64,000 nt of DNA. Origin: an uncultured Chlamydiae bacterium. GTDB taxonomy: Bacteria; Chlamydiota; Chlamydiia; Chlamydiales; JAJFMA01. Position 1 is the stretch's first letter, and every line of letters begins with the position of its first letter. The stretch covers positions 2,848,001 through 2,912,000 of the forward strand of contig CAVQMM010000001.1 of assembly GCA_963713615.1 (NCBI GenBank), written 5' to 3'. Positions 1 through 64,000 of this stretch are shown here, in pieces. Made by a program: the position numbers and the translations under genes. Below the pieces are notes generated by a model that had not been told where the DNA came from, did not search any database, and was given only the letters and a program-made list of their open reading frames with translations.

Positions 1-30
1 TGGGAAGATTGAGGACTACTCGGCAGTATT

Positions 31-402
31 TTGGAAGTGCCGAGCCTGACTACATCGCGCAAATCCAGGAATACGATTTTCTCGATAGACAGATTTCATC
101 TTTTATTACTGATAGAGGGTATTGAAGGGATTAAAAAACCTGAAGCTTGGATGGAAGTAGCCTTAAAAGAAAACTTTTCCACTCAAAATAACAATCTCAA
201 AGAGAATCGACTCTTTACAGAGGACTTTGTGAGAAGAAATAACTGGAAGGATATCAAAATAACTCAATCCTACTGTACTCATTCGCTCTCCAGCAAAGAT
301 TACCCCTTTAAATTGCCTCCAGAAGATTTTCGGAGAATGCTCGTTGACTGCTACAAACAGTACTGCCAAAGCGAGGAAGTGGCTGATGAAAACAGAGATT
401 GA
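31..402 (+). CDS. Hypothetical protein, probably the C-terminal part of a gene starting left of the window (possibly frameshifted)
   Basis: The ORF has a TTG start, and another frame is open from the window edge to ~125. It overlaps the next gene's start, as in an operon. Confidence 0.35.
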   Translation: MEVPSLTTSRKSRNTIFSIDRFHLLLLIEGIEGIKKPEAWMEVALKENFSTQNNNLKENRLFTEDFVRRNNWKDIKITQSYCTHSLSSKDYPFKLPPEDFRRMLVDCYKQYCQSEEVADENRD

Positions 403-868
403 ATCTCCTGAAAATTCAGGAAAAATACAGGCTAAGGGAAAATATAAGAAAGGGTATTCGGGTAATCCAAGAGGAAAACCTAAAGGCGCTCGAAATAAAT
501 CCACTTTGGCAGCAGAGGCCCTTTTGGAAGGTTCTTTAGAAAAAATCTGCAGAAAAGTCGAGGGAGAGGCCTTAAATGGCAATATGCAGGCTGCAAAAAT
601 GATCATAGAGAGATTTTTACCACTGAGAAAAGATAGATGTATCGAAATCGACCTTCCCTCGATAGACACATTCGAGGATGCTCTCAATGCTGTTGGATTC
701 ATTGTCAATGCAGTAGGAAAAGGCAAGATCACCCCTTCTGAAGGAGAAATGCTTGCCAGAATGGTGGAAAGCCACTCGAAGGCTTTGGAAGTTTACCAAT
801 TCGAATCTAGGCTAAAAAACTTAGAAGAAAATCTAAACAATAGGAGTAAAAATGAAACTTGCAAATAG
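386..868 (+). CDS. DUF5681-like protein (phage/satellite-associated, small terminase-like)
   Basis: Motif KGYSGNPRGKPKGARNK followed by a helical region ending in G.ITPSE; GAGG RBS at ~373 before ATG 386. Confidence 0.7.
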   Translation: MKTEIESPENSGKIQAKGKYKKGYSGNPRGKPKGARNKSTLAAEALLEGSLEKICRKVEGEALNGNMQAAKMIIERFLPLRKDRCIEIDLPSIDTFEDALNAVGFIVNAVGKGKITPSEGEMLARMVESHSKALEVYQFESRLKNLEENLNNRSKNETCK

Positions 869-1058
869 AAAACGAGTAGAGGAGCTGGAAAAGGCTTGTA
901 ATTTTGAGAAGGGCAAGCCCTCTTATGCTCTGGTTATATACAGCGCAGAAATGGCAGATAAAATTTCTGCACTCGAGGTAGATGCTGATTTTGTGGTAGC
1001 TTTGCCTGATAATGGAAGAGGCGATCTTGGTGAAGAAATACCCAAAAGGAGGGTATAA
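852..1058 (+). pseudogene. Small hypothetical protein, copy 1 (3' end frameshifted and interrupted by ISAs1; original end at 2323)
   Basis: SYALV.YS.E..D.I..LE.DADFVVALPDNGRGDL.EE.PK is shared with 7675-7852. Removing one A at ~1044 and the IS restores PKGGYKVFFD*, matching PKGGYKVFYG* of copy 2. Confidence 0.7.
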
Positions 1059-1060
1059 GG

Positions 1061-2299
1061 CAGGGAAATTGCATGAAGAATTTAGTTTACGCCAAGCAAC
1101 CCCAATAAGTAGCCACGGTTCCACCCTGCTTTCGAACGGCGATTTTTAATCCCTGCCTTTGTCTTTTTATCTGCCTTTAAAATATTTAGCGTGGCCCGTC
1201 GAAGCACGGAAAAATTTTCCGCCCCATTATCTTTTCTTACTTTGCATCCATCCTCTGCATAGGATACATCTAGCTGCCAGTGCAACTGGTTCTCAATTGT
1301 CCAATGAGAGCGTATCGCATGGGCCATTTTCCTCGCATCGGACGAGAGGCTGGATATGTAAAACCGTGTTTCTGTTGAAGTTACACCCTTAATTGTTCTT
1401 GTACTCCTAACTGCGGCAAGACTCCTTAAACCTGTCCATTCTGTTTTTTGTGGTAGCCACTCAAGATCTTCACATACCCAAACTTCTCGTTTCTCAACTC
1501 GTCCTCGCGACTTTTCTTCGCTCACAAAAAAGTCACAACCACTGGCTTCCGGTAGACCTTCAACCACTTGCTCAAAAAAGTTTTGAGCCTCAGCATGTAG
1601 ATGTCCTTGATTCCCTTTTAGACCTATCACGTAGTCTCCTCCTTGCTCCACGATCTGCTTAACAAGTGGCCTATGACATCCTCCGGCATCCACTGTAATT
1701 GTAGCACCCCTAATATCGAGCATGGCAAGAAGCAAGGGAAAAGCAGTGATTTCATTGGATTTTAGCTCTGTTGCAAGCTGCCCTAGAACAAGTTGATTTT
1801 CCGCTGAAAATGCACTCACGATATGAATGGCTCTTACATCATTTGTCGTATCGGAAGAGTTGCATAAGGTTTTGCCGTCCAAAGCGATGATGCCACCTAT
1901 CGTTTTGGCAATATGCTGAGTCCAGTTAATAAAACACCGCTCAAACGCCTGTGGGTTGACAAAGCGGAAAAAGCGCGAGAAAGTGTCATGCGAAGGGACA
2001 CCATCAGAACACATTTGAAGCTCGTGTAACCATTCAAGATTAGACTCAGACCATAAGCTAACCTCTACCCAATCATCAGCCCCGCAAAGTATAGCGAGGA
2101 TGGCGATCGATACGATCTCGGAGACACTGTAGGCCTGGTTTCTTGCCTTACGAGGATCTGGTAGGATTGAAAACGCGAGCATGATAGAAGTTTCTCTGAC
2201 TGCATGTTGTTGTGACATTATACATCTCCCTGATGAAAAGGAGAAGTAGTCGCAACAATTTGAAAAATAGTCAAATCATTTCTTCATGCAATTTCCCTG
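1061..2299 (-). mobile_element. ISAs1-family insertion sequence, copy 1 (1239 bp)
   Basis: 20-bp perfect TIR CAGGGAAATTGCATGAAGAA; 10-bp TSD GGGTATAAGG at 1051-1060 and 2300-2309. Confidence 0.95.
1082..2218 (-). CDS. ISAs1-family transposase
   Basis: Motifs DPR, PSHDTFSR, IALDGKT, KSNEITA, TVDA, LKGNQ and HWTIENQLHWQLDV. Confidence 0.95.
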   Translation of the reverse strand: MSQQHAVRETSIMLAFSILPDPRKARNQAYSVSEIVSIAILAILCGADDWVEVSLWSESNLEWLHELQMCSDGVPSHDTFSRFFRFVNPQAFERCFINWTQHIAKTIGGIIALDGKTLCNSSDTTNDVRAIHIVSAFSAENQLVLGQLATELKSNEITAFPLLLAMLDIRGATITVDAGGCHRPLVKQIVEQGGDYVIGLKGNQGHLHAEAQNFFEQVVEGLPEASGCDFFVSEEKSRGRVEKREVWVCEDLEWLPQKTEWTGLRSLAAVRSTRTIKGVTSTETRFYISSLSSDARKMAHAIRSHWTIENQLHWQLDVSYAEDGCKVRKDNGAENFSVLRRATLNILKADKKTKAGIKNRRSKAGWNRGYLLGLLGVN

Positions 2300-2369
2300 G
2301 GGTATAAGGTGTTTTTTGATTAAAGATTTATAATTTCCTTCGGTGATAGCAGCTAAATTTTTTTCAAAA

Positions 2370-4016
2370 TTATTGGGCTATATAGGCTTGATTTGGTGAG
2401 TTCCCTCTTTCTGGATACACATATTTTAATAAACCATCTTTGACTAAAGGTGTTAGATACTGCCTGACCAAGTGTTTTTTATCTTTTCTATCGAGAAGCT
2501 CGGCAATTTGCTGAGCCGTGAGGGGGTGCCAACTACAAAGAGCATAGATCATGGACTTAAGCTCTTCTTTTTTAGGATGTTTCTTCAGCTTCTCGAGTTT
2601 TAATTTTAATTCTATTGGGAGACTCTCTTCTTTAGTAATCGCTTCCAACTGGTGTGTTTTCGGCTCAAGCTGGTGTGTTTCTTCTTTTAACTGGTGTGTT
2701 TTCTGCTCAAGCTGGTGTGTTTTGTCTTCTATTGGTGGTGATTTTTCATCTACAAAGGCGATTTTTCTATATGTTTCGGGGTGAATAGGCAGTGTAACCA
2801 AAAAGAAACTATGGTGTTCATCTGTTTTAAATATCGGCGGGGGTGACCCATTAGCTTCCATTGCATTACGGATTTTTGGTACACCTGTACAGCGTCCTTC
2901 CGTTAAATGGAGTTCCTTGAGAAAATCTCCTATTCGTCTGTTTCTGTATGTCCTAACTCGGACTGACCCCTTGTTTAAGTCTTCAATTTTGAGTGGGGGT
3001 AATGGTCCAGGAAATGATAAAATCTCAATCCGGTCGTTATGGATGCTGATTTCAATCGGCTCTCTTTGAGCGTAGTCTTTATGATAAATAGCATTTGCCA
3101 AAACTTCCTCTAAAGCAACATAAGGGTAGTTGTAGAATCGATCGGCTTCCGCGCGATCGGGGCGTTTGCGTACTTCCTCTTTAATCAACATCGACTGAAG
3201 ATACCGCAAGGCTTCTTTCAATTGGATATGGATAGGCCCTTTAAAAATCTTTTCCGAGAATCTATCCCCGATTTCATCATGAAAATCGACAACGTCTATT
3301 TGAGCATAGGGGAAGAATTTTTCAGGATGATTATTGAACATCATTAAGCCAATATTCAATGGTCTTAAAAACTCTTCAGGACCTTGGACAATTTGCATTT
3401 GGCGACAAAGGTGCGTAAAAGGGATCTTATCAACTTCAGTAAGAAGGTCGCTCTTAATTTCGCGAAGAAAATCTTTGATTATCCCAACATTAAGATCCGA
3501 TAATTGAGCCTGATGACAAATGCGGTCGTCAAAAGGTACCTGATTTGCCATTTCGTGAAGTTTTTGAATATCTGCAGGTTGTGCTTTTATCGTTGAGGAA
3601 TTGCGTCTAATAAAATGTGAATATGTGGCGTTTTTTCCAAGTGTTTCAGGGGCTTGATAAGGTCTCGTCTGGCCGCCTGGACACCAAATGACAAGAATCA
3701 TTTTGTCTTGAAAATTGACGGGCGCCACAACAGGGTTATACTGCGGGCGAATCCTATAACCCAATTCCAATATTTCCTTTTGAATTGCATCGATTTTGTT
3801 TGGAGCTAAACCGATAGGAGGGAAAATTGGTTGACCATCTTTTTCTTCGACACCTATTATTAAGTAACCTCCACCCCAATTGTTAATATCATTTGCAAAG
3901 GCAGAAACTGTACGAATGAAGGCTTCGGGATTCCACCCCGCCTTAAATTCAAGGCGTTCCCATTCAACAATCTGTCCTTTAAGTAATTCATCGATATTTA
4001 TGGGAAGAGCAGTCAT
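2370..4016 (-). CDS. AlbA_2 (Schlafen-like) / HATPase_c_4 / C-terminal HTH protein
   Basis: N-terminal E...LEFK...VSAFAN..GGYLIIGV; central ALEEVLANAIYHKDY, YRNRRIGDFLKELHLTEGRCTG; C-terminal winged-HTH-like segment. Confidence 0.85.
   Translation of the reverse strand: MTALPINIDELLKGQIVEWERLEFKAGWNPEAFIRTVSAFANDINNWGGGYLIIGVEEKDGQPIFPPIGLAPNKIDAIQKEILELGYRIRPQYNPVVAPVNFQDKMILVIWCPGGQTRPYQAPETLGKNATYSHFIRRNSSTIKAQPADIQKLHEMANQVPFDDRICHQAQLSDLNVGIIKDFLREIKSDLLTEVDKIPFTHLCRQMQIVQGPEEFLRPLNIGLMMFNNHPEKFFPYAQIDVVDFHDEIGDRFSEKIFKGPIHIQLKEALRYLQSMLIKEEVRKRPDRAEADRFYNYPYVALEEVLANAIYHKDYAQREPIEISIHNDRIEILSFPGPLPPLKIEDLNKGSVRVRTYRNRRIGDFLKELHLTEGRCTGVPKIRNAMEANGSPPPIFKTDEHHSFFLVTLPIHPETYRKIAFVDEKSPPIEDKTHQLEQKTHQLKEETHQLEPKTHQLEAITKEESLPIELKLKLEKLKKHPKKEELKSMIYALCSWHPLTAQQIAELLDRKDKKHLVRQYLTPLVKDGLLKYVYPERGNSPNQAYIAQ
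2641..2724 (-). repeat. 4 x 21-bp tandem repeat encoding (K/E)THQL(E/K)x in the linker
   Basis: CTGGTGTGTTT recurs every 21 bp. Confidence 0.9.
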
Positions 4017-4052
4017 TTCAAAGTCTGTGGTACAAATAAGTAAACATAATTT

Positions 4053-4304
4053 TTAAAGCACACCTATGAGTTGGCCTTTTTCTTTTATATTATTTTGTTT
4101 AAGGCGATCTTTTCTTTTGTAATTCGAGAAAAGCTTCTGCAATTTTTGAATTGCCAAAGGTGAGGGCTTTGCTTTTTGGTTTTCCCAACGATTAACAGTG
4201 GGAAATGAAACGCCGAGCTTGGCAGCAAACTGTTCTTGGGTTAAACCCATTTCAAGTCTGATTTCACGAATTTTTGAGGGAATAATTTTTTCAGAATCTA
4301 GCAT
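4053..4304 (-). CDS. XRE-family HTH transcriptional regulator
   Basis: IREIRLEMGLTQEQFAAKLGVSFPTVNRWENQKAKPS is a typical HTH_3 signature. Confidence 0.9.
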   Translation of the reverse strand: MLDSEKIIPSKIREIRLEMGLTQEQFAAKLGVSFPTVNRWENQKAKPSPLAIQKLQKLFSNYKRKDRLKQNNIKEKGQLIGVL

Positions 4305-4347
4305 GTCGGTACCGTGGATCTTTGACTTGCATTTTAATGCTTTTTAG

Positions 4348-4377
4348 ATATATCATTCCTTATAAATTATGATATAT
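4348..4377. promoter_or_regulatory. Candidate operator for the XRE regulator
   Basis: Perfect inverted repeat ATATATCAT-N12-ATGATATAT, about 45 bp upstream of the XRE start. Confidence 0.4.
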
Positions 4378-4702
4378 TTGCACACAAGAAGAATATGCGA
4401 ATTGCAGGCATGTACGGCGACAGCGATGATGGCACCTCGGCGACACGCAGTTGGCACCTTCCATCACCGCCCGGCGTCAGCGAGTTGGCACCTTCCATCA
4501 CCGACTGACGACAACCTCCTGGCACCTCCTCCATCACCGACCCGCGACACGCGGTTGGCACCTCCCATCACCGCCCGACGACAGTCGGTTGGCACCTAAA
4601 AACAGGCCAGAATCACCCGGGCCCAGATCCTTCTCGTCTGAAGTCCTTCCAGCCCGGTCCATACCCGCAGGGCGAGTATGGACCATCTGTTCTAACTTCT
4701 TC

Positions 4703-5035
4703 TCAGATCACTGGATCGTCTCCGATAGTCTTTCTAGTGCTACCCTCCAGAGCCTCCAAGTCTTCCTCCAATTTTGCATGAAAGGCATAGATCTGTTCCA
4801 GATATTCTGCAACAAGTTCTCTAAAACGTCTACGTAGATCTTCCTCCAAGCCAGCTACTAGGGCCAATAGCTGAAAAATCCCTTCTCGCACCTCTAAAGA
4901 TGGGGCCACATAAGTCCTGTCTCCACTTAGGGCGTTTTCTATTGAGCTATCGGCTCTACGCTCAAGCTCAGCCACCGCATTTCGTAAATCCTCAACCAAA
5001 GCCCTACTGAGAAGTATTTCTGAATGATGTTTCAT
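4703..5035 (-). CDS. Hypothetical acidic helical protein carried inside IS21
   Basis: 110-codon ORF starting 2 nt after the istB stop, inside the TIRs. Confidence 0.5.
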   Translation of the reverse strand: MKHHSEILLSRALVEDLRNAVAELERRADSSIENALSGDRTYVAPSLEVREGIFQLLALVAGLEEDLRRRFRELVAEYLEQIYAFHAKLEEDLEALEGSTRKTIGDDPVI

Positions 5036-5037
5036 GT

Positions 5038-5862
5038 TTACCTCGAATCTTGTATTTCTTGATTCATGCAAGTACTCAATGTTTTCGCCCGATCCTGGTC
5101 GGTCACACTGGCTCTTGCTTTAGCTGACAAGCTGTTCCTGCGATAACTTTCGCCGTTGATCTGGATAATTTGAGCGTCATGTACCAGCCTGTCTATTGCG
5201 GCCACCGCCATAGCTTTATCTTGAAATATGTTGGTCCATTCACTGAATGGCTGATTACATGTTATGATCAGGCTCTTTCGCTCATATCGCTCTGAGATCA
5301 GCTCAAAGAGAACATTTGTTTCCATGAGATCCTTGTTGGCATAGCCAAAATCGTCTAAAATCAAACAATCATATTTATCCAGCTTTGCTAGCGTTGTCGG
5401 TAGCGTCAGGGCCTGTTTTGAGGCTTGAAGCCTTTGAATGAGCTCGGTGGTACGCATGAACAAAACACGGAACTTGTGCTCTAAGAGTCCCGCTCCAATT
5501 GCAGCTGCCAGATGTGTTTTACCAACTCCTGAGGGGCCAAAAATCAGAATGTTTCTGCCCTCGCGTAGCCAGTTCCCACCTGAGGCTAATGTACAAATCA
5601 ACGTCTTATTGAGCGATGTCACTTTGAAGTCGAAGTCTGTAAGTGTTTTACCTAGGGGCAGGCAGGATTCCTTCAGGTGCCTGATCATACGACGATCCGT
5701 TCTTCCTGTTAATTCGTGTTCACACAAGACTTTCAGGCATTTGGCGCTTCCCCACCCTTCAAGGTCCGCTTGATGACTCATTTCTTCCCACAAAGCGGCC
5801 ATTGTTGGCAGGCGAAGCTGCTTGAGTAGTATCGGTAGTACTGCTTCTTCTTTTGTAACCAT
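5038..5862 (-). CDS. istB: IS21 helper ATPase IstB
   Basis: Walker A GPSGVGKTHLA, Walker B LILDDFGY, and AAIDRLVH...GESYR. Confidence 0.95.
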   Translation of the reverse strand: MVTKEEAVLPILLKQLRLPTMAALWEEMSHQADLEGWGSAKCLKVLCEHELTGRTDRRMIRHLKESCLPLGKTLTDFDFKVTSLNKTLICTLASGGNWLREGRNILIFGPSGVGKTHLAAAIGAGLLEHKFRVLFMRTTELIQRLQASKQALTLPTTLAKLDKYDCLILDDFGYANKDLMETNVLFELISERYERKSLIITCNQPFSEWTNIFQDKAMAVAAIDRLVHDAQIIQINGESYRRNSLSAKARASVTDQDRAKTLSTCMNQEIQDSR

Positions 5863-5878
5863 GAATCTTCTCCTAAAT

Positions 5879-7375
5879 TTATAATGTGGCGTGCTTTAAC
5901 AGCTCGTCGTATGAGCCAAGATCGTGTTGTTCAATCTCTACCAGAGGGACAACGTGCTTCGCTTCCTTAAAGTGTTGCTGTAGCTCTTCAAAGCTTGGTA
6001 TGCGTTGCTCGTTTAGTGCCTTTCGAAGCTCGGCTGCAATTTGTTGCTGGTGACCGTCTGCAGCCAGCTTTAAGATCCTCACCATTTCCTTACATGCCAT
6101 ACGCTCATCAAGCCGCGCATCCAGTAACACCCAAGCCTGGCGAAATTCATCGCTGGGAAATAAATCATCTCTAAAGATGTAGTGTCGAAACGCTTGAGGC
6201 TTGCGGACAAGCTCAGGAATGACATGGCGATAGTCGATGTTTCTTGGGCGAGGACCCGTCTTGCTCCAACGTAATCGCGGAAAAGTAATGATATGAGAGG
6301 CTGCATGAAAACACTCTAATCGGTCGTCATGAACGTGTACCGTTAACGTATGACCTATCAAGCGCGAAGGCACTGCATAATATGCCTGTCGTACGGTTAT
6401 GATGCCCGTGGTAGGAACACCGACGTTTTCTATATCGTGACTGCCTACCTTATGTTTTGGGAGAGGCTTTAGGTGCTTTCGTTCTTCAGCTACTTCAGCC
6501 TGACGTCGCGAATTGTCACTTTTAACAATTTCATCGACAAAGTTTCGATACTCTTGCAGTGAGGAAAAGTCTCTAGAACCCCTCAGGCGCAGCTTTTGAT
6601 CGATTTTATTTTTAAGATGTCTGTGCGAACTTTCAATACTGCCATTTTCATGCTTTACTCCTTTATTGTTTCGCGTGGGCTTTACATCATAGTGTGCGCA
6701 CATTTCATTGTACGCGTTTGTAAGGTCCTCTCTTGCTGATTCATTTAGATTTTTATATGCCGCTGAAAGACTATCGGTACGATGGGTTTCAGGTACCCCA
6801 CCTAGCTCCCATAACGCATTTTGAAAACCTGCAGAGAGAGCTACATGGGACTCTCCTCCCAGAATGACAAAGGCATATGCCCAGCCGCTGAATGGAACCC
6901 TGAAATGATACAGCAAATGAGGAAGCGAAGTACCCTCTATTGTTACATGCAGTTCATCGCAGTTGGTAAAGTCAGAAATGCCCTGAAAACCGGGAGGGTG
7001 GTTTTGCCGAAAGATCCGTTCCTTCTCCCTTCCATGGAGTGCTTTCCATTGCCGAACCCTTCTTTGTAGGGTTCTAAGTAGGCTGTCGGGATATTCCTGT
7101 GGATAGCGTTCCTGGAGATCCCGCATTAAGGTAATGGGCGTTAGGAACGGATCTCTTTCCAACAGGGGAACGAACTCGGTCCTCCAGACTTTCGCGAAGG
7201 GGTCTGATGAAGATCCAGATTTGGAGCGATACTCCTTGATATGAGTGCCTTTCTCGAAGCGCTTAGCGCTTCGCGTACTAATACCCGCTTTGGCAGCGGC
7301 AGTGGCCTGCATGCTGCCACCGTTTCTAATTTGCATATACAACCTCAATTGTTCTTTCGTAATTCTATTTGACAT
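5879..7375 (-). CDS. istA: IS21 DDE transposase IstA
   Basis: Motifs LRTLQRRV, PG.QGISDFT, LGGVP..HRTDS, HENGSIES and YAVPSRLIG. Confidence 0.95.
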   Translation of the reverse strand: MSNRITKEQLRLYMQIRNGGSMQATAAAKAGISTRSAKRFEKGTHIKEYRSKSGSSSDPFAKVWRTEFVPLLERDPFLTPITLMRDLQERYPQEYPDSLLRTLQRRVRQWKALHGREKERIFRQNHPPGFQGISDFTNCDELHVTIEGTSLPHLLYHFRVPFSGWAYAFVILGGESHVALSAGFQNALWELGGVPETHRTDSLSAAYKNLNESAREDLTNAYNEMCAHYDVKPTRNNKGVKHENGSIESSHRHLKNKIDQKLRLRGSRDFSSLQEYRNFVDEIVKSDNSRRQAEVAEERKHLKPLPKHKVGSHDIENVGVPTTGIITVRQAYYAVPSRLIGHTLTVHVHDDRLECFHAASHIITFPRLRWSKTGPRPRNIDYRHVIPELVRKPQAFRHYIFRDDLFPSDEFRQAWVLLDARLDERMACKEMVRILKLAADGHQQQIAAELRKALNEQRIPSFEELQQHFKEAKHVVPLVEIEQHDLGSYDELLKHATL

Positions 7376-7674
7376 CCTAACTCTCGCTTAAGTTTGGGGA
7401 CGTCAGCATTCTAAATGCTCTCTTGCAAGCTCCCAAGAAAGGACTGAAAGATTTGAGGGATTGGGCCGTTGATTCTGGCCTGTTTTTAGGTGCCAACCGA
7501 CTGTCGTCGGGCGGTGATGGGAGGTGCCAACCGCGTGTCGCGGGTCGGTGATGGAGGAGGTGCCAGGAGGTTGTCGTCAGTCGGTGATGGAAGGTGCCAA
7601 CTCGCTGACGCCGGGCGGTGATGGAAGGTGCCAACTGCGTGTCGCCGAGGTGCCATCATCACTGTCGCCGTACA

Positions 7675-7852
7675 TTGTAGTTTGGAGGAGAGCAAATCTT
7701 CTTATGCTCTCGTCGTCTACAGCCCAGAAATCCACGACCAAATCGACTCGCTCGAAATAGATGCCGATTTTGTAGTCGCCTTGCCCGATAATGGAAGAGG
7801 CGATCTTATCGAAGAAGTACCCAAAGGAGGCTACAAAGTGTTTTACGGTTAA
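7675..7852 (+). pseudogene. Small hypothetical protein, copy 2, 5'-truncated by IS21
   Basis: Paralogue of 852-1058 beginning immediately after the IS21 end (CSLEESKSSYALVVYS...). Confidence 0.7.
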
Positions 7853-8007
7853 GTTTTTTAAAATCTTTTTTCTCAGTCAGCATGGAATTGAGTATCAGGG
7901 TTGCCGCATGAAAATAGCGCCAAAAATCTAACTTGCGCAGGAAGAAGAAAGTCTCTTCGAAAAAACAGGTGCTTCGAGGTACAATCGAAGGGCTTGAGGT
8001 TTTGAAC

Positions 8008-10395
8008 ATGAACGTATTTAATAGTTCCGTGCGTTTCCGTCCGGTGCGAATTGGCTGGTGCCTGCATCAAGATGACTGGGTAGCCTATCGAGAAACCCTG
8101 GGTCTTAATTTCATTCTTGCAGGCGGGCAGTTCAACCCCTTGATTCCGATAGACGATGAAAATTATGCCCAAGCTTTGATTCGAGCATTTCGAGTCGACA
8201 TCCTCTTATCGATTTCTGAAGATGCCAAAATACGAGCTTTCATCGAGAAATTTCCACACTTAAAACCCCCATCTTTGAATCCAAGATTTTGGGACTCATT
8301 TCAAAGCGGCAAAATTCCACATTTTGTTGACATTTCTCACTCCATCAAAAAGCATTTCGGTCAACTGGACAAAAATAGTCCTGACTATCAATTCCTATGT
8401 TATGATTGGCAACCAGACGATCCTTTAGCTAATGTTTTTCTCGCTACGTACGGCAAATTACCACCACCGTCTCCAAAAGAAATAGATTATGCCGCTCTAC
8501 TCGGTAAGGGAGTCTCTGCAAATTCCCAAACGCTGACACTGCAAGACGCATTTCCTATCATTATGAGAGACCCTTCTACATTCGTTCCACGCTGCTTTTG
8601 CCGTTTAGGAGTAAAACAACACTACCGACATAGCAATCATTGGGAGTGTAACGGCTTTTATGTCGGGCACGCCGATGATTTCCAAGACATGGTCAACTTT
8701 TGGAATCTGCAAGCGACAGATCTTTCATTAGTATTTTACGATCCAACTCATGCAGACCGACTGCAAAAAAGACGGCAAGATTGGTTATCTTTTTTCCCGC
8801 CCCTTGGTAAAGAGACCGTTCCCAAGATTCCGCCACTTGCACTATGGGGGAGAACCCTTGATATTTTGAACGAACCGATTAAATGGGCGACTCCCACTAG
8901 GCTTTGTAAAATAGATATTACTTCTTGGAATGGTTCCAATATCAAAGTGCCTTATATGTACTTCACCGAACATCATGTGATGGGCATTCAATCGGCTAGT
9001 CCTTTTGGAAAACAGACATTTTCGATACAGTCTCCAGCGCATCCATTTGATGATGATGTATTTTTACAGAGCCAGCAGATGGTAATTGCTATTCAGCCAC
9101 AGATTGCCTATTCATCAGATCATGCATCTACCTTGCAGCTCCCCTTCGTGCCTGAGCTTAACGATTACTACGATAGAGCTATCCATGCCGGAGTAGGTCT
9201 TGCCTGCACACGAGTAGAGCCGGACGGGGTTGGATTTATTAAAAACATTCACTACCATGATCTTTCAATTCACCCTGTAAATATAGCCGACCTAATAAGT
9301 CAGTTGTTCGCACTATCTGACGTTAAAGCAACTCTCAGCGATGCTGGACTAACTACACAAAGATTGATCCACCAGATGGGCGGATTACAGCAATGCCGAC
9401 TTTTCAAAATCCCAGGAGTTCGGAAACTGATTAGGCAGCTAGCTCCAACTAAGGCATTTTCTTGGAAAACAGCTGTGGACTATATCCGAGGGGAAGACCA
9501 GCAGACAAAAAAATGTTCTTTCGACAATTACTCCCACGTGTACCTCAACGGAAAGAAACTAACTCCTGATGCCGTCATGGAAACTTTTCTCGAAAGAAAA
9601 CTTTTCTCCGCAGGGCTTCAGCTGTCTTGTCCCAATTGCCCATTCGATTTTTGGGCCTCTAACAATTTGCCTAGCCCTCAAACTTGCGAATACTGTCAAC
9701 ACACTTTCAATATTTTGCCCTATTTGAAAGATCATGGGATATGGCATTTTCGTCCTTCAGGATTATTTGCTACAGGAGGAGATCCAAAGAAAGGAGGAGA
9801 TCAAAAAGGAGCTATTCCGACGATACTCACTCTTCAGCAACTGGAACACGCATTGGAGTGGGGAAAAATGCCATACTGTGCCTCAATCAATTTCCGCAGA
9901 ACGGGGGTAAAAAAGTTTGCCTGTGAATCTGATTTTGTTGTTGTCCTTCCAGAACCTAATGCCGAAGGCAAAATAGAAATTGTCTTGGCTGAGTGTAAAG
10001 CAGAAGGCGGAGAAATTACCGCCGAAGACGTTGAAAAATTAAGCTTTCTAGCCGACGCTCTCCCCAAAGAGCAATTTCGTATCTACATCCTTTTTTCCAA
10101 GCTCACTAGATTTTCCCCTGAAGAACTCGACAGGATTGCTTTGATTAATACCAATAATATAAGAGCAATTATCTTCTCTACTCCCGACCTTGAAACCTTA
10201 CGTCCCTATGAAACACTGTTACAAAAAAACAAGAGCATGAGATTCGCGGGAAAGCTAAAAGACATGGCCGAAATCACTCACTCTCTGATTTTATCGGATC
10301 GCCAATGGGGCTATCCTGAACAAAAGGAGAAGGACAATGCCTTGACATTGCCCCCTTTATTACCTCAATCTCAGTTAGGAGCCACAACCTCATAA
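8008..10395 (+). CDS. Large uncharacterised protein with Zn ribbon and C-terminal PD-(D/E)xK-like nuclease motif
   Basis: Long ORF with RBS GAGGT before ATG 8008; CPNC...CEYC; ESDFVV...EIVLAECK near the C-terminus. Confidence 0.65.
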   Translation: MNVFNSSVRFRPVRIGWCLHQDDWVAYRETLGLNFILAGGQFNPLIPIDDENYAQALIRAFRVDILLSISEDAKIRAFIEKFPHLKPPSLNPRFWDSFQSGKIPHFVDISHSIKKHFGQLDKNSPDYQFLCYDWQPDDPLANVFLATYGKLPPPSPKEIDYAALLGKGVSANSQTLTLQDAFPIIMRDPSTFVPRCFCRLGVKQHYRHSNHWECNGFYVGHADDFQDMVNFWNLQATDLSLVFYDPTHADRLQKRRQDWLSFFPPLGKETVPKIPPLALWGRTLDILNEPIKWATPTRLCKIDITSWNGSNIKVPYMYFTEHHVMGIQSASPFGKQTFSIQSPAHPFDDDVFLQSQQMVIAIQPQIAYSSDHASTLQLPFVPELNDYYDRAIHAGVGLACTRVEPDGVGFIKNIHYHDLSIHPVNIADLISQLFALSDVKATLSDAGLTTQRLIHQMGGLQQCRLFKIPGVRKLIRQLAPTKAFSWKTAVDYIRGEDQQTKKCSFDNYSHVYLNGKKLTPDAVMETFLERKLFSAGLQLSCPNCPFDFWASNNLPSPQTCEYCQHTFNILPYLKDHGIWHFRPSGLFATGGDPKKGGDQKGAIPTILTLQQLEHALEWGKMPYCASINFRRTGVKKFACESDFVVVLPEPNAEGKIEIVLAECKAEGGEITAEDVEKLSFLADALPKEQFRIYILFSKLTRFSPEELDRIALINTNNIRAIIFSTPDLETLRPYETLLQKNKSMRFAGKLKDMAEITHSLILSDRQWGYPEQKEKDNALTLPPLLPQSQLGATTS

Positions 10396-10412
10396 CGAGG
10401 CACAAGAGCAAC

Positions 10413-12668
10413 TTATGCTTTCGATTTCTGAAAGAATAGCGCCTGTTTTTCAAGATAATTATCTATTTTATCGTTGATCAAAAAGGCTGCTCTGTCGAAC
10501 TCTAACTGGAGTTCCTTGCTCATTCTGCCAGAAGACAACTCGACTAGGAGATTAGATAAAATAATGATGCGTAAATCATTTCGAGACAGTTTCCTATCGG
10601 ATTCCCAAAAACGCTCTATTTGAGAATCGGTTCTCTCTGAAGCTGCCATAACCGCCTGTTGCTGAGAAAGTCTAGAGCGAGAGTCCTGCGAAGCCTTACG
10701 ACATACGAGAATGATGTCCAAATCAATGGGGTCTTTCGCTTGTTGCTTAGGCACAGCTACTGACATCTCAGATTTAACTGGCTGTGCGGAGACAAAATTA
10801 AATCCAGCGGAAGCAACTGCATGGGAAACAGCTGACCATCCTTCCTCTTTTGAATGGTGGTATGTAAAAACTAGCATCCCTGTATCCTTTAAAACACGGT
10901 GACACTCGGAAAATACAGCAGCCAACTTTTCGGAAAATTTCTGTGAATCAGCATCTTGGACTTCGCTAGGATGGCGAGTAGTATTAGAAGCCGCTGCCAT
11001 ATCACCTAGTAGTGGGTGTTGCCATGCATAAAAGAAATCGGCTAATTCGGAATAGTGTACGTTGTCAAAAAAAGGTGGATCGGTGACAACTAAGTCCACG
11101 GATTGATCGTGAAGATCTGTTTTTGAAGAATCTCCACAAGAAAGGTATATGGAATATGGTCGTAATTCATCCGATCTATTAACAAAATTTAAATCACGAC
11201 CAATTGGCTTGTTGCATTTAAAATTCTTTGTCCCAACTTTTTTGTTTTCACCTACCTCAATTTCGAATGGATTTTCACGATATTCTAAGCAGCGCAATAA
11301 TCTTGATTTGAATAAGCTGGAAAATGCCCCTGAACTTTTTGAAGTGCCCCAAACATTTGCTTCTATTGGATGTCTCTCCGGTTTAAGAATATGATGCGAA
11401 AACATATGACGGACTGCACCAGTGCCTTCACCCTTGAAAGAACAGAACATATTGTTGAATTCCAAAGTGCCAGAAAACAGAATGGAAAAGATTAGCCTTA
11501 AGTTTTGGTTCTCAATTTTCTGTATTTCTTTTCCGAGCCATGAAAGTGCTAAAAGTTGGCGGGAATTGAAGAATTGCTCCCACTGTGTGTAGCAATAATT
11601 CATTGCCTGAGTAGTATTTTTACCCGGTTTTAGCTCAGTTTTGTTAATAAGAGGGGGCTCATGTCTAAGAAGATCGTTTACTTGTGAAAATTTGAGCAAA
11701 TCTTCGCTTGTTATTTTACGGTATTCCTTTTCATTTTCAGGGGTTAGTACCATTTTAGCGTACATACGGTGTTCAGGTGGCTTTCCGCTTTTCTTTACAA
11801 TTGGTGCAATTGCAAATTGACAATGACAGTTTGAGCACTTTGCTTTAGCTTTTTCTGCTGGACCAATTTGAGGATCAAATGCGAAAGAACATGCCGGACA
11901 TTGCTCAGAATTTGAGTCGAATCTGGCAGAAAAGACTTCTCCACATTTTGGGCAAAGACATTTTGACTGCGGGAAACGAGAAGAATAAGCATGTTTGGAA
12001 AAAATGTAGTTATTGAAAAGATCAACAGGTGCTTTACAATCAGGACAATTAACGTATTTTACCCAAAAATAATAGAGCACTTCGCCGCCATCCGAGAGTT
12101 GGTAAAGGGATCTAATTTTTTTTCCAACGTTCTCTTCTAAAATATTGAATGTACTTTCCACATCTTCGGTATTTACGTTAGAAAATGCTGCTCGAACTCC
12201 GTTGTAAGCGACAGGGTTAATATCTCTTCCTATAACCGTACACCCAAGTTTAATTGCTTCTCCTATCGTAGTTCCGCTGCCCATGAAAGGATCAAAAACA
12301 ACCAACCCACCTAAATCTGTTTCGGAATAAAAATGATGAAGGACGGAGGTTTTATTGGGGAGAGAAGAACCAAGAATAATTGAACGAAAGACACTTCCTA
12401 AACGTTGTGCCCACCACTTGTGAAGATGGTAGATAGGTCTGTAAACTTCTTTACGCCAACTTTCTATCTCAGCTATTTCGCTAATTTCAGCAAACGGAAA
12501 ATCATTCTCAATGGATGACAATATAGTCTCCCATTGATTATCAGGTGAACAAATTCCTGGTAATTTAAGATCTGTCATCTCAAATCCTGAGAAATAGGCA
12601 ACAGATTGTTCTGAGCTAACAATAGATTTTGGGCAATTTACTAGATGAGGTGGAATCAATGGCATCAT
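10413..12668 (-). CDS. Amino (N6A/N4C) DNA methyltransferase with Zn ribbons (COG1743/DUF1156-like)
   Basis: HLHKWWAQR, motif I FDPFMGSGTT, four CxxC pairs and motif IV TDPPFFDN. Confidence 0.88.
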   Translation of the reverse strand: MMPLIPPHLVNCPKSIVSSEQSVAYFSGFEMTDLKLPGICSPDNQWETILSSIENDFPFAEISEIAEIESWRKEVYRPIYHLHKWWAQRLGSVFRSIILGSSLPNKTSVLHHFYSETDLGGLVVFDPFMGSGTTIGEAIKLGCTVIGRDINPVAYNGVRAAFSNVNTEDVESTFNILEENVGKKIRSLYQLSDGGEVLYYFWVKYVNCPDCKAPVDLFNNYIFSKHAYSSRFPQSKCLCPKCGEVFSARFDSNSEQCPACSFAFDPQIGPAEKAKAKCSNCHCQFAIAPIVKKSGKPPEHRMYAKMVLTPENEKEYRKITSEDLLKFSQVNDLLRHEPPLINKTELKPGKNTTQAMNYCYTQWEQFFNSRQLLALSWLGKEIQKIENQNLRLIFSILFSGTLEFNNMFCSFKGEGTGAVRHMFSHHILKPERHPIEANVWGTSKSSGAFSSLFKSRLLRCLEYRENPFEIEVGENKKVGTKNFKCNKPIGRDLNFVNRSDELRPYSIYLSCGDSSKTDLHDQSVDLVVTDPPFFDNVHYSELADFFYAWQHPLLGDMAAASNTTRHPSEVQDADSQKFSEKLAAVFSECHRVLKDTGMLVFTYHHSKEEGWSAVSHAVASAGFNFVSAQPVKSEMSVAVPKQQAKDPIDLDIILVCRKASQDSRSRLSQQQAVMAASERTDSQIERFWESDRKLSRNDLRIIILSNLLVELSSGRMSKELQLEFDRAAFLINDKIDNYLEKQALFFQKSKA

Positions 12669-13459
12669 TCCTCTTCTTCTTCTGGAAAAATTTCGTTTAT
12701 TTGACCTTTCACAATAGCTACTTCTTTATCAGAATCTGAATTAATTCTGTAAGCTGAAAAGGCATGTTTTTCTCCAGCATTTTGATTTGGAATAGTTTTA
12801 GGTGCGATTGTATTTTGAATAAGATCGAACTCGTAACCTATGACTATACTTGCCGATTCAAAACGGATGAGATCCCCAACTTTCTTGAAATTACTTGGGG
12901 GTATCATTGTAGACGGAACAATAAGAGTCCTTGTTCCTGTAAGCCCTTGAGCGATCGCAAACGGTGTAGGAGCTACGTACATCTTCCTATCTCGAATCAT
13001 AATGTCTCCGTAACTGCCAAAACCTTTTACGCTTCTGTTTTTATGGATGTATTCATGATCCGCATTAAGAAAGTCTCCATGACAAATCACAAGATCGATG
13101 ACAGGATATTCATTGCCAGACCCCTCCGCACTAGGATACCGACCGAATACGTAATAGATATCTCGGCCGTTATGAAATCCCGTTGGAACTTGACTGTTAC
13201 AATCATAAGTCGACTCGCGCCCAGGCCATGCAAGTCCTTTTACTTCATACCCTTCAGTAGTTTCAACTAATGAAAAATCAGGGTAGGAATTACGTCCAGG
13301 TTTGTCGTAATGGGTGCCCATAGCGTCAAGTCGAGCTTGAAACCAATGTTGAAAGTGAAACTCTTTATCTGTTTTGCTAACTCGAGAAATAAGGGCTCCC
13401 TGAAGGATAGCCTCAACACACTTGGAAAATATTTCGAATATCTTTGTTTGTCTCATCAA
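12665..13459 (-). CDS. Putative type II restriction endonuclease
   Basis: YPDF...GYEVKG PD-(D/E)xK motif; ATGA overlap with the methyltransferase gene. Confidence 0.7.
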   Translation of the reverse strand: MMRQTKIFEIFSKCVEAILQGALISRVSKTDKEFHFQHWFQARLDAMGTHYDKPGRNSYPDFSLVETTEGYEVKGLAWPGRESTYDCNSQVPTGFHNGRDIYYVFGRYPSAEGSGNEYPVIDLVICHGDFLNADHEYIHKNRSVKGFGSYGDIMIRDRKMYVAPTPFAIAQGLTGTRTLIVPSTMIPPSNFKKVGDLIRFESASIVIGYEFDLIQNTIAPKTIPNQNAGEKHAFSAYRINSDSDKEVAIVKGQINEIFPEEEEE

Positions 13460-13799
13460 TAACGCCTATTAAAATCCAAAATTTTCTTATCTCCCGCTTC
13501 GAATAGCTAAAGCTCTTTCTTTTGATTAAAAGAACCCTTCATGCTTTTTGCCAGCGGTTATTAAAATAAAGAGGCAAGCATGGGTCGTTGGAAGAATGGT
13601 ACCTGAAAATACGAGAAAAATACAGATGAAAGGTCGTTCAAAAAAAGGAAATCAGGAAATTTTGCGGGGAAATTAAAAGACACATCGCAACCAGTCTAGC
13701 TTTCTGACTAAGCGGCTGTTCATGGATGAAATCCAGGAGATTTGCGGGACGATTATTGCAGGGCGACGTTAAAGATTCCTGCTACGAAGATAACTCAAG

Positions 13800-14213
13800 C
13801 TACGTCTTCTGGGAAGTTGTGAGTTCTTCGCTTCGCTTTTGAAGTAAGTCCTTCAAAAGTTTGCTGCCGCTTTTGACTCTAGTAGCAATCAGTGCTGCAT
13901 GGGATGTTCTGGCTATGCTGGCTTCTGCAATTAGTTGTTTGAGTGAATTTATAAGATCCTCGTCAAGAAGAGTACTTTCTTCAGAATACACCAAGCGTTC
14001 CAGTGCATCAGTTTTGCAGGGACAAATAGGTCCGCCTATATATTTTGCATTGAGATCGAGTTCGTTTATGCAATGTCGAATTTTCTCAATGCAGTTTTTA
14101 CGCAGATTCACCGGCCCTTTTTTAGCCTCTTTTTGACGAGCCCAAAACTCCTCGATCCGATTAAGGACAAGACCAGCGACTATAAAAAGTAGGAACTGCC
14201 ATAAGTAATCCAT
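13800..14213 (-). CDS. Hypothetical protein with N-terminal transmembrane helix
   Basis: ORF with hydrophobic N-terminus YLWQFLLFIVAGLVL. Confidence 0.55.
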   Translation of the reverse strand: MDYLWQFLLFIVAGLVLNRIEEFWARQKEAKKGPVNLRKNCIEKIRHCINELDLNAKYIGGPICPCKTDALERLVYSEESTLLDEDLINSLKQLIAEASIARTSHAALIATRVKSGSKLLKDLLQKRSEELTTSQKT

Positions 14214-14243
14214 TTTAATGAGATGACACAGCGTTGTACGTTT

Positions 14244-14777
14244 TCATTTGTTTTTTTGTTTAATACAAGAGCGGCATGAATCTACTGCTCTTCCGAAAAA
14301 ATGCTTGCTGATAGATTGTTGGATTTCTTCAAGAAGCGGAAAGTCTTGGGAGATGTGCTTATCGTTATTCCAGAGCATCGTTATCCGAACCGCGGTTTGA
14401 GTTATATGGAAGGCGGGGTTCTCGTTGCTCGGGTCCATTTTGCGCATGATTGCCAAACTTTCGGTGAGCAAGGGCGTCAAATTGAGAGGACGGAAAAGCA
14501 GGCCAGTTTGGCAGACGTTTAGATCTTCAAAAAGGATTTTTGCTTGTTTAAGATGATCATAATACTGTTGTTCGCTTGTGCGGTTTTTCATGTGTTTTGC
14601 GAGGTCTTCTAGAACCCTTTTTAATTCATTCAGCTTGTTAAGGCATTTTTCTCTCGCCTCGCCATCTTTTGAGAGTGGTAGGGTGAATAAGCCGAGGACC
14701 CAGCCGAACAAGACTAGTGAAACGTCTTTTATCAAGTCGGACTCCGTGTTCAATGCCATTTGTGCATTACCTGCCAC
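14244..14777 (-). CDS. Hypothetical protein with N-terminal transmembrane helix (start may be 14757)
   Basis: Hydrophobic segment VSLVLFGWVLGLFTLPL followed by a helical region. Confidence 0.55.
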   Translation of the reverse strand: MAGNAQMALNTESDLIKDVSLVLFGWVLGLFTLPLSKDGEAREKCLNKLNELKRVLEDLAKHMKNRTSEQQYYDHLKQAKILFEDLNVCQTGLLFRPLNLTPLLTESLAIMRKMDPSNENPAFHITQTAVRITMLWNNDKHISQDFPLLEEIQQSISKHFFGRAVDSCRSCIKQKNK

Positions 14778-14853
14778 ATACCTGGCACATTTGAGATTTT
14801 AGAGGATTGATTGGCAAGATTGTCTTGATCGTAACTCATTGATAATAAAAGAA

Positions 14854-14928
14854 TCTGGGTGAGAGGATTTGAACCTCCGACCTCTTGCACCCCATGCAAG
14901 TGCGCTAGCCAAGCTGCGCTACACCCAG
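14854..14928 (-). tRNA. tRNA-Pro(GGG), CCA not encoded
   Basis: Reverse complement reads CTGGGTG TAGCGCAGCTTGGCTAGCGCA CTTGC-ATGGGGT-GCAAG AGGTC GGAGGTTCAAATCCTCT CACCCAG A, a full cloverleaf. Confidence 0.97.
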
Positions 14929-14937
14929 ACAAGAAAA

Positions 14938-15193
14938 TTAGATATTGGCGAGGCCTTCGAATTGGAACTCAGAACGCTTTAATTCTTTGACAGCCATGCC
15001 TAGCGCATTCTTCGATGATCTTCTCTAAAGCGTCACCGGGATCGACTTCTGCTGCTGTGATATCGACAGAAATCGAGGCCGAAAAAACGACGCCACCCTT
15101 GATCCCTTTCACTTTGAAGTTGGCAAAGATGCCTTCTTTCTTCCGGGTGATGTTGATGAATCGTATAACGTTATTTTCAGCCAAGTCTTTCAT
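14938..15193 (-). CDS. Small hypothetical protein with apparent +1 frameshift near 14998
   Basis: MKDLAENNVIRFINI...IIEECAR continues as MAVKELKRSEFQFEGLANI* in a shifted frame. Confidence 0.5.
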
Positions 15194-15271
15194 ATACAGC
15201 CTTAAGATAAAGGATGTAGTATAGGCCTTAAGGCCATTGCCGTCAATGCTTAAACGTTTTTTATCTCTCGC

Positions 15272-15340
15272 AAAGGACAAAAAGGACCAAAGGGACATAA
15301 AGGACTCAGGAGTAATTCTACAAGTCCTTTATGTCCCTTT
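15272..15340. repeat. Short tandem 9-mers plus 18-bp perfect inverted repeat
   Basis: AARGGACNN tandem units; AAAGGGACATAAAGGACT (15289-15306) and AGTCCTTTATGTCCCTTT (15323-15340). Confidence 0.8.
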
Positions 15341-15675
15341 AGCCCATCCAAGAGCGACATGCGCAAGTGACCGTACTTTCAAGTAACTCAAAAGGTTAGC
15401 TGGCGAATTTCCTATGTGGCGCAGTCATTCCATGCATATTGTTGCACACATCTTTTTCTTGACTCACAATCGTATCTCGGCGCGCAGCGCTTTGGAGTGC
15501 GTGTCGCTCGCGACCGCTTTGGATTTGGGCGAGCCTATTGAATCGCGCACCGTTCTTTGGAGGCTTAAACCCCCACAGTTACCCCTAGAGCGAAAGGTTA
15601 CGTTTCTTGCAATGCCAACTTCGCCCAAATCCAAAGCGGTCGCGAGGTAAGCGTCAATTGAGGCCATCTGGCGAT

Positions 15676-17220
15676 TTATTCGGCAGTGGGGGCTGATGAG
15701 GTGGATGAGGCCTTTGCTTGTCGCCTGGCGGCAGCCCAAGCGTCGGGCAGAAGCTCGTGAAGTTTTTGAGAATTATGGGCTGGCAGGCGCCTCATCACAT
15801 CCTCTAGGTATTCGTGGGGGTTGACTCCTATCGCGCGGCAGGTCTGTACCAGGCTTAGCAGTACGGCGGAAGCTTCCCCACCCTCCTCGCTTCCAATAAA
15901 CATCCAGTTCTTGCGGCCAATAGCTAGAGGGCGTATCGCTCGCTCCGCTACATTGTTGTCGAGACGCGCAAATGCATGTTGGGTGTAGTTTTTCAGATGG
16001 GGAATTAAGCTGCAATAATAGCCTAGAGCCTCCCTTAGATTCGATTTGGGAAGAGCCTTGCCATTAACCAGCCGGTCCTTGATGCGTGCAGTCAGCTCAT
16101 CTATTATTGGAGCTTCTTTCTCTTGTCTTATCCGCAGGCGTTCCTCTGGAGAACGTTCCCAAGCAACTCTCTCTAACATAAATAGATATTTTATCTTGCG
16201 CAGTACCCAGCTAACAAATTTTTTATCGCCACCTACAGCGTCGAAAAACTTGCGCCGAATGTGACTCCAGCATGGACACCAAGTGAATTGCTTCTTATTA
16301 GCCAGTGCTTCATAGGCTCCATATTTATCCGAATGGACAACACCTTTATATCCAGCTAGTATTTCCACAGCATGCTTGTGGCAGCGGTCCGTGCGAAAAT
16401 GATAGACTCGATAAGGCGGATTTTTTTCCTGCCCTCCAACGATCACCCACATAAAAGCCTGGTGCACCTTTCCCTTACCAGGGACAAGCATGTCCACAGG
16501 AGATTCGTCCACAAAAACATTGTTGCTGCTGAGCACGCGAGCAATCATTTCTTCATATAGCGCCTTTAAGGCATATCCACAGCGCATTACCCACTTGCAA
16601 AGTATTTGTCGGCTGATGAGAATGCCCTCGCGAGCTAAGATTTCCGATTGACGAAATAAAGGAAGGTGATCGGCGAATTTTTTCACGATCACACTGGCTA
16701 AAAGACTCTCATCGGCTTGACAGCGAGGAAAAATGCTATCTGGTAAATCTGCGATAAAAACGCCCTCTTCACTATGTGCTCTACATGCATACTTGGGACG
16801 TACTAGCTCCTTGACGTAGTAGCTACCTGGCGTATGCGCTATTTTGTGAGTGACTTCTTCGCCAATTTTGACGAGGGCTTCACCCGTTGTAGGGCAAACT
16901 TTTTGATCCTCTGGCAAATCTAAAATACAGCGTTGAACGGGAATATTGTCTGGAAGCGTAATTTTATCTTTGCCATTGCGCCCCTGCTTAACCCGTCGAT
17001 GAGCAGGCACATTTATTGTCTCTTTTTGCTCTTCGGAACCAAGATTTTCGAAACCTTCCAGGTAGAGTTGTTGACCGCCATCGTCGACTACTTTTTCCGA
17101 ACGTTTCCCAAAAATCTGACGCCTAAACCATTCAAGCTGCTCCTTGAGAAAGCTATTCTCATTTCGCAGGGAATAAATTTCCGATTGAAGCTGTTCTAGT
17201 GATAGTGTTGAGGTTTCCAT
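15676..17220 (-). CDS. tnpC: IS66 transposase TnpC
   Basis: Motifs FGKRSEK, KFADHLPL.RQ, VDESP, SDKYGAY, CWSHIRRKF and DNNVAERAIRP. Confidence 0.95.
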   Translation of the reverse strand: METSTLSLEQLQSEIYSLRNENSFLKEQLEWFRRQIFGKRSEKVVDDGGQQLYLEGFENLGSEEQKETINVPAHRRVKQGRNGKDKITLPDNIPVQRCILDLPEDQKVCPTTGEALVKIGEEVTHKIAHTPGSYYVKELVRPKYACRAHSEEGVFIADLPDSIFPRCQADESLLASVIVKKFADHLPLFRQSEILAREGILISRQILCKWVMRCGYALKALYEEMIARVLSSNNVFVDESPVDMLVPGKGKVHQAFMWVIVGGQEKNPPYRVYHFRTDRCHKHAVEILAGYKGVVHSDKYGAYEALANKKQFTWCPCWSHIRRKFFDAVGGDKKFVSWVLRKIKYLFMLERVAWERSPEERLRIRQEKEAPIIDELTARIKDRLVNGKALPKSNLREALGYYCSLIPHLKNYTQHAFARLDNNVAERAIRPLAIGRKNWMFIGSEEGGEASAVLLSLVQTCRAIGVNPHEYLEDVMRRLPAHNSQKLHELLPDAWAAARRQAKASSTSSAPTAE

Positions 17221-17302
17221 ATGCTCTAAATCATATCACAGACCCCCTCTATTATCAAGTATTTTATCTAATAAAATGCACATTGTTTTTAGGATTTTAG
17301 GC

Positions 17303-17884
17303 TCAATGACTACTCTCCAACAACATTAGAAATTCTCGACGATCGATAGCGGAATCTGGAATGCTTCCATTGCGAAAACTTCCTTTTTCAAGTCGCTTGT
17401 ACCAGACGGCATGACCATTACCATCCCAGTAAAAGACCTTCACTAGATTTCTACGACGATTTAAAAAAACGAAGTAGGCCCCGCAGGTAAATTCGCCCGA
17501 GAACGAACTGTCAACAAGATTGCTCAAGCACTCAAATCCCTTTCGCATATCGATCGGCTCTTGATAGAGAAAGACACCCTTGTTTTTCTGATATGACGAC
17601 CTCAGAGTTTTGCTCGCAGACTTTAGGGTTAGATAGACGCTCTTCTGATCAAGCGAAAGCTTGAGCTCGGGCAGGGTAATGTCTATCCAACCCGTCGAGG
17701 AAATGTGGTCGGGCGGGCTAACTTTAAAGCGTTGGTACCAGTACAAGAGCTGCTGGTAGCTTATATTGTTCTCTAGGCACCACCTGCGGCCACTCTGACC
17801 GCTCGCCATCCATTGGTCTATGCGTCGAGCCCACTCAGAACGCTTCCTTTTGAAATCCATTAGTATCTCCATGGTTAGGGTCAT
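17303..17884 (-). CDS. Fused IS66 accessory protein TnpA-TnpB
   Basis: N-half W..SGQS...WC...ISY..L.YW (TnpA-like); C-half DMRKGF..L...FVF.NRRR...K...WDG.G...WYKRLE.G.F (TnpB). Confidence 0.85.
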   Translation of the reverse strand: MTLTMEILMDFKRKRSEWARRIDQWMASGQSGRRWCLENNISYQQLLYWYQRFKVSPPDHISSTGWIDITLPELKLSLDQKSVYLTLKSASKTLRSSYQKNKGVFLYQEPIDMRKGFECLSNLVDSSFSGEFTCGAYFVFLNRRRNLVKVFYWDGNGHAVWYKRLEKGSFRNGSIPDSAIDRREFLMLLESSH

Positions 17885-18008
17885 GGAGAAAACTTAGAAC
17901 CTCGCGGAATTACGAAAAAGGTGGCTTCAATTGACGCTTACGTCGCGAGCGACACGCACTCCAAAGCGCTTTGCGCCGAGCCACGATTGTGAGCGTTTTA
18001 ATGATAAA

Positions 18009-18038
18009 AAAAAGGGACCTCCGAAGAGGTCCCTTTTT
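18009..18038 (-). terminator. Intrinsic (potentially bidirectional) terminator
   Basis: AAAAAGGGACCTC-CGAA-GAGGTCCCTTTTT just after the porin stop codon. Confidence 0.9.
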
Positions 18039-18062
18039 AAACTAAGCTCTGATCCGTGAGGA

Positions 18063-19502
18063 CTAGAACGCGTAGATTGCCGCTAGTTTAAAGCGGTTGT
18101 AGTTCAGCTTGCCACCAATAGCCTTGTTGGTAGCAACTGCCATTTGGAAGGATGCGTCGAGGGACAGATCGTCCGTCACAGCATACAGACCTTCAATCTT
18201 CCAACCTTTGTAGTTAGCGTTACCACGGGAGTTGGCTGCGATGCCACCAGGCTGAGTCGTACCGCCATCAAGAAGTTGAGTCAGTTGTTGCTTCAAGACG
18301 TTGCCACGGCCAATGCCTGACACATCAGGATCAGGTACGCACTGTGCTTGTACGTATTGGTAGTTAATATCTACGGACCAGTCACCTTCGCGGCTGACTT
18401 CACCGAAAGTTGCACCAACATACCAACCGAAGTTCTGTCTTTGATTGTTGGTGAACTGTTGCCCTTTTGCTGCACTATTGTACAAGAACGCACCATAGAG
18501 CTTCGAAGGCATGCACAAAATTTCTGGGTCGAAATGGTAGTAACCTAAGAACTGGCTAACTTGGAACTGCCATGCTTCTGGATGACCAATAAATGCACGG
18601 TTGGTGCCTTTTTTCTGCCAGTCGATGAAGGAGTATTTAAAGTCCAAGCCCGTGTCACAAATGTTCAACAAGCCAGCTTCAACAGCCCAACCAAAATGGT
18701 TACCTCTTTCGTCGATTACGAAGCCAGCAAGGCTAAGATAAGCGTCTGAGCAGCAATCCATTTGTGTGCCATAACGGAACAAAAGACCGTCAAATTGGCA
18801 GTTGAATTCAACGCGGCTGTCGAACACGTCGTAGAAACGGCGACGACCACATTCAACGTCTAAGCGAGTGCAGCCATCTGTACAGATGTTATATCCGATA
18901 TAAGCTTTTCTCAAGCAAATATCGCTGCAGGAACCACTACCGAATGGGCCATGGTTGTTGAACGGTTGGCAATTAAAGCCAGTCAAAGGGTTTTGCTGAA
19001 TTAATTGGTCGCCTTCAACAACTTTGCCAGATTCTTGCACGCCCATTGAGTTGTCGAACTGTAACGAAGCAACAGCCCAGGTACGGTCGCATTTGTAGTC
19101 AAAATTTAAATTAAATTCGACGTCAAAATCACACCGGGTAATGCGATCACCGGTGTTTGTACCACCGATGTTCTCACCTGTCGTCGGATCAAGAATAGGC
19201 AGGTTACCGGAGCAATCTCTTGCATGGCCGCCACGCAGCTTATAGCCGTTGATTTTTTCATTGATATTGGCATACTCAACGCGCACGTCGCCGCTGATTG
19301 CCAAATTGCAGGCTTTTTCTTGTAGTTGAATGGTACGCTTGCTCTGAATGAACTCTACGACAGCGTCGAAGTCATTCTCATCAAGGTCATCCTTTATGCT
19401 ATTCACACAGCCGCATGCGCCAAAGACCGCGGAAGCAGAGAAGCTCACCGCCGCCAATACTGCAGGCAACACAAACCTGAAAAGCTTCATTGCACTCTCC
19501 AT
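18063..19502 (-). CDS. Cysteine-rich outer-membrane beta-barrel/porin, chlamydial CT623 ('76 kDa homolog')-like
   Basis: Signal peptide, ISGDVR, RGNANYKG, terminal IYAF beta-signal and many Cys; family recognised from memory. Confidence 0.7.
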   Translation of the reverse strand: MESAMKLFRFVLPAVLAAVSFSASAVFGACGCVNSIKDDLDENDFDAVVEFIQSKRTIQLQEKACNLAISGDVRVEYANINEKINGYKLRGGHARDCSGNLPILDPTTGENIGGTNTGDRITRCDFDVEFNLNFDYKCDRTWAVASLQFDNSMGVQESGKVVEGDQLIQQNPLTGFNCQPFNNHGPFGSGSCSDICLRKAYIGYNICTDGCTRLDVECGRRRFYDVFDSRVEFNCQFDGLLFRYGTQMDCCSDAYLSLAGFVIDERGNHFGWAVEAGLLNICDTGLDFKYSFIDWQKKGTNRAFIGHPEAWQFQVSQFLGYYHFDPEILCMPSKLYGAFLYNSAAKGQQFTNNQRQNFGWYVGATFGEVSREGDWSVDINYQYVQAQCVPDPDVSGIGRGNVLKQQLTQLLDGGTTQPGGIAANSRGNANYKGWKIEGLYAVTDDLSLDASFQMAVATNKAIGGKLNYNRFKLAAIYAF

Positions 19503-19927
19503 TTTTTGCTTATGGTTTAATTTTTCGATAATGTCTTAGCTAACTCAGCTAGTCCCACCTTACTGCGTCCTAGACGTTATCTCGAGGTGATTTTGTGATC
19601 CCGTTCCTCATATTGCGTGTACCTCAATGAAGCACTAAACTATATATATAGGAATAGTAACACTTTTTGTAAACACCTTTTGTATTCCTTTCTTTCGTCA
19701 TCATTACCGTTTTCGGATAGGCTTACCAGAATCTATACACTTAAACTACAACTTATTGCTGCTGTTTTAGTGCTACGTTCTGGGCCGTCCTTAAACAAGG
19801 TTTTCTTCCGCTTGCAAGAAACTACGCAAAGTTGACACAAGTATTTAAAGTTTTTCCCTGATTTAGTCAAGGTTCTTCGTTAAAAAGACCAAAATTCTTT
19901 GTTTTTTGCTTTACCACATCCTGTAGC

Positions 19928-22891
19928 CTAACTTCGATATTCACTGGGATTGGTAAAAATACCCCATGTTAGGTCATGCCGGCTGCCGTCTAACCAGTGC
20001 TTCCAAGAGCTCATGGGTGAACCCACCGTGCCAGTATCGTCAACGCGCCATAGTTCAAAATTGCCCGTACCGGGATTAACTGCAAAGGCAAAGAAGTCTG
20101 TGACCCAGTTGGTATCGGCAAAAATTAATGGCGCCGGCATGGCATAACCGAGCTCTTGAGCTGCTTGGGCGACTTCTCGATGGTAGTTCGCTGCTGTCTG
20201 AGGTCCCTTGACAATACATAGGAGAGCTTTGATGATGTTCTGCAATTCAAGCGCCGTGACGGCATTGGGAGTTGGCGCCTCCCGTGCTATCTGGCTGTAG
20301 AGGTCGCTTACTTGCTGTCGCTCTTTTGAGGTTAGGCTTACAATGCGTTCAACAATTTCGGTAAGGCGTCTTTCTAGATCGTATCCACGAGTTAGTGGGA
20401 GTGATTTGAATAAAAAACTATCCATTTCTTCATAGCTGATCATTGGTCTGCCAAAGGGCCTTAGCTTTGATGAGCGACCGATTTCTTTCACTACATATTC
20501 TCGGAATTCCATAGCCGTTAACTTTCCCGGAAGGCTATAGAAAACATCGCGGTAGGCTGCTCGATATTCTAAAGGCACGGCTTCTTGCTCTAAGACTTCC
20601 ACTAAGTGGCTGATGAAGTCGCGGTCGAGGTATTGCTCTACAGCAAAACGTTTTGCCGGTAGAAAAATTTGGTCCCTTACCCATGTATAGGTGAATGTTT
20701 TATCGGGAACTGCTCGCTTGAAGAGGTCAAAGCCTGGTTTGAATAGGAATGCATGAGTGGGTGAATGCATCAGCATAGATTTGTGGGAATCTTTAAGATA
20801 AACATCGGCTACGTTAGCCGGCATTTTCTTGACGAGATCCAGAAAAAACACAGCTAGTTCCATTTCGTTTTCCACCCAGCGCTCGGAGGATGTATGCTGA
20901 TCACTGCGAAAATAGCAGCTGACCAGTGTTTCCATATTTCCACCAGAGGTGTAGGCCCAGGGTTTTTTCTCTATCTTATCGAGGTGCTGCAGGGGATTTT
21001 TGACCATGTGTCCGCCCTGTGCAGCAGCCATGCGGTAGAGAGCACTTTCTATGAACTGAACCGTTCTTACGTGGCTGACGACAGCGGTGATGATGTAGCC
21101 CAAATCCTCTTCAATTCCCTCAAGCTCAGCGCTGTCACGTAGAATGCTTTCGGTTGAAGTGAAAAAGGCAGACAGGGCTTCAGAGTATTGAACATGATTA
21201 TAAATGCGCGTCCATAATGCCGTATTGGAGCGTCCATGCTTATAAAGTAAACGAAATCCGGCAGGGCTGTCATCATATGGACCCACATCGACATCATGAA
21301 GATCAGCGTCGTACACTTCTTGGAAGTAGGTAGGAAACAGTTCTAAATAAAGATTATGCAGGACCGCATAAAGATTAGAATAACGATTAGCCTTTTGTTG
21401 CGCCTTATTGCGCAGGGTTTCCAGAGTATAAAATTCGTTTCTCTTGGTTTGGTACTCGATATTGAGCCACTTCGCTTCCTGTTCTGTGTGAGCTCGTCTA
21501 ATACGCCCTTCAAGATATTTCAGCTGAATGTATTCCGTTTCGTACTCATCTTGGTGTTTTTGTACTGAACGATTCGCTTCTTCAAGCCTCTGTTGGATGA
21601 TCTGGTTTAAACAGGAGGCAATTCCTCCGGGTTCATTAGCGCCGAGGCCTAGACTGGAGTAAAGATTCCATTTAGTAAAATTTGCCTTGGTTTCAGCAAA
21701 GGAAGCCACGGTAAATTCCCAAACACGTAGTAGTGCATTGTCAGTAATGCCCTTAAAAGCATTACATGCTATTTCGAAATCAGCCAGACAATGGGCACAG
21801 CGTTCACTTTTAGATGAGCTATCTATATGGCTGCGAGTGACCTGCATCATCAAGTTACTTTGAAGCATGGGTTTTGGACGATTTTCGTAGTCGATCAGGT
21901 CCTGGCGGGTAAGGTTATAATGAATCATTAGAACGCGTTTCAGAAGTTCTTCAGCGCTAGCGACAACGTAGGGCTGTTCACCTTCCCAAACCCCCAATGT
22001 ACTAGCCACAAGTTTCTTTATTTCCTCCGTTGCGGCATCTACCTCAACGTCAGGCTTAATAAGCTCTACAGCCCTTAAAGCTGCCAGGATACCTGGCGAT
22101 TTCCACATGTTATTACCTGAATGACCAATCTCACGCCAGATGCCAAAGCGTTTACGAAGATCGCCTGCTCCCCATGTGGAACTAATCGGCGCGTTATACT
22201 GTGTACCCCCATAGGTTCGTCTGAGTCGCCCAGTGCTTAATAGATCATCGATATCCTGAAGAAATTGCCTCGGTTGTTCGTCATGGACAATGATGGAAGG
22301 GGCTGTAGCAAAGCATGACCCAACGTTTTGGCGCAGATAGCATAGCCAAGCGGCCAGGGCAGCTTGCCGGGCATGAGTATCTGTTGTAATGGTTCCTTCA
22401 GGAATCTGAAGTGTATCGCGAATGACATGGTCCGCTATGCGGTTGTTTGCAGGCTTGCCAATCTTAAGAAGAAGCAGACGTAAGTCTTTCTGGCTTCGAA
22501 GTTCTCGTATAACATTTAAAATATGTTCTTGTCGTCGAGCGTCGTGTTGACGCTCGGGTCCGAGCGAGTATAGTCGTTTCTGGAGCGCCATTTCGACCTG
22601 TTGGAGCCTTTTATCGACCAGTTCGCCCTTTTCATTGATTAAATATATTGCCAATGCTCGTGTTCTTAGCACATTACGCACAGAACACGATTCCTGAATT
22701 CCCGTTACCTTAAGGCGCTCTGTTAAGTCGAGGTATTCTCTTCCCAGAATATCGCCCAGCAGCGGATCTTCCGCCTTCCAGACTTCATGGTTTTGTCGAG
22801 CCGTGGTCTGGAAAATGCGAGCATAGAATTCCGGATGGGTGATCGGAACCTCAATGGTGGTCAGCAGAGACTTTAGTTGTGCAGGGTCCAC
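19928..22891 (-). CDS. Conserved chlamydial large hypothetical protein (possibly CT590-like)
   Basis: 987-aa ORF with conserved-looking blocks YLRQNVGSCFATAP, KPWAYTSGG, LMHSPTHAF and FADTNW; the orthologue name is tentative. Confidence 0.6.
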   Translation of the reverse strand: MDPAQLKSLLTTIEVPITHPEFYARIFQTTARQNHEVWKAEDPLLGDILGREYLDLTERLKVTGIQESCSVRNVLRTRALAIYLINEKGELVDKRLQQVEMALQKRLYSLGPERQHDARRQEHILNVIRELRSQKDLRLLLLKIGKPANNRIADHVIRDTLQIPEGTITTDTHARQAALAAWLCYLRQNVGSCFATAPSIIVHDEQPRQFLQDIDDLLSTGRLRRTYGGTQYNAPISSTWGAGDLRKRFGIWREIGHSGNNMWKSPGILAALRAVELIKPDVEVDAATEEIKKLVASTLGVWEGEQPYVVASAEELLKRVLMIHYNLTRQDLIDYENRPKPMLQSNLMMQVTRSHIDSSSKSERCAHCLADFEIACNAFKGITDNALLRVWEFTVASFAETKANFTKWNLYSSLGLGANEPGGIASCLNQIIQQRLEEANRSVQKHQDEYETEYIQLKYLEGRIRRAHTEQEAKWLNIEYQTKRNEFYTLETLRNKAQQKANRYSNLYAVLHNLYLELFPTYFQEVYDADLHDVDVGPYDDSPAGFRLLYKHGRSNTALWTRIYNHVQYSEALSAFFTSTESILRDSAELEGIEEDLGYIITAVVSHVRTVQFIESALYRMAAAQGGHMVKNPLQHLDKIEKKPWAYTSGGNMETLVSCYFRSDQHTSSERWVENEMELAVFFLDLVKKMPANVADVYLKDSHKSMLMHSPTHAFLFKPGFDLFKRAVPDKTFTYTWVRDQIFLPAKRFAVEQYLDRDFISHLVEVLEQEAVPLEYRAAYRDVFYSLPGKLTAMEFREYVVKEIGRSSKLRPFGRPMISYEEMDSFLFKSLPLTRGYDLERRLTEIVERIVSLTSKERQQVSDLYSQIAREAPTPNAVTALELQNIIKALLCIVKGPQTAANYHREVAQAAQELGYAMPAPLIFADTNWVTDFFAFAVNPGTGNFELWRVDDTGTVGSPMSSWKHWLDGSRHDLTWGIFTNPSEYRS

Positions 22892-22984
22892 AGGAAACCT
22901 AAACCTATTTTTTGTGATACTACCATATTTTGGCTTGTCAGTGCATCCTTTCCCTATCGAAGTCTTGGCGAATGTAATCTGCTC

Positions 22985-23332
22985 TAGGAATTTTCACCGT
23001 CGAGGCGCATAGAAGCTCGTGGGGCTTTTTTAGGATTTTTACCGCCGAGGCGCCGAGACAGGAGAGAGAGGATTAGGAAAGACTGTGCCGTTTGTGTGTC
23101 CTTGGGCAAAATTCTGCCCAAGGACACACAAACAGCACAGGTGCTCAATCTAACTTTTTTGAGGACCTGTTCAGTTACTACCGACTCTGGACAAAGTCCT
23201 GTCTAAGGGCACTACGGAATCGTATTTTTGCGAGAACCCTTAGACTGGATTTTGTCCAGAGTCGGTAGTAACTGAACAGTCTTTCCTAATCCTCTCTCTC
23301 CTATCTCGGCGCCTCGGCGGTGAAAATTCCTA
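22985..23332. repeat. Compound palindrome: ~56-bp outer inverted arms enclosing three chained hairpins
   Basis: Outer arms 23031-23086 and 23276-23332; hairpins 23083-23140, 23137-23170 and 23167-23279; partial extra arm at 22985-23008. Confidence 0.9.
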
Positions 23333-23421
23333 ATTCTCCTAGGGGCACACAAGGGACTTTTCTTTTGACGAGAGATAGATTACAATTTGCATATCGAGAC
23401 CGTAAAACCCGATTAGGAATT

Positions 23422-25359
23422 ATGTTTATCAAATTAAAAGATGGTGCTTTGGTAGAAATTGCCGAAGGCAGCACGGCACAGGATTTAGCAAAAAAATTGA
23501 ATCTCAATGGGCCCGCCCAAGCCTTGGCTGCTAGCGTCAATGGCGTTACACGAGACTTGAGCCATGCTCTGCAGGATGGCGATACAGTTATCTTGTGGAA
23601 TTTTGATGATCCTCAAGGCAAGGAAGTTTTCTGGCACACGTCAGCGCACGTATTGGCTCAGGCAATCTTGCGTCTTTGGCCCGATGCCAAACCTACCATA
23701 GGCCCCCCTATCGATAATGGCTTCTACTATGATTTTGCTAATCTAACGATTTCCGACGAGGATTTCGGCAAGATTGAAGAAACCATGAAAGCCATTATAG
23801 CCGAAAACTACAAAAGCCAACGCGAAGTCTTTGCCTCCAAAAATGATGCTTTAGCAGCCTTCAGCAACAATCCCTATAAAGTCGAATTAATAAATAGTTT
23901 CGATACTTCCGAACCTTTAACAGGTTATCGTCAGGGTGAATTCTTCGACTTATGCCGCGGACCCCACCTTCCTGCCTTAGGAAAAATAAAAGCCTTGAAG
24001 GTGATGAAAACCTCTGGAGCCTACTGGCGGGGTGATTCGAAAAACGAGATGTTAACGCGTATTTACGCAACAACTTTCCCCGACCGCAAGTTGCTCAATG
24101 ACTACCTTACATGGATTGAGGAAGCAAAAAAGCGCGATCACAAGGTCCTAGGGCCTAGATTGGACCTTTTTTCGTTGAAGGAAGAGGCTCCTGGCATGCC
24201 TTTCATTCATCCAGCAGGCATGATCATCTGGAATCACCTGAACGACTACTGTCGCGAAACATGGCGCAACAACGACTATGTTGAGATCAAAACACCTTGC
24301 ATGATGAGCCGTGAATTATGGGAGCGGTCGGGTCATTGGCAAAACTATCTCCACAATATGTTTGCAATTAAAATTGAAGACCGTGACGTCGCTGTAAAAC
24401 CGATGAATTGCCCCGGTGGCATGCTTTTCTACCGCAGTCATGTTCATAGCTATCGTGATCTGCCTTACCGAGTGGGTGAGATCGGTAACGTACACCGCTA
24501 CGAGCCCTCAGGAGCCCTATCAGGCCTCATGCGTGTCAGAAGCTTCCATCAGGATGATGCTCACATTTTTATGCGTCCTAGCGATATAGAGAATGAAATT
24601 CTCAACGTACTAAAGTTGGCTGATGAAATTTACACCACCTTCGGTCTACACTATCACCTAGAGCTATCAACCAAGCCTGAAAAAAATACCATAGGGTCTG
24701 ACGAAGATTGGGAACACGCTACCACATGTCTCCAGAAGGCTCTAGAACGTGCAGGACGTCCCTTTAGAATTAATGTAGGTGATGGCGCTTTCTATGGTCC
24801 TAAAATAGATTTTCATATTCGCGATGCCCTCAACCGCACCTGGCAATGTGGAACGATTCAATTAGACATGGCGCTCCCAGAAAAATTTGACTTGGAATAC
24901 ACAGAAGAAGATGGCACGCGTCAGCGTCCTGTGATGATTCATAGGGCCTTGTTAGGCTCTATAGAACGTTTCTTCGGTATCCTCATCGAACACTTTGCTG
25001 GTCGCTTTCCTTTGTGGCTAAGCCCTCGTCAAGTACGCGTCCTCACCGTAGCGGATCGACACCTTCCCTTTGCTGAAGATCTTTGCGCCAAAATCAAAAA
25101 GCAAGGTTTCTACGTTACCGTCGATCACTCTGGTGAATCGATGAGTAAGAAGGTGCGCAATGCACAGCTCGATCAGGTCAACTACATCTTCACCATTGGA
25201 GATCGTGAGCAGGAGAACGGCACAGCGACGCTTAGAACTCGCGATAATGTTGTACATGGTGAGGTTCACATAGATGAATTCCTGCAAAAGATCGATGAGG
25301 AACGACGTCAGCGCAGCTTAGTATCTGCCTATGGGTCACAAGAAGGCATGAAGGAGTAA
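23422..25359 (+). CDS. thrS: Threonine--tRNA ligase
   Basis: TGS domain, HTSAH, DLCRGPH, KRDH, KPMNCP, RYEPSG, QCGTIQLD and IHRA.LGS.ERF. Confidence 0.98.
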   Translation: MFIKLKDGALVEIAEGSTAQDLAKKLNLNGPAQALAASVNGVTRDLSHALQDGDTVILWNFDDPQGKEVFWHTSAHVLAQAILRLWPDAKPTIGPPIDNGFYYDFANLTISDEDFGKIEETMKAIIAENYKSQREVFASKNDALAAFSNNPYKVELINSFDTSEPLTGYRQGEFFDLCRGPHLPALGKIKALKVMKTSGAYWRGDSKNEMLTRIYATTFPDRKLLNDYLTWIEEAKKRDHKVLGPRLDLFSLKEEAPGMPFIHPAGMIIWNHLNDYCRETWRNNDYVEIKTPCMMSRELWERSGHWQNYLHNMFAIKIEDRDVAVKPMNCPGGMLFYRSHVHSYRDLPYRVGEIGNVHRYEPSGALSGLMRVRSFHQDDAHIFMRPSDIENEILNVLKLADEIYTTFGLHYHLELSTKPEKNTIGSDEDWEHATTCLQKALERAGRPFRINVGDGAFYGPKIDFHIRDALNRTWQCGTIQLDMALPEKFDLEYTEEDGTRQRPVMIHRALLGSIERFFGILIEHFAGRFPLWLSPRQVRVLTVADRHLPFAEDLCAKIKKQGFYVTVDHSGESMSKKVRNAQLDQVNYIFTIGDREQENGTATLRTRDNVVHGEVHIDEFLQKIDEERRQRSLVSAYGSQEGMKE

Positions 25360-25364
25360 TAAAA

Positions 25365-26123
25365 ATGGCCAAATGTACAATAGCCATTAGTAGTTTCAAA
25401 GGTGGCACAGCCAAAACCTCAACAGCTCTACATGTGGGAGCTGCATTGGCCAAATTTCACAAAAAGAAGGTCTTGCTGATCGATTTCGATGCTCAAGCCA
25501 ATCTTACATCTGGTCTCGGTTTTGATCCTGATACCGCGGATAGCCTGGCTCCCGTCTTGCAAGGCACAAAACAGATACAAGACGTCATCCTCAAAACCAA
25601 AGTTAAGAATCTTGACCTCGTACCTGGCGACACATGGCTGGAAAGGGTAGAGGTTACCGGACCGCTAGCTGCCGATCGCTATTCTCATGAACGTCTTCGC
25701 GAGATCATTAGTCCGTTAAAATATGATTTTGTCATTATCGATACCCCTCCATCACTATGTTGGTTGACAGAATCAGCCATGATCGCTGCCAAGTACTCCC
25801 TCGTATGTGCTACACCTGAATTTTACAGTGTCAAAGGCTTGGAACGGCTGGGGCAGTTTATTGAAAGCATTGGACAACGTCATCCCATGGATGTTTTAGC
25901 CGTGATCCTTTCCTTCTGGAATGAGCGTGGCAAGAGCAATATAGCATTCCTGGACGTCATCGAGAAGGTCTTTCCTGGAAAAACCCTAGAAGCACGTGTG
26001 CGTCGAGATATTAAGGTTTCCGAAGCCTGTATTTATGGACAACCACTTTTCGAAACGGCTCCAACCAGCCGTGCGGCTGAAGATTACCGCATGGTCACAA
26101 AAGAACTTTTGCAGAGAGTATAG
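25365..26123 (+). CDS. parA: ParA/MinD-family ATPase (chromosomal pGP5-D-like, CT582-like)
   Basis: KGGTAKTST deviant Walker A, IDFDAQAN and IDTPP; synteny after thrS. Confidence 0.92.
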   Translation: MAKCTIAISSFKGGTAKTSTALHVGAALAKFHKKKVLLIDFDAQANLTSGLGFDPDTADSLAPVLQGTKQIQDVILKTKVKNLDLVPGDTWLERVEVTGPLAADRYSHERLREIISPLKYDFVIIDTPPSLCWLTESAMIAAKYSLVCATPEFYSVKGLERLGQFIESIGQRHPMDVLAVILSFWNERGKSNIAFLDVIEKVFPGKTLEARVRRDIKVSEACIYGQPLFETAPTSRAAEDYRMVTKELLQRV

Positions 26124-26133
26124 GGAGAACGAA

Positions 26134-26883
26134 ATGGCCGGTGTTAACGCCATGCTTAGCGCGCGCTTAAGCAATAAGAATAAAAGTACTAAGGTTGCAG
26201 ATCTTGCTCGAAAGACGGCCAAAGGGGAACTGTCGGGCTTTTCAAATCTCTTCGGAAATGCTGAATTAAGCATCCGTGAGACAGAGATGCTTAATACCAT
26301 CCTGAGCGACTATGTCACTGATGAAGCAGACGTGCAGAAGGATCTAGCTGCGTTGATGACCATTACCAGTGAGGTAAAGGCCATCAATAATCAGGCTGCC
26401 CTGCTTCATGGTGAACGTATTAAAAGAGCTCAAGAGATATTGATTAAATATCAAGAAGGTGCTTTTTCAGCCTGGCTTATAGCTACCTATGGAAACCGTC
26501 AAACACCCTACAACCTCTTGCAGTATTACGAGTTCTATCACGCTGTTCCCAAAAAACTGCAACCACAGCTTGAGACAATGCCCCGCCAGGCCGTTTATAC
26601 CCTTGCCAGTCGTGATGGCGATTTCGACCAAAAGATCAAAGTGGTAGAAGATTACGATGGCGAAACGAAGCATGAGCTGTTATCCCTCATTCGTCAGCAC
26701 TTTCCGCTTTCGTCTACAGATCGACGCCGACAAAACATCGCTGAGTCCACTATCGCAAGCCTAGAACGCATCTCCGCAACACTACGCAGCAATAGGATTG
26801 CTTTAAGTAAAGTACAGAAGGAAATGCTAATGTCCTTGCTACAGTCCATCGAGGGATTGGTCAAAGCAGCACCCAAGGGTTAG
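26134..26883 (+). CDS. pGP6-D-related protein (CT583-like)
   Basis: EVKAINNQAALLHGERIK, GAFSAWL..TYGNRQTPYN and MPRQAVYTLASRDG. Confidence 0.9.
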   Translation: MAGVNAMLSARLSNKNKSTKVADLARKTAKGELSGFSNLFGNAELSIRETEMLNTILSDYVTDEADVQKDLAALMTITSEVKAINNQAALLHGERIKRAQEILIKYQEGAFSAWLIATYGNRQTPYNLLQYYEFYHAVPKKLQPQLETMPRQAVYTLASRDGDFDQKIKVVEDYDGETKHELLSLIRQHFPLSSTDRRRQNIAESTIASLERISATLRSNRIALSKVQKEMLMSLLQSIEGLVKAAPKG

Positions 26884-27032
26884 GGTGTAAATTTTGATGA
26901 CATTTTGGCAAAGAAAAATCACACGGGATTCAACGATCGAAAGCGACCCAGTATTATAATACGGGGTCGCTTTCGATCGTTGAATCCCGTGGATTTTTCA
27001 AAGCCAAAATGTCATCAAAATTTACACCCTAA
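26880..27032. mobile_element. 153-bp near-perfect palindromic MITE-like element
   Basis: TTAGGGTGTAAATTTTGATGAC...GTCATCAAAATTTACACCCTAA, flanked by direct repeat CCCAAGGG at 26872-79 and 27033-40. Confidence 0.8.
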
Positions 27033-27047
27033 CCCAAGGGATAGCCA

Positions 27048-28448
27048 ATGACCGACTCTTACAACAGTCCGTGGAATAGTCGATATTCTAGTCCGGAGAT
27101 GTTACATATCTTCTCAGACCGCTATAAATATGGCTTGTGGCGTAGGCTTTGGGTGGCTTTAGCGGAGTCGCAGCAAGCCCTGGGTTTGCCGATTACTGCC
27201 TCTCAGATAGCTCAAATGCGCGCTCACCTCGATGATATTGATTTTATGGAAGTACAGCGTCAGGAAAAACGCTGTGGTCATGATGTCATGGCTCATGTTT
27301 ATGCCTTTGGTAAGCAATGTCCGGAAGCCCAGGGAATTATTCACCTAGGAGCTACATCTTGCTATGTCACGGATAATGGTGATGTGATCCAATATCGCGA
27401 AGCCATGCGCCTCGTTAAAGAGAAGCTTTTAAAGGCTATTTCTCAGCTAGCATCCTTCGCGCATGCTCATTGTACCACTCCCTGTTTAGGTCTTACCCAT
27501 TTACAGCCTGCCCAAGTGACTACAGTGGGAAAGCGGGCATGCTTGTGGCTTCAGGATTTTGTTACAGACCACAATAACCTTGATGTATGTGTGAAGGAGA
27601 TTCGCTTGCTCGGAGTTAAAGGTGCTGTAGGAACGCAAGCATCTTTTCTAGCTCTCTTTGAGGGGTCTCATGAGAAAGTACAGGCTCTAGAAGCTGATGT
27701 GGCCAACCGCATGGGATTTTCTCAGTTGTTTACCATTAGCGGACAGACCTATCCTCGCAAACAGGATGTCGCTATTGCTCAGGTTCTATCCGGAATTGCT
27801 GTCAGCGCTCACAAGTTTGCCACCGATTTGCGACTGCTAGCGTCGCGCGGCGAATTGATGGAACCCTTCGCAGAGGAACAAATAGGGTCATCAGCAATGC
27901 CCTATAAACGCAATCCTGTGCTATCAGAACGCGTTTGTGCTTTGGCTCGTTATGCTATAAACCTGTCGCATAATGCCGAGTTTACAGCCGCCTTGCAGTG
28001 GCTTGAGCGTTCCTTGGATGATTCGGCAAATAGGCGTTTAACAATGCCCGAATTATTCCTTTGTCTAGATGCTATTCTAAACCTCTTATTGCATATCACC
28101 GATGATCTAAAGGTCGGTGAATCTGCCATCAATCGAGAATTAGCGGAGAATCTTCCTTTTATCGCCACTGAGAACATTTTGATGGAATCTGTACGTCGTG
28201 GTGGCGATCGGCAGCAGCTTCATGAGAGGTTGAGACAGCACAGCTTTGCTGCCTCTGAAGCCGTGCAACAGGGCAAGGGTAATGATCTCTTAATGCGTAT
28301 CGTTAGTGATACGGCCTTTGGCATAAAGGAAGAGGATATTGCTCAATATGCCGATCCAACACATTTCGTGGGGCGTGCCCCTGAGCAGGTACGTGAATTT
28401 CTAGCTATAGAAGTGCGTCCGTTGTTGACTCAACCATCCCATATGTAA
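27048..28448 (+). CDS. purB: Adenylosuccinate lyase
   Basis: SRYSS.EM, HDVMAHV, IHLGATS, THLQPAQ and the signature GSSAMPYKRNP. Confidence 0.97.
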   Translation: MTDSYNSPWNSRYSSPEMLHIFSDRYKYGLWRRLWVALAESQQALGLPITASQIAQMRAHLDDIDFMEVQRQEKRCGHDVMAHVYAFGKQCPEAQGIIHLGATSCYVTDNGDVIQYREAMRLVKEKLLKAISQLASFAHAHCTTPCLGLTHLQPAQVTTVGKRACLWLQDFVTDHNNLDVCVKEIRLLGVKGAVGTQASFLALFEGSHEKVQALEADVANRMGFSQLFTISGQTYPRKQDVAIAQVLSGIAVSAHKFATDLRLLASRGELMEPFAEEQIGSSAMPYKRNPVLSERVCALARYAINLSHNAEFTAALQWLERSLDDSANRRLTMPELFLCLDAILNLLLHITDDLKVGESAINRELAENLPFIATENILMESVRRGGDRQQLHERLRQHSFAASEAVQQGKGNDLLMRIVSDTAFGIKEEDIAQYADPTHFVGRAPEQVREFLAIEVRPLLTQPSHM

Positions 28449-28471
28449 AGCTGCGTTACAAACACGAACCA

Positions 28472-29120
28472 CAATAACACGCGCGCAGCGCTCGGGAGAG
28501 CGGTGGCTCGCCATCGCTCTGTGTTCCTTACTAACGTTGTGCACAACGTCTCTCCAATATCTCCTATACCTCTACCTAGACGAGCCATCATCTCATTAGG
28601 CCGAACGCTTCATCATTTGCTAAAGAATTTGGCTGGGAACTTCGAGCATGGGCAGTTTTTAGTAACCATTATCATTTTATTGGAGGGTTTCGCCCACAGA
28701 TCCAAAAAGCCTAATGCCATTTATAAGAAAGCTTCATGCACGACAGCCAAAGCCATCAATGAACAAGATGGTCAAATGGGCCGACAAGTATGGTATCAGC
28801 ACTGGGACAGCAAGTTATCTCATCAAACATCTTATCTTGCCCGTTTGAAATATGTACATCGCAATGCTGTACATCATGGCCTTGTAGATAATCCTCAGGA
28901 TTATGCTTGGTGCTCTGCAAATTGGTTCGAAAGATCTGCTACACCTTCGTTTGTAAAGTCGGTAAACCGATTTAAGATAGATTCCTTAGGAATTTATGAT
29001 GAATATTAATGATGCGAGATTTTTGAACGAGTTCTTGTAATGCAGCGTAACATAACGTTCGCAAGGAACACAGAGCGGTGGCGAGCCACCGCACTCCCGA
29101 GCGCTGCGCGCGTGTTATTG
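28472..29120 (+). mobile_element. Decayed REPtron: RAYT (TnpA-REP, HUH Y1) pseudogene between inverted REP arms
   Basis: ~65-bp inverted arms at 28472 and ending 29120, with GGAG-T-GCGGTGGC-TC-GCCACCGC hairpin. Pieces in three frames: GWELRAWAVFSNHYHF (HUH, 28631-28678), PKSLMPFIRKLH, and RQVWYQHWD...RLKYVHRNAVHHGLV...YAWCSA. Confidence 0.85.
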
Positions 29121-29182
29121 GGTAGTTTATGAGACTCTAGAATTCTCTAGAGAGGTGCGAGGGCTATTTGAGTGATCTGATG

Positions 29183-29217
29183 GCTAGTGTCTGTAAAGCT
29201 GCTTTACAGACACTAGC
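29183..29217. repeat. 35-bp palindrome containing TGTAAAGCTGCTTTACA; possible terminator
   Basis: GCTAGTGTC-TGTAAAGC-T-GCTTTACA-GACACTAGC. Confidence 0.75.
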
Positions 29218-29271
29218 GCAACCTTCCTATTACCCATCGGCGTGTGCTCGGAAGGATCCCTATGCACTTGC

Positions 29272-32004
29272 TTAGCCTCTTTGATAGAAACGCTTCATTA
29301 CACCACTGGCTGCCTGGATCATCGTGAATGTTTGTTTACAAACCGTCTGGCATTGTCTCTGCCTTTGCCTTTGGGCCTGTTTCTTTCCAGTTTTCTGCCA
29401 TTCGTTTTCAGCTGCAATAGGCTCTTGCAAAAGACATTTTATGAAGAAGTCACTATTTTTAGAGCCCGCTCCACGCTTGGTCTGCGCATTCAGGAGGTTA
29501 CTAAATGTATTGGTATGCAACGTTTCACCTAAATAACGGATTGCATTGTTTAATTTAGAGCTAGCCCACATAAAATCCTGCTCCGATGCAGTGAAGGGTT
29601 TTGACGTTAGTTTGCACTTCTCCGCGTAGTCCCATAAGCTATGTGATAGTTCCTTCGGTGGTGTCTTATCCAAATCAATAAAGCCGTTTTTATTAGCAAC
29701 TCCTATAGCGACTTGTAGACTTGCATGAGTCAGATACCGGTGGAGACCAAGAAAGAAACCCGAGGGATTGTTTGAATAGTTAGCTCTTTCAATACGAGCC
29801 AGCGCAAGCTCAAGGTAGCGCGTTGCGTTTAACATGTAACTTTCCCATACAACGCTCGTGTTAAATGGTTTTTTTGAGAGTCCTCGGATACCTTTCAACA
29901 TCTCCTTGATTTGCTTAACGGCTGTCTGTACTTCCTTAATCGTGCCGAGATTCACTTTTGCAGCTTCCATAGGCCGATTTAACGCTAGTATGGGCAAGTC
30001 TTGATTACAAGAAGGTCCATCTGTCCAATCCGATACAATATTGGAAAGCTGTTTCAAATGGTCTCCAACAAATTCATACACAGCTGTGCGTAGTTCTAGC
30101 GTTGGTCGATTGCTGTTGGTGATGCGAACCTCTTCAACCTGCTGTAATAATAACTCAATCGGGTTTTGATTGTATTTGAGAACAGCATCGTACGTGTTTC
30201 TGTCATGAATCTCCGCCCATTCGATTGCTTCTGTTAGCTTCAATAGTCTTTGCTTTAGCTCCAATGGTAGATGCAGGCGTCTAACCATCTTTGATTGATT
30301 ATGACTGGCAAGCCTGTATACATTATGTGTATGTGTTGGGTTAGCTTGCTCTAGACGCATGGTTGTCACGACTTGCTCGCTGATCAAACTCAGGTGGATG
30401 AGTAAACTGGACAGGTGTTCTGCGATCTGTTTTTTTGATATCGCAGATGACTGATCATCAATCTCCCGCCTGAGGACTTGTATTAGTCGGTTGACGCGAT
30501 TGGCGGCCTCTTGTGCGAAAACATTTTCAATTCCCCTTGCCAGGTGTTGAAATACTCGCGATAGGGAATCCATGAATTCCTGTCCACTTTGAAGAGTTTC
30601 GGAGTCTTCCGATTTTGCTTCTATCTCTATGTCTACACTATCGATGACTTCTTCAATGGTGATTGAACTGATTGGCGGTTGTTGTTTCAAGGAGTGAATA
30701 GTGACGGTCATTAGATCATTACTATTAGCTTGGGATTTCAGCTCTCTTAAGATTGGTCCCGTTGCTAAATTAAAAATCTGAAGTTCAGTGTCTTGTTGTT
30801 TGATTAGATTTTTAATTTCATTAGTTGTTTTGACAATGCGTTTAAAAAATTCAAATTCGATTGCTTTGCCAGGGTCTGAAATGTAGCTTCTCGCGTTGTC
30901 ATTTCTAATGTCTTCGATTGTTTTACTTTCGCAAAAACTACTGAATGCAATATCTAGTTCCGTTGTTTCATCTTTTATTGTATTTGCATAGCAGGAAAGA
31001 TAAGTTATTTTATTAGTCGCTTGTTCTATACTTAACTGGATGTCAGAAAGAAATTGTGATGTTGCTGTAATGCAAATAGCAAGATCACAAATCATTGGGT
31101 TCAGTTTTTCTATAGACCTTTCCTTTGCCTTTTGATTTCGTTCGTATTGGACGTTTTCAATTATATAATTTGATGGGATTTCGTTGTGTAGAGGACGCAA
31201 TTCGTCTTCAACAAAATCAAAGTAATTTTCAATTAAACCTCTACAATCATTTTCTAGATTGTCTAAAATGACATTGAGGCTGACTTGTGAATGTTTTGGC
31301 GCGCTATTTATTAAGTGCCTTGCCGCAAATACGAGTTCTGTAAAATTAGTCGCATAAGATTCTTTAAATTCCGCATATTCTGTATAGAACAATTTAATGG
31401 CATTTAGTAGATAAATGGCCTGAGTTTCAGTAGCTTTTAACAGCTCGATTTTAGTGCGCAAATCTCCCTGATTACTAAAATGATGATAGTTAAGATTGTA
31501 TAGAGGTAGGTGCCACCCATCGTTAAAAGCATCGGGCGCTCGCTTTTTGCGCTCATCTGCTGATAGAAGTCCAAGCTCCTCCGCAACAGTATTAAACAAA
31601 AGCCTAGTCGATTCACCACTTCTGCCAAACATAGGCTCAATTTCCAATAGGATTTTCTTATATTGGACTAAAGAGGCGTTGGGATTTTTTAAGTCATTAA
31701 AGAAGAGTAGTAGTTTGTTTCTTGTGTCTATGCGTTCGCTTTTTTTTAGGGCGATCACTGAGATGGCGCATGTAAATAGAAGCTCCTTAAGGTTATAGCC
31801 ATGAAGTGCGGGGTTAATGCGATCGGAGAAGGCCCCTACTATCTTACGACCAACGGCTCTAGCTGCAGCAAGTTTGCGCGTGGAACCGTCGTCTACTTCC
31901 ACTAACGTGATCGAACCAGTATCATTGACGGTAGTGGGGTCAAAAGTCTGCGAGACGGTATTGGGGTCAAAAGTTTGCAAGATTGTACTTAAGAGATTTT
32001 CCAT
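29272..32004 (-). CDS. Large AT-rich helical hypothetical protein (candidate secreted effector)
   Basis: ~910-aa ORF with no recognisable motif; N-terminal QTFDP.TV. duplication. Confidence 0.6.
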   Translation of the reverse strand: MENLLSTILQTFDPNTVSQTFDPTTVNDTGSITLVEVDDGSTRKLAAARAVGRKIVGAFSDRINPALHGYNLKELLFTCAISVIALKKSERIDTRNKLLLFFNDLKNPNASLVQYKKILLEIEPMFGRSGESTRLLFNTVAEELGLLSADERKKRAPDAFNDGWHLPLYNLNYHHFSNQGDLRTKIELLKATETQAIYLLNAIKLFYTEYAEFKESYATNFTELVFAARHLINSAPKHSQVSLNVILDNLENDCRGLIENYFDFVEDELRPLHNEIPSNYIIENVQYERNQKAKERSIEKLNPMICDLAICITATSQFLSDIQLSIEQATNKITYLSCYANTIKDETTELDIAFSSFCESKTIEDIRNDNARSYISDPGKAIEFEFFKRIVKTTNEIKNLIKQQDTELQIFNLATGPILRELKSQANSNDLMTVTIHSLKQQPPISSITIEEVIDSVDIEIEAKSEDSETLQSGQEFMDSLSRVFQHLARGIENVFAQEAANRVNRLIQVLRREIDDQSSAISKKQIAEHLSSLLIHLSLISEQVVTTMRLEQANPTHTHNVYRLASHNQSKMVRRLHLPLELKQRLLKLTEAIEWAEIHDRNTYDAVLKYNQNPIELLLQQVEEVRITNSNRPTLELRTAVYEFVGDHLKQLSNIVSDWTDGPSCNQDLPILALNRPMEAAKVNLGTIKEVQTAVKQIKEMLKGIRGLSKKPFNTSVVWESYMLNATRYLELALARIERANYSNNPSGFFLGLHRYLTHASLQVAIGVANKNGFIDLDKTPPKELSHSLWDYAEKCKLTSKPFTASEQDFMWASSKLNNAIRYLGETLHTNTFSNLLNAQTKRGAGSKNSDFFIKCLLQEPIAAENEWQKTGKKQAQRQRQRQCQTVCKQTFTMIQAASGVMKRFYQRG

Positions 32005-32278
32005 TTTATTCCTAGAATGCTGAAATTTTAATTTTCTTGGTCCCATTAAGGTTATATAGTAATTGAGTTTATAAAGTCAATGTAAATAGTGTTTTTAAAG
32101 ATACAGTTGGACTGTTTGTTGTGTCTTCAATTGCTAGTTAACTCTGAATAACTTGCAGTTGGTGGATTCTCTTTTTGTTGATAAAAATAGTTGATTTGTT
32201 TTATTGACATATAAATATGTATTATATAGAGTTTACCTCGTTATGGGTTTTTGTATAACTGTGAAAAGGTGTAAAGAT

Positions 32279-33619
32279 ATGGAACAATTAATAGTAAAAA
32301 ATAATGGAATGGTAAAAGCGATAGGGGCGGAAGTTGAGAGTCGCTGCGACCCTTATCAAAGCATAACGGATGGGTTTGCCGCCTTGGGAAACTGTTTCCG
32401 CTGTTTCTGGACAACCACAAGCTCTCTCTGCAACATATCTAAGGTTACAGGGGCCTATAAGGACACTCAGAGCTACATTAAAACGGGAAAGGTCTATAGG
32501 GATCTTTCAGATAGCATTCCTGCAGAGGCCGCGATTGTGGATGGGTATGGAGACTTTATCCTTTTTAGGACCGTCAACGGCAAGAGAGAGAATATCGATC
32601 TGGATACTTACCAGGTCGCACTTGAGATTTTTAAAGAGTGCCATCCGGCAAATCTTGATACCAACATAGCCGATAGAAGGGCTCATATCGTAAGAAGTCT
32701 AAGTGATTACGATGTTGAAGTTTGTTTTGTGCCTCGTACGCTTTACGAACTGACGTACGTCAAGGAGCTACTATCGCGGGACTGTCAGGACTATGCTAAC
32801 GACCCTAGCTACTACAAGAATTTCAATGAAGATGAACTATCAAATGCCGCTGCAAAAATTGATTTTTGTTTTGTTGATGGGGTATGGAACGGCTCTTACC
32901 TAACAGGCACAAGCAATGCAGGAATAAAACTGACTAATGAACAGTTTGATGAATGGACTAAGGACCGCATCCTACACATTGGTCATCGCGTCAATGAGGT
33001 CTTTTGTGAGCTATTAGATCGAGAAGGAATCGAAGGTGAGGTTCTTACGTATGGACAAATCAAAGAATTGGTAGCCAAGCAATCAGAAGCCATATTGAAA
33101 AGTCCACTTGAATCATATACTTATCATGTACGTTCAAATATTCAAAATGGCGTGTTTTCCAATGCCATCGCTCTCGAATGTTCAGTAGATAGTATAGGCA
33201 AGGTTATTTTGGTTCGTGGGGGGAACCTTAAGGCTGATCCGGTTTGTCTAAAGGGAGAATGTGTCAGCTTATCTTTTGGTACCAGCTTTTTAGCCGGTGT
33301 GGTTAATGACAGAGGAGCTACGGTTTCTGCATATATGGATCGAACAGGGTATGCCCTTGTGCTCGACTATAAGGAGACCTCCCAATTGTTTTATGTGCCG
33401 ATGCTAAGCACGATTGCAAGTCTCCTTGGGAAGGGAGAGTTCTTTCACGCGCGTTCTAATGCCTGGATAATGGACGAAGACAGGAAAGTTTTGGGGATGG
33501 CTGGAGCCAGTGTTAGGCTGATGAAGGATATACCACAATTGAAATCCAACCTGCAGCAGGCCGATTTTATCCGGTCCTTTAATGAGGTTAGGCAAAAAGC
33601 AGTGCTATTAAAAATCTAG
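32279..33619 (+). CDS. Hypothetical protein (candidate effector)
   Basis: Long ORF; possible promoter TTGACA-N17-TAGAGT at 32204-32232; hairpin terminator downstream. Confidence 0.65.
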   Translation: MEQLIVKNNGMVKAIGAEVESRCDPYQSITDGFAALGNCFRCFWTTTSSLCNISKVTGAYKDTQSYIKTGKVYRDLSDSIPAEAAIVDGYGDFILFRTVNGKRENIDLDTYQVALEIFKECHPANLDTNIADRRAHIVRSLSDYDVEVCFVPRTLYELTYVKELLSRDCQDYANDPSYYKNFNEDELSNAAAKIDFCFVDGVWNGSYLTGTSNAGIKLTNEQFDEWTKDRILHIGHRVNEVFCELLDREGIEGEVLTYGQIKELVAKQSEAILKSPLESYTYHVRSNIQNGVFSNAIALECSVDSIGKVILVRGGNLKADPVCLKGECVSLSFGTSFLAGVVNDRGATVSAYMDRTGYALVLDYKETSQLFYVPMLSTIASLLGKGEFFHARSNAWIMDEDRKVLGMAGASVRLMKDIPQLKSNLQQADFIRSFNEVRQKAVLLKI

Positions 33620-33629
33620 CATGGTGAAG

Positions 33630-33658
33630 GAAGTAAGGAATACAGCGTATTCCTTACT
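33630..33658. terminator. Hairpin between convergent genes; group IIC intron target
   Basis: GAAGTAAGGAATAC-AGC-GTATTCCTTACT, with the stem completed by TC at 41736 once the intron is removed. Confidence 0.75.
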
Positions 33659-33891
33659 GTGCGACCGGTATGTCGTTAAAACTAGAAGGTGAAAGTCCTT
33701 TACGGGCTCTAGCAAGGAGAACCGTTAGAGAAGGCAAGGGTGTCCATCGCGAGATGGAATCTGAAGAAAGCCGTATACAAAATGCTGACCTGACGAACAG
33801 GAAGTGCATAAGAGGCAGAGGGCTCCTAGGATGAGGGTGCGGTATAACCACCGGAGAGATCGCAATGGTGATGCAGATAACATGGCCTAAA

Positions 33892-35808
33892 ATCAACCAT
33901 GACATTCTGATGTCAAAGGTAGCAAGACGAGTAAAGGACAAGAAAATCCTCCTACTGATCAGAAGATATCTGCAAGCAGGAGTGATGGAAAATGGCCTTA
34001 TAAGCCCGACTGAGGAGGGAACTCCGCAAGGGGGACCCCTATCTCCGCTACTTTCGAATATTATGTTAGACGACTTTGATAAGGAATTGGAAAGAAGAGG
34101 ACTACGGTTTTCCAGATACGCGGACAGGGAAATTGCATGAAGAATTTAGTTTACGCCAAGCAACCCCAATAAGTAGCCACGGTTCCACCCTGCTTTCGAA
34201 CGGCGATTTTTAATCCCTGCCTTTGTCTTTTTATCTGCCTTTAAAATATTTAGCGTGGCCCGTCGAAGCACGGAAAAATTTTCCGCCCCATTATCTTTTC
34301 TTACTTTGCATCCATCCTCTGCATAGGATACATCTAGCTGCCAGTGCAACTGGTTCTCAATTGTCCAATGAGAGCGTATCGCATGGGCCATTTTCCTCGC
34401 ATCGGACGAGAGGCTGGATATGTAAAACCGTGTTTCTGTTGAAGTTACACCCTTAATTGTTCTTGTACTCCTAACTGCGGCAAGACTCCTTAAACCTGTC
34501 CATTCTGTTTTTTGTGGTAGCCACTCAAGATCTTCACATACCCAAACTTCTCGTTTCTCAACTCGTCCTCGCGACTTTTCTTCGCTCACAAAAAAGTCAC
34601 AACCACTGGCTTCCGGTAGACCTTCAACCACTTGCTCAAAAAAGTTTTGAGCCTCAGCATGTAGATGTCCTTGATTCCCTTTTAGACCTATCACGTAGTC
34701 TCCTCCTTGCTCCACGATCTGCTTAACAAGTGGCCTATGACATCCTCCGGCATCCACTGTAATTGTAGCACCCCTAATATCGAGCATGGCAAGAAGCAAG
34801 GGAAAAGCAGTGATTTCATTGGATTTTAGCTCTGTTGCAAGCTGCCCTAGAACAAGTTGATTTTCCGCTGAAAATGCACTCACGATATGAATGGCTCTTA
34901 CATCATTTGTCGTATCGGAAGAGTTGCATAAGGTTTTGCCGTCCAAAGCGATGATGCCACCTATCGTTTTGGCAATATGCTGAGTCCAGTTAATAAAACA
35001 CCGCTCAAACGCCTGTGGGTTGACAAAGCGGAAAAAGCGCGAGAAAGTGTCATGCGAAGGGACACCATCAGAACACATTTGAAGCTCGTGTAACCATTCA
35101 AGATTAGACTCAGACCATAAGCTAACCTCTACCCAATCATCAGCCCCGCAAAGTATAGCGAGGATGGCGATCGATACGATCTCGGAGACACTGTAGGCCT
35201 GGTTTCTTGCCTTACGAGGATCTGGTAGGATTGAAAACGCGAGCATGATAGAAGTTTCTCTGACTGCATGTTGTTGTGACATTATACATCTCCCTGATGA
35301 AAAGGAGAAGTAGTCGCAACAATTTGAAAAATAGTCAAATCATTTCTTCATGCAATTTCCCTGGATACGCGGATGACTGCAATGTCTATGTTAAATCAGA
35401 GAAGGCAGGAAAACGAGTGATGGAATCTGTAGTGAAATTTCTAACCAGCAAACTATAGTAAACGAGCAGAAGAGTGCCGTTGCCCATCCATGGGAACGGA
35501 AATTCTTGGGGTTTACCTTTACCACAGGAAGGCAACCGGGAAGAATTACCGTTCACCCAAGCAGAGTGAAACGTTTAAAAGATAAGGTGAGGAGTTTGAC
35601 CAGGAAAATGAGAGGCATGAATATATCGGAAAGCATCCGAAAACTAATCATGCCAATCACGAGAGGCTGGGCAAACTACTTTAGCATATCAGAAGAGCGA
35701 AGCGTATTTCAGAGTTTGGATGGATGGATCAGACGGAAAATCAGAGATATCCAATGGAGACAATGGAAAACCCCTCGAACCCGACATAAACGTCTGGTTG
35801 CTTTGGGG
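33892..35808 (+). pseudogene. ltrA: Group II intron reverse transcriptase/maturase remnant
   Basis: INHDIL...GTPQGGPLSPLLSNIMLD...RYAD|ISAs1|DCNVY...FLGFTF...RGWANYF...WIRRKIR; N-terminal RT domains deleted; frameshift near 35455. Confidence 0.9.
34125..35363 (-). mobile_element. ISAs1-family IS, copy 2 (transposase 34146-35282)
   Basis: Same TIRs and identical protein as copy 1; TSD GATACGCGGA at 34115-24 and 35364-73. Confidence 0.95.
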
Positions 35809-36093
35809 GGAGCAGTGGGCAAAAACAATCCAGGAGTGGACTAAAAGCGGAAAGAGCGCCTCCTCTTGGTGTCGAGAGCAAAGTCTTTCTTATGCCACGT
35901 TCAATTATTGGAAAAAACGATTTTTAAGCAATCAGTCGAAAAATCAGCCTGTGCATAAACCATGTAAGGAGTTACCAGAGGGCTGGTCTATACCCGATTG
36001 GCTGCAGATGAATTTTCGAGGAGGCAAACTATCTCTGGCAAAAGATTATGACCGCACAGCTCTTCTGATGTGTCTTAGACTGTTTGAGGAGTC

Positions 36094-36432
36094 TTGATGC
36101 TGACTTATCCAGGGAATGCGCGAATCTTCATTTTTCGTGAGACAACCGATTTAAGAAAGGGTTTTGAAGGCCTCTGCGCCTTAGTTGAGAGAGCTTTCGG
36201 CAGTGATGAGCTGATTAGTGGCGCCTTCTTTTCCTTTCTTAACCGTCGAAGAGATCGCATTAAAATACTCTATTGGGATAGTGATGGTTTTGCCATCTGG
36301 TATAAACGTCTTGAGCGGGGAAGCTTCCCTAAGAGAAAATTGGAAGAGGCCTTAGTTGATCGAAGGACCTTTTTGATGATGTTGGAAGGCGTCGTTCCGA
36401 AACGACTGCAAAAGCGTTTCAAGATAGTGTGA
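36094..36432 (+). CDS. tnpB: IS66 accessory protein TnpB
   Basis: DLRKGFEGL, NRRRDRIKILYWD and WYKRLERG. Confidence 0.93.
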   Translation: MMLTYPGNARIFIFRETTDLRKGFEGLCALVERAFGSDELISGAFFSFLNRRRDRIKILYWDSDGFAIWYKRLERGSFPKRKLEEALVDRRTFLMMLEGVVPKRLQKRFKIV

Positions 36433-36480
36433 AAATGCATTTTTTGCATTCACATAAATTCATATTTTGAGTACAATGAT

Positions 36481-38010
36481 GTGCATATGGCACCTACAAC
36501 ACGTACTCTCCAAGATCTGATTGCCGAAAGCGCTCGTAAGGACAGCATAATCGAGCAGCTACAGAATGAGCTGACTTATCTCAAGGAGCAATTGGATTGG
36601 CTAAAAAGGCAGGTTTTTGGACAACGTGCCGAAAAATTTGTAGACCCAGTCAACGAAAGTCAACCCTTCTTACCCGGTTTTGAACCACCTAAGAATGTGA
36701 AACCGGAAAAGAAAACAACCATTCCTGCTCATGAGCGCCGACAACTCAAGCGTACTGGTAAAGACAAAATCACACTGCCCCCAGACCTACCCGTAGAACG
36801 TCAAATAATCGATCTACCGGAATCTGAAAAGATCTGTCCTGAGACTGGTCAGCAACTGATCAAGATCGGTGAAGAAGTCAGTCAAAAACTGGCTCATAAG
36901 CCAGGAAGCTATTTTATCAAAGAAATCATCCGGCCAAAATATGCTCTTCCTCAAGACAGTGAAGGTGGAATCCGAACTGCTCCCCTTCCAGAAGGTTTGC
37001 TTACGCGTTGTCAAGCAGATGAGAGCTTTTTAGCAGACATTTTAACAAAGAAATTTGCCGACCATCTACCGCTCTATAGAATTTCAGAAATTCTTGCTAG
37101 GGAAGGAATTGGGATCAGCAGGCAAGTCCTTTGTAATTGGGTTGTACGCTGTGGACAGGCATTAAAACCTCTTCATGAGGAACTAACAAAGCAAATTTTG
37201 CAAAGCGGAAATGTGTTTATCGATGAAAGTCCTGTGGATATGCTTTCTCCGGGAAAGGGCAAAGTCCATCAAGCTTACATGTGGGTGTTGGTTGGGGGCA
37301 AACATACGAACCCAGCCTATAGAGTCTACAATTTTCGGACGAACCGCAAACATGAAAATGCCTCGGAAATACTTGCAGGGTATACCGGAGTGGTACATTC
37401 AGATAAATATGGGGCTTATATTGATCTGGCAAATAAGAAGAAAATCATTTTATGTCCCTGCTGGTCGCATATTCGCAGAAAATTCATAGAGGCGGAAACT
37501 GGAGATCCCCCATTTCGCAAATGGGTTTTACGAAAGATTCGCTACCTCTTTATGCTAGAAAGAATTGCTTGGGCACGCTCTGAAGAAGAGCGATTACGCA
37601 TACGGCAGCTGAAAGAGGGGCCGATTATAGACGAGCTAATCAACGCCATCAAAAAACGTCTATCCGAAGGAAAAGTCCTGCCTAAATCCAAATTTCGAGA
37701 AGCTCTAGGGTATTTTTTAGGTCTGATTCCTCATCTAAAAAACTACTTAAACCATCCATACGCACGCCTAGATAACAATGTAGCCGAACGTGCAGTTCGT
37801 CCATTGGCAATTGGCCGCAAGAATTGGCTATTTATTGGCAATGAAGAAGGGGGCGAAGCCGCAGCGGTAATACTGTCTTTAGTTCAAACCTGCCGGAATC
37901 TGGGAATAAACCCTCGAGACTATCTTGAAGATGTCATGCGTAGACTAATGAGTCACAGCTCACAAAAACTTTACGAACTACTACCAGATCAATGTAAGCG
38001 TCAATGCTAG
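36481..38010 (+). pseudogene. tnpC: IS66 TnpC with C-terminal tail replaced by the nested insertion
   Basis: Identical to 38486-40066 up to LLPDQ, then reads into the TIR. Confidence 0.85.
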
Positions 38011-38138
38011 CCATATTTCTATCATTGAGGTAATCGGCTAATGTGCCTTCCAAGTCAACAGTCAAAAGTGGGCGTGTATTAGGCCTATCTATCTTTCGAG
38101 ACGCCTAAAAGCACTTTTTTTAAAAGTATGGAAGGCTT

Positions 38139-38453
38139 ATGAAAAAGAAATATACCTTAAAGCAACGCAAACAATTGTTACATGAATGGCGAGTTAGTGG
38201 TAAAAGTGCTCCAAAATGGTGCCAAGAGATGGGAATTTCCTATACAACCCTTGCTCATTGGCGACAAACACTGCCAGTCCGCAAACAAAAAAAATGCCAA
38301 CGCAAATCTCCTTCCTTTGTAGAACTGGTCGAATCGCCAAAACCTGCGCAAAACTACATTGAGGTTGCCTGCGCTGACGTCGTTATTCGACTATTCCCGG
38401 ACTTTGATGATCAGGTCTTTCTACGCTGCCTTCAAACATTAAAACGATTATAA
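38139..38453 (+). CDS. Second TnpA-like protein of IS66 type B (convergent with tnpC)
   Basis: W..SGKS...WC...GISY.T..HW plus FVEL...IEV...IRL. Confidence 0.85.
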   Translation: MKKKYTLKQRKQLLHEWRVSGKSAPKWCQEMGISYTTLAHWRQTLPVRKQKKCQRKSPSFVELVESPKPAQNYIEVACADVVIRLFPDFDDQVFLRCLQTLKRL

Positions 38454-38485
38454 TGAATGCCCCTTGGCTGGCCCTGAATGTTTTT

Positions 38486-40066
38486 TTAGTGGGATACAGC
38501 CGATTTGAAATTCTCAAAAGAATTGCCAGAAGGGTCCTGCTGTGATTTAGCCCATTGATCTGGTAGTAGTTCGTAAAGTTTTTGTGAGCTGTGACTCATT
38601 AGTCTACGCATGACATCTTCAAGATAGTCTCGAGGGTTTATTCCCAGATTCCGGCAGGTTTGAACTAAAGACAGTATTACCGCTGCGGCTTCGCCCCCTT
38701 CTTCATTGCCAATAAATAGCCAATTCTTGCGGCCAATTGCCAATGGACGAACTGCACGTTCGGCTACATTGTTATCTAGGCGTGCGTATGGATGGTTTAA
38801 GTAGTTTTTTAGATGAGGAATCAGACCTAAAAAATACCCTAGAGCTTCTCGAAATTTGGATTTAGGCAGGACTTTTCCTTCGGATAGACGTTTTTTGATG
38901 GCGTTGATTAGCTCGTCTATAATCGGCCCCTCTTTCAGCTGCCGTATGCGTAATCGCTCTTCTTCAGAGCGTGCCCAAGCAATTCTTTCTAGCATAAAGA
39001 GGTAGCGAATCTTTCGTAAAACCCATTTGCGAAATGGGGGATCTCCAGTTTCCGCCTCTATGAATTTTCTGCGAATATGCGACCAGCAGGGACATAAAAT
39101 GATTTTCTTCTTATTTGCCAGATCAATATAAGCCCCATATTTATCTGAATGTACCACTCCGGTATACCCTGCAAGTATTTCCGAGGCATTTTCATGTTTG
39201 CGGTTCGTCCGAAAATTGTAGACTCTATAGGCTGGGTTCGTATGTTTGCCCCCAACCAACACCCACATGTAAGCTTGATGGACTTTGCCCTTTCCCGGAG
39301 AAAGCATATCCACAGGACTTTCATCGATAAACACATTTCCGCTTTGCAAAATTTGCTTTGTTAGTTCCTCATGAAGAGGTTTTAATGCCTGTCCACAGCG
39401 TACAACCCAATTACAAAGGACTTGCCTGCTGATCCCAATTCCTTCCCTAGCAAGAATTTCTGAAATTCTATAGAGCGGTAGATGGTCGGCAAATTTCTTT
39501 GTTAAAATGTCTGCTAAAAAGCTCTCATCTGCTTGACAACGCGTAAGCAAACCTTCTGGAAGGGGAGCAGTTCGGATTCCACCTTCACTGTCTTGAGGAA
39601 GAGCATATTTTGGCCGGATGATTTCTTTGATAAAATAGCTTCCTGGCTTATGAGCCAGTTTTTGACTGACTTCTTCACCGATCTTGATCAGTTGCTGACC
39701 AGTCTCAGGACAGATCTTTTCAGATTCCGGTAGATCGATTATTTGACGTTCTACGGGTAGGTCTGGGGGCAGTGTGATTTTGTCTTTACCAGTACGCTTG
39801 AGTTGTCGGCGCTCATGAGCAGGAATGGTTGTTTTCTTTTCCGGTTTCACATTCTTAGGTGGTTCAAAACCGGGTAAGAAGGGTTGACTTTCGTTGACTG
39901 GGTCTACAAATTTTTCGGCACGTTGTCCAAAAACCTGCCTTTTTAGCCAATCCAATTGCTCCTTGAGATAAGTCAGCTCATTCTGTAGCTGCTCGATTAT
40001 GCTGTCCTTACGAGCGCTTTCGGCAATCAGATCTTGGAGAGTACGTGTTGTAGGTGCCATATGCAC
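38486..40066 (-). CDS. tnpC: IS66 transposase TnpC (intact)
   Basis: KFADHLPLYR, IDESP, SDKYGAY, CWSHIRRKF and DNNVAERAVRP. Confidence 0.95.
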   Translation of the reverse strand: MHMAPTTRTLQDLIAESARKDSIIEQLQNELTYLKEQLDWLKRQVFGQRAEKFVDPVNESQPFLPGFEPPKNVKPEKKTTIPAHERRQLKRTGKDKITLPPDLPVERQIIDLPESEKICPETGQQLIKIGEEVSQKLAHKPGSYFIKEIIRPKYALPQDSEGGIRTAPLPEGLLTRCQADESFLADILTKKFADHLPLYRISEILAREGIGISRQVLCNWVVRCGQALKPLHEELTKQILQSGNVFIDESPVDMLSPGKGKVHQAYMWVLVGGKHTNPAYRVYNFRTNRKHENASEILAGYTGVVHSDKYGAYIDLANKKKIILCPCWSHIRRKFIEAETGDPPFRKWVLRKIRYLFMLERIAWARSEEERLRIRQLKEGPIIDELINAIKKRLSEGKVLPKSKFREALGYFLGLIPHLKNYLNHPYARLDNNVAERAVRPLAIGRKNWLFIGNEEGGEAAAVILSLVQTCRNLGINPRDYLEDVMRRLMSHSSQKLYELLPDQWAKSQQDPSGNSFENFKSAVSH

Positions 40067-40114
40067 ATCATTGTACTCAAAATATGAATTTATGTGAATG
40101 CAAAAAATGCATTT

Positions 40115-40453
40115 TCACACTATCTTGAAACGCTTTTGCAGTCGTTTCGGAACGACGCCTTCCAACATCATCAAAAAGGTCCTTCGATCAACTAAGGCCT
40201 CTTCCAATTTTCTCTTAGGGAAGCTTCCCCGCTCAAGACGTTTATACCAGATGGCAAAACCATCACTATCCCAATAGAGTATTTTAATGCGATCTCTTCG
40301 ACGGTTAAGAAAGGAAAAGAAGGCGCCACTAATCAGCTCATCACTGCCGAAAGCTCTCTCAACTAAGGCGCAGAGGCCTTCAAAACCCTTTCTTAAATCG
40401 GTTGTCTCACGAAAAATGAAGATTCGCGCATTCCCTGGATAAGTCAGCATCAA
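40115..40453 (-). CDS. tnpB: IS66 accessory protein TnpB
   Basis: Identical to 36094-36432. Confidence 0.93.
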   Translation of the reverse strand: MMLTYPGNARIFIFRETTDLRKGFEGLCALVERAFGSDELISGAFFSFLNRRRDRIKILYWDSDGFAIWYKRLERGSFPKRKLEEALVDRRTFLMMLEGVVPKRLQKRFKIV

Positions 40454-40764
40454 GACTCCTCAAACAGTCTAAGACACATCAGAAGAGCTGTGCGGTCATA
40501 ATCTTTTGCCAGAGATAGTTTGCCTCCTCGAAAATTCATCTGCAGCCAATCGGGTATAGACCAGCCCTCTGGTAACTCCTTACATGGTTTATGCACAGGC
40601 TGATTTTTCGACTGATTGCTTAAAAATCGTTTTTTCCAATAATTGAACGTGGCATAAGAAAGACTTTGCTCTCGACACCAAGAGGAGGCGCTCTTTCCGC
40701 TTTTAGTCCACTCCTGGATTGTTTTTGCCCACTGCTCCGCACGAACTTTATCTCTCTCTTTCAT
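40450..40764 (-). CDS. tnpA: IS66 accessory protein TnpA
   Basis: W...IQEWTKSGKSASSWCREQSLSYATFNYW; overlaps the tnpB start. Confidence 0.9.
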   Translation of the reverse strand: MKERDKVRAEQWAKTIQEWTKSGKSASSWCREQSLSYATFNYWKKRFLSNQSKNQPVHKPCKELPEGWSIPDWLQMNFRGGKLSLAKDYDRTALLMCLRLFEES

Positions 40765-40960
40765 CAGACCTACCTCCAAAGTGTTACCTAACTTTGAAGG
40801 CACATTAGCTGATTACATCAACGACCGAAATATGGCTAGCATTGACGCTTACAGATCAATGGGCTAAATCACAGCAGGACCCTTCTGGCAATTCTTTTGA
40901 GAATTTCAAATCGGCTGTATCCCACTAAAAAAACATTCAGGGCCAGCCAAGGGGCATTCA

Positions 40961-41275
40961 TTATAATCGTTTTAATGTTTGAAGGCAGCGTAGAAAGACC
41001 TGATCATCAAAGTCCGGGAATAGTCGAATAACGACGTCAGCGCAGGCAACCTCAATGTAGTTTTGCGCAGGTTTTGGCGATTCGACCAGTTCTACAAAGG
41101 AAGGAGATTTGCGTTGGCATTTTTTTTGTTTGCGGACTGGCAGTGTTTGTCGCCAATGAGCAAGGGTTGTATAGGAAATTCCCATCTCTTGGCACCATTT
41201 TGGAGCACTTTTACCACTAACTCGCCATTCATGTAACAATTGTTTGCGTTGCTTTAAGGTATATTTCTTTTTCAT
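40961..41275 (-). CDS. Second TnpA-like protein (copy)
   Basis: Identical to 38139-38453. Confidence 0.85.
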   Translation of the reverse strand: MKKKYTLKQRKQLLHEWRVSGKSAPKWCQEMGISYTTLAHWRQTLPVRKQKKCQRKSPSFVELVESPKPAQNYIEVACADVVIRLFPDFDDQVFLRCLQTLKRL

Positions 41276-41420
41276 AAGCCTTCCATACTTTTAAAAAAAG
41301 TGCTTTTAGGCGTCTCGAAAGATAGATAGGCCTAATACACGCCCACTTTTGACTGTTGACTTGGAAGGCACATTAGCCGATTACCTCAATGATAGAAATA
41401 TGGCTAGCATTGACGCTTAC

Positions 41421-41659
41421 CCATCTCTTGGCACCATTTTGGAGCACTTTTACCACTAACTCGCCATTCATGTAACAATTGTTTGCGTTGCTTTAAGGTA
41501 TATTTCTTTTTCATAAGCCTTCCATACTTTTAAAAAAAGTGCTTTTAGGCGTCTCGAAAGATAGATAGGCCTAATACACGCCCACTTTTGACTGTTGACT
41601 TGGAAGGCACATTAGCCGATTACCTCAATGATAGAAATATGGCTAGCATTGACGCTTAC
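41421..41659 (+). mobile_element. Remnant right end of a third IS66 type B copy
   Basis: 239-bp tandem duplicate of 41182-41420 ending in the TIR. Confidence 0.88.
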
Positions 41660-41754
41660 CATGAACCGCCGTATACGGTTCCGTACGTACGGTGGTGTGA
41701 GAGGGCGGGAGCCGGGAGGCTCCCCCCTACTCGATTCTCATTTGTAAAGCTGCT

Positions 41755-44700
41755 TTACAACCTTGGAACAAATTGATACAGGCTTTCATCTGGCCTGTCG
41801 AGTGCCATTTCCGGGGTCATCCAACGGCCAGTATCACTATCCAGATATTTTGCACCAAACTGAATCAAGCCAGTCTCCGCATCATGCCTTTGCCCTGCAA
41901 AGCCCCATGGGTTAATTGCAGGACTTGTGTTTGCAATCCACCCTCTCCACCAGCTTTTGACATAGTGTGTTTGTTCTCCAAAAGCAGTGTAACGATAGGC
42001 TTCGACGACGTCACCAGAATCGGTTGTCAATAGTGCAGTGACATTTCCCGAACGGTCATGTAGCGGTGCATAGACATGTTCTCCAATCTCTATGGCCACA
42101 GCTGTGCTAACTTGACCGTTGTGGCTTTCACCAAGGACTCTTAGTTGTCGTAAGTTGCCCCTGGCATCAGTCATACCGATCTCAATGTCTCCTTGATACA
42201 GATATTGCTCGATGTCTATGACGTTGTTGGAATTATCATAGGCCGTTTTGCTTGATCTGCGGTTAAAGGCGTCATAGGCATAGGTCCATCGCTTTCCAAG
42301 CGATGTAACTTGTGTCAAACGGCCTAGTGCATCATAGGATAGCTGATAGTCACCGAGCTTGGTCCTATTTCCGCATGCGTCATAGGTGTAGCTTTGCGCT
42401 CCCTGCCTTGTTAACTGTTGCAGAGCATTGATGTCGCAGTCTGAGTTATCCTTTATAGATCGATTATTTGATAGATCATAGTTATAGATATGGTGTGAAG
42501 ATCCTTCTTCTGTAATTAGACGAGAGAGTCCATCGTAGGTATAATGACAATTTAATTTACCGACAATATCATGCTGAGTTTTTGAGACGAGGTTACCGAT
42601 TGCATCAATTCCATCAACTGAGACTTCTTCTTCAAAATGCGTGGAATACTGCTTTCTAAGGCGCCCTACAATATCCCAGGAATAGGTAGCAGCACCGGCC
42701 TTGCCAATCATACGAACCGCTGTTACATGGCCAGCATGGTCTCGAGACAAGTATTTGTGATTATAAAGCTCCGTTCCCGACGCATCAACCCTACAGATTT
42801 CAAGAAGGTGTGCGGTGTCATAGTTGTAATGGATTCCTGAGCCGTTAGACAGGCCTATGGTGGTGATACGATTCAAGCCATCATATTGATAGAATATGGA
42901 CAAACCTGTAGCTAGCTGCTCTTCAATCAAGCGATTAGCATGATCATATTTTCGTATTAGTGTAGACCCTTGTTGATCGGCAATAGAAACGACATTGCCA
43001 CAGGCATCATAGGCATAGTGATAGGCGAAAGAGCCATCAGATGCACCACGGTAGGATAGTCGCCCTATTGCATCATACTGATGGCTGATCGTTACCCCGT
43101 TGGGTAGTGTCTCAGCCTCTTTCTGGCCATTTGTATCGTAGGTAAAATGAGTCTGACGTGCCAGTGGTGAGCCAGCGGCTTCATAGATTGCTACGATGTT
43201 CCCCGCGGAGTCATATCTCCATTCGGTTGCAACATCTTGGCATCCCTCTTTTGTTGTGATTGTCTTGGCGATTTTTACAAGCTGATTGTTGCCTTTATAG
43301 CTCTTTCGAACTTCACTGAGCTCCTTACCCTTAGGGTCTAGTTGAATGATGCTGACAACCTGTCCAAGGGGGTTATGTGTCGTAACAGTACGATTTCCTA
43401 GAGCATCAACGGAGGTAACTTGCAAAACACGTTGGTCCTGATCATTCAGGTAGGCATAGTCATAATGAATGATGTTTTCATTACCCAATGCATCGATAAG
43501 CTTGCAGGGTTTGCCACGGGCATTGAATAGAGTTTTCTTTGTCGCTGACTCAGAGCCTGAAAAGGTTGTTACAGCGCTACAGTTTCCTGCGTCATCATAT
43601 TGTGTTTGAATGCAGCTGATTGTGTTACCTAGTGCATCTTGCACTTGCTCTTCAATAAGGCGGTCAAGGACGTCGTATGCATTTATCGTGCTGCGAACGT
43701 CGGTATTTGCTGGGCCTACCCATTGAATGGATTTAACTTTTCGGTTGCGGTTATCATATTCAAAGCGAGACCAGCCTTCAGGAGTATGCACCAAGGTGCA
43801 ACGTCCTGCTCCATCATATTCGTATGAGGTTGTATTACCATTGGCATCTGTTTCTGAGATGAGTTGCTTTCCTCTGTATTTCGCTGAAGTAGTAGCTAAA
43901 ATTTCACCTGTTTGTGAAGAGGTCTCCTCCTTAACTTTATTTCCTAATAGATCGTAGTGGAGTGCTACTGAATTTCCGTTTTTGAGGATCTTTCTGCTCA
44001 TGGAACCATCTAAGTTGTATTCAAAACGCTCCGTTGTACCGTTGGGATAGTTGACGACGGTTTGTTGGCCACGAGCATTGTAGGTTTTTGTCGTTACATT
44101 TCCTTCGGAGTCTGTTTCTGCGATGATATTACTCGCTACATCATACTCTAGACTAACTTGAGGTTGCTTAAGACTTCCCTGAGCGTCAGGGGATGCGGGT
44201 AGTACAGTGCTTATGAGGCGACCTAGATCATCATATTTGTAGGTAGTTTCATGTCCGAAGGGATCAATAGAGGCTATGCGATTACCCAAATAGTCATAGC
44301 GATAGCTGTTTTTAAGGTGTTGTCCATCATCGCAGACTCGTTCTTCCGCAACTATTCGATTTGAGTAGTCATAGACATACTCGTAGTGGTAGGGCAAACG
44401 ATCATTCTTTTCATACACCTTATTGCCATTGGCATCAAAGCGCCTTCGAATGATCTGGCCGAGGGCATTTTGCTCAAGAATTGCATTGCCCAGTGCATCA
44501 TATTCCCATCGCAGGGTATGGCTTACGATATCGTTGGAGATATAATGCTTCTGTTCGGTGAGTAGGCCCTCTGGCGAATAGGAGTTCATTACATATCCGA
44601 GACTAATCTCTGAACCTTTGGAGATATCATAGTAGGCATTGGCTACGACTGCTGGCAAGCCCATGCAAGGAGCCTCTTTGCGTGGAGTGAGATAGGTTAT

Positions 44701-46464
44701 TTTGCGGAAGGTTATTCCATTAAGATCCTTGCTCAATTTTCCGCAGCCATCGTCCTCGATGATCTGGACTAAGGTTGCATTGGCATCATATTCGCGAAAC
44801 TCACGTTGCACAATCCGATTGCCCTCGCAAGTAAGTTTAGCCTTTAGGAGATCGCTGTTGGGTTTGTATTTGAAAACGATGGTGAGACCATTTGCATAGG
44901 TTTCAGAAGTCTTGAGGTGAAACTTATCATCCGTGTAGGTGTATCGAACTGTATAGCGATCACAGCCATTATCTTGTGGAAGACCATCCATATCTAAGAC
45001 TGGTGGCTGCAAGTTGCTGCCGGAGAGGTTACCAAGCAGGTGTTCTGCAATGGTGTTGTGATGTTTATCGTATTCGTAATAACGGCATGAGCAGATGGTC
45101 TCATTGGCATCCAGCAAGGCGCGGCAGATGAGATTGCCATGTTGTTTTTGTAATGATTTACCCCAGAAGAGCTTCTCTGAGCTATATTTGGTGTAGGTGC
45201 TATCTGATGTTCCTACATAGCGTATGATATTTGTTAGCCGATCTCCTGTAGTGTACCCATAGACGGTGCGGTTGTTGTAAGCATTTCGCACGTCGGTGGT
45301 CTGATCTTGGCGGTAGAAAAAGCGATAAGTAATCACAGGGGTATCATCCCAGCCTACCGGAGCGCTAAGTAGGCTAACGCGTCCGCTTGTCCGGTCATTC
45401 TGCTGGTAGGGTCTAACATGCACCAATTGATCTCCCACCCAGTTATCCCCCACCCCATAGTAGTCGATATTAAGAAAGCGATTTTCAGGAAGTTCTCTAC
45501 GCTTTATTCTAAGCCCTGCAGTACCTGTTGTTTGACCATAGGTATAGATTTCCGTAGGGCCATTGGATGGTTTAACTTTAGATAGGTAGTAGCGTGGCTG
45601 CTTTTCGTCCGGAGCCAAGCGTGCTTCGTTTTCATAGGCTATTTTACGGCCATCGTTGCTTGTTATTAGTGATCCTAGATGTGCCGAATTTTCTGACAGA
45701 GTTTTCATCTGCAGCTCTCCAAACATGCAAGAGTTGCTTGCGTCGGTTCCCTTAATCTTGCTAAGACCAAATCCTGTAGTGGCATACTCGTGCATAATGT
45801 GGTTGCCATCAGGGAGATACTCTGCATTCAATCTAAAAAAAACGGGCATTCCTGCTTTTCTATTGTCTTGAATACGTTTATAAATCCTTTCACCCCCTGT
45901 AGCTAAGTGAAGACGGATAGTTTCCTCAGGCTGACGATAGCTAACTGTTTGGTTCTGAAAGTTCGAACGACCACTGATGGTTCCTTGATGGGTATTCGTA
46001 AGGCCATCTTCGTAATCGGGATTATGGATGTGAAAGCTTGTATGATTGCTGGGAGTCAATATGAGGGAATTTTTTTTGCGCGTTTGAAATTCGAGACGAC
46101 GATCACTCAAGTAGACCAAAGATGTTCCCGAGGGTTCAGGAGCTATCACGGTATAGACATAATCAAGGTGTGTCAGCTCCAGATCGGTGGGGTGATTACT
46201 ACTCCAACCATTTCCAAGGGACTTCATCGATGATGCTGCTAATGAGCTGTAGGACCTTTGAAATGTTAAGGGAACAGGACCAGGCACCACGAGATCTATG
46301 GTCTTAAACTTGTATGCTCCACTGATGACATTTACGCATCCAGCAACAAGGCTGGAGGGATCACCTGCTACTTCGGAAAGAGGAATGCGGTCTATAGGCT
46401 CTTTCGCATCGAGTGTGGTGGTAAGGGATTGGAATAGACAAAGCATTAACAGCCAATAGCGCAT
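41755..46464 (-). CDS. RHS/YD-repeat protein with signal peptide, lacking a C-terminal toxin domain
   Basis: MRYWLLMLCLF signal; VNVISG...DLVVPG..PL.F.RSYSS; many YD repeats; core PWGFAGQRHDAETGLIQFGAKYLD..TGRW. Confidence 0.9.
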   Translation of the reverse strand: MRYWLLMLCLFQSLTTTLDAKEPIDRIPLSEVAGDPSSLVAGCVNVISGAYKFKTIDLVVPGPVPLTFQRSYSSLAASSMKSLGNGWSSNHPTDLELTHLDYVYTVIAPEPSGTSLVYLSDRRLEFQTRKKNSLILTPSNHTSFHIHNPDYEDGLTNTHQGTISGRSNFQNQTVSYRQPEETIRLHLATGGERIYKRIQDNRKAGMPVFFRLNAEYLPDGNHIMHEYATTGFGLSKIKGTDASNSCMFGELQMKTLSENSAHLGSLITSNDGRKIAYENEARLAPDEKQPRYYLSKVKPSNGPTEIYTYGQTTGTAGLRIKRRELPENRFLNIDYYGVGDNWVGDQLVHVRPYQQNDRTSGRVSLLSAPVGWDDTPVITYRFFYRQDQTTDVRNAYNNRTVYGYTTGDRLTNIIRYVGTSDSTYTKYSSEKLFWGKSLQKQHGNLICRALLDANETICSCRYYEYDKHHNTIAEHLLGNLSGSNLQPPVLDMDGLPQDNGCDRYTVRYTYTDDKFHLKTSETYANGLTIVFKYKPNSDLLKAKLTCEGNRIVQREFREYDANATLVQIIEDDGCGKLSKDLNGITFRKITYLTPRKEAPCMGLPAVVANAYYDISKGSEISLGYVMNSYSPEGLLTEQKHYISNDIVSHTLRWEYDALGNAILEQNALGQIIRRRFDANGNKVYEKNDRLPYHYEYVYDYSNRIVAEERVCDDGQHLKNSYRYDYLGNRIASIDPFGHETTYKYDDLGRLISTVLPASPDAQGSLKQPQVSLEYDVASNIIAETDSEGNVTTKTYNARGQQTVVNYPNGTTERFEYNLDGSMSRKILKNGNSVALHYDLLGNKVKEETSSQTGEILATTSAKYRGKQLISETDANGNTTSYEYDGAGRCTLVHTPEGWSRFEYDNRNRKVKSIQWVGPANTDVRSTINAYDVLDRLIEEQVQDALGNTISCIQTQYDDAGNCSAVTTFSGSESATKKTLFNARGKPCKLIDALGNENIIHYDYAYLNDQDQRVLQVTSVDALGNRTVTTHNPLGQVVSIIQLDPKGKELSEVRKSYKGNNQLVKIAKTITTKEGCQDVATEWRYDSAGNIVAIYEAAGSPLARQTHFTYDTNGQKEAETLPNGVTISHQYDAIGRLSYRGASDGSFAYHYAYDACGNVVSIADQQGSTLIRKYDHANRLIEEQLATGLSIFYQYDGLNRITTIGLSNGSGIHYNYDTAHLLEICRVDASGTELYNHKYLSRDHAGHVTAVRMIGKAGAATYSWDIVGRLRKQYSTHFEEEVSVDGIDAIGNLVSKTQHDIVGKLNCHYTYDGLSRLITEEGSSHHIYNYDLSNNRSIKDNSDCDINALQQLTRQGAQSYTYDACGNRTKLGDYQLSYDALGRLTQVTSLGKRWTYAYDAFNRRSSKTAYDNSNNVIDIEQYLYQGDIEIGMTDARGNLRQLRVLGESHNGQVSTAVAIEIGEHVYAPLHDRSGNVTALLTTDSGDVVEAYRYTAFGEQTHYVKSWWRGWIANTSPAINPWGFAGQRHDAETGLIQFGAKYLDSDTGRWMTPEMALDRPDESLYQFVPRL

Positions 46465-46636
46465 AGACGGTCTCCTTAAAAATGTTCGTTGGATGGAAAG
46501 TGAAAATGCGGCATTGTTCAGTAAATTAAATATTTTAGCAATAACTACGTTTGATTTCAGGGTGCGACGATTGTTGCTTTGAAACATCAGCGGCGCCAGT
46601 TATACTGAGGCAAACCCCTAAGCATGGAGAATTGAT

Positions 46637-47182
46637 ATGTTGCAAAAAAGACATGTGGATCGGTTTCGTTTTCACCTACAACGGCTTTTTTCTCTTAAGA
46701 TTGGCCGTACAACTTTTAGAGAGATGCAGAACGCTATTTTGAACACCGTTGAAGGCGACAGGGAACAAGCAAGTCAGTTGTTTGAGGCGCTTCTTCGCGG
46801 TGAGGTGTCCGACGATCTAGCGGAGACGGATTCCCTACCTGCAATACGAGCCCTAGTGGATGCTTATAGTGTGCCCGCACGTCTCGCGCGTGATATTTAT
46901 GAGCGTGGCGATTTTCTGCAGGTCATCACTTCGGACGCCATTCGTCAAAATGATGCTTCGCTGTTTGTCAATCGCATCAGACGTATTGATGGAGAAGAGA
47001 TACAGTTTATCACCGATATTGAAAGCACTGTGCACTTACTTCAACATTTTGTTGGCAGGTTAACGGATCTTGAAGGGCAAGCTAACGAAGGAGCCGCTAT
47101 TGATGCTGTTCGCAAACCTTTGGAGCAGGTCAAGCATAGCTTACAGCAGCTGCTTAACAAATCCTCATCCTCTAAGAAATAA
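46637..47182 (+). CDS. CT584-like chlamydial type III secretion-associated protein
   Basis: IGRTTFREMQN, ARDIYERGDF...ITSD and NRIRRIDGEE match the remembered CT584 pattern. Confidence 0.85.
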   Translation: MLQKRHVDRFRFHLQRLFSLKIGRTTFREMQNAILNTVEGDREQASQLFEALLRGEVSDDLAETDSLPAIRALVDAYSVPARLARDIYERGDFLQVITSDAIRQNDASLFVNRIRRIDGEEIQFITDIESTVHLLQHFVGRLTDLEGQANEGAAIDAVRKPLEQVKHSLQQLLNKSSSSKK

Positions 47183-47196
47183 GCGTTAATGGTCAC

Positions 47197-48093
47197 ATGA
47201 CAAAATCCTTGGCAATCTACGCTGCTATGGGGCTAGGAGATGCTCTCCTAGCCGCACAGCTAGCACATCAACTGACGTTAAAAGGACATCGCGCCACACT
47301 CTATAGTTCCGTTTTGGGGGCGATGGCTAATTGGTTTCCTTCTCTAGTGATCAAGCCGTTTCCCGCGATGGACCATATCAAAAACGAGCTATCTGAATAT
47401 GATCATGTTATTGCTGCCGACCATACGGTGATTTCGGATCGCTTTCGGGGTATTGAAAAGATCACGATCTTGTTCCACGAGGAACTAGATAAGAAGCAGA
47501 CAATGTTGCGTAATCTGCTTGCATATGGTCGTCGTGTATGGGATGCACCCGAAGAACCTGGGCAAGCATACCGGTTGCCTCATTCATTGCAGCACCGCCA
47601 TGACCATAAGCGTGTGATCATGCATCCTACTAGCGGAGCAGAGAAGAAGAATTGGCATGGGGAAAAGTTTGTCCGTGTAGGCCAGAAGCTTCGTGGACAG
47701 GGCTATGACCCGGTGATGGTTATAAGTGTCCAAGAAGCTCCTGCTTGGCGTTGGGTAGAAGAGGCGGGCATCCGGTTAGAGGTTACACAGACTTTAGATC
47801 ATCTAGCTACCTTGGTTTACGAATCGGGTTATTTTATTGGGAACGATTCTGGTATTGGGCATATGGCGTCGTTATTTCATGTGCCGACGGTTACGGTAGG
47901 GGCAAGGGCTAGTATTCTGCGTCTATGGCGTCCGGGATGGGGGCCTGGCACTGTTATCACGCCATGGTTAGTGTTTCCTGGATCGAGGTTGCAAGAGCGT
48001 TATTGGAAGCAATTTCTCAGTGTAGGGCAAGTTTGTAGGGCTTTTAGAAGCCTGGAGCGATCGCTTCCGCAATTAACAGGTCCAATGGAATGA
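47197..48093 (+). CDS. Glycosyltransferase family 9 (heptosyltransferase-like)
   Basis: GLGDALL, HPTSG..KKNW and FIGNDSGIGHMA. Confidence 0.9.
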   Translation: MTKSLAIYAAMGLGDALLAAQLAHQLTLKGHRATLYSSVLGAMANWFPSLVIKPFPAMDHIKNELSEYDHVIAADHTVISDRFRGIEKITILFHEELDKKQTMLRNLLAYGRRVWDAPEEPGQAYRLPHSLQHRHDHKRVIMHPTSGAEKKNWHGEKFVRVGQKLRGQGYDPVMVISVQEAPAWRWVEEAGIRLEVTQTLDHLATLVYESGYFIGNDSGIGHMASLFHVPTVTVGARASILRLWRPGWGPGTVITPWLVFPGSRLQERYWKQFLSVGQVCRAFRSLERSLPQLTGPME

Positions 48094-48108
48094 TTTTGCT
48101 TGAGGCAT

Positions 48109-48981
48109 TCACAATCGTGTCTCGGCGCGCAGCGCTTTGTCTGAAAGGCACATGGTTTACACTTTAGCCAACCCACATGGTTTACACATCTGATATAATC
48201 AATCCCTTTATATACAAGGGGTTAAAAGATGACATGGAAGGCAATCAAAGTGGAAGATCAAAGAGCTGAATTTGTAAAATTATGTTTAGACGGCACATTA
48301 GACATGACGGAAATCTGCAGGCAGTTTGAAATAAGCAGACCGACTGGGTACAAGTGGCTACATAGGCATAGAGAATATGGAGACGCTGGGCTAGTGGATC
48401 AAAGTAGGGCACGCAAGACACAAAGTGGTAAAACATGCTCTAAGCTAATGAACACGGTACTAGAGGTTAAGACCATCTAGTCGAACCTGGAATGGAAAAC
48501 TACGATCTCCGGAGTATTCAAACGCTACAAGAGTGTGCAAGGTACATGAGTGTGGAAAATTGAGATGGAAGGGGGAACATATTTATATAGGCCGAGCGCT
48601 CTCCGGAGAACCGGTCGGTTTAGTAGAAAGCGATCAAGAGGGACTATCAGTATACTATGGGCCCATATTTTTAGGAATCCTCATAGATGGAAAACTAGGC
48701 GTAGAACGACGAAAAGGCAGAAAACCGAAGAACTCTAAGCCAAGAGACTGTTCATAGTATTCATAAGTTCACATTGAGGTATGTTTAATTTTAAATTCAT
48801 AGGGGCATATGAACTTACAAACACTACGAATAGTGGCTCAGAAGAAGAAGAGTATTATTTTCCTCTTTTTTTCTGGAATTTAGAACCAAGAGAGGGTAAA
48901 AGTGTAAACCATGTGGGTTGGCTAAAGTGTAAACCATGTGCCTTTCAGACAAAAGCGCAGCGCGCCGAGTGACGATTGTGA
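48109..48981. repeat. REPIN-like outer arms enclosing the IS481 derivative
   Basis: TCACAATCGTGTCTCGGCGCGCAGCGCTT (48109-137) and its inverse (48952-981), the same family as 15463. Confidence 0.8.
48138..48951 (+). mobile_element. Internally deleted IS481-family element (814 bp)
   Basis: 50-bp perfect TIR TGTCTGAAAGGCACATGGTTTACAC...; N-terminal HTH fragment 48229-48480 and C-terminal fragment to 48757; DDE core absent. Confidence 0.88.
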
Positions 48982-49136
48982 GGGCTTAGATCGATGCAGC
49001 CAGCCTTTTGAGTTACTTGGAAGTACGGTCGGTGACCGCACTGCAAAACGTTACGCGCCCCTAAAGAAAGTCTATTTGATGGTTTCTTAAGGCTCAAAAA
49101 AGGTAAACTACTGGCACCATACTAAAGGGGTGTTTC

Positions 49137-49343
49137 ATGTTAGGTACCGGAGAACTCGTTGTTATTTTTTGTGTCATCCTTCTTCTCTTTGGAGGTAAAC
49201 GTCTACCAGAGTTGGCGCGTAGCCTCGGAACGGCTATCCGAGAATTCAAAAGTGCTTTTCATAGTTATGACACGGATCCTATTATGCCGAAGCCACCGAC
49301 ACCCAAGAACGAAGAGATAGAGAGTAAGGAGGATCAGCCGTAA
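49137..49343 (+). CDS. tatA: Tat translocase subunit TatA
   Basis: ELVVI...LLLFGGKRLPELARSLG.AIREFK. Confidence 0.95.
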   Translation: MLGTGELVVIFCVILLLFGGKRLPELARSLGTAIREFKSAFHSYDTDPIMPKPPTPKNEEIESKEDQP

Positions 49344-49344
49344 C

Positions 49345-50283
49345 ATGCCGGTTGATGCAGCTCGTGGCACCGTTTGGGATCATCTTGAAGATCTTCGTAA
49401 GACATTTTTAAGAGCTTTTGGCGTCATCTTTGCAGCGACTTTTCTGTCTTTCGCCTTTTATCAACCTATTTTGTCCTTTCTTACCCTGCCTCTATCAGAC
49501 GTTGCTCAGGGCCATACAAAAGGCTCGCTAATGATCACTCCCTACCAGATTGTTCGTCAGACAGTTTCCAATGTCACTACCATGTCGGCCGAATATGAGC
49601 TGAGTTCCGAGGAACACTTATTGGCATCAACGAAGGCAACACAAATCGGCACGAATCGTTATTTGATCGATCCGACAGGTTCTCTTGAGATAGAGAAAAA
49701 ACAACAGGCCGATCGTCTTGTTGTTCTGGGACCGATAGAGGGCTTTAGAACTGCTTTAAAAGCTTGTTTTTGGTTTGGACTAGTATCTTCATCGCCACTG
49801 TGGTTGCTTTTTGTTTTTCAGTTTGTAGCGCCAGGGCTTTATGAGAGTGAACAACGGCTGGCATTGCCGATCATTGCTTTTTGTTTGGCTTTCCTGGCGG
49901 TTGGGTTGCTGTTTGGTTTTTATATTGCCATTCCCATCGCTAATGAGGCTCTCTATGCCTTTAATGGCTCTGTAGGGCTTAATCTTTGGAGTTTAGCCCT
50001 ATATCTCGACTACACGGTTGTTTTGCTTATGGCTAATGCCCTAGCCTTTGAATTGTCAGCCCTTCTCTTGCTCTTAGTACATCATCGAGTTGTAGCGGAG
50101 GAATGGCTGCGAAACAAGCGGCGCATGATGTATGTTGTCATCTTTCTCATCAGTGCTTTTTTGACCCCTCCGGATGTTCTTACACAACTATTGATGGCCT
50201 TCCCATTATTGGGAATGTATGAGCTCATCGTCCTGTATGCCCGGTGGCGTCAAACATGGCGAGTGCCTGTGCAGATGCGTTAG
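49345..50283 (+). CDS. tatC: Tat translocase subunit TatC
   Basis: HLEDLR, FVAPGLY..E, AFEL and LTPPD; carries an enlarged first periplasmic loop. Confidence 0.95.
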   Translation: MPVDAARGTVWDHLEDLRKTFLRAFGVIFAATFLSFAFYQPILSFLTLPLSDVAQGHTKGSLMITPYQIVRQTVSNVTTMSAEYELSSEEHLLASTKATQIGTNRYLIDPTGSLEIEKKQQADRLVVLGPIEGFRTALKACFWFGLVSSSPLWLLFVFQFVAPGLYESEQRLALPIIAFCLAFLAVGLLFGFYIAIPIANEALYAFNGSVGLNLWSLALYLDYTVVLLMANALAFELSALLLLLVHHRVVAEEWLRNKRRMMYVVIFLISAFLTPPDVLTQLLMAFPLLGMYELIVLYARWRQTWRVPVQMR

Positions 50284-50286
50284 TTT

Positions 50287-50691
50287 TTATATTTTGGCGC
50301 GTATGTGAACCAAATCGCGCTTGTCATGGTCATCGAAAACTTGGCGCCATTCCTCCGCTAACCAACCAAATTCCTCGAGTAGCGACATCAGGAGATCATG
50401 CGTCAGGTGAGGAATCGTATCACTGAAGTGCAGCGAAACTGAATAGGTCTCTTTGTGCAATTCTAGTGACGTAAGAAGGCTGCTGGCAGGACCTCGGAAG
50501 GATGGGCTTAGGCAGAGTCTTACGCTGGGGGGGACATAATCCTGCCCCTGGTAGACAGTAGATTGAAACGATAAAAGTTCGGTTCGGGCGGAAAATTCCA
50601 CAAGAATGCGCGATCCATGTGCAGGTACTTCTACCTTGCCACGGTGAATGAGGTAGTCTACGAGGTCCTTGATTGGCGCTTTCTGTGTCAT
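50287..50691 (-). CDS. Hypothetical protein
   Basis: 134-aa ORF with RBS AAGGA. Confidence 0.65.
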   Translation of the reverse strand: MTQKAPIKDLVDYLIHRGKVEVPAHGSRILVEFSARTELLSFQSTVYQGQDYVPPSVRLCLSPSFRGPASSLLTSLELHKETYSVSLHFSDTIPHLTHDLLMSLLEEFGWLAEEWRQVFDDHDKRDLVHIRAKI

Positions 50692-50807
50692 AGCTTATCC
50701 TTATCTAAATCCCGCACTATTATTATATGATAGTTTTCAATTATAATTCAATTAATGTGATGATTATCTATTGTGAATGTTCGGTGTTTTAACACAATAA
50801 GTGCTTT

Positions 50808-51128
50808 TTATTTCTCTGTCTTCATCAACTCTAATTCTCGATAGGCTTGGACTAAAAGCTCCTGAATCTGTACGAGAGTTTCTCGGGAGGACTTCCATTG
50901 TTTAATGGATTGTTGAACTTCTCCCCACTTTTCCTCCACCGAGTCGCTGACTTTTGTTTCATCGGCCATAGTCTGCAATCTCTGAAAGAGTGCCTTATTT
51001 GGACGATTACAAGCTTTATCTGTTTTATGCATAGAGGTGGGGGCTTTTGATTGACTTGCCATTACAAACCTGTTCCCTGATCCCTTTTTAGCCGTTATCC
51101 TATTTTGATGCCAAAGATCATATATCAC
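50808..51128 (-). CDS. Hypothetical protein
   Basis: ORF overlapping the ung stop codon. Confidence 0.5.
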   Translation of the reverse strand: MIYDLWHQNRITAKKGSGNRFVMASQSKAPTSMHKTDKACNRPNKALFQRLQTMADETKVSDSVEEKWGEVQQSIKQWKSSRETLVQIQELLVQAYRELELMKTEK

Positions 51129-51849
51129 ATGCGGTTAGATTTGGCGTATTCGACTGCGCGTGGTATAGCCGCCAGTCTACAGGTTCTCGGCCAGCCTTTT
51201 CCAGAAAGTTATTTGCTTTGCTGAAATGGCGACATCCAAAAAAACCTTGATGTGCTGAAAAAGGGGAAGGGTGAGCTGCTGTTAGGGTGAGGTGGTGAGT
51301 ATTGGCGGCCTGACGAACCTTTTCCTTCGCTGATGCTCCCCAAAGCAAAAAGACCACTGGGTCTTTCTTAGCAACGACAGCTCCGATGAGGGCATCGGTA
51401 AATCGTTCCCATCCTTGGCCATAGTGGGATTTTGGCTGCCCTTCACGTACGGATAGGGTAGCATTCAATAGCAGAACTCCCTGATGTGCCCAAGATAGCA
51501 AACAACCATGGTTTGCTTCTGCGATGCCGAGGTCGGTTTTAAGTTCCTTGTACATATTGCGAAGCGATGGCGGCGCTGAAACTCCCATAGGAACGCTAAA
51601 GCTTAGGCCGTGTGCTTGTCCGAAGCCGTGGTAAGGGTCTTGTCCCATGATGACGACTTTGACGTTCTCAAAGGGTGTTTGTTTAAGAGCGTTGAATGTC
51701 AGCTCGGCTGGGGGATAGATGGGTGCATGAAATCGACGTTCGGTTTCAACGAAACTTGCCAAATGGAGAAGATAGGGTTGTTCTAGTTCCGCTGCGAGAA
51801 CGCTTCGCCATGAGGGTGGGATTTCGAAGGGTAAGGGGTGGGCATCCAT
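51118..51849 (-). CDS. ung: Uracil-DNA glycosylase
   Basis: GQDPYHG, PPSL.N, GVLLLN and HPSPFS. Confidence 0.97.
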   Translation of the reverse strand: MDAHPLPFEIPPSWRSVLAAELEQPYLLHLASFVETERRFHAPIYPPAELTFNALKQTPFENVKVVIMGQDPYHGFGQAHGLSFSVPMGVSAPPSLRNMYKELKTDLGIAEANHGCLLSWAHQGVLLLNATLSVREGQPKSHYGQGWERFTDALIGAVVAKKDPVVFLLWGASAKEKVRQAANTHHLTLTAAHPSPFSAHQGFFGCRHFSKANNFLEKAGREPVDWRLYHAQSNTPNLTACDI

Positions 51850-51928
51850 AGAGTTCTTATCGTGTTGTTATATTTGGAATAACTTTACTAGACTCGGGCT
51901 ATATTCCACCAGCTTTCACAAAGATTAC

Positions 51929-53776
51929 CTAAGTAGCGGGTTCCAGGGCTTCTTCCTTTGAAGTTTCCAAAGAGAGGTTGTTTTTTTCCCGGCAGCTGAC
52001 TGGAGGGCCGAAGGTGACTAGCGTGGGCACGCGTATCGCATTACGTATGCGGACAAATATACGGGGGAGCTGCTCTTTTTCTCCTTTGTCGATGTAAACG
52101 GGTAGTACTTGTGTATCGGTACCTTCGAGTACTTCGTGAAGAGATTGGCCTAAGCGAGCGATTTCATCGGCAACGTTATCACTTTCTACAAATAGGCACA
52201 CGCTGATGCCCTTTTTAAGAACCTTCCTGAGCATCTGCAAACAAGGAGGATTGTGTTCAAAGGTCTCAACCGGTGGGATTAAAACCACTCGCATCATGCG
52301 GTAGAGTCGTCGGATTAAGCGGTTATGGTGCTGCTCATTTTCGATGAAAAAGCGCATTCTTCGTCTCTGGGAACCCATGATGATCAGTGAGTCATTCCAA
52401 GCCGTATGGGTACAAACATAGATTGCTGGTGCATCGGGAAGATGTTCCCTGCCGGCAAAGGTCATCTGAAAGCGTATGCGTGAACATAACATGCCTACAA
52501 AACGTGTCACATAATCAAAAAATTGATAACCGATGATTGAAACCATCAGCAGTGTTAGGGCGCCGACGACAATGTAACCTTGGTCAGGCGGCAAACCTAA
52601 CACCTGTGAAATAACATCTAGAGTTGCACACGCAAATAATACTCCCATGAAACTCAGGACATTGCCTGTTGCAACGATTTGACCTCGATATTCCTTTGGA
52701 CTAGCCATTTGGATATAGGAATCTAGTGGGATGGCATAAATACCGCCAAAAACACCCAGCAAGGTTACCAATGGAATGATGTAGGTAATATCTGAGGAGT
52801 ATAAGCTGATCAGGAAGCAGCCTATGGTGATGCCAATGCCTCCCAGAGGGACCAATGCTAGCTCGGCTTCTTTGCCGGAAATTTTGCCGGCCAAAATGGA
52901 ACCTGCTCCGATGCCGAGAGCTATCAGGCAGAAGAGATAACCTCCCTGGATGTCTGTCAGACCTAGCGATGAGACGGCGAAAGGAATCATGTTAAGTTGG
53001 AAGAAAGCTGCACAAAACATGAAGTATGCCGAAGCGAACACAGCCATGAGCAACGAAGGCTCTGCTTTGGCGAGCTTTAATGTTTGGTAAACATCCTTCA
53101 GAATGCGCGGATTCACCTTTTTACTAGAGCCCCCAGGTGGCGTCTCTTCGATGCAAAAACTCGTTAGCAATCCAACAAAAGCAATAGCAGTGCAGAATAG
53201 CGATGCCAGGATGAAGTTACGACCTGTGTGATCGAGCATGAATGATGGCAGAAATGTGCCGACAATGATGGCTAGAAAAGTGAAGGAGGTGAGTAGGCCA
53301 TTGGCTTTGGTAATGCGATCTGATGAAACCAGCTCAGGGATAATACCATACTTCGACGGACCAAAAATAGCACTCGAAGTAGCCATAAAAAACAGGATGA
53401 TCAAAGACCAGATTTTACTGGCAAAGAGAAAGGCGAGTACACCGCCTGCCATGATGACAAATTCGAGTATTTTGGTGAAAACAATGATGTTTCGCTTGCT
53501 TAAACGGTCGGCTAGTGTTCCCGACGTGGAAGAAAACAGCAGAAAAGGCGCAACAAAAACAGCGCCTGTGACAGCCAAAATTCTTGGGCTATTCTCAAAT
53601 CCCTCAAGCTGGATCAGGAAGTAAACCAGCAAGAATTTGTAGACGTTGTCATTGAGAGCTCCTAGGAATTGAGTGACATTAAGATAAGTAAACGATGACG
53701 ATTGACGCGTTACGAACGTCATGATGACCTGTAGCGGGCTACGTCGAGGTGCCACTTCAAAGGTTGTATCTGTCAT
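51929..53776 (-). CDS. MFS lysophospholipid transporter (LplT/YgeD-like) fused to a degenerate acyltransferase domain
   Basis: TQFLGALNDN, G.LADR.SK, FGPSKYGIIPE; C-terminal PlsC-like H-x4-D (HTAWND). Confidence 0.85.
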   Translation of the reverse strand: MTDTTFEVAPRRSPLQVIMTFVTRQSSSFTYLNVTQFLGALNDNVYKFLLVYFLIQLEGFENSPRILAVTGAVFVAPFLLFSSTSGTLADRLSKRNIIVFTKILEFVIMAGGVLAFLFASKIWSLIILFFMATSSAIFGPSKYGIIPELVSSDRITKANGLLTSFTFLAIIVGTFLPSFMLDHTGRNFILASLFCTAIAFVGLLTSFCIEETPPGGSSKKVNPRILKDVYQTLKLAKAEPSLLMAVFASAYFMFCAAFFQLNMIPFAVSSLGLTDIQGGYLFCLIALGIGAGSILAGKISGKEAELALVPLGGIGITIGCFLISLYSSDITYIIPLVTLLGVFGGIYAIPLDSYIQMASPKEYRGQIVATGNVLSFMGVLFACATLDVISQVLGLPPDQGYIVVGALTLLMVSIIGYQFFDYVTRFVGMLCSRIRFQMTFAGREHLPDAPAIYVCTHTAWNDSLIIMGSQRRRMRFFIENEQHHNRLIRRLYRMMRVVLIPPVETFEHNPPCLQMLRKVLKKGISVCLFVESDNVADEIARLGQSLHEVLEGTDTQVLPVYIDKGEKEQLPRIFVRIRNAIRVPTLVTFGPPVSCREKNNLSLETSKEEALEPAT

Positions 53777-53919
53777 AAACCTCTTACTTTCGGATTATTT
53801 TTAATTGGAATACCAGCTTTAATAATGACTAATGTTGTCTTTCAAGACAAGAGAAATACTAACCTGTTATACCACGCGTGGTACAGAGCTCGCACTCCAT
53901 ATTTAGCGGCATCCTCTGT

Positions 53920-54083
53920 CAGATGGACTTTGCACATTTTTTGGACACATGTTCCGCGAATAGCTTCCTCCAGCTATGCGACTTTTGAAAGAGGGGTGCT
54001 CCAACCCTATCTTTCAAAAGTCGTATAGCTGGAGATTGCTTCTTTCAAGAGGCTGTATCCAAAAAATGTGCAAAGTCCAGCTG
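53920..54083. repeat. ~164-bp imperfect palindrome (MITE-like)
   Basis: Outer arms TGGACTTTGCACATTTTTTGGA / TCCAAAAAATGTGCAAAGTCCA; inner arms CTCCAGCTATGCGACTTTTGAAAGA / TCTTTCAAAAGTCGTATAGCTGGAG. Confidence 0.85.
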
Positions 54084-54173
54084 TCTGAGAGATTCTTCTG
54101 GCAAGACGGTTAGGTCAGCGGGTATAATCTTCACCCATCGCGATCATGCGTTGGGTATGGGAGGAAAAACGCC

Positions 54174-57100
54174 ATGGACCATGGCTTTCAAATCTTTTTG
54201 TCCAACCGCTTAGAAGTTCTTTTCGACCATTTCAAAAAGTGGTTGCTGGCGTTGCGTGGCAATCCCTTTGGAACTCGTCTAATCATTGTACCTCATCCCC
54301 AGGCAAAAAATTGGTTGCAACTCCAGCTAGCGCTTTCGCCAGATATCGGCATTGCGGCCGGCCTGCAAATTGTTACAATGGATCGAGCTATCAAGAGGCT
54401 AGCGGCTATCTATCCTTCCAAGGTTGCGGGATGCATACCCTCTAGGCTAGATCTGGCGATTGCTCTCTACCTTCAGCTCATGAAATCAAATACCGACATC
54501 TCAGTAAAAAAAAGACGTCAAGCATTAGCCCTGGCTGATGAACTTGCCAGCCTTTTCGCATCCTATGGGCTGGCTGGCCCAAAGCTTACGGCTGAGTGGC
54601 GGCATGGGTTGACTTCCGGATGGCAGCAGCAATTATGGCGTGAGCTCTATGCTCAATATCATCCAGACTGGTGTTTGGACTCCGACTTTGCTCAAGGGAT
54701 GAATTTTTCGCCAAGCTCACATCCTCCGGTGGTGGCTGTTTTTGGCGTGCCATACCTTGTTCCTCTCCATCAAGAGCTGTTGATGCGTCTATCTACCGTT
54801 GCCCCTGTGAGCTACTATCTGCCCTCACCCTGCCAGCACTATTGGAGCGATGTCCTCTCTGAGCGTGAGGGACGTCGACTGAAGAGGCGTCTAAATGGTT
54901 TGCCGCTTGCACAGAAGCAGACCCTCGACGGCCTATTGCAAGACACCAACCCATTGCTGGCAAACTTAGGTACGGTTGGGCGTATGATGGCTCGGCAATT
55001 AGATGAGATTGATACAGAGTTGCAAGGGGCCTATCTACTACCGAAGGCTATTCAAGACATTCCTGCTTACCAGGAGCTTATTACGGAGGAGACCCTTTTT
55101 GATTCTGAAAAGAAGAGATTAACGCTTTTAGCGGCCCTGCAGGCTGATCTCGTGCTTCTTCGCAACCCTGCCCAGCAGCAGCCTCAAGAACTAGCAGCTT
55201 ATGATGACTCTCTACAGGTACATGTTGCTCCGTCACATATTCGAGAAGTAGAAATTCTCTATGATGTTCTATTAGGCATTATTCAGCATTGCAACGAAAT
55301 GGGCAATCCGCTGACACCCTGCGACATCCTGGTAATGACGCCGGATATTGATGCTTATCAGGCAAGCATTCAGGCTGTATTTGGATCAAGCCACAGCAAG
55401 CTACCTTTCCGAATCGTGGATGCTTCCTGGTCGTTACAGTGTTCTTTTCTGAACGCCTTCACTAACCTTATCGATCTGGCTGGCAGCCGCTGGGATGTTG
55501 CTACGGTTTTGCAGGTTTGGGAAAATCCACACATCCAAGAAAAACACCAAATTTCTGCTGAAGAATTAGAGCGCATTCAAAAGTCTGTGGAAAAGGTAGG
55601 AATCACCTGGGGAAAAAACCTCACGCATCGCAACCAGATTCTGCAAAGCTCACACTGCCGCAAAGGTATGCTGGAGGATGGATTTATTGGCACCTGGGAT
55701 CATGGTATAGGGCTGCTTCTAGAATCATTGGCATCTGGCAGTTCCACCATCGATTATGGCGATGCAGATGTTCTCGGAAAGTGGCTAAAGCTTTTTGGAA
55801 GCCTGTGGAGTGATCTATCGCTTTTAATTGAGGGGACCCATTTGACTCTTAAGGAGTGGGTCGGCTATCTCGAATGTCTCTGTGACAGCTATCTTCAGCC
55901 AACGGATGCCAAATCAGTCAATGATCGCGAACGGCTTCTATACCAGCTGAAGGAGCTAACAAGAGCCTCGGAGGCTTGTCCAGAGGCTCTTTTCGATTTC
56001 GCATCTGTAAATTTCTACCTAAAGCAATTGTTAGATTCTCCTAAGGCCTCACAGCAGGAAGGCTCCCTTCAGGCGGTGCCTTTTGGTAGTGTGGCAGGCA
56101 TTAGCGGTTTGCCAGCTCGTGTGATAGTCCTATTGGGATTGGAAGATGGCGCTATGCCACGACCCAAACGCACACAAGCACTAGATTTGCTTACCGTTAG
56201 TAGCCTAAGGGATCATATCCCTAGTCCCCCACAAGAAGATCGCTATCATTTTCTCCAAGCAATCCTATCGGCCCGAGACCACCTGGTCATGAGCTATCGT
56301 GGACTGAACCCTGCGGATGGGAAAGCGCAGGGTCCTGCTCTAGTCCTCGGAGAATTACTCACCTATTTGGATCGTCACTATCGCATAGACGGAGAAAGTG
56401 CAGCTAAAGCAGTCACAAGGCAACATCCTCATTTTGCATTTGCCCCTGCCTACTTTATGGGTACAAGTAAGATACAAGGCTTTGTGAATAGTAACTATCG
56501 CGCCTCCTTAGCTTACGCAAAGGTGGAGAAATGCGTTCCTGAGCTATTTCTGCCGCAGCTCTTTTCCGATCGCCCTGATGTCATGTGTGAGAGGGATAGC
56601 ACGCATCTACTTACCGTAAGAAACCTTTGTCATGCCGCCAAGGATCCCCTTAAGCTTTATCTACAAAAGGTTCTGGGTATCTATCTCCATGAAGATAAAC
56701 TCCTGCAAACCGAAGAGCCTTTCACTCTTGATGCGCTAAATCGGCACTCTATTTTTTCCGATGCCTTGGAAAGCTCAATGGAAGTAGCTCTTGAGATGGC
56801 TCGTCAACATGGCAGGTTACCACTGGGGACCTTTGGAACCGTGACCAAACGCAGGTTGGAAGAGGACCTTTGTGATATCCAGAGGGTGCTTAAGGAATTT
56901 GGCACTGAAGCAAGCGAATTGTTTGATGTACATCTTTCACAAGACTGTGCAGCTCCTCGCCGCGTTAGTAGCAAATTGTTGCATCTGCCTCCGCTAAAAA
57001 TAACCCTTCCCAATGGAATAGAGGTGACCGTTGTAGGTAGAATTCCGAACATATCGCCTGTGGGCTTGGTATGCACGACTAAAGCTGAAGTAAAACATCA

Positions 57101-57533
57101 GGTACGCGCCTGGCCCCTGCAACTGTTACTTAGCTTTCTGGCTCCTCAATTGCACAATGCATTCGGGATGACTATTCCTTATCGAACAGCATATTTAAGG
57201 GCTACTGGCAAGTCAGTGATTGAAGGTAAGTCGGTGGAGGGATGGACAGAGTTTCCAAGATTTTTGGAATATGCTGTGCAATGTGTGCAAAGTCCCTCGC
57301 TTCTTATCGAAGAATGGGTCAAGGACTTTATACAGAAGTCCCCCGAAGCTATCTTAAAGAAGATTAACGATGATATAGAGAAGTCGGAGACGTTTCACAA
57401 TACCTATGCCCGTTGGTTGTTAAAAGAACATCGTGGCGTAATAGAGCCCCAAATGCTTGCGCCATGGCAAAAACGCGCTAGAGAATTGTATGGCCCGTTA
57501 ATTGAAAAAGGTGGGGTGTCGACTGATGATTGA
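54174..57533 (+). CDS. recC: Exodeoxyribonuclease V gamma subunit
   Basis: SNRLEVL, NPLLANLG..GR, REVEILYD, DILVM.PDI..Y and DRYHFL.AILSAR. Confidence 0.95.
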   Translation: MDHGFQIFLSNRLEVLFDHFKKWLLALRGNPFGTRLIIVPHPQAKNWLQLQLALSPDIGIAAGLQIVTMDRAIKRLAAIYPSKVAGCIPSRLDLAIALYLQLMKSNTDISVKKRRQALALADELASLFASYGLAGPKLTAEWRHGLTSGWQQQLWRELYAQYHPDWCLDSDFAQGMNFSPSSHPPVVAVFGVPYLVPLHQELLMRLSTVAPVSYYLPSPCQHYWSDVLSEREGRRLKRRLNGLPLAQKQTLDGLLQDTNPLLANLGTVGRMMARQLDEIDTELQGAYLLPKAIQDIPAYQELITEETLFDSEKKRLTLLAALQADLVLLRNPAQQQPQELAAYDDSLQVHVAPSHIREVEILYDVLLGIIQHCNEMGNPLTPCDILVMTPDIDAYQASIQAVFGSSHSKLPFRIVDASWSLQCSFLNAFTNLIDLAGSRWDVATVLQVWENPHIQEKHQISAEELERIQKSVEKVGITWGKNLTHRNQILQSSHCRKGMLEDGFIGTWDHGIGLLLESLASGSSTIDYGDADVLGKWLKLFGSLWSDLSLLIEGTHLTLKEWVGYLECLCDSYLQPTDAKSVNDRERLLYQLKELTRASEACPEALFDFASVNFYLKQLLDSPKASQQEGSLQAVPFGSVAGISGLPARVIVLLGLEDGAMPRPKRTQALDLLTVSSLRDHIPSPPQEDRYHFLQAILSARDHLVMSYRGLNPADGKAQGPALVLGELLTYLDRHYRIDGESAAKAVTRQHPHFAFAPAYFMGTSKIQGFVNSNYRASLAYAKVEKCVPELFLPQLFSDRPDVMCERDSTHLLTVRNLCHAAKDPLKLYLQKVLGIYLHEDKLLQTEEPFTLDALNRHSIFSDALESSMEVALEMARQHGRLPLGTFGTVTKRRLEEDLCDIQRVLKEFGTEASELFDVHLSQDCAAPRRVSSKLLHLPPLKITLPNGIEVTVVGRIPNISPVGLVCTTKAEVKHQVRAWPLQLLLSFLAPQLHNAFGMTIPYRTAYLRATGKSVIEGKSVEGWTEFPRFLEYAVQCVQSPSLLIEEWVKDFIQKSPEAILKKINDDIEKSETFHNTYARWLLKEHRGVIEPQMLAPWQKRARELYGPLIEKGGVSTDD

Positions 57534-60500
57534 AGCAGTTACCAAAAGTTTTGATGTCCTTAGCAGAGAGTTAAAAGTCCATCAACATCACATCCTTGAG
57601 GCATCCGCCGGTACAGGTAAGACCTTTTCCATTGAAAATCTGGTCGTACGTTTATTGATCGAATCCGACGAACCTTTAGAACTATCACAAATCTTAGTGA
57701 TGACTTTTACCCGAGCGGCCACCAGAGAGCTTCGTCAACGGGTTAGGGAAAATATCCAAAACGCGATTGAGTTCCTTACCTCTTCTGAAGGCTCCTGTCC
57801 AGATTTTATCTGCGCTATTAAGGAACAGCCGCAAGATGTTATAGACAAAGCCAAGCGGCGTCTGGAGGTTGCGCTGGGGACTTACGATGAAGCCCAAATT
57901 TTTACCATTCACGGCTTCTGCGCACGTGTCTTACGCGAATGCCAGGAGGGCACGTTATTGCCCATTGATGGACGAGAAGAGCAAGGCTTGTCCGATTCGC
58001 TAGTACGCCAGCTTGTCAGAGACGTTTTTCGTACGGAGGTCTTGCCGAATGAGTGCAGTCCCGGTCAGCTCGAACGCTTACTTAATGACTTCAAAGGTGA
58101 TGACGAGAAGTTGCAGAAATCTCTAGCGTCATTTGCGCTAAAGGCGCCAATTGCGTCTGTACCGAGTTTTTGCGAACATTATCGATCCTTTCAGGCGGCA
58201 ATACAATTACTGCAAGACAAGTATGCGTGCGATATTGTAGGCCTTTACCAGCGCTTGGGAGCGGCCTACAAAAAATATGATGACGCGGCTACTGAGAAGA
58301 TCGAACGATTCGCCCAGATATTCGAAAAGGATCTCACAGATGAAAGGGATCTAGATCAACTAATTAGAGACGATTGCATTTTACCTAAGGCTCTTGAAGC
58401 ATCTCAACGAAAGAAGAGCGGTGCTAAAAATGCTCCATGGCCCACCCCCGAAGAAGAGGACTTCCTTGAGGCCCTACGAAAACATCTTCTTCCAATTGTA
58501 GGCCTGGCTAGCGATGTGAAGCGTATTTTTGCATGGATGGCTAGGAAATGTCAGGATTTTATTCGTCGTTATGTTGAGGAAGAGGGTATTGCTGGCGCTG
58601 ATCAAATTTTGGAACAAATGGCCGAGGCTGTTGACGATGAGTCCTTCCGAAGCCGCGTCGCTCTGCGCTATCGCTTTGCTATTGTCGATGAGTTTCAGGA
58701 CACGGATCCTATTCAATGGGGCATTCTGCAGAAGCTTTTTTTGCAGGATTCTCGTGTTCATATGGCGCTAGTTGGGGATCCCAAGCAGGCAATTTATTCG
58801 TTTCGTCGTGCCGATGTTTACACCTATATGCAGGCGGTTTCTAGTTTTGCTTCAGAGTATCATGCTTCTCTTGATACAAACTTTCGCTCCTGCACGCCAT
58901 TGGTCGAGGCAGTCAATTATCTCTTTAATGAGGAAGATAATCCAAATCTACTCATTATGCCCGCGTTAGATAGATGTTTATCGTTCCGCCCAGCACTGCC
59001 TGCGCCAAGGGCTCAGAAGTCCTCCATAGATGATGGACGCGGTGCTATTCATATGTTCATAGCTCGTGGTAAACGGAGCCGCTCCAATGTCAACTGGCCC
59101 ACAGGTGACATGAAGGAAGCCTTTGTACTGCCTTTTCTGGTACAAGAAATTACCCGATTAGCAGAGTTTGGCCGTTCTTATCGCGATATTGCCATTCTCA
59201 TCCGAGACCGCTATGAGGCATCGGATACGCTGGAATTCTTGCGCCACCATCAGATTCCAGCCATTCTTGAACGTAGTGGTAGTATTACACAATCATCGGC
59301 CCTAGATGCTTTCTTGGAGCTTCTTCATGCTGTGCTGCGCCCCTGGGACAATGCTGCATTGTTCCAGCTCTTGGGTGGAGGTTTGCTGGCTTTTAGCCAA
59401 TCAACAGCGAGTGAGTGGAGTCTTCAGTCCCGTAACATCAGTCTTGTTTATAGCCTGCGTGATATTTTGCATCATCAGGGTGTGTCTAGCTTTATGCAGG
59501 CATTCTTGCTAAGCCGTTGGACTTCGGATAGTATGACGGTCATGGAGACCTTGTTGTCTCGTGATGGCGGTGTAGAGGTATATCGTGACCTGAGACATCT
59601 CACAGAGATCCTCACCGAACAGCATCTGCCTGCTAGTGGTCTGATTATCGCCCTACAAGAGCTGCGGCTGGCCGATGATGATGAACGTTATTACATACGC
59701 TCCGATGCTTCACAAGATGCTGTGCGTATCCTAACTATCCACGCTAGTAAAGGACTGGAATATCCCATTGTATTTGCTACGGGGCTTAAAGAACGCTCAA
59801 AGACCAAGGATAGCCTTGTTCCAGATCATTCCGGAACCGGAACTTTGGTGATTGCTGAGGAGAATGGATCTGCCATAGAGAGCTTCTTATGTGAACAGGA
59901 TGCTGAGAAAATCCGCCTCGCTTATGTAGCCATGACTAGGGCCAAGGAGCGCTTGTATCTTCCTTTGCTCATCGAAGAGGACTCCAAGATTACCCAAGGG
60001 CAGGCTTCTCCGCTAGAACTGATTGTAGGAGGCCTAGGACGGGCCAAGATGAGTCGCGTCGCCTTATATGAATGCATCAAAAATCTTTCAGACCAGTCTT
60101 TGATTGATTTCCTGAACACTAAAGTCCCTCAGTGCTGCATCAGCTATGAAGTCTTGCGGAATTCACCGAGCATCTGCAGGAATCCTATCCTGAAGATACC
60201 ACCAGTCCTAGTAGCGCCCCCATCAGTACAGGTCCCTGGTATTCCCTCTTGGATGCACTCATTCACATCCCTTTCAAGTCACAATCAGGTAGAGCATGAA
60301 GCAATATCCTTAGATGGTTGTCCTAGGGAGTTTAATGCTCGTATCAAAAATGCCCACACTCTTCCAGCTGGTAGTGAGGTAGGTGTTTTAGTACATGAAA
60401 TCATGGAAAAAATGCCCTTGGAGTATATAAAAGCTACTCATTCTCCGGAAGAGTTGCTTCCCTTTATTCAGGAGTATGCTGCGTCTACGCCCTTTTCCGC

Positions 60501-60987
60501 TTGGAGTAGTGCCATCGCAAACGTTGTTTTCGCCGGCTTCAAAACCCCGATCACCTTGGGAAGTTGCCATATTCCCCTCTGTGAAATCAGTACCGACTCC
60601 TCATTTAGGGAAATGGAATTTTTGTTCGCTCAGGCGCCGGACAGCTTTTCATCTGGAGAAGGTTTTTTGAAAGGTTTTGTGGATTTCGTATTTTCCCATG
60701 AAGGTAGTTATTACATAGTTGATTGGAAGACTAACTGGTTGGGTCCTGACCAAGATCACTATAATATTGAAGCCTTAGAGGCTGCTATGCGCCGAGGTAG
60801 CTATGCCTTGCAGGCTAATATCTATGCCGAGGCCATGGAGCGGTATCTACGTTGCTTTGAGGAAAGGCCATTCGAGGAGTGTTTTGGGGGCATTTATTAC
60901 CTGTTTCTGAGAGGTATGAATCCAGAAATTCCCAATAGCGGTGTTGTCAATATTAACCCTGTGGGGGTAGCACTATGTCAGGAATAG
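57526..60987 (+). CDS. recB: Exodeoxyribonuclease V beta subunit
   Basis: EASAGTGKT, DEFQDTD, GDPKQAIYSFR, TIHASKGLE, YVAMTRA and nuclease GFVD...VDWKT. Confidence 0.96.
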   Translation: MIEAVTKSFDVLSRELKVHQHHILEASAGTGKTFSIENLVVRLLIESDEPLELSQILVMTFTRAATRELRQRVRENIQNAIEFLTSSEGSCPDFICAIKEQPQDVIDKAKRRLEVALGTYDEAQIFTIHGFCARVLRECQEGTLLPIDGREEQGLSDSLVRQLVRDVFRTEVLPNECSPGQLERLLNDFKGDDEKLQKSLASFALKAPIASVPSFCEHYRSFQAAIQLLQDKYACDIVGLYQRLGAAYKKYDDAATEKIERFAQIFEKDLTDERDLDQLIRDDCILPKALEASQRKKSGAKNAPWPTPEEEDFLEALRKHLLPIVGLASDVKRIFAWMARKCQDFIRRYVEEEGIAGADQILEQMAEAVDDESFRSRVALRYRFAIVDEFQDTDPIQWGILQKLFLQDSRVHMALVGDPKQAIYSFRRADVYTYMQAVSSFASEYHASLDTNFRSCTPLVEAVNYLFNEEDNPNLLIMPALDRCLSFRPALPAPRAQKSSIDDGRGAIHMFIARGKRSRSNVNWPTGDMKEAFVLPFLVQEITRLAEFGRSYRDIAILIRDRYEASDTLEFLRHHQIPAILERSGSITQSSALDAFLELLHAVLRPWDNAALFQLLGGGLLAFSQSTASEWSLQSRNISLVYSLRDILHHQGVSSFMQAFLLSRWTSDSMTVMETLLSRDGGVEVYRDLRHLTEILTEQHLPASGLIIALQELRLADDDERYYIRSDASQDAVRILTIHASKGLEYPIVFATGLKERSKTKDSLVPDHSGTGTLVIAEENGSAIESFLCEQDAEKIRLAYVAMTRAKERLYLPLLIEEDSKITQGQASPLELIVGGLGRAKMSRVALYECIKNLSDQSLIDFLNTKVPQCCISYEVLRNSPSICRNPILKIPPVLVAPPSVQVPGIPSWMHSFTSLSSHNQVEHEAISLDGCPREFNARIKNAHTLPAGSEVGVLVHEIMEKMPLEYIKATHSPEELLPFIQEYAASTPFSAWSSAIANVVFAGFKTPITLGSCHIPLCEISTDSSFREMEFLFAQAPDSFSSGEGFLKGFVDFVFSHEGSYYIVDWKTNWLGPDQDHYNIEALEAAMRRGSYALQANIYAEAMERYLRCFEERPFEECFGGIYYLFLRGMNPEIPNSGVVNINPVGVALCQE

Positions 60988-62813
60988 CTCAGCGGCTCTT
61001 TGCCGAAAGATATGATACTGCAATAGGTTCGAGGACTAGTCTCCCCGCTTCTAATGATGTCCTGCGGCGCTTGATTCAGGCGGGTTACCCCTTGACTCTG
61101 GAACAAGCATTGGCGAAACAGCTTCTCGGAGCTACTTCAAGCGTGCCTGCCGCCATAGCATTTGTGACCTATCTATGCCTAGCGGTTAGACAAGGACATT
61201 TATGTGTTCTCCATAGCCCTGATGGCCTTAAACCAGATCCCGTCTTGGTATTGGCGTATTCTTTGCCTGATAAGAAGGGGATTTTAACGGATCAATCGCT
61301 TGTTAGGCAGTTCGAGAGCCTAATTCGCGAAGGAGCGACGTTATTGCCTTCGCTCATCGACTTTGATGATGCACGCAATTCCTTGGTTTCGTGTGATGGA
61401 AGGTACTATCTAAGGCGATTTTGGAATTATGAATCTATTATCGTCAGGAATATCCAAAGGCTACTGAAGCAACCTCCTAGGCTTGCCGTGCCTGCCACTT
61501 GGGCTGAACATCAGCTTCAGCTTCTTCAACAAGCTGGTGTTCTTAAGGAAGCGCAAGCCAAGGCTATCAGGCTCTCTTGCGGGCAATGCCTCACATTTGT
61601 AGCAGGTGGTCCAGGCACTGGCAAAACCTATACCGCAGCTCAGACAATAGCCCTCATCGTACGCGCCACGCATGAAGCTGGGCGCCAGCTGAACATCGCC
61701 CTAGCTGCTCCCACTGGTAAAGCGGCGGCTAATCTATCAGCAACCCTAGGACGATCTCTAGAGGACTTTAACGTCATTGTGCGTGCGCAAACGCTACATG
61801 CACTGCTCGGCATTGGCAAGCGCAGTGATGACGATGAGTGGGAGGCTGCAACGCTTGGAGCGGATTTGATTGTTGTCGATGAGGGCTCCATGGTAGATGC
61901 CTATCTCATGGCACGGCTACTAAATGCTACCAAGGAAGGTGCACGCCTGATCATTTTAGGCGACCCCGAGCAATTACCCTCTGTGCAAGCTGGCGGAGTC
62001 TTTTCCGATATGGTCGCGAGTTTCGCCTCCTGTAGCGGACCCGTTGTCTATTTGCAGGAGTGTGTGAGAACAGATGCTCCTCTCGTTTTAAAAATGGCAG
62101 CGGCAGTGCAAAATGGGGATATTGGTTGTTTGCAGAGCATGGTACGAACATGGGATTCCGGTGATGATCATAGAGTCTGGCGAGCGATTGTAGATCACTG
62201 CACCCCACTGTTGACTTTGTCTGCAAGGCTACCAAATGACACCCTGTGTCGTAGCGCTAACGAGGTGCGACTCCTCACTCCTTTGCGCGATGGCCCCTGG
62301 GGGGTGGATCAGCTTAATAGAAAGCTCCTCGAACTCGCCTGGCAAGCACAGGATACCGCGCCGCGCGCCGTTCCCATCATCATCACCACCAATGACTACC
62401 GATTGGGACTATTTAACGGAGACGTAGGCATTCTGATTTGCCATGGCAGAGAGGTCAGCGAATTTCGTTCCAGTGAAGCTGACTATGCACTATTTAGTAC
62501 TGCTACAGGAGAGGTGCAGCGCATAGATGCCATTCGTCTACCAAAGTATGAATATGCCTACTGCTTGTCTGTACACCGCAGTCAGGGTAGCGAATACGAT
62601 AGGGTTCTCTTGCTGCTCCCACCACGCTCGGAAGTCTTTGGTCGCGAAATCGTCTATACCGGTGTCACGCGAGCTCGACATGCGGTTGATATATGGTCCT
62701 CACGGCAGGTTCTAGAGATAATGCTAGCACGGCGTATGCAACGCTATTCTGGACTACGCGAAAGGCTCGGCGCTATACCTAAAGATGGTTGTGAGAGCTT
62801 TAATGGCTCCTAA
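60975..62813 (+). CDS. recD: Exodeoxyribonuclease V alpha subunit
   Basis: GGPGTGKT, APTGKAA, VDEGSM, GDPEQL.SV, NGD.G, VHRSQGSEY and YTG.TRAR. Confidence 0.96.
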   Translation: MSGIAQRLFAERYDTAIGSRTSLPASNDVLRRLIQAGYPLTLEQALAKQLLGATSSVPAAIAFVTYLCLAVRQGHLCVLHSPDGLKPDPVLVLAYSLPDKKGILTDQSLVRQFESLIREGATLLPSLIDFDDARNSLVSCDGRYYLRRFWNYESIIVRNIQRLLKQPPRLAVPATWAEHQLQLLQQAGVLKEAQAKAIRLSCGQCLTFVAGGPGTGKTYTAAQTIALIVRATHEAGRQLNIALAAPTGKAAANLSATLGRSLEDFNVIVRAQTLHALLGIGKRSDDDEWEAATLGADLIVVDEGSMVDAYLMARLLNATKEGARLIILGDPEQLPSVQAGGVFSDMVASFASCSGPVVYLQECVRTDAPLVLKMAAAVQNGDIGCLQSMVRTWDSGDDHRVWRAIVDHCTPLLTLSARLPNDTLCRSANEVRLLTPLRDGPWGVDQLNRKLLELAWQAQDTAPRAVPIIITTNDYRLGLFNGDVGILICHGREVSEFRSSEADYALFSTATGEVQRIDAIRLPKYEYAYCLSVHRSQGSEYDRVLLLLPPRSEVFGREIVYTGVTRARHAVDIWSSRQVLEIMLARRMQRYSGLRERLGAIPKDGCESFNGS

Positions 62814-63059
62814 AACCTCAACTGGGCTAATTGAGCTAACCGTCGTGTCGTTGTAGGTTTCAATGTAAAGCGGTTTTACAAGCAAAGTGTCAGATGTGTG
62901 ATCATGCCGAAGCGCTTCGTGTGTGTCATTCATCAGCTATACAGGAGCTTGGAATTGGACATAAAAACATGATTCATAGGATATGCATGATATGTAGGAT
63001 AAACAAGAGAAGCCTCAAAACAGCACCCTCTGGTGAGTTCGAAATACGGTAAATGATTC

Positions 63060-63496
63060 TCTTTTAAGTTTGGAAAAGCTCCAGGCAGCGTAATTCCTGC
63101 CGAGACAGTCCAGTTACTTCCATTAAAAACATTTGCGTTGAAGAGTTAGAAGGGCTTAACGGAAGCTGCGAAGGGGTTTCTAAAAAGGTGATCCGCATCA
63201 AAGCGATGCCTAAGTTTCTGTTGCTGATTAACGTCCAAAGCACAAGGACTCATCAGTTGTCCCGATTGAAAGAGGTCGGGATGAGCCATGTAGGGGTTAT
63301 TTATGTAATACTCTTCCGCATAGTAATAGTCCATGAATTCGGTTGCATTACTAAGGGTTGCAAAGTGTCCATTTTCATCTACATAATAGTAAGTGAAATA
63401 AGGAATGCCTAGATATTGCGTGAGTGGCTTGCAGATTTTCTTTATCTTAGCATCATAACGCACGGAATAGCGTGTGATAATTTCATGCATATTCAT
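63060..63496 (-). pseudogene. LuxR-type regulator remnant (autoinducer-binding-like N-domain plus truncated HTH)
   Basis: 116-aa N-terminal ORF; downstream in another frame GLSRQELRCLELFQT* resembles the start of a LuxR HTH. Confidence 0.55.
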
Positions 63497-63662
63497 GTAA
63501 GATATTTTGTTTTATAAAATAATAAACTGTTCGAAATATTTATTTAAATTTTAAGTGTCTAGCCTATTAAAGTCAAGAAGCCTTCAGCTTCTTATGTGAG
63601 GCGTTCGTATGATTAAACTGGGGTGTACATTTAGCGGAGACGTTGTAAAGCCGCTTTACAAG

Positions 63663-64000
63663 CTAGGAACTTTGCAGAGCCTCAATTCTTCCCCTAATCA
63701 CGTCGACCATAGGTTTGCCAGAGCCGGTCTCCTCAATCGTAGGGCTTGCTGAATCTATCCAGAGCAATATCATCCCAATTAGAGACAGAATAGTGGCTTG
63801 TTGCAACTCCTCATCAGGCTTAAGGAACGTATACCGAAAGAACACTTGCCCTGCGCCTTCATCCAAGATAAATCCAGGAGTTGGAAGTGCACTGTTGAAG
63901 AAATTAGTAGCTCGAAGAACTTCCCAAGCACTACCCTCACTAATCTTAAAGGGAAGGACCGAAAGCAGTTGCACGAAGGTCTCAGTATGCTTATTTTCGC
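63663..64000 (-). CDS. Small T3SS-chaperone/YbjN-like protein, partial (starts beyond the window)
   Basis: LPF...EV.R..NF.N..LP.PGFILDE....VFFRY pattern. Confidence 0.55.
   Translation of the reverse strand, partial: ENKHTETFVQLLSVLPFKISEGSAWEVLRATNFFNSALPTPGFILDEGAGQVFFRYTFLKPDEELQQATILSLIGMILLWIDSASPTIEETGSGKPMVDVIRGRIEALQSS

Follow-up and report, generated by a model that had tools for sequence, protein, structure and literature searches.

Positions 89-14901 of the window (the whole stretch of 64,000 nucleotides analysed here) are, judged from their sequence, the tails of two related elements integrated at tRNA-Pro(GGG). The most probable explanation is that they are the immobilised remains of two stacked members of a 10-17-kb element family that is widespread in environmental Chlamydiota, carries exchangeable cargo and likely consists of phage satellites. 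An earlier note on this DNA had the block end at the 3' end of tRNA-Pro, and tRNA detection indeed finds the integration target, a tRNA-Pro(GGG), on the minus strand at 14853-14929. The att core (14847-14901, plus strand) is formed by the 3' part of this tRNA, from the anticodon stem-loop onward; intact elements bear a second copy of this part at their other end.

The first module follows the end of a 349-bp internal fragment of an RHS/YD-repeat gene (1-88, plus strand), which starts 259 bp left of the window, and opens with the 3' third of a replication initiator gene, rep (89-402, plus strand). The latter was recognised by homology to the rep of relative L011 (positions 97-396 share 67% identity with residues 205-304 of that 305-aa protein), and intact rep proteins of relatives match the DnaD-like/O-like family in PHROG. 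Next come an intact DUF5681 gene (386-868, plus strand; PF18932, E 7e-12), as the earlier note had proposed, and the 5' part of a first copy of a small gene (852-1060, plus strand), whose last codons lie at 2300-2323, beyond an ISAs1-family insertion sequence (1061-2299, minus strand) with a 10-bp target duplication. The cargo of this module (2370-4304, minus strand) comprises an XRE regulator (4053-4304) and a Schlafen gene of AlbA_2-HATPase_c_4-wHTH architecture (2370-4016). An IS21-family element encoding istA, istB and orf122 (4411-7674, minus strand) separates it from the second module, which contains 1) the 3' part of a second copy of the small gene (7675-7852, plus strand), 2) the gene for a 795-aa predicted nuclease (8008-10395, plus strand), 3) genes for a 751-aa DNA methyltransferase and a 264-aa likely restriction endonuclease (10413-13459, minus strand), 4) a 5' piece left over from a third, frameshifted DUF5681 gene (13599-13760, plus strand; profile match iE 1.6e-5), 5) two small ORFs, of 137 aa and 177 aa, whose N-terminal parts hold hydrophobic stretches and which have no assigned family (13800-14777, minus strand), and 6) a paired 10-bp direct repeat (14770-14790, plus strand), likely the integrase arm-binding sites at the element end, with similar pairs in relatives. 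The DUF5681 remnant recurs, and the two ORFs are conserved, in the related element G103. The rep remnant, the third DUF5681 piece, the two ORFs and the paired repeat are additions to what the earlier note described.

Among Chlamydiota genomes we found nine intact, att-flanked tRNA-Pro(GGG) elements, spanning 9.9-16.7 kb from att to tRNA. Their order is att, tyrosine integrase, an orf of ~200 aa, alpA, rep/primase, DUF5681, small gene, cargo, arm repeats and tRNA-Pro, with all core genes pointing one way, and they duplicate the 3' part of the tRNA as repeats of 48-57 bp. The alpA genes of L118 and L011 encode 65-78-aa HTH proteins that match the excisionase/regulator family PHROG 66 (E 9e-14 to 6e-12), and the replication genes are either DnaD/O-like, as in L011, or primase-helicases, as in L014, L016, L086 and L090. 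A paired arm-type repeat near the tRNA was seen by eye in 17/17 element-bearing tRNA-Pro ends of relatives and in 0/3 empty sites of the same genus, these being three genomes with no element at tRNA-Pro(GGG).

Each module of the window has a separate att-flanked twin elsewhere. The element L118, intact with integrase, orf, AlpA and a 55-bp att, is 97.5% identical to module 1 over 89-1060 and 85.8% over 2300-4379, while G103 is 92.8% identical to module 2 over 10284-14934 and lies behind a 55-bp att. The hosts are far more distant, with recA identities to the window genome of 74.2% (L118) and 70.8% (G103), against 78.9% for a same-genus genome, and this comparison shows elements, by their 93-97% identity, to move between host families. 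In G144 the same two-module stack occurs with a 53-bp att copy (100%) between the modules, and its distal module likewise has no integrase. Together, the twins and this att-separated stack uphold the claim that two related elements accumulated in tandem at tRNA-Pro. The complete anticodon stem-loop lies within the att copy, so a later arrival could have integrated at either side of a resident element, and either module may be the older. We found no description of this element family in the literature searched.

The earlier note had reported the small gene twice, and both copies were recovered, with no third in the genome. They share 77% DNA identity (896-1046 against 7675-7825), and the proteins are 70% identical over 50 aa. 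Copy 1 now reads from 852 to 1058, whereas its intact form would end at 2323; it is broken by an extra base near 1045, present in the assembly relative to related copies, and by the ISAs1 insertion. Copy 2 is truncated to its 3' 59 codons and abutted at its start by IS21. The family comprises proteins of 70-74 aa with an LPDNG motif, and the survey of Chlamydiota that had been proposed places it in 48/400 genomes, with varied neighbours and with DUF5681 directly upstream in 52/61 copies. The small protein has no match in the viral contigs searched, belongs to no PHROG or Pfam family and gave no match in fold searches (best Z 3.5, best E 0.27); in the Atlas its neighbours are solely 'hypothetical' at 0.91, with recognition below threshold. 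In a weak test of whether it is a split-off TerS C-terminus, 2/7,994 longer candidates were obtained, neither an annotated DUF5681 fusion, and this origin was rejected.

The site after the small gene had been proposed as a cargo hotspot, which is backed by the survey: the first downstream gene belongs to 33 different families in 49 loci. In raw counts over the tRNA-Pro copies (n=18), named defence families occur in 10, Schlafen only in 5 and no defence-type cargo in 3; at other integration sites the small-gene elements carry metal-resistance genes. Cargo across the family includes R-M, AbiE, Schlafen, caspase-TIR and PRTase genes. The window's own cargo has a putative defence role. Pfam recovers the convergent XRE and AlbA_2/HATPase operon that had been placed after copy 1, with the Schlafen gene matching PF04326 (E 1e-14), PF13749 (E 6e-15) and PF21247 (E 2e-6), and this module 1 cargo is 93.5% identical to that behind the small gene in L017 and 85.8% identical in L118. 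With PF04326 joined to an ATPase-like and a winged-helix domain, the gene product resembles prokaryotic Schlafen defence proteins as outlined in the accessible text of PMC13056530, which counts the HisKinase-HTH class among the commonest of them; the window gene probably belongs to this class.

For the cargo of module 2, the call of a nuclease-like 795-aa gene stands. The protein has no match in Pfam, PADLOC, PHROG or NCBIfam and belongs to a widespread, unnamed family of 301 homologues, with no Pfam domain among the 120 matches listed, but across 23 aligned homologues E640-x-D642...E662-x-K664 is invariant and four Cys are kept. With a C-terminal PD-(D/E)xK-like motif and a zinc ribbon, the protein is reasonably regarded as a predicted nuclease. 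The adjacent pair (10413-13459), considered as a type II R-M system, fared less evenly: the methyltransferase matches N6_N4_Mtase and PADLOC MTase profiles, while none of the four databases named above gave a family for its 264-aa partner, whose designation as a restriction enzyme comes from its position and a PD-(x10)-EVK motif only.

How such elements would travel turns on DUF5681. In the satellite reading, the integrase would cross over in the anticodon stem-loop of tRNA-Pro, AlpA would drive excision and replication once a helper appears, DUF5681 would act as a small terminase through which a tailed helper phage is made to package element DNA in its capsids, and the small protein would either pair with DUF5681 or act in interference. 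The window's cargo, namely the Schlafen and 795-aa nucleases and the R-M pair, may shield the host from phages and from other DNA that enters; such protection would explain why cargo has outlasted the mobility genes. DUF5681 is a very large family (12,121 clusters), and the window protein (386-868) has an all-helical predicted model (pLDDT 86). A DUF5681-like gene directly precedes terL in 3/3 viral contigs found and in phage LE3, in Felixounavirus and Nankokuvirus genomes it lies away from terL, and the accessible text of PMC8954984 reports a DUF5681 protein among the virion proteins of one phage. Against solved or named TerS the protein shows no sequence or fold match, its fold search returning helical matches of a generic kind, the best of them (Z 7.4) confined to the final two helices; against viral proteins the best E is 0.009, to unnamed proteins, with phage matches covering mainly the N-terminal motif. 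It has no similarity (probability 2%) to the TerS of a sister family of tRNA elements, in which terS-terL is placed after a primase or helicase. From its gene position we infer that DUF5681 is a candidate small-terminase-like DNA-binding protein, and packaging by a helper phage is a further suggestion. The scanned core genes held no PHROG head match that would indicate capsid remodelling, with the ~200-aa orf and the small protein left unassigned, and neither core nor cargo representatives held structural or lysis genes. One chlamydial bin (L193) does contain a phage-like contig bearing terL and portal; the terL profile hits 62/400 genomes, a tally unusable as a phage count because the profile cross-matches a helicase and most strong matches examined are capsid-less sister elements.

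Carried further, these observations could describe a hitherto unrecognised, phylum-wide ecosystem of tailed-phage satellites in environmental Chlamydiota. The DUF5681/small-gene family (~1/8 genomes) and the sister terS-terL family, seated at many tRNAs, would ferry anti-phage systems from one host family to another; DUF5681 would constitute a new family of small terminases, the 73-aa protein would be a new factor in packaging or interference, and these obligate intracellular hosts would be infected regularly by tailed helper phages. We hold this extension tentatively, as somewhat more likely to fail than to stand.

Unlikely, yet the best of the alternatives, is that the elements use another vehicle: they would be integrating mini-replicons, comparable to tycheposons of the cargo type or to plasmid derivatives, and would spread within shared amoebal hosts through chlamydial F-type conjugation, vesicles or uptake of DNA, with DUF5681 and the small protein serving replication, segregation or regulation. 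The cassette of primase, DUF5681 and small gene is found on the 15.6-kb Waddlia plasmid pWc too, beside helicase, ParA and integrases, which speaks against the satellite reading since the cassette is thus not confined to integrated satellites. The missing TerS fold match of DUF5681 and an integrase-less 4.7-kb unit common to different families point the same way, as do the F-type T4SS and plasmid-chromosome gene flow documented for Chlamydiae (PMC7846284, PMC5010888, accessible text) and the lack of a packaging gene in most tycheposons, as given in the accessible text of 10.1101/2020.12.28.424599. However, no relaxase, the mark of an IME, was found in the core genes of L011, L014, L016 and L118 scanned against PHROGs or NCBIfam, conjugation genes in this genome amount to a sub-threshold TraC fragment, several phages have DUF5681-like genes in the terS slot, and AlpA, primase and a terS-slot gene are the PICI core described in the accessible text of 10.1101/2022.09.14.508007.

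Under the preferred reading of two stacked satellites, the window pair has lost its mobility. No integrase, AlpA, distal att repeat or remaining two thirds of rep exists anywhere in the whole genome, and the head of the twin element matches there only the tRNA and the rep tail. The earlier note had proposed a look to the left of the window for an integrase and a direct repeat of the tRNA-Pro 3' end, taking their absence as counting against its proposal; neither was found, the 20 kb upstream holding host genes without integrase or att duplication. This absence arises because module 1, too, is beheaded, and the two-element reading rests instead on the intact twins in other genomes. By gene content, neither module is mobile by itself. 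Five further RHS loci of the genome match the RHS fragment at 96% identity, with unlike flanks on both sides, and on this comparison the fragment has replaced the head of module 1, cut at 89. ISAs1 occurs across the genome in at least 7 full-length, nearly identical copies; the IS21 copy at 4411-7674 is the sole one of 7 without target duplication, which marks, as read from the alignment with relatives, a deletion that took the junction together with module 2's head, in line with the earlier note's view that IS21 removed most of the second element.

The att core is single-copy in this genome, with none between the two modules, which would also suit one composite element that recombined at the conserved small gene, took up another cassette of small gene plus cargo in this way and was later trimmed by IS21. 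The decayed DUF5681 piece within module 2 indicates that internal capture occurs, and the 3' end of the copy 1 small gene is closer to L017 than its 5' part, a possible crossover. We nevertheless consider this origin improbable, as each module has its own att-flanked twin, att-separated stacks exist (G144), and the IS21 copy occupies the exact place expected for att and head. That the block is an assembly chimera joined at the RHS, ISAs1 and IS21 repeats is scarcely credible: repeats do lie at both module boundaries, and public runs gave no support (none of 13 listed held half of the sequence words, no RNA run was listed and contigs bridged no junction), but ISAs1 has a clean target duplication with one gene continuing on both sides, the host order recA-ispA-glmU-like ... 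tRNA-Pro agrees with relatives, natural stacks of this kind exist and the contig is 3.9 Mb long.

Chlamydiae live sheltered within host cells, and the phages known from them are small viruses with ssDNA genomes. A common PICI-like family with defence cargo, 93-97% identical across host families, would suggest that phages exert real pressure on Chlamydiota and that a transfer route is active among them, and hitching in phage particles, if true, would imply tailed phages attacking environmental chlamydiae. The site behind the small gene would provide a fixed address at which to look for new defence systems, among them the unnamed family of the predicted 795-aa nuclease, the DUF5681 family gains a testable function, and the tRNA-Pro integrase/att pair could be developed into a tool for the genetics of environmental chlamydiae. 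Within the element family, the window is just one decayed example.

Among islands and plasmids described in Chlamydiae, the Protochlamydia naegleriophila islands PnaK_GI2, PnaD_GI1 and PnaD_GI4 (PMC5010888) are integrase-bearing, 5-37 kb long and located beside tRNA-Thr, -Leu and -Met, one with a terminase large subunit; they are described singly rather than as an element family, and the accessible main text mentions neither an island at tRNA-Pro nor a core gene order or a cargo hotspot. Pam100G, as presented in the accessible text of PMC548262, differs in being conjugative and 100 kb long. The Waddlia chondrophila plasmid pWc (NC_014226; PMC2878342) has helicase, primase, DUF5681 and small gene in the same order as the chlamydial elements but is an autonomous multicopy plasmid with ParA, MazF and a Pgp7/8-type integrase, and without tRNA integration. 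Prochlorococcus tycheposons are defined by their own integrase lineage, and our integrase tree took in chlamydial-bin sequences only; in the accessible text the PICI-like ones have no extra cargo, unlike the chlamydial elements, whose cargo is of defence, toxin-antitoxin and resistance type rather than for nutrient uptake (10.1101/2020.12.28.424599). Gram-negative PICIs of the EcCICFT073 and PmCI172 type, as set out in accessible text (Fillol-Salom 2018, PMC6092414; SatelliteFinder, 10.1101/2022.09.14.508007), share with them a site-specific integrase, AlpA, a primase/replication gene, a terS-slot gene and accessory genes behind it; the word 'chlamydia' is absent from both sources. The nine intact relatives have integrase and specific att, of which the window keeps the tRNA-side att end only, and regulator and primase-replicase occur in relatives, while the window has lost alpA and kept the rep remnant. 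The chlamydial elements differ in having no recognised TerS or capsid-morphogenesis gene (the latter optional in PICIs and confined to type A), with DUF5681 and the apparently Chlamydiota-restricted small protein there instead, in an integrase at the end far from the intact tRNA, and in an obligate intracellular host lineage with a putative tailed helper. Like PICIs (about 12-15 kb), they carry no structural or lysis genes and measure about 10-17 kb, and in gene order their layout is PICI/tycheposon-like.

The block at window positions 89-14901 is a real, decayed example of a PICI/tycheposon-like element family that is widespread in Chlamydiota and has an unusual module of a DUF5681 gene and a small gene (70-74 aa, with an LPDNG motif), as well as a cargo hotspot. 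All features named in the earlier note are present. Module 1, the left of two related element remains stacked at tRNA-Pro(GGG) (14853-14929, minus strand), comprises DUF5681 (386-868), small gene copy 1 (852-1058) and a cargo of a Schlafen AlbA_2-HATPase gene (2370-4016) and an XRE gene (4053-4304); its small gene is interrupted by ISAs1 (1061-2299, with a 10-bp target duplication) and carries one extra base near 1045 in the assembled sequence. IS21 (4411-7674) separates it from module 2, where small gene copy 2 (7675-7852; 77% DNA identity to copy 1) is followed by a 795-aa gene and a putative restriction-modification (R-M) pair, and a decayed third DUF5681 piece (13599-13760) is carried within the module and travels with it. 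DUF5681, the Schlafen and XRE genes, both insertion sequences and the methyltransferase of module 2 are supported by Pfam, and a search of the whole 3.97-Mb genome returned no third small gene copy. The closest relatives of the DUF5681 and small proteins bear chlamydial names, and on this basis the host is assigned to Chlamydiota. The 795-aa gene and the 264-aa partner gene of the methyltransferase have no family match in Pfam, PADLOC, PHROG or NCBIfam; their products are predicted nucleases because of an E-x-D...E-x-K motif in the former (301 homologues; motif and four cysteines invariant across 23 aligned sequences) and a PD-(x10)-EVK motif in the latter.

Several repeats accompany these genes. 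The linker of the Schlafen gene contains four 21-bp repeats (2642-2746), a leftover of which also occurs in a second locus (L093), and perfect inverted repeats of 205 bp, with internal 34-bp repeats, form the termini of IS21 (4411-4615 and 7470-7674), which also has an extra 122-aa ORF behind istB. Beyond the block, a palindromic, REP/BIME-like 50-62-bp repeat (15463-15514, 15621-15669 and 17919-18003) adjoins an IS66 transposase in the window. The genome has well over 100 copies of this repeat, frequently arranged as inverted pairs ~125 bp apart.

A single query found the small gene in 5 of 60 relatives. A 7-sequence profile run on 400 genomes from the phylum detected it in 48, with no match in the 29 genomes of family f36 or in the 4 other members of the host's family. 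The flanks of ~45 profile matches and 41 further loci yielded, after removal of identical copies, 61 copies, 52 of them with DUF5681 directly upstream and 36 with a tRNA in integration-compatible orientation within the locus, which is tRNA-Pro(GGG) in 15 cases and one of eight others in the rest. Nine tRNA-Pro elements are complete over the whole span between att and tRNA (L011, L086, L087, L089, L090, L118, L121, L149 and, in G144, the proximal element). They measure 9.9-16.7 kb and share the order att, integrase (split in L149), ~200-aa ORF, AlpA-like gene, DnaD/O-like replication initiator (rep) or primase-helicase, DUF5681, small gene, cargo and tRNA, where att repeats 48-57 bp from the 3' part of the tRNA. 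In a tree of sequences from chlamydial bins, the tRNA-Pro integrases form a single long-branch clade. Ten further copies, at other tRNAs, have the integrase downstream on the opposite strand. As read by eye, a paired 10-bp repeat, likely an integrase arm site, occurs at a distance of 60-85 bases from the tRNA at all 17 element-bearing ends of relatives as well as in the window (14770-14790), recurs within the far att and is absent from 3 of 3 empty same-genus sites.

That two related elements had accumulated in tandem at tRNA-Pro, as the earlier note proposed, is borne out by separate twins of the two modules and by a stack in another genome (G144), where a beheaded module and cargo are followed by an identical att of 53 bp, then a complete module and tRNA-Pro; a second stack (L094) has no visible tRNA. 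The complete element L118 is 97.5% identical to window 89-1060 and 85.8% to the Schlafen-XRE cargo, which is matched at 93.5% by L017, and G103, from a different family, is 92.8% identical to 10284-14934, with a 55-bp att 100 bases ahead of the match and the same att-to-10284 joint in one contig of sequencing run X4. Given host recA identities of only 74.2% (L118) and 70.8% (G103), against 78.9% within the genus, these sequence comparisons indicate that the elements moved between distant hosts. In G103 (L206-L207) and the contig of the unrelated run X4, the sequence forms a 4.7-kb att-flanked unit without integrase, possibly a satellite of a satellite, which holds a methyltransferase pair, a DUF5681 remnant and two ORFs, with the deletion junction at window 10284 in both.

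The proposed removal of most of the second element by IS21 also stands: among the genome's seven IS21 copies the window's alone lacks a target duplication, a signature of IS-linked deletion. The integrase and repeat of the tRNA-Pro 3' part anticipated to the left were not found, as none of the genome's 9 tyrosine recombinase matches lies at the island and the tRNA-Pro 3' part is duplicated nowhere in the genome. Of the head region in the closest intact twin, nothing has a match in the genome apart from the tRNA and the final third of rep (97-396). To the left of 89 come 349 bp from the interior of the genome's RHS genes, followed by ordinary host genes. The block is unable to excise by itself. 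Immediately outside the window on its left side, an ORF of 577 aa that matches no family (L001:17903-19636) is in part 79.6% identical to the DNA directly behind the small gene in L085, and by this similarity the island may reach ~2 kb further left, to a trmA-like gene.

Tabulated across Chlamydiota, the first gene downstream of the small gene falls into 33 clusters among 49 copies with downstream cargo (not counting one empty copy, one tandem duplicate and the 10 copies whose integrase lies downstream), and the upstream gene into one family, which upholds the predicted hotspot. The cargo extends up to tRNA-Pro in 18 copies, three of them linked to the tRNA through an overlapping locus. With families assigned via 99 + 38 scanned representatives of 211 clusters, 10 of these copies have R-M (type I or II), AbiE, PRTase-CE or caspase-TIR genes, 5 only Schlafen genes and 3 no defence-type cargo; 'defence-rich' is here a description, not a statistic. 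The cargo adjoining tRNA-Pro in L118 is a TIR (ThsB-like) and caspase-like pair (15660-17080). Bacterial Schlafen fusions have been shown to defend against phages (PMC13056530), and the window's own cargo would have a defence role. A recurrent operon of an Hsp70-like protein (824 aa), a 620-640-aa protein and an IetA-like AAA ATPase, found in two genomes of different families (L011:4163-9629, L090:3830-9233), is a candidate undescribed defence system. Other cargo comprises resistance-like genes (aminoglycoside adenylyltransferase-like, FAD monooxygenase; L121:14895-17017, L148:12883-14700, L016:5828-7147) and metal-handling genes, with copper-resistance clusters in tRNA-Tyr copies.

As for mobility, we infer packaging by phages, in which DUF5681 would act as the small terminase (TerS), an assignment at near even odds. 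In its favour, the predicted structure of DUF5681 combines a flexible basic N-terminus with long helices, as in TerS proteins; a DUF5681-like gene immediately precedes the large terminase gene (terL) in each of the 3 viral contigs that were found and overlaps it in Leptospira phage LE3; and sister chlamydial elements hold terS-terL at a like position. Possibly also in its favour, the DUF5681 gene of Salmonella phage STGO-35-1, whose genome was opened at terL, is ORF 88 at 46.9-47.4 kb (PMC8954984). Against it, sequence, profile and fold searches with DUF5681 returned no TerS, its gene is non-adjacent to terL in two phage genera, and the cassette also occurs on the Waddlia plasmid pWc, where the pair (L199:9293-9945) follows a helicase and a primase. 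The small protein, predicted to fold as helix-strand-helix-strand-strand, had no match in structure searches. A tailed-phage-like 35-kb contig in a chlamydial bin (L193, G177:C102), with RecT, an O-like initiator, terL, portal and many small ORFs, is a possible helper type, or else bin contamination. Alternatively, the elements may be transferred by conjugation or vesicles, as in cargo tycheposons; no relaxase was seen among the core genes scanned in L011, L014, L016 and L118.

The genome also holds, at tRNA-Leu(TAA), a member (L184:827-12906) of a sister family of tRNA-integrated elements (other members are L188, L190, L191 and L192) ordered integrase, primase or helicase, terS-like gene and terL, with a type I R-M-like operon behind terL in L191 and no portal or capsid gene seen within the 20-kb loci; this is possibly a second satellite family bringing its own terminase. 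Two more integrase-primase-helicase elements lie at tRNA-Thr(CGT) (L186:635-6767) and tRNA-Met (L187:752-7579), their integrases outside the tRNA-Pro clade.

The structure and spread of the DUF5681/small-gene elements are well supported, and we found no description of the family in the literature searched, which covers subscription journals thinly. Among related reports, tRNA-linked integrase-bearing islands, one with terL, are recorded for Protochlamydia naegleriophila (PMC5010888), phage genes for chlamydial plasmids (PMC7846284), and pWc has been described (PMC2878342). For tycheposons, stacking at tRNAs accompanied by decay has been reported (10.1101/2020.12.28.424599), and, if DUF5681 is a small terminase, the element core matches four of the five components by which PICIs are defined (10.1101/2022.09.14.508007, PMC6092414).
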